NCBI RefSeq assembly: GCF_009914755.1
Contig: NC_060939.1
Length of the DNA: 64,000 bases
Origin: the human T2T-CHM13v2.0 reference genome, Homo sapiens
Reading direction: 5' to 3' (one strand)
Of the stretch, positions 1 through 64,000 are shown piece by piece (within the stretch, counting starts at the first letter, position 1; each line of letters starts with the position of its first letter). The notes below the pieces were generated by a model. It did not search any database. It was given only the letters and a program-made list of their open reading frames with translations, and was not told the origin of the DNA. A program made the position numbers and the translations under genes.

Positions 1-3000
1 GTTTCTCAGAATGCTTCTATCGAGTTTTTGTGGGAAGATATTTCCTTTTCCAATAGAGTCCGCAAAGTGCTCCAAATATCCAATTTCAGATTCTACAAAA
101 AGAGTGTTTCAACACTGCTCAAACAAAAGAAAGTTTCAACTCTGTGAGTTGAATGCACACAGCACAAAGAAGTTTCTCTGATTGCTTCTGTCTAGTTTTT
201 ATGTGAAGATATTCCCTTTTCCACCATAGGCCCCAAAGCACAACAAATATCCACTTGCAGATTCTACAAAAAGTGTGTTTCAAAATAGCTCAATCAAAAG
301 AAAGGTTGAACTCTGTGAGTTGAATGCACACATCACAAAGAAGCTTGTCAGAATGCTTCTGTCATGTTTTTATGTGAAGACATTTCCTTTTCCACTAGAG
401 GCTGCCAAGCAATCAAATATCCACTTGCAGATACTACAAAAAGAGTGTTTCAAAACTGCTTAATCAAAAGAAATGTTCAAATCTGTGAGGTAAATGCACA
501 CATCACAAAGAAGTTTCTCAGAATGCTTCTGTCTAATTTTTATGTAAAGACATTTCCTTTTCCACCATAGACCTTAAAGTGCTCCAAGTATCAATTTGCA
601 TATACTACAAAAAGACTATTTCCAAACTGCTCAAACAAAATAGTTGTTCAACTCTGTGAGTTGAATGCACACGTCACAAAGAAGTTTCCCAGAATGCTTC
701 TGCCTAGTTTTTATGTGAAGATATTTCCTTTTTCATCATAGGCTGCCAATCACTCCAAATATCCACTTGCAGATTCTACAAAAAGAGTGTTTCAAAACTG
801 CTGAATCAAAAGAAAGGTTCAACTCTGTGAGATGAATGAAGACATCACAAAGAAGTTTCTCAGAATGCTTCTGTCTAATTTTTATGTTAAGGTATTTCCT
901 TTTCCACCATAGGCCTCAAAGCGTTCCAAAAATCCACTTGCAGATTCTACAAAAAGACTGTCTCAAAACTGCTCAATCAAAAGAAACGTTCAATTCTGTG
1001 AGAGGAATGCATACATCACAATGAAGTTTCTCAGAAAACTTCTGTCTAGTTTTTATGTGAAGATATTTCCTTTTCAGCCTTAGGCCACAAAGCACTCCAA
1101 ATATCCATTGCACATTCTACAAAAAGTGTGTTTCAAAACTGCTCAATCCAAAGAAAGGTTTAACTCTGTGAGTTGAATGCCCACATCACAAAGAAGTTTT
1201 CCCGAATGCTACTGTCTAGGTTTTATGTGAAGATATTTCCTTTTCCACTTTAGAAGCAAACCTCTCCAAATATACACTTGAAGATTCTACAAAAAGAGTG
1301 TTTCAAAACTGTTCAATGAAATGAAAGGTTCAACTCTGTGAGATGAATGCACACATCACAAAGAAGTTTCTCAGAATGCTTCTGTCTAGTTTTTAAGTGA
1401 CGATATTTCCTTTTCAACTATAGGCCGCAAAGCACTCCAAATATCCACTTGCACATTCTATAAAAAGAGTGTTTCAAAACTTCTCAATCAAAAGAAAGGT
1501 TCAACTCTGTGAGATGAACGTACACATCACAAAGAAGTTTCTCAGAAAGATTCTGTCTACTTTTTATGTGAAGATATTTCCTATTGCCCCAGAGGCCTGA
1601 ATGGGTTTCTCAAATATCCCTCTGCAGATTGTACAAAATGTCTGTTTCCAAACTGCTCAATCAAAAGAAAGGTTTACCTCTGTGATATGAATGCACACAT
1701 CATAAACAAGTTTCTCATAATGCTTCTGTCTGGTTTTAATGTGAAGATATTTCCCTTTCCACTGTAGTCCACAAAGCGCTCCAAATATACACTTGCAGAT
1801 TCTACAAGAGGACAGTTTCCAAACTGCTCAATCAAAAGAAAGATTCAACTCTGTGAGATGAATGCACAAGTCAGAAGAAGTTACTCAGAATGCTTCTGTC
1901 TAGCTTTTATGTGAAGTTTTTTCCTTTTCCACTATACGCCACAAAGCGCTCCAAATATACCCATGCAGGTATATAAAAAGAGGGTTTCCAAACTGCTCAA
2001 TCAAAAAAAAGGTTCAACTCTGTGAGATGAATGCAAAAATCACAGAGAAGTTTCTCAGAATGCTTCTGTCTAGGTTTTATGTGACGATATATCCTTTTCC
2101 TCTATAGGCCCCAAAACGCTACAAATATCCACTTGCAGATACTACAAGAAGAATGTTTCAAAACTGCTCAATCAAAAGAAAGGTTCAACTCTGTGAAATG
2201 AATGCACACATAAAAAAGAAGTTCCTCAGAATACTTCTATCAAGTTTTTATGTTAATATATTTCCTTTTTCAACGTATGCCTCAAAGCACTCCAAATAAC
2301 CATTTGCAGATAGTACAGAAAGACTGTTTCCAAACTGCTCAATCAAAAGAAAGGTTCAACTCTATGAGATGAATGCACACATCAGAAGGAAGTTTCTCAG
2401 AATGTTTCTGTCTAGTTCTTATCTGAAGATATTTCCTATTTCTTCAGAGGCCTCAGTTGTCTGAAAAATATCCCTCTACAGAGTCTACAAAATGACTGTT
2501 TCCAAACTGCGCAATCAACACAAAGGTTCAAGTCTGTGAAATGAAGGCACACATGACAAAGAAGTTTCTCAAATTGCTTCTGTCTATGTTTTATGTGAAG
2601 ATATATCCTTTTCAACATAGGTCGCAAAGCTCTCCAAATATCCACTTGCAGATTCTACAAAAACACTGATTCCAAACTACCTAATCAAAAGAAAGTTTCA
2701 ACTCTGTGAGATGAATGCACAGATCAAAAAGAAGTTTCTCAGAATGCTTCTGTCTAATTTTTATGTGGAGATATTTCCTTTTCCACCATAGGCCTCAAAG
2801 CTCTCAAAATATCCACCCAAAACATTTGACAAAAAGAGTGTTTAAAAACTGCTCAATCAAAAGAAAGTTTCAACTCTGTGAGATGAATACAGTCATCACA
2901 AATAAGTTTCTCAGAATGCTTCTATTATTTATGTGAATATATGTCCTTTTCCACCGTATGCCTCAATCCACTCCAAATATCCATTTGAACGTACTACAAA

Positions 3001-5815
3001 AAGAGTGTTTCAAAACTGATCAATCAAAACAAAAGTTCAACTCTGTGAGTTGAATGGACATATCACAAAGAAATTTCTCAGATTGCTTCTGTGTAGTTTT
3101 TATGTGAAGATATTTCCTTTTCCACCATGGGCCCCAAAGTGCTCCAAACATCCACATGCAGATTCTACAAAAAGAGTGTTTCAAAACTGCTCAATCAAAA
3201 GAAATATTCAACTCTGTGAGATGAGCGCACACATCACAAAGAAGTTTCTCAGAATCCTTCAGTCTAATTTTTATGTGAAGATATTTCCTTTTCCAACATA
3301 GGCCTCAAAGTGCTCCAAATATCCACTTACAGATTCTACAAAAAGACTGCTTCAAAACTGTTCAATCAATAGAAAGCTTCAACTCTGTGAGTTGAATGCA
3401 CACATTAAAAAGAAATTTCTCAGAATGCTTCTGTCTAATTTTTATTTAAAGATATTTCCTTTTCCACCACAGGCCTCAAAGTGCTCCAAATATCCACCTG
3501 CAGATTCTACAAAAAGAGTGTTTCAAAACTGCTTAATTAAAAGAAAGGTTCAACCCTGTGACATGAATGCACACATCACAAAGAAGTTTCTCAGAATGCT
3601 TCTGTCTAGTTTTTCTGTGAAGATATTTCCTTTTCCAGTAAAAGTCACAAATCAAGCAAAATATCCATTGCAGATACCATAAAAACTGTGTTTAAAAACT
3701 GCACAATCAAAAGAAAGGTTCAACGTTGTGAGTTTAATGCACGCATCACAAAGAAGTTTCTTAGAATGATTCTGCATAATTTTTATGTGAAGATATTTCC
3801 TTTTCCACCATAGGCCTCAAAGTGCTCCAAATATCCACTTGCAGATTGTACAAAAAGAGTGTTTCAACACTACTCAATTAAAAAAAAGGTTCAACTCTAT
3901 GAGATCAATGCAGACATCACAAAGAAGATTCTCAGAATGCTGCTGTTGAGTTTTTATATGAAGATATTTCCTTTTCCACCATAGGCAACAAGGTGCTGCA
4001 AACATGCACTTGCGGATTCTACAAAAGGACTATTTCAGAACTGCTCAATCAAAAGAAGGGTTCAACTTGGTAAGATGAAGGCACACATCAAAAAGAAGTT
4101 TCTCAGAATTCTTCTGTCAAGTTTTTATGTCAAGATACTTCCTTTTCCACCATAGACCTCAATGCGCTCAATCAAAAGAAAGGTTCAACTCTATGAGATA
4201 AATGCACACATGAGAAAGAAGTTTCTCCGAATGCTTCTGTCTAGTTTCTATATGAAGATATTTCTGTTTCCACCATAGACAGCAAAGTGCTCCAAATATC
4301 CAGTTGCAGGTTCTACAAAAAAGACTGGTTCAGAACTGCTCAGTCAAAAAAAAAAGGTTCAACTCTGTGATCTGAATGCACACATCACAAAGATGTTTGT
4401 CCGAATGCTTCTGTCTAGTTCTTATGTGAAGATATTTCCATTTCCAAGATAGGCCTCAAAGCGCTCCAAATATCCACTTGCAGATTGTACAAAAAGAGTG
4501 TTTCAAAACTGCTCAATCAAAAGAAGCATTCCACACTGTGAGATAAATGCTCACAGCACAAAGAGGTTTCTCAGAATGCTTGTCTAGTTTTTATGTGAAG
4601 ATATTTCCTTTTCCACCATAGGCCGCAAAGCACTCCAAATACAGATTTGGAGATTCTACAAAAAGAGTGTTTCCAAACTGCTCAATCAAAAGAAAGTCTC
4701 AACTCTGTAAGATAAATGCACACATCACAAACAAGTTTGTCAGAATGCTTCTGTCTAGTTTTACTTTGAAGATATTTTATTTTCCATCATAGACTGGAAA
4801 GCGCTCCAAATACTCATTTGCAGATTATACAAAAAGTGTGTTTCAAAACTGCTTAATCAAAAGAAGGGTTCAACTCTATGACACGAATGGACACATCACA
4901 AAGAATTTCTCAGAATGGTGCTGTCTAGTTTTTATTTGAAGATATTTTCTTTTCCACCATAGGCCGCTAAGGTCTCCAAATATTCACTTGCAGATTCTAC
5001 AGAAAGAGTACTTCAGAAATGCTGAATCAAAAGAAATTTTCAACTCGGTGAGGTGAATGCACACATCAAAAAGAAGTTTCTCAGAATGCTTCTGTCTAGT
5101 TTTTATGTGAAGATATTTCCTTTTCCACCTTAGGCCAAAAAGCGCTCCAGATATCCACTTGTAGATTCTACAAAAGGAGTGTTTCAAAACGGCTCAGTCA
5201 AAAGAAAGTTTCAACTCTATGAGTTCAATGCAGACATAACAAAGAAGTTCCACATAATGCTTCTGTATTGTTTTTATGTGAAGATATTTCCTTTTCCACC
5301 ATAGGTCCCAAAGTGCTCCAAATATCCACTTTCACATTCTACAAAAGGAGTGTTTCAAAACTGCTCTATCAAAAGAAAGATTCAACAATTTGAGATGAAT
5401 GCACACATAACAAAGTAGTTTCTCAGAATCCTTCTGTTTAGTTTTTAAGTGAAGATATTTCCTTTTCCACCGTAGGCCACAAAGAGCTGCAAATATCCAC
5501 TTGCAGATTCTACAAAAAAGAGTGTTTCAAAACTACTCTATCAAAAGAATTTTTCAACTATTTCAGATGAACGAACACATCACAAAGAACTTTCTCAGAA
5601 TGCTTCTGTCTAGTTTTTATGTGAAGATATTTCCTTTTCCACCAAAGACCTCAAAGCGCCCAAAATATCCCCTTGCAGATTCTTCAAAAACTGTTTCAAA
5701 ACTATTCAATGAAAAGAAACGTTCAACTCTGTGAGATGAATGCACACATCACACAGAAGTTTCTCAGAATGCTTCTGTCTAGTTTTTATGTGAAGATATT
5801 TGCTTTTCCACCATA
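1..5815 (-). repeat. Monomeric alpha-satellite (A-type monomers, ~171 bp)
   Basis: ~171-bp period of TTCAACTCTGTGAG-ATGAATGCACACATCACAAAGAAGTTTCTCAGAATGCTTCTG, the reverse complement of the usual alpha consensus. Neighbours are clearly diverged. The box position reads TTTCCTTTTCCACCATAG (pJalpha-type), not a CENP-B box. Confidence 0.97.
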
Positions 5816-8452
5816 GGCCCCAAAGGGCTCCAAATATCCACTTGCAGATTGTACAAAAAGAGTGTTTCAAAACTGCTCAATCAAAAGGAAGTTTCACCTT
5901 TGTGAGATGGATGCACACATCACAGTACAGTTTCTCAGAGTGATTCTGTCTAGCTTTTATACGAAGATATTTCCTTTTCCCCCATAGGCTGCAAAGCGCT
6001 CCAAATATCCATTTGCAGATTCCACAAGAAGTGTGCTTCAAAACTGCTCAATCAAAAGAAAGGCTCAACTCTGTGAGATGAACGCACGCATCACAAAGAA
6101 GCTACTCGGAATGCTTCTGTCGAGCTTTTATGTGATGATATTTCCTTTTCCACCATAGGCCCCAAACCACTCCAAATATCTGCTTGCAGATACTAAAAAA
6201 AGAGTGTTTCAAAACTTCTCAAACAAAAGCAAGGTTGAATTCTGTGAGATGAGCGTACACATCACAAAGAAGTTTCTGAGAATGCTTCTGTCTAGTTTTT
6301 ATGTGAAGGTATTTCCTTTTCCACCATTGGCCGCAAAGCACTCCAAATATACACTTGCAGATTCTACAAAAAGAGTGTTTCACAGCTGCTCAATCAAAAG
6401 AAAGGCTGAACTCTGTGAGATGAATGCACTTATCAGAAAGAAGTTTCTTAGAATGCTTCTGTCTCGTTTTTAAGTGAAGACATTTCCTTTTCCATCATAG
6501 GCCTCAAAGCGCTCCAAATATCCACTTCCAGATTCTACAAAAAGAGTGTTTCAAAACTGAACCATCAAAAGAAAGGTTTAACACTATGAGACGAATGCAC
6601 ACATCACAAAGCTGTATCTCAGAATGCTTCTGTCTAGTTTTTATGTGAAGATATTTCCTTTTCCACCATAGGACTCAAAGAACTCTAAATCTCCACTTGC
6701 AGATTCTACAGAGGGTTTCAAAACTGCTCAAGGAAAAGAAAGGTTCAACTCTGCGAGATGAATGGACACCTCACAGAGAAGTCTCTCAGAATTCTTCTGT
6801 GATGTTTTTATGTGAAGATAATGCTTTTCAACCATAGGCCTCAAAGCGCTCCATATATCCAATTGCAGATTCCACAAAAAGACTGTTTCAAAACTGTTCA
6901 ATTGAAAGAAAGGTTCAACTCTGTGAGATGAATGCACAAATCACAAAGAGGTTTCTCAGAATGTTTCTGCCTAGTTTTTGTGCGAAGATAATTCCTTTTC
7001 CCACATAGGCCGCAAAGTGCTCCAAATACACACTTGCAGATTCTACATAAAGAGTTTTTCAAAACTGCTCAATCAAAAGAAACTGCTCATTCAACTCTGT
7101 GAGATGAATGTATACATCACAAAGTAGTTTCTCAGAATGCTTCCGTTTTTGTGTGAAGATATTTCCCTTTTCACCATAGGCCACAAGGCGTCCCAAATAT
7201 CTACTGGCAGTTTCTACAAAGAGACTGTTTCAAAACTGCTCAATCAAAAGAAAGACTCAACTCTGTGAGATGCATGCACACATCACAAAGTAGTTTCTCA
7301 GAGTGCTTCTGTCTAGTTTTTATGTGAAGATATTTCCTTTTCCACCATAGGCCTCAAAGTGCTCCAAATATTCACTTGCAGATTCTACAAAAAGAGTGTT
7401 TCAAAACTGCTCAATAAAAAGACAGGTTCAACTCTGTGAGATGAATGCACACATCAAAAAGAAGTTTCCCAGAATACTTCTGTCTAGTTTTTATATGAAG
7501 GTATTGCCTTTTACACCATAGGCCGCAAATCATGCCAAATATCCACTTGCAGATTCTCCAAAAAGGTGTTTCTTAACTACTCAATTAAAACAAAGGTTCA
7601 ACTTTGTGTGATGGACGCATACATTACAAGGAAGTTTCACAGAATGCTTCTGCCTAGATTTTAGGTGAAGGTATTTCCTTTTCCACCATAGTCCTCAAAA
7701 ACCTTCAAATATCCACTTACACATTCTCCAAAAGAGGGTTTCCAAACTGCTCAGTCAAAAGATAGGTTAAACACTGTGAGATGAATGCACACATCACAAA
7801 GGAGTTTCTCAGAATGCTTCTGTCTACTTTTTATGTGAAGATATTTTCTTTTACACCATAGGCTGCAAATCGCTCCAAATATCCAATAGCAGACTCTAGA
7901 AAAGCAGAGTTGCAAACTGCTCAATCAAAAGAAAGTTTCACCTTTATGTGATGAATGCACACATCACAAAGAAGTTTCTCAGAATGCTTCTGTCTGGTTT
8001 TTATGGGAAGATATTGCCTTTTCCACCATAGACCACAAAGCGCTCCAAATATCCTCTTGCAGGTTCTACAAAGAGAGTGTTTCAAAACTGCTCCATCAAA
8101 AGAAATGTACAACTCTGTGAGATGAACGCACACATCACAAAGAAGCTTCTCAGAATGATCTGTCTAGATTTTATGTGAAGATATTTCCTTTTCCAGCAAG
8201 GGCCTCAAAGCGCTCCAAATATCCACTTGCAGATTATACAAAAAGAGTTTTTCAAAAATGTTCAATCAAAAGAAAGGTTCAACTCTGTGTGATGAATGCA
8301 CCCGTCACAAAGAAGTTTCTCAGAATGCTTCTGATTAGTTTTTATGTGAAGATATTTCCTTCTGCTCTATAGGATTCAAAGCGCTCCTAATATCCATTTT
8401 CAGATACTACCAAAAGACTGTCTCCACACTGCTCAATCAAAAGAATAGTTCA

Positions 8453-8760
8453 GGCCGGGCGCGGTGGTTCACGCCTGTAATCCCAGTGCTTTGGGAGGCC
8501 GAGGCGGGCGGATCACGAGTTCAGGAGATCGAGACCATCCCGGCTAAAACGGTGAAACCCCGTCTCTACTAAAAATACAAAAAATTAGCCGGGCGTAGTG
8601 GCGGGCGCCTGTAGTCCCAGCTAATTGGGAGGCTGAGGCAGGAGAATGACGTGAACCCGGGAGGCGGAGCTTGCAGTGAGCCGAGATCCCGGCCAACTGC
8701 GCTCCAGCCTGGGCGACAGAGCGAGACTCCGTCTCAAAAAAAAAAAAAAAAAAAAAAAAA
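8453..8760 (+). mobile_element. AluYa5, array copy 1 (A25 tail)
   Basis: Full-length dimeric Alu with Ya5 diagnostics CATCCCGGCTAAAACG, GGCGTAGTGGCG, TTGGGAGG, GATCCCG. TSD AAAAGAATAGTTCA (8439-8452) / AAAAGAGTAGTTCA (8762-8775). Confidence 0.95.
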
Positions 8761-11700
8761 GAAAAGAGTAGTTCAACTCTGTCAGTTGAATGCACACATC
8801 ACAAGGAAATTTCTAAGAATGCTTCTGTCTAGTTTTTATGTGAAGATATTTCCTTTTCCACCGTAGGCCTCAAAGCCCTCCAAGTATCCACTTGTAAATT
8901 CTACAAAAAGAGAGTTTCAATACTTCTCAATCAAAAGAAAAGTTCAACTCTGTGGGGTGAATGCACACATCAAAAAACAGCTTCTCAGAATGCCTCTGTC
9001 TAGTTTTTATATGAAGATATTTCCTGTTCCACCATAGGCCACAAAGCACTCCAAATATCCATTTTCAGATTCCACAAAAAGAGTGTTTCAAAACTGCCCA
9101 ATAAAAAAAAAAGTTCAACTCTGTGAGATGAAGGCACACCTCACAAAGAAGATTCTCAGAATGCTTCTGTGTAGTTTTTATGTGAAGATATTTCCTTTTC
9201 CACCATGGGCCCCAAAGGGCTCCAAATATCCACTTGCAGATTGTACAAAAAGAGTGTTTCAAAACTGCTCAATCAAAAGGAAGTTTCACCTTTGTGAGAT
9301 GGATGCACACATCACAGTACAGTTTCTCAGAGTGATTCTGTCTAGCTTTTATACGAAGATATTTCCTTTTCCCCCATAGGCTGCAAAGCGCTCCAAATAT
9401 CCATTTGCAGATTCCACAAGAAGTGTGCTTCAAAACTGCTCAATCAAAAGAAAGGCTCAACTCTGTGAGATGAACGCACGCATCACAAAGAAGCTACTCG
9501 GAATGCTTCTGTCGAGCTTTTATGTGATGATATTTCCTTTTCCACCATAGGCCCCAAACCACTCCAAATATCTGCTTGCAGATACTAAAAAAAGAGTGTT
9601 TCAAAACTTCTCAAACAAAAGCAAGGTTGAATTCTGTGAGATGAGCGTACACATCACAAAGAAGTTTCTGAGAATGCTTCTGTCTAGTTTTTATGTGAAG
9701 GTATTTCCTTTTCCACCATTGGCCGCAAAGCACTCCAAATATACACTTGCAGATTCTACAAAAAGAGTGTTTCACAGCTGCTCAATCAAAAGAAAGGCTG
9801 AACTCTGTGAGATGAATGCACTTATCAGAAAGAAGTTTCTTAGAATGCTTCTGTCTCGTTTTTAAGTGAAGACATTTCCTTTTCCATCATAGGCCTCAAA
9901 GCGCTCCAAATATCCACTTCCAGATTCTACAAAAAGAGTGTTTCAAAACTGAACCATCAAAAGAAAGGTTTAACACTATGAGACGAATGCACACATCACA
10001 AAGCTGTATCTCAGAATGCTTCTGTCTAGTTTTTATGTGAAGATATTTCCTTTTCCACCATAGGACTCAAAGAACTCTAAATCTCCACTTGCAGATTCTA
10101 CAGAGGGTTTCAAAACTGCTCAAGGAAAAGAAAGGTTCAACTCTGCGAGATGAATGGACACCTCACAGAGAAGTCTCTCAGAATTCTTCTGTGATGTTTT
10201 TATGTGAAGATAATGCTTTTCAACCATAGGCCTCAAAGCGCTCCATATATCCAATTGCAGATTCCACAAAAAGACTGTTTCAAAACTGTTCAATTGAAAG
10301 AAAGGTTCAACTCTGTGAGATGAATGCACAAATCACAAAGAGGTTTCTCAGAATGTTTCTGCCTAGTTTTTGTGCGAAGATAATTCCTTTTCCCACATAG
10401 GCCGCAAAGTGCTCCAAATACACACTTGCAGATTCTACATAAAGAGTTTTTCAAAACTGCTCAATCAAAAGAAACTGCTCATTCAACTCTGTGAGATGAA
10501 TGTATACATCACAAAGTAGTTTCTCAGAATGCTTCCGTTTTTGTGTGAAGATATTTCCCTTTTCACCATAGGCCACAAGGCGTCCCAAATATCTACTGGC
10601 AGTTTCTACAAAGAGACTGTTTCAAAACTGCTCAATCAAAAGAAAGACTCAACTCTGTGAGATGCATGCACACATCACAAAGTAGTTTCTCAGAGTGCTT
10701 CTGTCTAGTTTTTATGTGAAGATATTTCCTTTTCCACCATAGGCCTCAAAGTGCTCCAAATATTCACTTGCAGATTCTACAAAAAGAGTGTTTCAAAACT
10801 GCTCAATAAAAAGACAGGTTCAACTCTGTGAGATGAATGCACACATCAAAAAGAAGTTTCCCAGAATACTTCTGTCTAGTTTTTATATGAAGGTATTGCC
10901 TTTTACACCATAGGCCGCAAATCATGCCAAATATCCACTTGCAGATTCTCCAAAAAGGTGTTTCTTAACTACTCAATTAAAACAAAGGTTCAACTTTGTG
11001 TGATGGACGCATACATTACAAGGAAGTTTCACAGAATGCTTCTGCCTAGATTTTAGGTGAAGGTATTTCCTTTTCCACCATAGTCCTCAAAAACCTTCAA
11101 ATATCCACTTACACATTCTCCAAAAGAGGGTTTCCAAACTGCTCAGTCAAAAGATAGGTTAAACACTGTGAGATGAATGCACACATCACAAAGGAGTTTC
11201 TCAGAATGCTTCTGTCTACTTTTTATGTGAAGATATTTTCTTTTACACCATAGGCTGCAAATCGCTCCAAATATCCAATAGCAGACTCTAGAAAAGCAGA
11301 GTTGCAAACTGCTCAATCAAAAGAAAGTTTCACCTTTATGTGATGAATGCACACATCACAAAGAAGTTTCTCAGAATGCTTCTGTCTGGTTTTTATGGGA
11401 AGATATTGCCTTTTCCACCATAGACCACAAAGCGCTCCAAATATCCTCTTGCAGGTTCTACAAAGAGAGTGTTTCAAAACTGCTCCATCAAAAGAAATGT
11501 ACAACTCTGTGAGATGAACGCACACATCACAAAGAAGCTTCTCAGAATGATCTGTCTAGATTTTATGTGAAGATATTTCCTTTTCCAGCAAGGGCCTCAA
11601 AGCGCTCCAAATATCCACTTGCAGATTATACAAAAAGAGTTTTTCAAAAATGTTCAATCAAAAGAAAGGTTCAACTCTGTGTGATGAATGCACCCGTCAC

Positions 11701-11844
11701 AAAGAAGTTTCTCAGAATGCTTCTGATTAGTTTTTATGTGAAGATATTTCCTTCTGCTCTATAGGATTCAAAGCGCTCCTAATATCCATTTTCAGATACT
11801 ACCAAAAGACTGTCTCCACACTGCTCAATCAAAAGAATAGTTCA

Positions 11845-12166
<322 letters not shown>

Positions 12167-15100
12167 TCAACTCTGTCAGTTGAATGCACACATCACAAGG
12201 AAATTTCTAAGAATGCTTCTGTCTAGTTTTTATGTGAAGATATTTCCTTTTCCACCGTAGGCCTCAAAGCCCTCCAAGTATCCACTTGTAAATTCTACAA
12301 AAAGAGAGTTTCAATACTTCTCAATCAAAAGAAAAGTTCAACTCTGTGGGGTGAATGCACACATCAAAAAACAGCTTCTCAGAATGCCTCTGTCTAGTTT
12401 TTATATGAAGATATTTCCTGTTCCACCATAGGCCACAAAGCACTCCAAATATCCATTTTCAGATTCCACAAAAAGAGTGTTTCAAAACTGCCCAATAAAA
12501 AAAAAGTTCAACTCTGTGAGATGAACGCACACCTCACAAAGAAGATTCTCAGAATGCTTCTGTGTAGTTTTTATGTGAAGATATTTCCTTTTCCACCATG
12601 GGCCCCAAAGGGCTCCAAATATCCACTTGCAGATTGTACAAAAAGAGTGTTTCAAAACTGCTCAATCAAAAGGAAGTTTCACCTTTGTGAGATGGATGCA
12701 CACATCACAGTACAGTTTCTCAGAGTGATTCTGTCTAGCTTTTATACGAAGATATTTCCTTTTCCCCCATAGGCTGCAAAGCGCTCCAAATATCCATTTG
12801 CAGATTCCACAAGAAGTGTGCTTCAAAACTGCTCAATCAAAAGAAAGGCTCAACTCTGTGAGATGAACGCACGCATCACAAAGAAGCTACTCGGAATGCT
12901 TCTGTCGAGCTTTTATGTGATGATATTTCCTTTTCCACCATAGGCCCCAAACCACTCCAAATATCTGCTTGCAGATACTAAAAAAAGAGTGTTTCAAAAC
13001 TTCTCAAACAAAAGCAAGGTTGAATTCTGTGAGATGAGCGTACACATCACAAAGAAGTTTCTGAGAATGCTTCTGTCTAGTTTTTATGTGAAGGTATTTC
13101 CTTTTCCACCATTGGCCGCAAAGCACTCCAAATATACACTTGCAGATTCTACAAAAAGAGTGTTTCACAGCTGCTCAATCAAAAGAAAGGCTGAACTCTG
13201 TGAGATGAATGCACTTATCAGAAAGAAGTTTCTTAGAATGCTTCTGTCTCGTTTTTAAGTGAAGACATTTCCTTTTCCATCATAGGCCTCAAAGCGCTCC
13301 AAATATCCACTTCCAGATTCTACAAAAAGAGTGTTTCAAAACTGAACCATCAAAAGAAAGGTTTAACACTATGAGACGAATGCACACATCACAAAGCTGT
13401 ATCTCAGAATGCTTCTGTCTAGTTTTTATGTGAAGATATTTCCTTTTCCACCATAGGACTCAAAGAACTCTAAATCTCCACTTGCAGATTCTACAGAGGG
13501 TTTCAAAACTGCTCAAGGAAAAGAAAGGTTCAACTCTGCGAGATGAATGGACACCTCACAGAGAAGTCTCTCAGAATTCTTCTGTGATGTTTTTATGTGA
13601 AGATAATGTTTTTCAACCATAGGCCTCAAAGCGCTCCATATATCCAATTGCAGATTCCACAAAAAGACTGTTTCAAAACTGTTCAATTGAAAGAAAGGTT
13701 CAACTCTGTGAGATGAATGCACAAATCACAAAGAGGTTTCTCAGAATGTTTCTGCCTAGTTTTTGTGCGAAGATAATTCCTTTTCCCACATAGGCCGCAA
13801 AGTGCTCCAAATACACACTTGCAGATTCTACATAAAGAGTTTTTCAAAACTGCTCAATCAAAAGAAACTGCTCATTCAACTCTGTGAGATGAATGTATAC
13901 ATCACAAAGTAGTTTCTCAGAATGCTTCCGTTTTTGTGTGAAGATATTTCCCTTTTCACCATAGGCCACAAGGCGTCCCAAATATCTACTGGCAGTTTCT
14001 ACAAAGAGACTGTTTCAAAACTGCTCAATCAAAAGAAAGACTCAACTCTGTGAGATGCATGCACACATCACAAAGTAGTTTCTCAGAGTGCTTCTGTCTA
14101 GTTTTTATGTGAAGATATTTCCTTTTCCACCATAGGCCTCAAAGTGCTCCAAATATTCACTTGCAGATTCTACAAAAAGAGTGTTTCAAAACTGCTCAAT
14201 AAAAAGACAGGTTCAACTCTGTGAGATGAATGCACACATCAAAAAGAAGTTTCCCAGAATACTTCTGTCTAGTTTTTATATGAAGGTATTGCCTTTTACA
14301 CCATAGGCCGCAAATCATGCCAAATATCCACTTGCAGATTCTCCGAAAAGGTGTTTCTTAACTACTCAATTAAAACAAAGGTTCAACTTTGTGTGATGGA
14401 CGCATACATTACAAGGAAGTTTCACAGAATGCTTCTGCCTAGATTTTAGGTGAAGGTATTTCCTTTTCCACCATAGTCCTCAAAAACCTTCAAATATCCA
14501 CTTACACATTCTCCAAAAGAGGGTTTCCAAACTGCTCAGTCAAAAGATAGGTTAAACACTGTGAGATGAATGCACACATCACAAAGGAGTTTCTCAGAAT
14601 GCTTCTGTCTACTTTTTATGTGAAGATATTTTCTTTTACACCATAGGCTGCAAATCGCTCCAAATATCCAATAGCAGACTCTAGAAAAGCAGAGTTGCAA
14701 ACTGCTCAATCAAAAGAAAGTTTCACCTTTATGTGATGAATGCACACATCACAAAGAAGTTTCTCAGAATGCTTCTGTCTGGTTTTTATGGGAAGATATT
14801 GCCTTTTCCACCATAGACCACAAAGCGCTCCAAATATCCTCTTGCAGGTTCTACAAAGAGAGTGTTTCAAAACTGCTCCATCAAAAGAAATGTACAACTC
14901 TGTGAGATGAACGCACACATCACAAAGAAGCTTCTCAGAATGATCTGTCTAGATTTTATGTGAAGATATTTCCTTTTCCAGCAAGGGCCTCAAAGCGCTC
15001 CAAATATCCACTTGCAGATTATACAAAAAGAGTTTTTCAAAAATGTTCAATCAAAAGAAAGGTTCAACTCTGTGTGATGAATGCACCCGTCACAAAGAAG

Positions 15101-15237
15101 TTTCTCAGAATGCTTCTGATTAGTTTTTATGTGAAGATATTTCCTTCTGCTCTATAGGATTCAAAGCGCTCCTAATATCCATTTTCAGATACTACCAAAA
15201 GACTGTCTCCACACTGCTCAATCAAAAGAATAGTTCA

Positions 15238-15543
15238 GGCCGGGCGCGGTGGCTCACGCCTGTAATCCCAGCGCTCTGGGAGGCCGAGGCGGGCGGATCA
15301 CGAGTTCAGGAGATCGAGACCATCCCGGCTAAAACGGTGAAACCCCGTCTCTACTAAAAATACAAAAAATTAGCCGGGCGTAGTGGCGGGCGCCTGTAGT
15401 CCCAGCTACTTGGGAGGCTGAGGCAGGAGAATGACGTGAACCCGGGAGGCGGAGCTTGCAGTGAGCCGAGATCCCGGCCAACTGCGCTCCAGCCTGGGCG
15501 ACAGAGCGAGACTCCGTCTCAAAAAAAAAAAAAAAAAAAAAAA
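15238..15543 (+). mobile_element. AluYa5, array copy 3 (A23)
   Basis: Same sequence, flanks and TSD; private GCTCTGGG variant. Confidence 0.95.
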
Positions 15544-18500
15544 GAAAAGAGTAGTTCAACTCTGTCAGTTGAATGCACACATCACAAGGTCACAAGGAAA
15601 TTTCTAAGAATGCTTCTGTCTAGTTTTTATGTGAAGATATTTCCTTTTCCACCGTAGGCCTCAAAGCCCTCCAAGTATCCACTTGTAAATTCTACAAAAA
15701 GAGAGTTTCAATACTTCTCAATCAAAAGAAAAGTTCAACTCTGTGGGGTGAATGCACACATCAAAAAACAGCTTCTCAGAATGCCTCTGTCTAGTTTTTA
15801 TATGAAGATATTTCCTGTTCCACCATAGGCCACAAAGCACTCCAAATATCCATTTTCAGATTCCACAAAAAGAGTGTTTCAAAACTGCCCAATAAAAAAA
15901 AAGTTCAACTCTGTGAGATGAACGCACACCTCACAAAGAAGATTCTCAGAATGCTTCTGTGTAGTTTTTATGTGAAGATATTTCCTTTTCCACCATGGGC
16001 CCCAAAGGGCTCCAAATATCCACTTGCAGATTGTACAAAAAGAGTGTTTCAAAACTGCTCAATCAAAAGGAAGTTTCACCTTTGTGAGATGGATGCACAC
16101 ATCACAGTACAGTTTCTCAGAGTGATTCTGTCTAGCTTTTATACGAAGATATTTCCTTTTCCCCCATAGGCTGCAAAGCGCTCCAAATATCCATTTGCAG
16201 ATTCCACAAGAAGTGTGCTTCAAAACTGCTCAATCAAAAGAAAGGCTCAACTCTGTGAGATGAACGCACGCATCACAAAGAAGCTACTCGGAATGCTTCT
16301 GTCGAGCTTTTATGTGATGATATTTCCTTTTCCACCATAGGCCCCAAACCACTCCAAATATCTGCTTGCAGATACTAAAAAAAGAGTGTTTCAAAACTTC
16401 TCAAACAAAAGCAAGGTTGAATTCTGTGAGATGAGCGTACACATCACAAAGAAGTTTCTGAGAATGCTTCTGTCTAGTTTTTATGTGAAGGTATTTCCTT
16501 TTCCACCATTGGCCGCAAAGCACTCCAAATATACACTTGCAGATTCTACAAAAAGAGTGTTTCACAGCTGCTCAATCAAAAGAAAGGCTGAACTCTGTGA
16601 GATGAATGCACTTATCAGAAAGAAGTTTCTTAGAATGCTTCTGTCTCGTTTTTAAGTGAAGACATTTCCTTTTCCATCATAGGCCTCAAAGCGCTCCAAA
16701 TATCCACTTCCAGATTCTACAAAAAGAGTGTTTCAAAACTGAACCATCAAAAGAAAGGTTTAACACTATGAGACGAATGCACACATCACAAAGCTGTATC
16801 TCAGAATGCTTCTGTCTAGTTTTTATGTGAAGATATTTCCTTTTCCACCATAGGACTCAAAGAACTCTAAATCTCCACTTGCAGATTCTACAGAGGGTTT
16901 CAAAACTGCTCAAGGAAAAGAAAGGTTCAACTCTGCGAGATGAATGGACACCTCACAGAGAAGTCTCTCAGAATTCTTCTGTGATGTTTTTATGTGAAGA
17001 TAATGCTTTTCAACCATAGGCCTCAAAGCGCTCCATATATCCAATTGCAGATTCCACAAAAAGACTGTTTCAAAACTGTTCAATTGAAAGAAAGGTTCAA
17101 CTCTGTGAGATGAATGCACAAATCACAAAGAGGTTTCTCAGCATGTTTCTGCCTAGTTTTTGTGCGAAGATAATTCCTTTTCCCACATAGGCCGCAAAGT
17201 GCTCCAAATACACACTTGCAGATTCTACATAAAGAGTTTTTCAAAACTGCTCAATCAAAAGAAACTGCTCATTCAACTCTGTGAGATGAATGTATACATC
17301 ACAAAGTAGTTTCTCAGAATGCTTCCGTTTTTGTGTGAAGATATTTCCCTTTTCACCATAGGCCACAAGGCGTCCCAAATATCTACTGGCAGTTTCTACA
17401 AAGAGACTGTTTCAAAACTGCTCAATCAAAAGAAAGACTCAACTCTGTGAGATGCATGCACACATCACAAAGTAGTTTCTCAGAGTGCTTCTGTCTAGTT
17501 TTTATGTGAAGATATTTCCTTTTCCACCATAGGCCTCAAAGTGCTCCAAATATTCACTTGCAGATTCTACAAAAAGAGTGTTTCAAAACTGCTCAATAAA
17601 AAGACAGGTTCAACTCTGTGAGATGAATGCACACATCAAAAAGAAGTTTCCCAGAATACTTCTGTCTAGTTTTTATATGAAGGTATTGCCTTTTACACCA
17701 TAGGCCGCAAATCATGCCAAATATCCACTTGCAGATTCTCCAAAAAGGTGTTTCTTAACTACTCAATTAAAACAAAGGTTCAACTTTGTGTGATGGACGC
17801 ATACATTACAAGGAAGTTTCACAGAATGCTTCTGCCTAGATTTTAGGTGAAGGTATTTCCTTTTCCACCATAGTCCTCAAAAACCTTCAAATATCCACTT
17901 ACACATTCTCCAAAAGAGGGTTTCCAAACTGCTCAGTCAAAAGATAGGTTAAACACTGTGAGATGAATGCACACATCACAAAGGAGTTTCTCAGAATGCT
18001 TCTGTCTACTTTTTATGTGAAGATATTTTCTTTTACACCATAGGCTGCAAATCGCTCCAAATATCCAATAGCAGACTCTAGAAAAGCAGAGTTGCAAACT
18101 GCTCAATCAAAAGAAAGTTTCACCTTTATGTGATGAATGCACACATCACAAAGAAGTTTCTCAGAATGCTTCTGTCTGGTTTTTATGGGAAGATATTGCC
18201 TTTTCCACCATAGACCACAAAGCGCTCCAAATATCCTCTTGCAGGTTCTACAAAGAGAGTGTTTCAAAACTGCTCCATCAAAAGAAATGTACAACTCTGT
18301 GAGATGAACGCACACATCACAAAGAAGCTTCTCAGAATGATCTGTCTAGATTTTATGTGAAGATATTTCCTTTTCCAGCAAGGGCCTCAAAGCGCTCCAA
18401 ATATCCACTTGCAGATTATACAAAAAGAGTTTTTCAAAAATGTTCAATCAAAAGAAAGGTTCAACTCTGTGTGATGAATGCACCCGTCACAAAGAAGTTT

Positions 18501-18634
18501 CTCAGAATGCTTCTGATTAGTTTTTATGTGAAGATATTTCCTTCTGCTCTATAGGATTCAAAGCGCTCCTAATATCCATTTTCAGATACTACCAAAAGAC
18601 TGTCTCCACACTGCTCAATCAAAAGAATAGTTCA

Positions 18635-18953
<319 letters not shown>

Positions 18954-21900
18954 TCAACTCTGTCAGTTGAATGCACACATCACAAGGAAATTTCTAAGAA
19001 TGCTTCTGTCTAGTTTTTATGTGAAGATATTTCCTTTTCCACCGTAGGCCTCAAAGCCCTCCAAGTATCCACTTGTAAATTCTACAAAAAGAGAGTTTCA
19101 ATACTTCTCAATCAAAAGAAAAGTTCAACTCTGTGGGGTGAATGCACACATCAAAAAACAGCTTCTCAGAATGCCTCTGTCTAGTTTTTATATGAAGATA
19201 TTTCCTGTTCCACCATAGGCCACAAAGCACTCCAAATATCCATTTTCAGATTCCACAAAAAGAGTGTTTCAAAACTGCCCAATAAAAAAAAAGTTCAACT
19301 CTGTGAGATGAAGGCACACCTCACAAAGAAGATTCTCAGAATGCTTCTGTGTAGTTTTTATGTGAAGATATTTCCTTTTCCACCATGGGCCCCAAAGGGC
19401 TCCAAATATCCACTTGCAGATTGTACAAAAAGAGTGTTTCAAAACTGCTCAATCAAAAGGAAGTTTCACCTTTGTGAGATGGATGCACACATCACAGTAC
19501 AGTTTCTCAGAGTGATTCTGTCTAGCTTTTATACGAAGATATTTCCTTTTCCCCCATAGGCTGCAAAGCGCTCCAAATATCCATTTGCAGATTCCACAAG
19601 AAGTGTGCTTCAAAACTGCTCAATCAAAAGAAAGGCTCAACTCTGTGAGATGAACGCACGCATCACAAAGAAGCTACTCGGAATGCTTCTGTCGAGCTTT
19701 TATGTGATGATATTTCCTTTTCCACCATAGGCCCCAAACCACTCCAAATATCTGCTTGCAGATACTAAAAAAAGAGTGTTTCAAAACTTCTCAAACAAAA
19801 GCAAGGTTGAATTCTGTGAGATGAGCGTACACATCACAAAGAAGTTTCTGAGAATGCTTCTGTCTAGTTTTTATGTGAAGGTATTTCCTTTTCCACCATT
19901 GGCCGCAAAGCACTCCAAATATACACTTGCAGATTCTACAAAAAGAGTGTTTCACAGCTGCTCAATCAAAAGAAAGGCTGAACTCTGTGAGATGAATGCA
20001 CTTATCAGAAAGAAGTTTCTTAGAATGCTTCTGTCTCGTTTTTAAGTGAAGACATTTCCTTTTCCATCATAGGCCTCAAAGCGCTCCAAATATCCACTTC
20101 CAGATTCTACAAAAAGAGTGTTTCAAAACTGAACCATCAAAAGAAAGGTTTAACACTATGAGACGAATGCACACATCACAAAGCTGTATCTCAGAATGCT
20201 TCTGTCTAGTTTTTATGTGAAGATATTTCCTTTTCCACCATAGGACTCAAAGAACTCTAAATCTCCACTTGCAGATTCTACAGAGGGTTTCAAAACTGCT
20301 CAAGGAAAAGAAAGGTTCAACTCTGCGAGATGAATGGACACCTCACAGAGAAGTCTCTCAGAATTCTTCTGTGATGTTTTTATGTGAAGATAATGCTTTT
20401 CAACCATAGGCCTCAAAGCGCTCCATATATCCAATTGCAGATTCCACAAAAAGACTGTTTCAAAACTGTTCAATTGAAAGAAAGGTTCAACTCTGTGAGA
20501 TGAATGCACAAATCACAAAGAGGTTTCTCAGAATGTTTCTGCCTAGTTTTTGTGCGAAGATAATTCCTTTTCCCACATAGGCCGCAAAGTGCTCCAAATA
20601 CACACTTGCAGATTCTACATAAAGAGTTTTTCAAAACTGCTCAATCAAAAGAAACTGCTCATTCAACTCTGTGAGATGAATGTATACATCACAAAGTAGT
20701 TTCTCAGAATGCTTCCGTTTTTGTGTGAAGATATTTCCCTTTTCACCATAGGCCACAAGGCGTCCCAAATATCTACTGGCAGTTTCTACAAAGAGACTGT
20801 TTCAAAACTGCTCAATCAAAAGAAAGACTCAACTCTGTGAGATGCATGCACACATCACAAAGTAGTTTCTCAGAGTGCTTCTGTCTAGTTTTTATGTGAA
20901 GATATTTCCTTTTCCACCATAGGCCTCAAAGTGCTCCAAATATTCACTTGCAGATTCTACAAAAAGAGTGTTTCAAAACTGCTCAATAAAAAGACAGGTT
21001 CAACTCTGTGAGATGAATGCACACATCAAAAAGAAGTTTCCCAGAATACTTCTGTCTAGTTTTTATATGAAGGTATTGCCTTTTACACCATAGGCCGCAA
21101 ATCATGCCAAATATCCACTTGCAGATTCTCCAAAAAGGTGTTTCTTAACTACTCAATTAAAACAAAGGTTCAACTTTGTGTGATGGACGCATACATTACA
21201 AGGAAGTTTCACAGAATGCTTCTGCCTAGATTTTAGGTGAAGGTATTTCCTTTTCCACCATAGTCCTCAAAAACCTTCAAATATCCACTTACACATTCTC
21301 CAAAAGAGGGTTTCCAAACTGCTCAGTCAAAAGATAGGTTAAACACTGTGAGATGAATGCACACATCACAAAGGAGTTTCTCAGAATGCTTCTGTCTACT
21401 TTTTATGTGAAGATATTTTCTTTTACACCATAGGCTGCAAATCGCTCCAAATATCCAATAGCAGACTCTAGAAAAGCAGAGTTGCAAACTGCTCAATCAA
21501 AAGAAAGTTTCACCTTTATGTGATGAATGCACACATCACAAAGAAGTTTCTCAGAATGCTTCTGTCTGGTTTTTATGGGAAGATATTGCCTTTTCCACCA
21601 TAGACCACAAAGCGCTCCAAATATCCTCTTGCAGGTTCTACAAAGAGAGTGTTTCAAAACTGCTCCATCAAAAGAAATGTACAACTCTGTGAGATGAACG
21701 CACACATCACAAAGAAGCTTCTCAGAATGATCTGTCTAGATTTTATGTGAAGATATTTCCTTTTCCAGCAAGGGCCTCAAAGCGCTCCAAATATCCACTT
21801 GCAGATTATACAAAAAGAGTTTTTCAAAAATGTTCAATCAAAAGAAAGGTTCAACTCTGTGTGATGAATGCACCCGTCACAAAGAAGTTTCTCAGAATGC

Positions 21901-22024
21901 TTCTGATTAGTTTTTATGTGAAGATATTTCCTTCTGCTCTATAGGATTCAAAGCGCTCCTAATATCCATTTTCAGATACTACCAAAAGACTGTCTCCACA
22001 CTGCTCAATCAAAAGAATAGTTCA

Positions 22025-22343
<319 letters not shown>

Positions 22344-25300
22344 TCAACTCTGTCAGTTGAATGCACACATCACAAGGAAATTTCTAAGAATGCTTCTGTC
22401 TAGTTTTTATGTGAAGATATTTCCTTTTCCACCGTAGGCCTCAAAGCCCTCCAAGTATCCACTTGTAAATTCTACAAAAAGAGAGTTTCAATACTTCTCA
22501 ATCAAAAGAAAAGTTCAACTCTGTGGGGTGAATGCACACATCAAAAAACAGCTTCTCAGAATGCCTCTGTCTAGTTTTTATATGAAGATATTTCCTGTTC
22601 CACCATAGGCCACAAAGCACTCCAAATATCCATTTTCAGATTCCACAAAAAGAGTGTTTCAAAACTGCCCAATAAAAAAAAAGTTCAACTCTGTGAGATG
22701 AACGCACACCTCACAAAGAAGATTCTCAGAATGCTTCTGTGTAGTTTTTATGTGAAGATATTTCCTTTTCCACCATGGGCCCCAAAGGGCTCCAAATATC
22801 CACTTGCAGATTGTACAAAAAGAGTGTTTCAAAACTGCTCAATCAAAAGGAAGTTTCACCTTTGTGAGATGGATGCACACATCACAGTACAGTTTCTCAG
22901 AGTGATTCTGTCTAGCTTTTATACGAAGATATTTCCTTTTCCCCCATAGGCTGCAAAGCGCTCCAAATATCCATTTGCAGATTCCACAAGAAGTGTGCTT
23001 CAAAACTGCTCAATCAAAAGAAAGGCTCAACTCTGTGAGATGAACGCACGCATCACAAAGAAGCTACTCGGAATGCTTCTGTCGAGCTTTTATGTGATGA
23101 TATTTCCTTTTCCACCATAGGCCCCAAACCACTCCAAATATCTGCTTGCAGATACTAAAAAAAGAGTGTTTCAAAACTTCTCAAACAAAAGCAAGGTTGA
23201 ATTCTGTGAGATGAGCGTACACATCACAAAGAAGTTTCTGAGAATGCTTCTGTCTAGTTTTTATGTGAAGGTATTTCCTTTTCCACCATTGGCCGCAAAG
23301 CACTCCAAATATACACTTGCAGATTCTACAAAAAGAGTGTTTCACAGCTGCTCAATCAAAAGAAAGGCTGAACTCTGTGAGATGAATGCACTTATCAGAA
23401 AGAAGTTTCTTAGAATGCTTCTGTCTCGTTTTTAAGTGAAGACATTTCCTTTTCCATCATAGGCCTCAAAGCGCTCCAAATATCCACTTCCAGATTCTAC
23501 AAAAAGAGTGTTTCAAAACTGAACCATCAAAAGAAAGGTTTAACACTATGAGACGAATGCACACATCACAAAGCTGTATCTCAGAATGCTTCTGTCTAGT
23601 TTTTATGTGAAGATATTTCCTTTTCCACCATAGGACTCAAAGAACTCTAAATCTCCACTTGCAGATTCTACAGAGGGTTTCAAAACTGCTCAAGGAAAAG
23701 AAAGGTTCAACTCTGCGAGATGAATGGACACCTCACAGAGAAGTCTCTCAGAATTCTTCTGTGATGTTTTTATGTGAAGATAATGCTTTTCAACCATAGG
23801 CCTCAAAGCGCTCCATATATCCAATTGCAGATTCCACAAAAAGACTGTTTCAAAACTGTTCAATTGAAAGAAAGGTTCAACTCTGTGAGATGAATGCACA
23901 AATCACAAAGAGGTTTCTCAGCATGTTTCTGCCTAGTTTTTGTGCGAAGATAATTCCTTTTCCCACATAGGCCGCAAAGTGCTCCAAATACACACTTGCA
24001 GATTCTACATAAAGAGTTTTTCAAAACTGCTCAATCAAAAGAAACTGCTCATTCAACTCTGTGAGATGAATGTATACATCACAAAGTAGTTTCTCAGAAT
24101 GCTTCCGTTTTTGTGTGAAGATATTTCCCTTTTCACCATAGGCCACAAGGCGTCCCAAATATCTACTGGCAGTTTCTACAAAGAGACTGTTTCAAAACTG
24201 CTCAATCAAAAGAAAGACTCAACTCTGTGAGATGCATGCACACATCACAAAGTAGTTTCTCAGAGTGCTTCTGTCTAGTTTTTATGTGAAGATATTTCCT
24301 TTTCCACCATAGGCCTCAAAGTGCTCCAAATATTCACTTGCAGATTCTACAAAAAGAGTGTTTCAAAACTGCTCAATAAAAAGACAGGTTCAACTCTGTG
24401 AGATGAATGCACACATCAAAAAGAAGTTTCCCAGAATACTTCTGTCTAGTTTTTATATGAAGGTATTGCCTTTTACACCATAGGCCGCAAATCATGCCAA
24501 ATATCCACTTGCAGATTCTCCAAAAAGGTGTTTCTTAACTACTCAATTAAAACAAAGGTTCAACTTTGTGTGATGGACGCATACATTACAAGGAAGTTTC
24601 ACAGAATGCTTCTGCCTAGATTTTAGGTGAAGGTATTTCCTTTTCCACCATAGTCCTCAAAAACCTTCAAATATCCACTTACACATTCTCCAAAAGAGGG
24701 TTTCCAAACTGCTCAGTCAAAAGATAGGTTAAACACTGTGAGATGAATGCACACATCACAAAGGAGTTTCTCAGAATGCTTCTGTCTACTTTTTATGTGA
24801 AGATATTTTCTTTTACACCATAGGCTGCAAATCGCTCCAAATATCCAATAGCAGACTCTAGAAAAGCAGAGTTGCAAACTGCTCAATCAAAAGAAAGTTT
24901 CACCTTTATGTGATGAATGCACACATCACAAAGAAGTTTCTCAGAATGCTTCTGTCTGGTTTTTATGGGAAGATATTGCCTTTTCCACCATAGACCACAA
25001 AGCGCTCCAAATATCCTCTTGCAGGTTCTACAAAGAGAGTGTTTCAAAACTGCTCCATCAAAAGAAATGTACAACTCTGTGAGATGAACGCACACATCAC
25101 AAAGAAGCTTCTCAGAATGATCTGTCTAGATTTTATGTGAAGATATTTCCTTTTCCAGCAAGGGCCTCAAAGCGCTCCAAATATCCACTTGCAGATTATA
25201 CAAAAAGAGTTTTTCAAAAATGTTCAATCAAAAGAAAGGTTCAACTCTGTGTGATGAATGCACCCGTCACAAAGAAGTTTCTCAGAATGCTTCTGATTAG

Positions 25301-25414
25301 TTTTTATGTGAAGATATTTCCTTCTGCTCTATAGGATTCAAAGCGCTCCTAATATCCATTTTCAGATACTACCAAAAGACTGTCTCCACACTGCTCAATC
25401 AAAAGAATAGTTCA

Positions 25415-25736
<322 letters not shown>

Positions 25737-28700
25737 TCAACTCTGTCAGTTGAATGCACACATCACAAGGAAATTTCTAAGAATGCTTCTGTCTAGTTTT
25801 TATGTGAAGATATTTCCTTTTCCACCGTAGGCCTCAAAGCCCTCCAAGTATCCACTTGTAAATTCTACAAAAAGAGAGTTTCAATACTTCTCAATCAAAA
25901 GAAAAGTTCAACTCTGTGGGGTGAATGCACACATCAAAAAACAGCTTCTCAGAATGCCTCTGTCTAGTTTTTATATGAAGATATTTCCTGTTCCACCATA
26001 GGCCACAAAGCACTCCAAATATCCATTTTCAGATTCCACAAAAAGAGTGTTTCAAAACTGCCCAATAAAAAAAAAGTTCAACTCTGTGAGATGAACGCAC
26101 ACCTCACAAAGAAGATTCTCAGAATGCTTCTGTGTAGTTTTTATGTGAAGATATTTCCTTTTCCACCATGGGCCCCAAAGGGCTCCAAATATCCACTTGC
26201 AGATTGTACAAAAAGAGTGTTTCAAAACTGCTCAATCAAAAGGAAGTTTCACCTTTGTGAGATGGATGCACACATCACAGTACAGTTTCTCAGAGTGATT
26301 CTGTCTAGCTTTTATACGAAGATATTTCCTTTTCCCCCATAGGCTGCAAAGCGCTCCAAATATCCATTTGCAGATTCCACAAGAAGTGTGCTTCAAAACT
26401 GCTCAATCAAAAGAAAGGCTCAACTCTGTGAGATGAACGCACGCATCACAAAGAAGCTACTCGGAATGCTTCTGTCGAGCTTTTATGTGATGATATTTCC
26501 TTTTCCACCATAGGCCCCAAACCACTCCAAATATCTGCTTGCAGATACTAAAAAAAGAGTGTTTCAAAACTTCTCAAACAAAAGCAAGGTTGAATTCTGT
26601 GAGATGAGCGTACACATCACAAAGAAGTTTCTGAGAATGCTTCTGTCTAGTTTTTATGTGAAGGTATTTCCTTTTCCACCATTGGCCGCAAAGCACTCCA
26701 AATATACACTTGCAGATTCTACAAAAAGAGTGTTTCACAGCTGCTCAATCAAAAGAAAGGCTGAACTCTGTGAGATGAATGCACTTATCAGAAAGAAGTT
26801 TCTTAGAATGCTTCTGTCTCGTTTTTAAGTGAAGACATTTCCTTTTCCATCATAGGCCTCAAAGCGCTCCAAATATCCACTTCCAGATTCTACAAAAAGA
26901 GTGTTTCAAAACTGAACCATCAAAAGAAAGGTTTAACACTATGAGACGAATGCACACATCACAAAGCTGTATCTCAGAATGCTTCTGTCTAGTTTTTATG
27001 TGAAGATATTTCCTTTTCCACCATAGGACTCAAAGAACTCTAAATCTCCACTTGCAGATTCTACAGAGGGTTTCAAAACTGCTCAAGGAAAAGAAAGGTT
27101 CAACTCTGCGAGATGAATGGACACCTCACAGAGAAGTCTCTCAGAATTCTTCTGTGATGTTTTTATGTGAAGATAATGCTTTTCAACCATAGGCCTCAAA
27201 GCGCTCCATATATCCAATTGCAGATTCCACAAAAAGACTGTTTCAAAACTGTTCAATTGAAAGAAAGGTTCAACTCTGTGAGATGAATGCACAAATCACA
27301 AAGAGGTTTCTCAGAATGTTTCTGCCTAGTTTTTGTGCGAAGATAATTCCTTTTCCCACATAGGCCGCAAAGTGCTCCAAATACACACTTGCAGATTCTA
27401 CATAAAGAGTTTTTCAAAACTGCTCAATCAAAAGAAACTGCTCATTCAACTCTGTGAGATGAATGTATACATCACAAAGTAGTTTCTCAGAATGCTTCCG
27501 TTTTTGTGTGAAGATATTTCCCTTTTCACCATAGGCCACAAGGCGTCCCAAATATCTACTGGCAGTTTCTACAAAGAGACTGTTTCAAAACTGCTCAATC
27601 AAAAGAAAGACTCAACTCTGTGAGATGCATGCACACATCACAAAGTAGTTTCTCAGAGTGCTTCTGTCTAGTTTTTATGTGAAGATATTTCCTTTTCCAC
27701 CATAGGCCTCAAAGTGCTCCAAATATTCACTTGCAGATTCTACAAAAAGAGTGTTTCAAAACTGCTCAATAAAAAGACAGGTTCAACTCTGTGAGATGAA
27801 TGCACACATCAAAAAGAAGTTTCCCAGAATACTTCTGTCTAGTTTTTATATGAAGGTATTGCCTTTTACACCATAGGCCGCAAATCATGCCAAATATCCA
27901 CTTGCAGATTCTCCGAAAAGGTGTTTCTTAACTACTCAATTAAAACAAAGGTTCAACTTTGTGTGATGGACGCATACATTACAAGGAAGTTTCACAGAAT
28001 GCTTCTGCCTAGATTTTAGGTGAAGGTATTTCCTTTTCCACCATAGTCCTCAAAAACCTTCAAATATCCACTTACACATTCTCCAAAAGAGGGTTTCCAA
28101 ACTGCTCAGTCAAAAGATAGGTTAAACACTGTGAGATGAATGCACACATCACAAAGGAGTTTCTCAGAATGCTTCTGTCTACTTTTTATGTGAAGATATT
28201 TTCTTTTACACCATAGGCTGCAAATCGCTCCAAATATCCAATAGCAGACTCTAGAAAAGCAGAGTTGCAAACTGCTCAATCAAAAGAAAGTTTCACCTTT
28301 ATGTGATGAATGCACACATCACAAAGAAGTTTCTCAGAATGCTTCTGTCTGGTTTTTATGGGAAGATATTGCCTTTTCCACCATAGACCACAAAGCGCTC
28401 CAAATATCCTCTTGCAGGTTCTACAAAGAGAGTGTTTCAAAACTGCTCCATCAAAAGAAATGTACAACTCTGTGAGATGAACGCACACATCACAAAGAAG
28501 CTTCTCAGAATGATCTGTCTAGATTTTATGTGAAGATATTTCCTTTTCCAGCAAGGGCCTCAAAGCGCTCCAAATATCCACTTGCAGATTATACAAAAAG
28601 AGTTTTTCAAAAATGTTCAATCAAAAGAAAGGTTCAACTCTGTGTGATGAATGCACCCGTCACAAAGAAGTTTCTCAGAATGCTTCTGATTAGTTTTTAT

Positions 28701-28807
28701 GTGAAGATATTTCCTTCTGCTCTATAGGATTCAAAGCGCTCCTAATATCCATTTTCAGATACTACCAAAAGACTGTCTCCACACTGCTCAATCAAAAGAA
28801 TAGTTCA

Positions 28808-29118
28808 GGCCGGGCGCGGTGGTTCACGCCTGTAATCCCAGCGCTTTGGGAGGCCGAGGCGGGCGGATCACGAGTTCAGGAGATCGAGACCATCCCGGCT
28901 AAAACGGTGAAACCCCGTCTCTACTAAAAATACAAAAAATTAGCCGGGCGTAGTGGCGGGCGCCTGTAGTCCCAGCTACTTGGGAGGCTGAGGCAGGAGA
29001 ATGACGTGAACCCGGGAGGCGGAGCTTGCAGTGAGCCGAGATCCCGGCCAACTGCGCTCCAGCCTGGGCGACAGAGCGAGACTCCGTCTCAAAAAAAAAA
29101 AAAAAAAAAAAAAAAAAA
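28808..29118 (+). mobile_element. AluYa5, array copy 7 (A28)
   Basis: Same sequence, flanks and TSD. Confidence 0.95.
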
Positions 29119-32100
29119 GAAAAGAGTAGTTCAACTCTGTCAGTTGAATGCACACATCACAAGGAAATTTCTAAGAATGCTTCTGTCTAGTTTTTATGTG
29201 AAGATATTTCCTTTTCCACCGTAGGCCTCAAAGCCCTCCAAGTATCCACTTGTAAATTCTACAAAAAGAGAGTTTCAATACTTCTCAATCAAAAGAAAAG
29301 TTCAACTCTGTGGGGTGAATGCACACATCAAAAAACAGCTTCTCAGAATGCCTCTGTCTAGTTTTTATATGAAGATATTTCCTGTTCCACCATAGGCCAC
29401 AAAGCACTCCAAATATCCATTTTCAGATTCCACAAAAAGAGTGTTTCAAAACTGCCCAATAAAAAAAAAGTTCAACTCTGTGAGATGAACGCACACCTCA
29501 CAAAGAAGATTCTCAGAATGCTTCTGTGTAGTTTTTATGTGAAGATATTTCCTTTTCCACCATGGGCCCCAAAGGGCTCCAAATATCCACTTGCAGATTG
29601 TACAAAAAGAGTGTTTCAAAACTGCTCAATCAAAAGGAAGTTTCACCTTTGTGAGATGGATGCACACATCACAGTACAGTTTCTCAGAGTGATTCTGTCT
29701 AGCTTTTATACGAAGATATTTCCTTTTCCCCCATAGGCTGCAAAGCGCTCCAAATATCCATTTGCAGATTCCACAAGAAGTGTGCTTCAAAACTGCTCAA
29801 TCAAAAGAAAGGCTCAACTCTGTGAGATGAACGCACGCATCACAAAGAAGCTACTCGGAATGCTTCTGTCGAGCTTTTATGTGATGATATTTCCTTTTCC
29901 ACCATAGGCCCCAAACCACTCCAAATATCTGCTTGCAGATACTAAAAAAAGAGTGTTTCAAAACTTCTCAAACAAAAGCAAGGTTGAATTCTGTGAGATG
30001 AGCGTACACATCACAAAGAAGTTTCTGAGAATGCTTCTGTCTAGTTTTTATGTGAAGGTATTTCCTTTTCCACCATTGGCCGCAAAGCACTCCAAATATA
30101 CACTTGCAGATTCTACAAAAAGAGTGTTTCACAGCTGCTCAATCAAAAGAAAGGCTGAACTCTGTGAGATGAATGCACTTATCAGAAAGAAGTTTCTTAG
30201 AATGCTTCTGTCTCGTTTTTAAGTGAAGACATTTCCTTTTCCATCATAGGCCTCAAAGCGCTCCAAATATCCACTTCCAGATTCTACAAAAAGAGTGTTT
30301 CAAAACTGAACCATCAAAAGAAAGGTTTAACACTATGAGACGAATGCACACATCACAAAGCTGTATCTCAGAATGCTTCTGTCTAGTTTTTATGTGAAGA
30401 TATTTCCTTTTCCACCATAGGACTCAAAGAACTCTAAATCTCCACTTGCAGATTCTACAGAGGGTTTCAAAACTGCTCAAGGAAAAGAAAGGTTCAACTC
30501 TGCGAGATGAATGGACACCTCACAGAGAAGTCTCTCAGAATTCTTCTGTGATGTTTTTATGTGAAGATAATGCTTTTCAACCATAGGCCTCAAAGCGCTC
30601 CATATATCCAATTGCAGATTCCACAAAAAGACTGTTTCAAAACTGTTCAATTGAAAGAAAGGTTCAACTCTGTGAGATGAATGCACAAATCACAAAGAGG
30701 TTTCTCAGAATGTTTCTGCCTAGTTTTTGTGCGAAGATAATTCCTTTTCCCACATAGGCCGCAAAGTGCTCCAAATACACACTTGCAGATTCTACATAAA
30801 GAGTTTTTCAAAACTGCTCAATCAAAAGAAACTGCTCATTCAACTCTGTGAGATGAATGTATACATCACAAAGTAGTTTCTCAGAATGCTTCCGTTTTTG
30901 TGTGAAGATATTTCCCTTTTCACCATAGGCCACAAGGCGTCCCAAATATCTACTGGCAGTTTCTACAAAGAGACTGTTTCAAAACTGCTCAATCAAAAGA
31001 AAGACTCAACTCTGTGAGATGCATGCACACATCACAAAGTAGTTTCTCAGAGTGCTTCTGTCTAGTTTTTATGTGAAGATATTTCCTTTTCCACCATAGG
31101 CCTCAAAGTGCTCCAAATATTCACTTGCAGATTCTACAAAAAGAGTGTTTCAAAACTGCTCAATAAAAAGACAGGTTCAACTCTGTGAGATGAATGCACA
31201 CATCAAAAAGAAGTTTCCCAGAATACTTCTGTCTAGTTTTTATATGAAGGTATTGCCTTTTACACCATAGGCCGCAAATCATGCCAAATATCCACTTGCA
31301 GATTCTCCGAAAAGGTGTTTCTTAACTACTCAATTAAAACAAAGGTTCAACTTTGTGTGATGGACGCATACATTACAAGGAAGTTTCACAGAATGCTTCT
31401 GCCTAGATTTTAGGTGAAGGTATTTCCTTTTCCACCATAGTCCTCAAAAACCTTCAAATATCCACTTACACATTCTCCAAAAGAGGGTTTCCAAACTGCT
31501 CAGTCAAAAGATAGGTTAAACACTGTGAGATGAATGCACACATCACAAAGGAGTTTCTCAGAATGCTTCTGTCTACTTTTTATGTGAAGATATTTTCTTT
31601 TACACCATAGGCTGCAAATCGCTCCAAATATCCAATAGCAGACTCTAGAAAAGCAGAGTTGCAAACTGCTCAATCAAAAGAAAGTTTCACCTTTATGTGA
31701 TGAATGCACACATCACAAAGAAGTTTCTCAGAATGCTTCTGTCTGGTTTTTATGGGAAGATATTGCCTTTTCCACCATAGACCACAAAGCGCTCCAAATA
31801 TCCTCTTGCAGGTTCTACAAAGAGAGTGTTTCAAAACTGCTCCATCAAAAGAAATGTACAACTCTGTGAGATGAACGCACACATCACAAAGAAGCTTCTC
31901 AGAATGATCTGTCTAGATTTTATGTGAAGATATTTCCTTTTCCAGCAAGGGCCTCAAAGCGCTCCAAATATCCACTTGCAGATTATACAAAAAGAGTTTT
32001 TCAAAAATGTTCAATCAAAAGAAAGGTTCAACTCTGTGTGATGAATGCACCCGTCACAAAGAAGTTTCTCAGAATGCTTCTGATTAGTTTTTATGTGAAG

Positions 32101-32201
32101 ATATTTCCTTCTGCTCTATAGGATTCAAAGCGCTCCTAATATCCATTTTCAGATACTACCAAAAGACTGTCTCCACACTGCTCAATCAAAAGAATAGTTC
32201 A

Positions 32202-32547
<346 letters not shown>

Positions 32548-35500
32548 TCACAAGGAAATTTCTAAGAATGCTTCTGTCTAGTTTTTATGTGAAGATATTT
32601 CCTTTTCCACCGTAGGCCTCAAAGCCCTCCAAGTATCCACTTGTAAATTCTACAAAAAGAGAGTTTCAATACTTCTCAATCAAAAGAAAAGTTCAACTCT
32701 GTGGGGTGAATGCACACATCAAAAAACAGCTTCTCAGAATGCCTCTGTCTAGTTTTTATATGAAGATATTTCCTGTTCCACCATAGGCCACAAAGCACTC
32801 CAAATATCCATTTTCAGATTCCACAAAAAGAGTGTTTCAAAACTGCCCAATAAAAAAAAAGTTCAACTCTGTGAGATGAAGGCACACCTCACAAAGAAGA
32901 TTCTCAGAATGCTTCTGTGTAGTTTTTATGTGAAGATATTTCCTTTTCCACCATGGGCCCCAAAGGGCTCCAAATATCCACTTGCAGATTGTACAAAAAG
33001 AGTGTTTCAAAACTGCTCAATCAAAAGGAAGTTTCACCTTTGTGAGATGGATGCACACATCACAGTACAGTTTCTCAGAGTGATTCTGTCTAGCTTTTAT
33101 ACGAAGATATTTCCTTTTCCCCCATAGGCTGCAAAGCGCTCCAAATATCCATTTGCAGATTCCACAAGAAGTGTGCTTCAAAACTGCTCAATCAAAAGAA
33201 AGGCTCAACTCTGTGAGATGAACGCACGCATCACAAAGAAGCTACTCGGAATGCTTCTGTCGAGCTTTTATGTGATGATATTTCCTTTTCCACCATAGGC
33301 CCCAAACCACTCCAAATATCTGCTTGCAGATACTAAAAAAAGAGTGTTTCAAAACTTCTCAAACAAAAGCAAGGTTGAATTCTGTGAGATGAGCGTACAC
33401 ATCACAAAGAAGTTTCTGAGAATGCTTCTGTCTAGTTTTTATGTGAAGGTATTTCCTTTTCCACCATTGGCCGCAAAGCACTCCAAATATACACTTGCAG
33501 ATTCTACAAAAAGAGTGTTTCACAGCTGCTCAATCAAAAGAAAGGCTGAACTCTGTGAGATGAATGCACTTATCAGAAAGAAGTTTCTTAGAATGCTTCT
33601 GTCTCGTTTTTAAGTGAAGACATTTCCTTTTCCATCATAGGCCTCAAAGCGCTCCAAATATCCACTTCCAGATTCTACAAAAAGAGTGTTTCAAAACTGA
33701 ACCATCAAAAGAAAGGTTTAACACTATGAGACGAATGCACACATCACAAAGCTGTATCTCAGAATGCTTCTGTCTAGTTTTTATGTGAAGATATTTCCTT
33801 TTCCACCATAGGACTCAAAGAACTCTAAATCTCCACTTGCAGATTCTACAGAGGGTTTCAAAACTGCTCAAGGAAAAGAAAGGTTCAACTCTGCGAGATG
33901 AATGGACACCTCACAGAGAAGTCTCTCAGAATTCTTCTGTGATGTTTTTATGTGAAGATAATGCTTTTCAACCATAGGCCTCAAAGCGCTCCATATATCC
34001 AATTGCAGATTCCACAAAAAGACTGTTTCAAAACTGTTCAATTGAAAGAAAGGTTCAACTCTGTGAGATGAATGCACAAATCACAAAGAGGTTTCTCAGA
34101 ATGTTTCTGCCTAGTTTTTGTGCGAAGATAATTCCTTTTCCCACATAGGCCGCAAAGTGCTCCAAATACACACTTGCAGATTCTACATAAAGAGTTTTTC
34201 AAAACTGCTCAATCAAAAGAAACTGCTCATTCAACTCTGTGAGATGAATGTATACATCACAAAGTAGTTTCTCAGAATGCTTCCGTTTTTGTGTGAAGAT
34301 ATTTCCCTTTTCACCATAGGCCACAAGGCGTCCCAAATATCTACTGGCAGTTTCTACAAAGAGACTGTTTCAAAACTGCTCAATCAAAAGAAAGACTCAA
34401 CTCTGTGAGATGCATGCACACATCACAAAGTAGTTTCTCAGAGTGCTTCTGTCTAGTTTTTATGTGAAGATATTTCCTTTTCCACCATAGGCCTCAAAGT
34501 GCTCCAAATATTCACTTGCAGATTCTACAAAAAGAGTGTTTCAAAACTGCTCAATAAAAAGACAGGTTCAACTCTGTGAGATGAATGCACACATCAAAAA
34601 GAAGTTTCCCAGAATACTTCTGTCTAGTTTTTATATGAAGGTATTGCCTTTTACACCATAGGCCGCAAATCATGCCAAATATCCACTTGCAGATTCTCCG
34701 AAAAGGTGTTTCTTAACTACTCAATTAAAACAAAGGTTCAACTTTGTGTGATGGACGCATACATTACAAGGAAGTTTCACAGAATGCTTCTGCCTAGATT
34801 TTAGGTGAAGGTATTTCCTTTTCCACCATAGTCCTCAAAAACCTTCAAATATCCACTTACACATTCTCCAAAAGAGGGTTTCCAAACTGCTCAGTCAAAA
34901 GATAGGTTAAACACTGTGAGATGAATGCACACATCACAAAGGAGTTTCTCAGAATGCTTCTGTCTACTTTTTATGTGAAGATATTTTCTTTTACACCATA
35001 GGCTGCAAATCGCTCCAAATATCCAATAGCAGACTCTAGAAAAGCAGAGTTGCAAACTGCTCAATCAAAAGAAAGTTTCACCTTTATGTGATGAATGCAC
35101 ACATCACAAAGAAGTTTCTCAGAATGCTTCTGTCTGGTTTTTATGGGAAGATATTGCCTTTTCCACCATAGACCACAAAGCGCTCCAAATATCCTCTTGC
35201 AGGTTCTACAAAGAGAGTGTTTCAAAACTGCTCCATCAAAAGAAATGTACAACTCTGTGAGATGAACGCACACATCACAAAGAAGCTTCTCAGAATGATC
35301 TGTCTAGATTTTATGTGAAGATATTTCCTTTTCCAGCAAGGGCCTCAAAGCGCTCCAAATATCCACTTGCAGATTATACAAAAAGAGTTTTTCAAAAATG
35401 TTCAATCAAAAGAAAGGTTCAACTCTGTGTGATGAATGCACCCGTCACAAAGAAGTTTCTCAGAATGCTTCTGATTAGTTTTTATGTGAAGATATTTCCT

Positions 35501-35592
35501 TCTGCTCTATAGGATTCAAAGCGCTCCTAATATCCATTTTCAGATACTACCAAAAGACTGTCTCCACACTGCTCAATCAAAAGAATAGTTCA

Positions 35593-35914
<322 letters not shown>

Positions 35915-38900
35915 TCAACTCTGTCAGTTGAATGCACACATCACAAGGAAATTTCTAAGAATGCTTCTGTCTAGTTTTTATGTGAAGATATTTCCTTTTC
36001 CACCGTAGGCCTCAAAGCCCTCCAAGTATCCACTTGTAAATTCTACAAAAAGAGAGTTTCAATACTTCTCAATCAAAAGAAAAGTTCAACTCTGTGGGGT
36101 GAATGCACACATCAAAAAACAGCTTCTCAGAATGCCTCTGTCTAGTTTTTATATGAAGATATTTCCTGTTCCACCATAGGCCACAAAGCACTCCAAATAT
36201 CCATTTTCAGATTCCACAAAAAGAGTGTTTCAAAACTGCCCAATAAAAAAAAAGTTCAACTCTGTGAGATGAAGGCACACCTCACAAAGAAGATTCTCAG
36301 AATGCTTCTGTGTAGTTTTTATGTGAAGATATTTCCTTTTCCACCATGGGCCCCAAAGGGCTCCAAATATCCACTTGCAGATTGTACAAAAAGAGTGTTT
36401 CAAAACTGCTCAATCAAAAGGAAGTTTCACCTTTGTGAGATGGATGCACACATCACAGTACAGTTTCTCAGAGTGATTCTGTCTAGCTTTTATACGAAGA
36501 TATTTCCTTTTCCCCCATAGGCTGCAAAGCGCTCCAAATATCCATTTGCAGATTCCACAAGAAGTGTGCTTCAAAACTGCTCAATCAAAAGAAAGGCTCA
36601 ACTCTGTGAGATGAACGCACGCATCACAAAGAAGCTACTCGGAATGCTTCTGTCGAGCTTTTATGTGATGATATTTCCTTTTCCACCATAGGCCCCAAAC
36701 CACTCCAAATATCTGCTTGCAGATACTAAAAAAAGAGTGTTTCAAAACTTCTCAAACAAAAGCAAGGTTGAATTCTGTGAGATGAGCGTACACATCACAA
36801 AGAAGTTTCTGAGAATGCTTCTGTCTAGTTTTTATGTGAAGGTATTTCCTTTTCCACCATTGGCCGCAAAGCACTCCAAATATACACTTGCAGATTCTAC
36901 AAAAAGAGTGTTTCACAGCTGCTCAATCAAAAGAAAGGCTGAACTCTGTGAGATGAATGCACTTATCAGAAAGAAGTTTCTTAGAATGCTTCTGTCTCGT
37001 TTTTAAGTGAAGACATTTCCTTTTCCATCATAGGCCTCAAAGCGCTCCAAATATCCACTTCCAGATTCTACAAAAAGAGTGTTTCAAAACTGAACCATCA
37101 AAAGAAAGGTTTAACACTATGAGACGAATGCACACATCACAAAGCTGTATCTCAGAATGCTTCTGTCTAGTTTTTATGTGAAGATATTTCCTTTTCCACC
37201 ATAGGACTCAAAGAACTCTAAATCTCCACTTGCAGATTCTACAGAGGGTTTCAAAACTGCTCAAGGAAAAGAAAGGTTCAACTCTGCGAGATGAATGGAC
37301 ACCTCACAGAGAAGTCTCTCAGAATTCTTCTGTGATGTTTTTATGTGAAGATAATGCTTTTCAACCATAGGCCTCAAAGCGCTCCATATATCCAATTGCA
37401 GATTCCACAAAAAGACTGTTTCAAAACTGTTCAATTGAAAGAAAGGTTCAACTCTGTGAGATGAATGCACAAATCACAAAGAGGTTTCTCAGAATGTTTC
37501 TGCCTAGTTTTTGTGCGAAGATAATTCCTTTTCCCACATAGGCCGCAAAGTGCTCCAAATACACACTTGCAGATTCTACATAAAGAGTTTTTCAAAACTG
37601 CTCAATCAAAAGAAACTGCTCATTCAACTCTGTGAGATGAATGTATACATCACAAAGTAGTTTCTCAGAATGCTTCCGTTTTTGTGTGAAGATATTTCCC
37701 TTTTCACCATAGGCCACAAGGCATCCCAAATATCTACTGGCAGTTTCTACAAAGAGACTGTTTCAAAACTGCTCAATCAAAAGAAAGACTCAACTCTGTG
37801 AGATGCATGCACACATCACAAAGTAGTTTCTCAGAGTGCTTCTGTCTAGTTTTTATGTGAAGATATTTCCTTTTCCACCATAGGCCTCAAAGTGCTCCAA
37901 ATATTCACTTGCAGATTCTACAAAAAGAGTGTTTCAAAACTGCTCAATAAAAAGACAGGTTCAACTCTGTGAGATGAATGCACACATCAAAAAGAAGTTT
38001 CCCAGAATACTTCTGTCTAGTTTTTATATGAAGGTATTGCCTTTTACACCATAGGCCGCAAATCATGCCAAATATCCACTTGCAGATTCTCCGAAAAGGT
38101 GTTTCTTAACTACTCAATTAAAACAAAGGTTCAACTTTGTGTGATGGACGCATACATTACAAGGAAGTTTCACAGAATGCTTCTGCCTAGATTTTAGGTG
38201 AAGGTATTTCCTTTTCCACCATAGTCCTCAAAAACCTTCAAATATCCACTTACACATTCTCCAAAAGAGGGTTTCCAAACTGCTCAGTCAAAAGATAGGT
38301 TAAACACTGTGAGATGAATGCACACATCACAAAGGAGTTTCTCAGAATGCTTCTGTCTACTTTTTATGTGAAGATATTTTCTTTTACACCATAGGCTGCA
38401 AATCGCTCCAAATATCCAATAGCAGACTCTAGAAAAGCAGAGTTGCAAACTGCTCAATCAAAAGAAAGTTTCACCTTTATGTGATGAATGCACACATCAC
38501 AAAGAAGTTTCTCAGAATGCTTCTGTCTGGTTTTTATGGGAAGATATTGCCTTTTCCACCATAGACCACAAAGCGCTCCAAATATCCTCTTGCAGGTTCT
38601 ACAAAGAGAGTGTTTCAAAACTGCTCCATCAAAAGAAATGTACAACTCTGTGAGATGAAGGCACACATCACAAAGAAGCTTCTCAGAATGATCTGTCTAG
38701 ATTTTATGTGAAGATATTTCCTTTTCCAGCAAGGGCCTCAAAGCGCTCCAAATATCCACTTGCAGATTATACAAAAAGAGTTTTTCAAAAATGTTCAATC
38801 AAAAGAAAGGTTCAACTCTGTGTGATGAATGCACCCGTCACAAAGAAGTTTCTCAGAATGCTTCTGATTAGTTTTTATGTGAAGATATTTCCTTCTGCTC

Positions 38901-38985
38901 TATAGGATTCAAAGCGCTCCTAATATCCATTTTCAGATACTACCAAAAGACTGTCTCCACACTGCTCAATCAAAAGAATAGTTCA

Positions 38986-39293
38986 GGCCGGGCGCGGTGG
39001 TTCACGCCTGTAATCCCAGCGCTTTGGGAGGCCGAGGCGGGCGGATCACGAGTTCAGGAGATCGAGACCATCCCGGCTAAAACGGTGAAACCCCGTCTCT
39101 ACTAAAAATACAAAAAATTAGCCGGGCGTAGTGGCGGGCGCCTGTAGTCCCAGCTACTTGGGAGGCTGAGGCAGGAGAATGACGTGAACCCGGGAGGCGG
39201 AGCTTGCAGTGAGCCGAGATCCCGGCCAACTGCGCTCCAGCCTGGGCGACAGAGCGAGACTCCGTCTCAAAAAAAAAAAAAAAAAAAAAAAAA
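38986..39293 (+). mobile_element. AluYa5, array copy 10 (A25)
   Basis: Same sequence, flanks and TSD. Confidence 0.95.
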
Positions 39294-41268
39294 GAAAAGA
39301 GTAGTTCAACTCTGTCAGTTGAATGCACACATCACAAGGAAATTTCTAAGAATGCTTCTGTCTAGTTTTTATGTGAAGATATTTCCTTTTCCAGCGTAGG
39401 CCTCAAAGCCCTCCAAGTATCCACTTGTAAATTCTACAAAAAGAGAGTTTCAATACTTCTCAATCAAAAGAAAAGTTCAACTCTGTGGGGTGAATGCACA
39501 CATCAAAAAACAGCTTCTCAGAATGCCTCTGTCTAGTTTTTATATGAAGATATTTCCTGTTCCACCATAGGCCACAAAGCACTCCAAATATCCATTTTCA
39601 GATTCCACAAAAAGAGTGTTTCAAAACTGCCCAATAAAAAAAAAGTTCAACTCTGTGAGATGAACGCACACCTCACAAAGAAGATTCTCAGAATGCTTCT
39701 GTGTAGTTTTTATGTGAAGATATTTCCTTTTCCACCATGGGCCCCAAAGGGCTCCAAATATCCACTTGCAGATTGTACAAAAAGAGTGTTTCAAAACTGC
39801 TCAATCAAAAGGAAGTTTCACCTTTGTGAGATGGATGCACACATCACAGTACAGTTTCTCAGAGTGATTCTGTCTAGCTTTTATACGAAGATATTTCCTT
39901 TTCCCCCATAGGCTGCAAAGCGCTCCAAATATCCATTTGCAGATTCCACAAGAAGTGTGCTTCAAAACTGCTCAATCAAAAGAAAGGCTCAACTCTGTGA
40001 GATGAACGCACGCATCACAAAGAAGCTACTCGGAATGCTTCTGTCGAGCTTTTATGTGATGATATTTCCTTTTCCACCATAGGCCCCAAACCACTCCAAA
40101 TATCTGCTTGCAGATACTAAAAAAAGAGTGTTTCAAAACTTCTCAAACAAAAGCAAGGTTGAATTCTGTGAGATGAGCGTACACATCACAAAGAAGTTTC
40201 TGAGAATGCTTCTGTCTAGTTTTTATGTGAAGGTATTTCCTTTTCCACCATTGGCCGCAAAGCACTCCAAATATACACTTGCAGATTCTACAAAAAGAGT
40301 GTTTCACAGCTGCTCAATCAAAAGAAAGGCTGAACTCTGTGAGATGAATGCACTTATCAGAAAGAAGTTTCTTAGAATGCTTCTGTCTCGTTTTTAAGTG
40401 AAGACATTTCCTTTTCCATCATAGGCCTCAAAGCGCTCCAAATATCCACTTCCAGATTCTACAAAAAGAGTGTTTCAAAACTGAACCATCAAAAGAAAGG
40501 TTTAACACTATGAGACGAATGCACACATCACAAAGCTGTATCTCAGAATGCTTCTGTCTAGTTTTTATGTGAAGATATTTCCTTTTCCACCATAGGACTC
40601 AAAGAACTCTAAATCTCCACTTGCAGATTCTACAGAGGGTTTCAAAACTGCTCAAGGAAAAGAAAGGTTCAACTCTGCGAGATGAATGGACACCTCACAG
40701 AGAAGTCTCTCAGAATTCTTCTGTGATGTTTTTATGTGAAGATAATGCTTTTCAACCATAGGCCTCAAAGCGCTCCATATATCCAATTGCAGATTCCACA
40801 AAAAGACTGTTTCAAAACTGTTCAATTGAAAGAAAGGTTCAACTCTGTGAGATGAATGCACAAATCACAAAGAGGTTTCTCAGAATGTTTCTGCCTAGTT
40901 TTTGTGCGAAGATAATTCCTTTTCCCACATAGGCCGCAAAGTGCTCCAAATACACACTTGCAGATTCTACATAAAGAGTTTTTCAAAACTGCTCAATCAA
41001 AAGAAACTGCTCATTCAACTCTGTGAGATGAATGTATACATCACAAAGTAGTTTCTCAGAATGCTTCCGTTTTTGTGTGAAGATATTTCCCTTTTCACCA
41101 TAGGCCACAAGGCGTCCCAAATATCTACTGGCAGTTTCTACAAAGAGACTGTTTCAAAACTGCTCAATCAAAAGAAAGACTCAACTCTGTGAGATGCATG
41201 CACACATCACAAAGTAGTTTCTCAGAGTGCTTCTGTCTAGTTTTTATGTGAAGATATTTCCTTTTCCA

Positions 41269-42970
41269 CCATAGGCCTCAAAGTGCTCCAAATATTCACT
41301 TGCAGATTCTACAAAAAGAGTGTTTCAAAACTGCTCAATAAAAAGACAGGTTCAACTCTGTGAGATGAATGCACACATCAAAAAGAAGTTTCCCAGAATA
41401 CTTCTGTCTAGTTTTTATATGAAGGTATTGCCTTTTACACCATAGGCCGCAAATCATGCCAAATATCCACTTGCAGATTCTCCGAAAAGGTGTTTCTTAA
41501 CTACTCAATTAAAACAAAGGTTCAACTTTGTGTGATGGACGCATACATTACAAGGAAGTTTCACAGAATGCTTCTGCCTAGATTTTAGGTGAAGGTATTT
41601 CCTTTTCCACCATAGTCCTCAAAAACCTTCAAATATCCACTTACACATTCTCCAAAAGAGGGTTTCCAAACTGCTCAGTCAAAAGATAGGTTAAACACTG
41701 TGAGATGAATGCACACATCACAAAGGAGTTTCTCAGAATGCTTCTGTCTACTTTTTATGTGAAGATATTTTCTTTTACACCATAGGCTGCAAATCGCTCC
41801 AAATATCCAATAGCAGACTCTAGAAAAGCAGAGTTGCAAACTGCTCAATCAAAAGAAAGTTTCACCTTTATGTGATGAATGCACACATCACAAAGAAGTT
41901 TCTCAGAATGCTTCTGTCTGGTTTTTATGGGAAGATATTGCCTTTTCCACCATAGACCACAAAGCGCTCCAAATATCCTCTTGCAGGTTCTACAAAGAGA
42001 GTGTTTCAAAACTGCTCCATCAAAAGAAATGTACAACTCTGTGAGATGAAGGCACACATCACAAAGAAGCTTCTCAGAATGATCTGTCTAGATTTTATGT
42101 GAAGATATTTCCTTTTCCACCATAGGCCTCAAAGTGCTCCAAATATTCACTTGCAGATTCTACAAAAAGAGTGTTTCAAAACTGCTCAATAAAAAGACAG
42201 GTTCAACTCTGTGAGATGAATGCACACATCAAAAAGAAGTTTCCCAGAATACTTCCGTCTAGTTTTTATATGAATGTATTGCCTTTTACACCATAGGCCG
42301 CAAATCATGCCAAATATCCACTTGCAGATTCTCCAAAAGGGTGTTTCTTAACTGCTCAATTAAAACAAAGGTTCAACTTTGTGTGATGAACGCATACATT
42401 ACAAGGAAGTTTCACAGAATGCTTCTGCCTAGTTTTTAGGTGAAGGTATTTCCTTTTCCACCATAGTCCTCAAAACCCTTCAAATATCCACTTACACATT
42501 CTCCAAAAGAGGGTTTCCAAACTGCTCAATCAAAAGATAGGTTAAACACTGTGAGATGAATGCACACATCACAAAGGAGTTTCTCAGAATGCTTCTGTCT
42601 ACTTTTTATGTGAAGATATTTTCTTTTACACCATAGGCTGCAAATCGCTCCAAATATCCAATAGCAGACTCTAGAAAAGCAGTGTTGCAAACTACTCAAT
42701 CAAAAGAAAGTTTCACCATTATGTGATGAATGCACACATCACAAAGAAGTTTCTCAGAATGCTTCTGTCTGGTTTTTATGGGAAGATATTGCCTTTTCCA
42801 CCGTAGACCACAAAGCGCTCCAAATATCCTCTTTCAGGTTCTACAAAGAGAGTGTTTCAAAACTGCTCCATCAAAAGAAATGTACAACTCTGTGAGATGA
42901 ACGCACACATCACAAAGAAGCTTCTCAGAATGATCTGTCTAGTTTTTATGTGAAGATATTTCCTTTTCCA
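41269..42970. repeat. 851-bp (5-monomer) direct duplication inside the last unit
   Basis: 42120 onward (CCATAGGCCTCAAAGTGCTCCAAATATTCAC) restarts the sequence seen at 41269. The recurring 65-aa ORF expected at 42099 appears at 42950. Confidence 0.93.
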
Positions 42971-43227
42971 GCAAGGGGCTCAAAGCGCTCCAAATATCCA
43001 CTTGCAGATTATACAAAAAGAGTTTTTCAAAAATGTTCAATCAAAAGAAAGGTTCAACTCTGTGTGATGAATGCACCCGTCACAAAGAAGTTTCTCAGAA
43101 TGCTTCTTATTAGTTTTTATGTGAAGATATTTCCTTCTGCTCTATAGGACTCAAAGCGCTCCTAATATCCATTTTCAGATACTACCAAAAGACTGTCTCC
43201 ACACTGCTCAATCAAAAGAATAGTTCA

Positions 43228-43639
<412 letters not shown>

Positions 43640-44001
43640 TCAAAGCCCTCCAAGTATCCACTTGTTAATTCTACAAAAAGAGAGTTTCAATACTTCTCAA
43701 TCAAAAGAAAAGTTCAACTCTGTGGGATGAATGCACACATCAAAAAACAGCTTCTCAGAATGCCTCTGTCTAGTTTTTATATGAAGATATTTCCTGTTCC
43801 ACCATAGGTCACAAAGCACTCCAAATATCCATTTTCAGATTCCACAAAAAGAGTGTTTCAAAACTGCTCAATAAAAAAAAAGTTCAACTCTGTGAGATGA
43901 ACGCACACCTCACAAAGAAGATTCTCAGAATGCTTCTGTGTAGTTTTTATGTGAAGATATTTCGTTTTCCACCATGGGCCCCAAAGGGCTCCAAATATCC
44001 A

Positions 44002-47000
44002 AAGCAGATTCTACAAAAAGAGTGTTTCAAAACTGCTCAATCAAAAGAAAGTTTCAACTCTGTGAGATGAATGCACGCATCACAAAGAAGTTTCTCAGAA
44101 TACTTCTGTCTAGTTTTTATTTTAAGATGTTTCCTTTTCCACCATATGCCTCAAAGTGCTCCAATTACCTATTGCAGATTCTACAAAAAGAGTATTTCTA
44201 AACTGCTCAATCAAAAGAAAGTTTCCACTCTGTGAAATGAATGTACACCTCACAAAGAGTTTCTAAGAATGCTTCTATCTAGTTTTTATATGAAGATATT
44301 TCCTTTTCCAACATAGGCCCCAAAGCGTCCCAATTATCCACTTGCAGATTCTACAAAAAGATTGTTTCAAAACTGCTGAATTGAAAGAAAGCTTCAACTC
44401 TGTAAGATGAATGGACATTCCACAAAGAAGTTCCTCAAATGCTTCTGTCTAGCTTTTATGTGAAGAATCTTCCTTTTCCACCATAGGCCACAAAGCGTTC
44501 CAAATACCCACATGCAGATTCTGCAAAAAGAGTGTTTCAAAACTGCTCACTGAAAAGAAATGTTCAACTATGTGAAATGAATGCACATATCACAAAGATG
44601 TTCCTCATAATGCTACTGTCTAGTTATCGTGTGGAGATATTTCCTATTCCACCATAGGCCTCAAATCGCTCCAAATCTCCATTTGTAGATTCTGCAAAAG
44701 GAGTGTTTGAAAAATGAGAAATCAAAAGAGGCTCAAGCCTGTGAGTTGAAAGCATGCATCACAAAGAAGTTTCTCAGAACGCTTCTGTCTACTTTTTATG
44801 TGAAGGTATTTCCTTTTCCACCACATGCAATGTAGCGCTCCAAATATCCACTTGCAGATTATACAAAAAGAGTGTTTCCAAAATGCTCAATGTAAAGAAA
44901 TGTTCAACTGTGTGAGTTGACTGCACACATCACAAATAAGTTTCTCAGAATGCTTCTGCCTACTTTTTATATGAAGATATTTCCTTTTCCACCCTAAGTT
45001 GCAAAGCAGTCCAAATATCCACTTGCAGATTGCACAAAATGAGTGTTTCAAAACTGCTCCATCAAGAGAAAGTTTCAACTCTGTGAGTTGAATGCACACA
45101 TTACAAATAATTTTCTCAGAATGCTTCTGTCTAGTTTTTATATGAAGATACTTCCTTTTCCACCGTAAGCTGCAAAGCCCTCTAAATATACACTTGCAGA
45201 TTCTACAAAAGGTGTGTTTCAAAAGTGCTCAATCATAAGAACGGTTCAATTCTGAGAGGTGAATGCGTACATCACAAGGAAGTTTCTCAGAATGCGTCTG
45301 TCTAGTTTTTATGTGAAGATATTTCCTTTTCCACCATAGGCCCCAAAGCGAACCAAATATCCACATGCAGATTCTACAGAAAGAGTGTTTAAAAACTGCT
45401 CAATCAGAAGAAAAGTTCAACTCTGTGAGTTGAACGCACACATCACAAAGAAGATTCTCAGAATGCTTCTGTCTAATTTTTATGTGAAGATATTTCCTTT
45501 TCCACCATAAGCCCCAAAGTGCTCCAAATATCCAAAGCAGATTCTACACAAAGAGTGTTTCAAAACTGCTCAATCAAAAGAAAGGTTCAATTCTGTGTGA
45601 TGAATGCACACATCACAAAGAAGTTTCTCAGAATGCTTCTGTCTAGTTTTTATGTGAAGATATTTCCTTTTCCACCATGCGCCTCAAAATGCTTCAAATA
45701 TTGCAGATTTTCCAAAAAGAGTTTTTCCTAAACTACTCAATCAAAAGAAAGGTTCAATTCTGTGAAATGAACACACATATCACTAAGAAGTTTCGCAGAA
45801 TATTACTGTCTAGTTTTTGTGTGAAGATGTTTCCTATTCCACCTTATGCCTCAAGTCGCTCCAAATCTCCACTTGCAGATTCTACAAAAAGAGTGTTTGA
45901 AAACTTCTCAATCAAAAGAGGCTCAAGCCTGTGAGTTGAAAGCATGCATCACAAGGAACTTTCTCAGAATGCTTCTGTCTAGTTTTTATGTTAAGATATT
46001 TCCTTTTCCACCATAGGCCACGTAGCGCTCCAAATATCCACTTGCAGATTATACAAAAAGAGTGTCTCAAAGCTGCTCAATCAAAAGAAAATTTCAACTT
46101 TGTTAGTTGAATACACACATCACAAAGAAGTTTCTCAAAATTCTTCTGTCTAGTTTTTATGTGTAAATATTTCCTTTTCCACCATAGGCCTTAAGCACTC
46201 CAAATATCCACTTGCAGATTGTACAAAAAGAGTGTCTCAAAACTACTCATTTAAAAGAAAGGTTCACCTCTGTGAGATGAATGCAAACATCACAAAGAAG
46301 TTTCTCAGAATGCTTCTGTCTAGTTTTTATGTGAAGATATTTCCTTTTCCAGCATAGGCCGCAAAGCGCTCCAAATATCCACTTGCATATTGTACATAAA
46401 GAGTTTTCAAAACTGCTCAATCAAAAGAATGGTTCAACTCTGTGAGATGAATAAAAACATCATGAAGAAATTTCTCAGAGTGCATCTGTGCAGTTTTTAT
46501 GTGAAGATATTTCCTTTTCCACCATAGGCCAAAAAGGGCTCTAAATATCCACTTGCAGATTCTAAAAAAAGAGTTTCAAAACTGCTCTATCAAAGGAAAG
46601 GTTAAACTCTGTGACATGAATGCACACATCACAAAGTAGTTTCTCAGTATGCTTCTGTGTAGTTTTTATGTGAAGATACTTTCTTTTCCAGTGTAGGTCT
46701 CAATGCTCTCCAAATATCCACTTGCAGATTCTGTAAAAAGAGTGTTTCAAAACTGCTCCATCAAAAGAAAGGTTCACCTCTGTGAGGTGAATGCACACAT
46801 CACAAAGAAGTTTCTCAAAATGCTTCTGTGTAGTTTTTATGTGAAAATATTTCGTTTTCCACAATAGGCCTCAATGTGTTACAAATATCCACTTGGAGAT
46901 TCTACAAAAACTGTTTCCAGCTGCTAAATCAAAAGAAATGTTCAACTCTGTGAGATGAATGCACACATCACAAAGTAGTTTCTGAGAATGCTACTGTTTA

Positions 47001-48368
47001 GTTTTTCTTTGAAGACATTTCCTTTTCCACAATAGGCCTCAGAGCACTCCAAATATCCACTTGCAGATTCTACAAAAAGATTGTTTCAAAACTGCTCAAT
47101 CTAATGAGAGTTTCAACTCTGTGAAATGAATGCCAACATAACAGAGAAGTTTCTCTGTTTGCTTCTGTGTAGTTTTCATAGGAATATATTTCCTTTTCCA
47201 CCATCGGCCACAAAGGTCTCCAAATATCCACTTGCAGATTCTACCAAAAGGGAGATTCAAAGCTGCTCAATCAAAAGATAATCTCAATGACGTGAGATGA
47301 TTGCATATATCACAAAGAAGTTTCTCAGAATGCTTCTGTTAGTTTTTATGTGAAGGTATTTCTTTTTCCACCATAGGACTCAAAACGCTCCAAATATCCA
47401 CTTGCATATTCTACAAAAAGTGTCTCGAAACTGCTCAAACAAAAGAAGGGTTCAACTCTGTGATATGAATGCACACATCAGAAGAAATTTCTCAGAATGC
47501 TTCTGTGTGGTTTTTATGTGGAGATACTTCCTTTTCCACAATAGTCCTCAAAATGCTCCAAATATCCAACTGCAGATTCTACAAAAGGAGTTTTTCAAAA
47601 CTGCTCAATCGAAGGAGAAGTTCAACTCTGTGGGATGAATGCACACATCACAAAGAAGATTCTCAGAATTCTTCTGTGTAGTTTTTATGTGAAGATATTT
47701 CCTTTTCCATAATAGGCCTCAAAGCGCTTCAAATATCCACTTGTAGATTCCATAAAAAGCGTGTTTCAAGTCTGCTCAATCAGAAGAAATATTCAAGTCT
47801 GTGAGATGAATGCACACATCACAAAGAAGTGTCTCAGAATGCTTCTGTCAAGTTTTTATGTGAAGATATTTTCATTTCCACAATAGGCCTCAAGGCGCAC
47901 CAAATATCCACTTGCATAGTATACAAAAAGAGTGTTTCAAAACTGCTCAATCAAAAGAAAGGTTCAACTCAGTGACATCAATGCACACATCACAAAGAAC
48001 TTTCTCAGAATTCTTCTGTGTAGTGTTTATGTGAAGATATTTCCTTATCCATAATAGGCCTCAAAGTGCTCCAAATATCCACTTGCGGACTCTACAAAAA
48101 GAGTTTCAAAATTGCTCAATCAAATGAAAGATTAAAATCTGTGAGATGAATGCACACATCACAAAGAGGTTTCTCAGAATGTTTCTGTGATGTTTTCATG
48201 TGAAGATATTTCCTTTTCCACCATAGGCCGCAAAGGGCTCCAAATATCCACTTACAGATTCTACAAAAAGAGAGTTTCAAAACTGCTCCATCAGAATGTA
48301 TGTTCAACACTGTGTGTTGAATACACACATCACAAAATACTTTCTCACAATGCTTCTGTGTAGTTTTT
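44002..48368 (-). repeat. Monomeric alpha-satellite
   Basis: Diverged ~171-bp A-type monomers in the same orientation; no match to the 3.39-kb period. Confidence 0.96.
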
Positions 48369-48591
48369 TTTCTTTTATTTATTATTATAATAATTTAAGT
48401 TTTAGGGTACATGTGCACAATGTGCAGGTTAGTTACATATGTTCACATGTGCCATCCTGGTGTGCTGCACCCACTAACTCGTCATCTAGCATTAGGTATA
48501 TCTCCCAATGCTATCCCTCCCCCCTCCCCCCACCCCACAATAGTCCCTGGAGTGTGATGTTCCCCTTCCCGTGTCCATGTGTTCTCACTGT

Positions 48592-52414
<3,823 letters not shown>

Positions 52415-52477
52415 TATGATGTTAGCTGGTTATTTTGCTCGTTAGTTGATGCAGTTTCTTCCTAGTCTCGATGGTGT

Positions 52478-53493
52478 TTACATTTTGGCATGATTTTACA
52501 GCGGCTGGTACTTGTTGTTCCTTTCCATGTTTAGCGCTTCCTTCAGGAGCTCTTTTAGGGCAGGCCTGGTGGTGACAAAAACTCTCAGCATTTGCTTGTC
52601 TGTAAAGTATTTTATTTCTCCTTCACTTATGAAGCTTAGTTTGGCTGGATATGAAATTCTGGGTTGAAAATTCTTTTCTTTAAGAATGTTGAATATTGGT
52701 CCCCACTCTCTTCTGGCTTGTAGAGTTTCTGCCAAGAGATCTGCTGTTAGTCTGATAGGCTTCCCTTTGAGGGTAACCCGACCTTTCTCTCTGGCTGCCC
52801 TTAACATTTTTTCCTTCATTTCAACTTTGGTGAATCTGACAATTATGTGTCTTGGAGTTGCTCTTCTCGAGGATTATCTTTGTGGCATTCTCTCTATTTC
52901 CTGAATCTGAATGTTTGCCTGCCTTGTTAGATTGGGGAAGTTCTCCTGGATAATATCCAGCAGAGTGTTTTCCAACTTGTTTCCATTCTCCCCGTCACTT
53001 TCAGGTACACCAATCCGACGTAGATTTGGTCTTTTCACATAGTCCCATATTTCTTGGAGGCTTTGTTTGTTTCTTTTTATTCTTTTTCTCTAAACTTCCG
53101 TTCTCACTTCATTTGATTCATTTCATCTTCCATCGCTGATACCCTTTCTTCCAGTTGATCACATTGGCTCCTGAGGCTTCTGCCTTCTTCACGTAGTTCT
53201 AGAGCCTGGGTTTTCAGCTCCTTCATCACCTTTAAGCACTTCTCTGTATTAGTTATTCTAGTTATACATTCTTCTAAATTTTTTTCAAAGTTTTAAACTT
53301 CTTTGCCTTTGGTTTGAATTTCCTCCCATAGCTCGGAGTAACTTGATCGTCTGAAGCCTTCTTCTCTCAGCTTGTCAAAGTCATTCTCCATCCAGCTTTG
53401 TTCCATTGCTGGTGAGGAACTGTGTGCCTTTGGAGGAGGAGAGATGCTCTGCTTTTTAGAGTTTCCAGTTTTTCTGTTCTGTTTTTCCCCCAT
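52478..53493 (-). pseudogene. L1 ORF1p (RNA-binding protein), disrupted
   Basis: MGEKQNRKTGNSKKQS... ends after 66 aa; the C-terminal part MKEKMLRAAREKGRVTLKGKPIRLTADL is separate and has a premature stop. Confidence 0.92.
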
Positions 53494-54400
53494 CTTTGTG
53501 GTTTTATCTACTTTTGGTCTTTGATGATGGTGATGTACAGATGGGTTTTTGGTGTGGATGTCCTTTCTGCTTGTTAGTTTTCCTTCTAACAGACAGGACC
53601 CTCAGCTGCAGGTCTGTTGGAGTACCCGGCCGTGTGAGGTGTCAGTCTGCCCCTGCTGGGGAGTGCCTCCCAGTTAGGCTGCTCAGGGGTCAGGCATCAG
53701 GGACCCACTTGAGGAGGCAGTCTGCCCATTCTCAGATCACCAGCTGTGTGCTGGGAGAACCACTGCTGTCTTCAAAGCTGTCAGACAGGGACATTTAAGT
53801 CTGCAGAGGTTACTGCTGTCTTTTTGTTTGTCTGTGCCCTGTTGCCAGAGGTGGAGCCTGCAGAGGCAAGCAGGCCTCCTTGAGCTGTGGTGGGCTCCAC
53901 CCAGTTCGAGCTTCCCGGCTGCTTTGTTTACCTAAGCAAGCCTGGGCAATGGCTGGTGCCCCTCCCCCAGCCTCTCTGCCACCTTGCAGTTTGATCTCAG
54001 ACTGCTGTGCTAGCAATCAACGAGACTCCATGGGCATATGACCCTCTGAGCCAGGTGCAGGATATAATCTCCTGGTTTGCCATTTTTTAAGCCCGTCGGA
54101 AAAGCGCAGTCTTCGGGTGGGAGTGACCCGATTTTCCAGGTGCCTTCCGTCATCCATTTCTTTGACTCAGAAGGGAACTCCCTGACCCCTTGTGCTTCCC
54201 AAGTGAGGCAAGGCCTCGCCCTGCTTCGGCTCGCTCATGGTGCGCGCACCCGCTGACCTGCACCCACTGTCTGGCACTCCCTAGTAAGATGAACCCAGTA
54301 CCTCAGATGGAAATGCAGAAATCACCTGTCTTCTGCGTCACTCACGCTGGGAGCTGTAGACCGAAGCTGTACCTATTTGGCCATCTTGGCTCTTCCCCTC
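53494..54400 (-). promoter_or_regulatory. L1 5'UTR (internal sense and antisense promoter region, YY1 site), CpG-decayed
   Basis: ~907 bp upstream of the ORF1 ATG; YY1 motif CAAGATGGCC near the 5' end. Activity cannot be shown from sequence. Confidence 0.8.
53949..54041 (+). pseudogene. L1 ORF0 remnant, truncated at 30 aa
   Basis: ATG at L1 position 452 on the antisense strand translates MAGAPPPASLPPCSLISDCCASNQRDSMGI*, the ORF0 N-terminus with a premature TGA. Confidence 0.75.
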
Positions 54401-56845
54401 GCTTCTGTGTAATTTTTATGTGAAGATATTTCCTTTTCCACCGTATGCCCCAAAGGTCTTCAAATATCTCCTTGCAGATTCTACAAAAAGAAAGTTTAAA
54501 AACTGCTCTATCAAAAGATATGTTCAACTCTGTGGTTTGAATGCACACATCACAAAGATGTTTCTCAGAATGCTTCAGTGTAGTTTTTATGAGTAGACAT
54601 TTCCTTTTCCACAATAGGCTGCAAATGGCTGCAAATATCCACTTGCAGACTCTATAAAAAGGGAGTTTCAAAACTGGCCTATAAAAGATAGGTTTAGCTC
54701 TGTGAGATGAATGCACACATCACAAAGAAGTTTCTCAAAATGTTTCTGTGTAATTTTTTATGTGAAGATATTTCCTTTTCCACCATAGGCCTGAAAGAGC
54801 TCCAAATATGCACATGTAGATTCTACAAAAAGAGTGTTTCAAAACTGCTCAATGAAAAGAAAGTTCATCTCTGTGAGGTGAATGCATGCATCACGAATAA
54901 TTTTCTCAGAATGCTTCTGTGTTGTTTTCATGTGAAGATATTTCCTTTTCCACCATAGGCCTCAAAGCACTTCAAATTTCCACTTCCAGGTTCTACAAAA
55001 GGAGAGTTTCAAAACTGCTTAATCAAAAGAAAGTTTTATCTTTGTGAGATGAATGCACACATCAGAAATTAGTTTCTCAGAGTGCTTCTGTCTAGTTTCT
55101 ATGTGAAGATATTTCCTTTATCTCAATAGTCCACAAAGCCCTCCAAATATCCTCTTGCAGATCCTACAAAAGGTGTATTTCAAAACTGCTCAATGAAAAG
55201 AAATGTTCAAGTCTGAGGGATGAACGTACACATCACAAAGAAGTTTCTCAGAATGCTTCTGTCTAGTTTTTATGTGAAGATATTTCCTTTTCCACTATAG
55301 GCGGCAAAGCGCTCCAAATATCCACTTGCAGAATCTACAAAAAGAGTGTTTCAAAACTGCTCAGTCAAAAGAAAGGTTCAACTCCGTGAGTTGAATGCAC
55401 ACATCACAAAGAAGTTGTTCAGAATGCTTCCGTCTAGATTTTACGTGAAGATATTTCCTTTACCAGCAAAGGATGCAATTCGTTTCAAATATCCTCTTAC
55501 AGATTCTACTAAAAGAGTCTTTCAAAACTGCTCAATCAAAATAAAGTTTCAACCCGGTGAGATGAATGCACACAACACAATGAAGTTTTTCAGAATGCTT
55601 CCGTCTAATTTTTATATGAAAGTATTTCCTTTTCCACAATAGACCTCAAAGCCCTCTAAATGTACACTTGCAGATTCTACAAAAAGAGTGTTTAAAAACT
55701 GCTCAATGAAAGGAAGGTTCAACTCCCTGAGGTGAATGCACAGATTACAAAGGAGTTTGTCAGAATATTTCTGTCTCGTTTTTGTGTGAAGATATTTCCC
55801 TTTCCACTGTAGGCATCAAAGTGCTCCAAATGTCCACTTGCAGATGCTACAAAAACTGTGTTTGCAAGCTGCTAAATCGAAAGAAATGTTCAACTCTGTG
55901 AAATGAATGCACACATCACAGAGAAGTTTCTCAGAATGCTTCTGTCTAGTTATTATGTGAAGATATTTCGTTATCCACCATATGCCTCAAAGCGCTCTTA
56001 ATGTCCACTTGTAGATTATACCAAAATTGTGTTTCCAAGCTGCTCAATCAAAAGAAATATTCAACTCTGTGAGATGAATGCACACATCACAAAGAAGTTT
56101 CTCAGAATGCTTCTGTCTAGTTATTATGTGAAGATATTTCGTTATCCACCATTGGACTCAAAGCCCTCCAAATGTCCACTTGCAGATTCTACAAAAAGAG
56201 TTTCAAAAGTGCTCAATGGAAATTAAGATTCAACTCTGTGAGATGAATGCACATATCACAAAGAAGCTTGTCAGAATGTTTCTCTATAGTTTTTATGTGA
56301 AGATACTCCCTTTTCCACCATAGGCTTCAAAGCGCTCCAAATGTCTACATGAAGATTGTGCAAAGTGTTTCAAGGCTGTTTAATCAAATGAAAGGTTCAA
56401 CCTTGTGAGATGAATGCACACATCACAAAGAAATTTGTCAGAATGCTTCTGTCTAATTTTGTGAAGATATTTCCTTTTCCAAAATAGGCCTCAAAGCACT
56501 CCAAATGTCCACTGGCAGATAGTACAAAAAGGGTGTTTCAAAACTGCTCAATCAAAACTAAGGTTCAACTCTGTGAATTGAACGCACATATGACAAAGAA
56601 CTTTGTCAGAATGCTTCTGTCTAGTTTTCATGTGAAGATATTTTCTTTTCACCATATACCACAAATCGCTCCATAGGTCCACTTGCAGATTCTACAAAAA
56701 GAGTGTTTCCAATCTGCTCAATAAAAAGAAAGGTTCAACTCTCTGAGAAAAATGCACACATCACAAAGAAGTTTCTCAGAATGCTTCTGTCTAGGTTTTA
56801 TGTGAAGATATTTCCCCTTCCACCATAGGCCTAAAAGCGCTCCAA
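54401..56845 (-). repeat. Monomeric alpha-satellite
   Basis: Resumes in register with the monomer interrupted by the L1; ~14 diverged monomers. Confidence 0.96.
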
Positions 56846-56984
56846 TCCACTCCACTGCATTCCATTCCTTCCCATTGCATTCCACTCCATTCCACTCTAA
56901 TCCACTCCACTCCAATCCACTCCATTCCATTCCATTCCGTTCCATTCGATTCCATTATATTACACTACAGTCCATTCCATTCAT

Positions 56985-57047
56985 TTCTTTCGAAATGATC
57001 TCACTCTGTCACCAAGGCTGGAGTGCAGTGGCGCAATTTCTGCTCAC
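56985..57047 (-). mobile_element. Alu 3'-end fragment in HSat3 (1 of 6)
   Basis: GATCTCACTCTGTCACCAAGGCTGGAGTGCAGTGGCGCAATTTCTGCTCAC. Confidence 0.88.
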
Positions 57048-57240
57048 ATTTCTTTTCACCATTCCATTACATTCCATTGCATTCCATTCCATTCTATTCC
57101 ATTCCACTCCACTCCACTCCACTCCATTACATTCTATCCCATTCCACTCCACTACATTCCACTCTACTCCACTCCACTCGACTCCACTCCACTCCGTTCC
57201 ATTCCATTCCATTCCATTCAACTCCATTCCATTCCATTCC

Positions 57241-57304
57241 TTTATTTTGACAGGATCTCACACTGTCAACCAGCCTGGACGACAGTGGAACAATCTCAGC
57301 TCAC
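57241..57304 (-). mobile_element. Alu 3'-end fragment in HSat3 (2 of 6)
   Basis: GACAGGATCTCACACTGTCAACCAGCCTGGACGACAGTGGAACAATCTCAGCTCAC. Confidence 0.85.
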
Positions 57305-57476
57305 ATTTCATTTCACCATTCCATTCCATTCAATTCCACTCCTTTCAACTCCATTCCATTCCACTCCACTCCACTCCACACCACTGCACTCCATTCCATT
57401 CCACTTCATTGCATTCCACTCCACTCCACTCCACTCCACTCCATTCCATTCCATTCCATCCCATTGCATTCAACTT

Positions 57477-57534
57477 ACTACACTACACTACACTACACTA
57501 CACTACACTACACTACACTACACTACACTACACT
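57477..57534 (+). repeat. Perfect (CACTA)n pentanucleotide microsatellite, 10 full units
   Basis: 57481-57530 = (CACTA)10. Confidence 0.95.
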
Positions 57535-57616
57535 CCCTTCCATTCCATTCCATTCCATTCCATTCCATTCCATTCCACTCCATTCCATTCCATTCCACTC
57601 CATTCCATTCCATTCC

Positions 57617-57680
57617 TTTCTTTCAACAGGATCTCACTCTGTCACCCAGGCTGGAGTGCAGTGGAACAATCTCAGCTGAT
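57617..57680 (-). mobile_element. Alu 3'-end fragment in HSat3 (3 of 6)
   Basis: ACAGGATCTCACTCTGTCACCCAGGCTGGAGTGCAGTGGAACAATCTCAGCTGAT. Confidence 0.9.
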
Positions 57681-57753
57681 ATTTCACTTCACCTTTCCAA
57701 AGCATTCCATTCCATTCCATTCCATTCCATTCCATTCCATTCCATTCCATTCC

Positions 57754-57817
57754 TTTCTTTCAACAAGATCTCACTCTGTCACCCAGGCTGGAGTGCAGTG
57801 GAACAATCTCAGCTGAT
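57754..57817 (-). mobile_element. Alu 3'-end fragment in HSat3 (4 of 6)
   Basis: Near-identical to fragment 3, 137 bp downstream. Confidence 0.9.
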
Positions 57818-58377
57818 ATTTCACTTCACCATTCCAAAGCATTCCATTCCATTCCATTCCATTCCATTCCATTCCATTCCATTCCAAACATTCCACTCAA
57901 CTGCACTCAACTCCTCTCCACTTCACTCCACTTCACTCCACTCAACTCCATTCCCTTCCATTCCATTCCATTCCATTCCACTCCATTCCCCTTCACTCCA
58001 CTCCAGTCCACTCCACTACATCCCATTCCATCCCATTCCATTTCTCTCCATTCCACTCCACTCCACTGAAGTCCACTCCACTCCATCCCAATCCATCCCA
58101 TCCAATTCTGCTCCATTCCACTCCACTCCATTCCAGTCCACTCTACTCTACTCCACTCCACTCCACTACCCTCCATTCCATTGAATCCCCTTCCATTCTA
58201 CTCCATTACACTCCACTCCACTCCAAACCACTCCACTCTACTACACTCCATTCCATTCCATCCCATTCCATTCCACAGCATTCCACTCCACTCCACTCCA
58301 CTTGATGCCACTCCACTAAACTCCACTCCACTCCACTCCATTGCATTCCATTCCATTCCACTCCATTCCATCCCTAA

Positions 58378-58438
58378 CTTTCGACAGGATCTCACTCTGT
58401 TCCACATGTTGTAGTGCAGTGGCACAATCTTAGCTGAC
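58378..58438 (-). mobile_element. Alu 3'-end fragment in HSat3 (5 of 6)
   Basis: GACAGGATCTCACTCTGTTCCACATGTTGTAGTGCAGTGGCACAATCTTAGCTGAC. Confidence 0.83.
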
Positions 58439-61370
58439 ATTTCATTTCACCACTCCATTCCATTCCATTCCATTCCATTCTATTCCATTCCACTCCACTC
58501 CACTCAACTCCACTCCAGTCCACTACATTCCATCAATTCCACTCCACTCCACTCCATTCCATCCCATTCCATTTCACTCCATTGCACTCCACTCGGCTCC
58601 ACTCAACTCCACTCCAATACAATCTACTCCATTCCATTCCATTACATCCCATTCCATTCCACTCCACTGCAATCCACTCACATCCACTCCACTCCAAACC
58701 ACTCCACTCCATTTCACTTCACTCCATTCCATTCCACTCCATTACATTCCATTCAATTCCACCTTATTCCACTACACTCTAATCCACTCCATTCCATTCC
58801 ATCCCATTCCATTCCATTCCACTCCACGCCACTTGACTCCACTCCATTCCACTCTACTCCATCCCATTTCATTCCACTCAATTCCACTCTACTCCATCCC
58901 ATTTCATTCCACACCATTCCCCTACACTCCACTCCACTCCAGTCCATTCCACTCCATTCCATTCCATTCCAGTCCATTCCATTCCACGCCATTCCACTAC
59001 ATTCTACTCCAATCCACTCCACTCCACACCACTCCGTTCCATTCCATTCCATTCTATTCTGTTCCATTCCATTCCATTCTGTTCCATTCCATTCCATTCC
59101 ACTCCACTCAATTCCATTCCACTCCATTCCACTCCACTCCACTCCATTTCACTCCACTGCACTCCACTGAACACCATTCCATTCCATTCCATTCCATTCC
59201 ATTCCATTCCACTGCACTCTGATCCACTCCACTCAACTTCTCTCCACTCCATTCCATTCCACTCCACTCCATTCCACTCCACTCCATTCCACTCCACTCC
59301 ACTCCATTCCACTCCACTCCACTCCACTCTATTCCAATCCATTCCATTCCATTCCATTCCTTCCCATTGCACTCTTTCCACTCCATTCCACTCCACACCA
59401 CTCCACCCATATCCACTCCATTCCATTCCACTCCATTCCATTCCATTCCATTCCATTCAACTGCTCTCTGATCCACTCACTTCAACTCCACTCCACTCCG
59501 TTCTGTTCCGTTGCATTCCATTCCATTCCATTCCATTCCACTCCATTCCATTCCATTCCAATCCATTACATTCCTCTCCATTCCATTCCATTCCACTCCA
59601 TTCCACTCCACTCCACTCCCTTCCATTCCATTAAATTCCACTGCACTCCAATCCACTCCACTCCACTCCCTTCCATTCCATTAAATTCCACTGCACTCCA
59701 ATCCACTCAACTCAACTCCACTCCAGTCCACTCCACTCAACTCCGTTCCATTCCACTCCAATCCATTGCACTCCACTCCACTCCATTCCATTCGATTCAA
59801 TTCCATTCCACTCCACGCCACTCGACTCCACTCTATTCCATTTTGTTCCATTCCGTTCCTTTCCATTCCCTTCCATTCCATTACACTCCATTCCATTCCA
59901 CTCGACTCCATTCCAATCCACTCCATTTCACTCCACTCCACTCTATTCAACTCCACTCCACTCCACTCCATTCCATTCCACTTCATTCCATTCCATTCCA
60001 TTTCACTCCATTCCATTCCACTCCATTCCATGCCGTTCCATTCCACTCCACTCCATTCAACTCCACTCCACTCCATTCCACTCCACTCCATTCAACTCCA
60101 CTCCACTCCATTCCACTCCATTCCATTCAACTGCATTCCATTCCACTCCACTCCATTTCTCTCCATTCCACTCCATTCTATTCCAACCCATTTCATTCTA
60201 TTCCACTCTATTCCATTCCATTCCACTTCAGTCCATTCCATTCCACCCCAGGCCATTCCACTCCACTCCAGTCGATTAAATTCCAGTCCATTTCATTCCA
60301 CCCCACTCCATTCCCTTTTATTAGAGACCATTCCGTTCCATTCCACTCCATTTCACTGCATTACATTCAACTCCACTACACTAAATTCCACTACATTACA
60401 CTCCATTAAACTCCACTCAACACCACTTCATTCCATTCCAATCCAGTCCCCTCCAATTTACTCCATTCCACTCCACCCCATTCCATTCCATTCCATTCCA
60501 CTCCACTCCATTCCACTGCATTACATTCCACTCCATTCCATTCCATTCCACTCCACTCCATTCAACTCCATTCTACTCCATTCCTTTCCTCTCCATTCCA
60601 TTCCTTTCCATTCCATACCATTCCATTCCACTCCACTCCACTCCACCCCAATCCAGTCCACTTCTCTCCATTCCAATGCACTCCACTGCATTCCGTTCTT
60701 TTCCACTCCATTCCGTTCCTCTCCGTTCCACTCAATTCCACTACATTAAACTCCACTCCACTTCACTCCACTCCACTCAATTCCATTCCAATGCATTCCA
60801 CTCCATTCGAATCCATTCCACTCCATTCCACTCCACCCCACTCCATTCCATTCCACTCCACTCCACTCCACTCCATTTCATTCCACTCCATTCTATTCGA
60901 TTCCTCTCCATTCCACTCTATTCCACTCCACTCCATTTCATTCCACTGCATTCCTTTCCATTCCACTCCATTCCACTCTATTCCACTCCACTCCATACCA
61001 CTCCTCTCCATTCCTCTCCACTCCATTCCACTCCACTCCATTCCACTCTATTCCACTCCACTCCATACCACTCCTCTCCATTCCTCTCCACTCCATTCCA
61101 CTCCACTCCATTCCATTCCACACCATTCCGTTGCATTTCACTCCATTCCATTCCATTCCATTCTAATCCATTCCACTAAATTCCACTCCACTCCATTCCG
61201 CTATACTCCCTTCCAATACACTCCACTCCAATCCATTCAATTCCATTCGATTCCACTCCATTCCATGCAATTCCATTCCACTCCATTCTACTCCCTCCAT
61301 TCCACTCCACTGCTCTCCATTCTATTCCATTCCATTCCACTCCACTCCATTCCATTCCATTCCATTCCGT

Positions 61371-61432
61371 TATTTCAACTGGATCTCACTCTGACACCCA
61401 GACTGGAGTGCAGTGGCACAATCTTAGCTCAC
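61371..61432 (-). mobile_element. Alu 3'-end fragment in HSat3 (6 of 6)
   Basis: GGATCTCACTCTGACACCCAGACTGGAGTGCAGTGGCACAATCTTAGCTCAC. Confidence 0.87.
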
Positions 61433-64000
61433 ATTTAATTTCACCATTCCATTCCATTCCATTATGTTCTATTCTTTTCCATTCCATTGCATTGCGTTCC
61501 TCTGCACTCCAATCCACTCCACTCAACTTCACTCAACTCCACTCCACTGCACTCCATTGCTTTCCATTCTGTTCCATTCTATTCCATTCCATTACATACT
61601 ATTCCGTTCCATTCCGTTCCAATCCATTCCACTCCATTCCATTTCATTCCACTCCATTCTACTCCATTTCACTCCACTCCATTCCATTCCACTCCATTCT
61701 ACTCCATTTCACTCCATTCCACTCCACTCCACTCCTTTCCATTCCTCTCCACTCCACTCCATTCCATTGCATTCCATTCCATTCTATACCATTCCACTGC
61801 ACTCTGATCCACTCCCCTCAACTCCATTCCACTCAACTCCACTCCACTCCTTGCCATTCCATCCCTTTCCATTCCACTGCATTCCGATCCACTCAACTCC
61901 ACTCCACTGCCCTCCACTCCACTCCGTTCCATACCATTCCACTTTATTACATTCCACTAAACTCCATTCCACTACACTCCATTTTACGCCATTCCACTCC
62001 ATTTCCCTCCACTCCACTCCAGTTGATTCCTTTCCATTCCTCTCCACACATCTTCACTTAACTCCACTCCATTCCTTCCCACTACATTCTATTCTATTCC
62101 ACTCCACTCAATTCCGTTCAGTTCCACTCCACTCTACTCCATTCCACTCCATTCTACTACATTCCATTCCATTCCAATCCATTCCATTCCATTGCATTCC
62201 ATTCCATTAATTTCCATTCCACTCCACTCCACTTCATTCCATTCCGTTCCACTCCACTCTACTGCATTCCATTCCAATGCACTCCACTCCACTCCATTCC
62301 ACTCCATTCCACTGCACTCCAATCAACTCCACTCCACGCCACTCCACTCCATTCCATTCCAATCCACTGCACTCCATTCCAGTCCACTACACTTCATTCC
62401 ATTCCATTCCACTCCATTGCTTTCCACTACATTCCACTGCAATCCATTCCACTCCATTCTACTCCATTCCATTCAATTCCATTCCATTCCACTCCATTCC
62501 ACTGCACTCCATTCCACTCCTTTCCACTCCATTCCATTCCACTCCATTCCATTCAATTCCATTCCATTCCACTCAACTCCACTCCACTCCATTCCATTCT
62601 ATTCCATTCCATTCCACTTCACTCCATTCCATTGCACTCCACTCCATTGCATTAAACTCTATTCCGTTCCACTCCACTCCACTCCACTCCATTCCATTCT
62701 ATTCCATTCCATTCCACTCCACTCCATTCCATTGCACTCCACTCCATTGCTTTAAACTCCATTCCACTAAATTCCAGTTCATTCCTCTCCACTCCACTCC
62801 ATTCCATTCCACTCCATTTCATTCCACTCCACTCCACTCCATTCCACTGCATTCCATTCCACTCCTCTCCTTTCCATTCCCCATCCACTCCATGCCTTTC
62901 CGCTCCACTCCGTTACATTCCATTCCACTCCACTCCACTCCATTCCACTCCACTCCATTCCATTCAACTCCATTGCATTCCACTCCATTCCATTTCACTC
63001 CATTCCATTCCGTTCCATTCCACTCTATTCCACTCCATTCTACTCCATTCCATTCCACTCTATTCCATTCCTTTCCATTTCTTTCCATTTCATTCCTCTC
63101 CACTCCTTTCCACTCCACTCCATTCCACCCCATTCCACCCCATTCCAGTCCACTTCTCTCCACTCCAATGCTCTCCACTTCATTACACTCCATTCCACTC
63201 CATTCCATTCCTCTCCATTCCACTCCACTCCACTCCACTCCATTCCATTCAATTCCAATGCATTCCACTCCATTCCAATCCATTCCATTCCATTCCACTC
63301 CATTCAATTCCACTCAACTCCACTCCATTCCATTCCATTCCACTCATTCAATTCCACTCCAATCCATTCCACTCCACTCCACACCTTTCCATTCCATTCC
63401 ACTCCAGTCCTCTCTACTCCACTCCACTCCACTCCAGTCCATTCCATTCAAACTCATTCTCTTCCACTCCATTCCATTCCACTCCATTCCATTCTTCTCG
63501 ACTCTGTTCCACTCCATTCCACTCCATTACATTCCACTCCATTGCTTTACATTCCATTCCATTGCATTCCATTCCATTTCACTCCACTCCATTCCACTCG
63601 ACTCCACTCCAATCCAGTCCACTTGTCTAAATTCCAATGCACTCCACTCCATTCCATTGCTCTCCATTCCATTCCTCTCCATTCCATTGCATTCCATGCC
63701 ATTCCATTCCATATGAGTCTACTCCACTTCATTCCACTCCAGTCCATTCCATCCCACTCCACAACACGCCATTCCCTCTACTCCCTTTCATTCCATTCCA
63801 TTCCAATCCACTCCATTCCGTTACACTCCATTCCATTCCTTTCCTCTCCATTTCATTCCATTCTATTCCATTCCATTCAATTAAAATCCATTACACTCCA
63901 CTCTCTTCCATTCCATTCCATTCCACTCCACTCCATTCCATTACACTCCATTCCATTCCATTCCACTCTACTCCATTCCATTCCATTCCGTTCCAATCCA

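What the first reader, a model, noticed from the sequence alone, without database searches (positions are those of the whole stretch)
5816..5840. Founding duplication crossover is readable: 25-bp perfect homology shared by both array ends
Seen: the left flank monomer reads CCATA-GGCCCCAAAGGGCTCCAAATATCCA-CTTGCAGATTGTAC and the right flank (43977-44001) reads CCATG-[same 25 bp]-AAGCAGATTCTAC. Every internal junction (e.g. 9208) is the hybrid CCATG-[25 bp]-CTTGCAGATTGTAC. Inference: the unit arose by unequal exchange or template switching between two monomers 18 apart, within this tract and ~430 bp from the Alu, so it was alpha-alpha rather than Alu-Alu recombination.
Basis: partly seen in the sequence, partly recalled or inferred. 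Interest (0 to 1): 0.72.

Follow-up and report, generated by a model that had tools for sequence, protein, structure and literature searches.

The report
Birth seam of a satellite repeat
A 3.4-kb block of centromere-type satellite DNA with an Alu inside is repeated about eleven times on human chromosome 15, and its seam is a clean hybrid of two similar satellite units, likely made by one ordinary mis-paired copying event; the 25 matching bases at the seam are commonplace.

Summary
The 25-mer occurs at 5816, at ten internal junctions and at 43977, and the junction monomer switches once from right-type to left-type (46 of 47 informative sites). An unexpanded paralog on chr20 and a sister monomer at 45507 show that both parental arrangements are ancestral, so the internal monomer is the hybrid and the exchange was alpha-alpha, not Alu-Alu. 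Two corrections. (1) 25 bp is not special: the same two monomers share an unused 36-bp run 11 bp away, and 800 of 3915 local pairs have a run of 25 or more. (2) The right 'end' is not the array's own end. It is a 9-monomer copy 1.8-2.0% diverged from the 0.1%-diverged array, attached by a second, younger seam at 42093-42119, so it only stands in for the true partner. The array is published (18mer HOR, PMC11050224); I found no description of its Alu or seams. Likeliest mechanism (inferred): a homeology-guided template switch between two of the most similar nearby monomers. Ordinary in kind, unusually legible. Modest extra: 6 of 7 resolvable seams here fall in 20-27-bp perfect runs (p about 0.03).

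The parts
5816..5840 (+). 25-bp tract in the left parental monomer (a); left edge of the array
   Evidence: halves of a are joined in the chr20 paralog
9208..9232 (+). First of ten internal hybrid junctions (z 5' part, tract, a 3' part); seam J1
5816..39739 (+). Ten full units of 18 alpha monomers plus one Alu, 3390-3397 bp, 0-7 substitutions between units
   Evidence: published as 18mer HOR hor1 (PMC11050224)
39740..42092 (+). Eleventh, truncated unit (monomers 1-14), array-type sequence
   Evidence: 2-4 substitutions in 2381 bp; the paper's 14mer variant
42093..42119 (+). Second seam J2: 27-bp identical interval joining array monomer 14 to monomer 10 of the diverged copy
   Evidence: (0 misfits of 41 sites, 1 uninformative)
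42120..43976 (+). Older 9-monomer copy (monomers 10-18 with the same Alu), 1.8-2.0% diverged from every array unit
   Evidence: 24 of 1568 outside the Alu, 10 of 282 inside; the paper's 9mer variant
43977..44001 (+). 25-bp tract in the right monomer (z), on the older copy
8453..8761 (+). Alu carried in each unit (11 copies), with 14-bp target-site copies at 8439-8452 and 8762-8775 (one mismatch)
   Evidence: family name recalled from the sequence, not from a library call
5852..5887 (+). 36-bp perfect match between a and z (44012-44047) that the founding exchange did not use
45507..45676 (+). Sister monomer of z (93.6% identical), outgroup for the right parent

Best explanation
The internal junction monomer is a hybrid of two alpha-satellite monomers 18 units apart, and it likely arose in one homeology-guided exchange, most likely a replication template switch 3.4 kb backwards, that resolved inside the 25-bp interval. 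Shown: single switch, interval, register, parental arrangements in outgroups. Inferred order: (1) the Alu inserts into monomeric alpha satellite; (2) an old duplication or paralog split makes two copies of at least monomers 10-18 plus z, now 1.5% apart outside the Alu; (3) much later, in one copy, a pairs with z, one of its most similar neighbours, and seam J1 creates the 18-monomer unit; (4) in-register exchange multiplies it to about eleven units, now 0.1% apart; (5) a second out-of-register exchange (J2) joins unit 11 to the older copy and removes the true right parent. The Alu is a passenger. The 25 bp is only the interval within which the switch cannot be placed more finely.
For: Single switch at 46 of 47 sites. 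The chr20 paralog is colinear with the left flank and monomers 1-14 (3.7-5.7% diverged), single-copy, without the hybrid or the Alu. Monomer 45507 carries z's 5' features and its 3' variant, found at 2 exact places in the genome. a and z are 90.6% identical, 99.6th percentile of 3915 pairs; without the tract 89.0%, 96.7th percentile of 2775 pairs; z ranks 3rd of 40 downstream monomers for a and tied 3rd for a's chr20 ortholog. J1 is young: unit 1 has no private base before 8487, whereas an old duplicate should differ about every 60 bp. J2 is younger than the array: its left side carries an array-derived base and a variant shared with unit 10. Template switch favoured because the match is far shorter than classical NAHR is thought to need and single-strand annealing gives losses, not gains (PMC6071635 passages; the gain argument is general knowledge).
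Against: No scar separates template switching from a homeologous unequal crossover. The true right parent is gone, so its tract is inferred from a copy 1.5-2% away. The longer 36-bp match was not used. The two non-consensus bases of the tract each trace to a different outgroup, which a later-conversion model predicts. No unexpanded allele or ape ortholog could be examined. The old duplication (step 2) has no surviving seam.
Confidence: 0.7

Rival explanations
1. J1 is old: the founding duplication is the event that split array-type from tail-type sequence, the tail is the remnant of the original second unit, and the array was homogenised later right up to its left edge. This is closest to the first reader's picture.
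For: Needs no separate earlier duplication; the tail ends exactly at z; the two lineages carry equal numbers of derived changes against chr20 (7 and 7 in 854 columns).
Against: Unit 1 shows no diverged 5' segment, while the tail stays diverged over 1.87 kb up to 12 bp from the tract. Homogenisation would have to be complete at one edge and absent at the other.
Confidence: 0.18
2. The 25-bp identity is partly secondary: the real switch lay in the 5 bp between tract positions 5 and 11, and later gene conversion copied the hybrid tract into both end monomers.
For: Position 5 is shared by z and its sister 45507 but not by a's chr20 ortholog; position 11 is shared by a and its chr20 ortholog but not by 45507. 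Units show mosaic sharing of variants, so exchange continues.
Against: Both sites are highly variable here (the tract bases occur in 12 of 89 and 9 of 89 monomers); the chr20 copy has a cluster of private changes right there; two short conversions would each have to stop within a few bases of retained private variants; selection of a seam for identity already enriches shared bases.
Confidence: 0.12
3. The internal monomer is the original one and the unit was inserted as a circle or with a 25-bp target-site duplication, so that the two ends are the hybrids.
For: A direct repeat at both ends is what such an insertion leaves.
Against: chr20 has the left flank running straight into monomers 1-14; 45507 has z's two halves together.
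Confidence: 0.02
4. Alu-Alu recombination made the unit.
For: Each unit holds an Alu. Later multiplying exchanges could have fallen inside it unseen.
Against: One insertion site only (11 of 11 genome matches to the Alu's left junction are in this array); target-site copies on both sides; neither end of the array nor either seam is in an Alu.
Confidence: 0.01

Closest known systems
18mer Willard-type HOR array hor1 of T2T-CHM13 chr15, 14,699,937-14,737,927 (PMC11050224; passages seen)
   Same: It is this array: 10 canonical copies plus 14mer and 9mer variants, matching.
   Different: The main text has 0 occurrences of 'Alu', 'junction', 'SINE' or 'transpos' and the passages do not say that the 9mer is an older diverged copy. 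Its supplements were not read.
Hybrid monomers at HOR structural-variant junctions (10.1101/2021.07.12.452052; passages seen)
   Same: A join between two different monomers in register gives an a/b hybrid.
   Different: There described for variants of existing HORs; here the hybrid is the seam that defines the unit and both parents' contexts survive.
Low-copy SF4+/SF5 HORs ('pseudocentromeres') in dead alpha layers (PMC4496801; passages seen)
   Same: Small, recent, about 99% homogeneous amplification in divergent monomeric alpha, on the chr15 short arm; no CENP-B box motif.
   Different: Suprachromosomal class was not tested here; this unit carries an Alu.
Alu/Alu-mediated rearrangements with chimeric junctions (PMC6071635; passages seen)
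   Same: Works like them: in-register exchange between diverged repeats, one chimeric product, short perfect match (most under 25 bp, all under 50 bp there).
   Different: The substrates are alpha monomers, not Alus, and the product is a gain that went on to multiply.
Clustering of crossovers in D17Z1 variants (Warburton, Waye and Willard 1993; title seen in reference lists, content recalled, paper not held)
   Same: Short-interval exchanges between monomers read from hybrid units.
   Different: Positional clustering of the 7 seams here is not significant (p 0.12-0.17).

Membership tests
Alpha-satellite higher-order repeat (Willard type) | Unit is a whole number of distinct 171-bp monomers, each present once | tested here: met
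   18 monomers per unit; local monomers average 81% identical
Alpha-satellite higher-order repeat (Willard type) | Tandem units far more alike than monomers within a unit | tested here: met
   0-7 substitutions in about 3390 bp, 45 pairs
Hybrid-monomer junction | One switch from one parent to the other, in monomer register | tested here: met
   46 of 47 informative sites
Hybrid-monomer junction | Parental arrangements exist outside the product | tested here: met
   chr20 paralog for a, monomer 45507 for z; the true right parent survives only as a diverged copy
Active centromeric HOR | CENP-B boxes | tested here: not met
   0 matches to the core motif in 64 kb (motif recalled)
Active centromeric HOR | CENP-A binding | not testable with these tools
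   no chromatin data
Alu/Alu-mediated rearrangement | Chimeric Alu at the junction, an Alu at each end | tested here: not met
Classical NAHR between long repeats | Long uninterrupted identity (longer than an Alu, as PMC6071635 states) at the exchange | tested here: not met
   longest perfect run between a and z is 36 bp
Insertion with target-site duplication | Insert foreign to the left flank; empty site joins the two flanks | tested here: not met
   chr20 continues from the left flank into the unit's own monomers
SF4+ (old monomeric layer) HOR | Monomer class by PERCON or HumAS-HMMER | not testable with these tools
   no such classifier held

The most novel reading that the evidence does not exclude
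Small young arrays like this one, with intact flanks and an unexpanded paralog, are natural records of how higher-order repeats are born, and they show a rule: a monomer pairs with one of its few most similar neighbours and the exchange resolves in a perfect run of about 20-27 bp. Here z ranks 3rd of 40 partners and 6 of 7 resolvable seams lie in 20-27-bp runs (p about 0.03). If it holds genome-wide, HOR unit lengths become predictable from the monomer similarity map of the old layer.
Probability: 0.3. Interest if true: 0.55.

Novelty: new member of a known kind. Interest (0 to 1): 0.27.

Why it matters
How a higher-order repeat first forms from monomeric alpha satellite is usually hidden, because large arrays lose their original flanks. 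Here the founding seam, both parental contexts and an unexpanded paralog can be read base by base, so the locus is a clean worked example and a template for a genome-wide survey. The mechanism class, the hybrid monomer and the array itself are known, and no function is implied.

Tried and rejected
Unusual length of the 25-bp match: rejected. Positional hotspot of seams in the monomer: 6 of 7 midpoints span 59 bp, p 0.12 against a uniform null and 0.17 against a conservation-weighted null; not supported. Paralog of the right flank or of the Alu-bearing segment elsewhere in CHM13: none found (best other hit 87%, only 15 of 10547 candidates scored, 11 of 11 hits in the array), so z has no true ortholog here. 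Two of nine candidate seams (Jb, J7) were dropped as unresolved (7 and 13 misfits, tied switch points). Target-site-duplication and Alu-Alu readings: rejected (see rivals). Literature searches that returned nothing on this seam: 0 papers each; unrelated papers; listings only; the 2026 pangenome centromere preprint has 0 occurrences of 'chr15' or 'chromosome 15' in its main text. Warburton 1993 could not be read, and passages of four citing papers did not restate its result.

Full report
Observation. The 25-mer is exact at 12 places on the plus strand: the left edge (5816), ten internal junctions and 43977. The first ten spacings are 3390-3397 bp, the last 4237 bp. Each unit is 18 alpha monomers and one Alu. 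Across about 365 bp the junction monomer follows the right monomer (z) before the tract and the left monomer (a) after it at 46 of 47 informative sites. The misfit is a base private to the right copy; it allows a tied zero-length switch point, which I reject because chr20, monomer 45507 and all internal copies lack that base.

Which monomer is the hybrid? A genome search with the left edge found one true paralog, on chr20 at 30.89 Mb, minus strand, 94% identical. It is colinear with the left flank (187 differences in 4216 bp) and monomers 1-14, single-copy, and has no Alu. It carries a's 5' and 3' halves together. chr20 lacks z, but monomer 45507 is 93.6% identical to z and shares both its 5' features and the unusual bases after the tract, which match exactly at only these 2 places in the genome. 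So both parental arrangements are ancestral and the internal monomer is the derived one. This rules out an insertion with a target-site duplication. The Alu has 14-bp target-site copies, one insertion site (11 of 11 matches in this array) and ends 433 bp before the tract: a passenger.

Is 25 bp special? No. a and z share a 36-bp perfect run starting 11 bp after the tract, and the exchange did not use it. Of 3915 local monomer pairs (one near-duplicate pair dropped), 800 have a run of 25 or more; of 557 pairs 85-92% identical, 315 do. Identity over these exact columns is rarer (11 of 3916), but any seam must lie in some identical interval. The 25-mer occurs 25 more times in the genome. What does stand out is the partner: a and z are 90.6% identical (99.6th percentile), 89.0% without the tract (96.7th percentile of 2775 pairs), and z ranks 3rd of 40 downstream monomers.

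The ten units differ by 0-7 substitutions (mean 3.6 over 45 pairs, my sum; 0.11%). The last 1.87 kb before 43977 differs from each by 34-38 (1.8-2.0%): 24 of 1568 outside the Alu, 10 of 282 inside. It begins at a second seam, 42093-42119, which joins array monomer 14 to monomer 10 of this older copy in a 27-bp identical interval with no misfit. The left side of that seam carries an array-derived base and a variant shared with unit 10, so it postdates the array. Unit 1 has no private base before 8487, so the left edge shows no old layer. I infer that the founding seam is young, that its true right parent was lost at the second seam, and that z at 43977 is a stand-in about 15 times more diverged than the units are from each other. 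At ordinary rates (recalled) that is roughly the human-chimpanzee level for the old copy and about a million years or less for the array; rates in this region may be higher.

A wrinkle. The tract has two non-consensus bases. Position 5 is shared by z and 45507 but not by a's chr20 ortholog; position 11 is shared by a and that ortholog but not by 45507. This fits a switch between them followed by conversion of both ends, but the sites are variable (12 of 89 and 9 of 89 monomers carry these bases) and the chr20 copy has clustered private changes there. I give it 0.12.

Other seams. Comparing chr15 and chr20 I picked nine monomer-register seams by eye; two were unresolved and dropped. The other seven have intervals of 25, 27, 25, 8, 23, 22 and 20 bp. 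Against a uniform break within each pair, Fisher's combined p is 0.033, or 0.039 without the founding seam. Caveats: the parents are proxies 4-5% diverged, one seam has 9 misfits in 50 sites, and two ties were broken towards the longer interval. Clustering by position in the monomer is not significant (p 0.12 and 0.17).

Mechanism. Shown: one in-register switch in a 25-bp interval between monomers about 86-90% alike. Inferred: a homeology-guided template switch. PMC6071635 (passages) states that NAHR is thought to need more than an Alu's length of homology, that most Alu-Alu junction matches are under 25 bp, and that replication-based routes were preferred below 150 bp in yeast. Single-strand annealing gives losses, not gains (general knowledge). 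A homeologous unequal crossover leaves the same sequence and cannot be excluded.

What is known. The array is published as the 18mer HOR hor1, ten canonical copies plus 14mer and 9mer variants (PMC11050224, passages); its main text has no 'Alu' or 'junction', and its supplements were not read and may bear on this. Hybrid monomers are described in 10.1101/2021.07.12.452052 (passages), small recent HORs in dead layers in PMC4496801 (passages). Warburton 1993 is recalled only. Searches and the passages found no description of these seams; most subscription journals are not in the library. No CENP-B box motif is in the window (motif recalled).

Verdict. Real, correctly read as an alpha-alpha hybrid, overstated in the weight given to 25 bp and simplified at the right end. 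New member of a known kind; interest 0.27.

Noticed in passing
window 1-8361 and 46354-50945 against G000:C20:30,881,299-30,908,517 (minus strand): A segmental duplication shared by the chr15 short arm and the chr20 pericentromere, about 4-6% diverged, reaching at least 10 kb upstream of the window, with several whole-monomer gains and losses (1, 6, 16 and 20 monomers) between the copies.
   Followed up: partly
window 48369-54401: An L1 of about 6 kb on the minus strand interrupts the alpha satellite (family recalled from the sequence); the chr20 paralog has it at the same site, about 94% identical over 47839-50945, so it predates the duplication.
   Followed up: no
window 43870-44170 and 45400-45700: z and monomer 45507, nine monomers apart, are 93.6% alike over only about 300 bp while their neighbours are not: a short old conversion tract or the remnant of an older duplication.
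   Followed up: partly
window 15555-15998 region (unit 3): Unit 3 has a private 8-bp insertion just after the Alu.
   Followed up: no
window 7560, 8468, 9133 and equivalents: Variants shared by non-adjacent units in conflicting patterns point to continuing exchange among units; unit 8 shares one Alu base with the older copy.
   Followed up: no
window 4043-4280: A 123-bp out-of-register duplication in the left flank, also present in the chr20 paralog.
   Followed up: no
window 56841-64000: Alpha satellite ends abruptly in a CCATT satellite array with Alu-like fragments near 57000 and 57555-57886.
   Followed up: no
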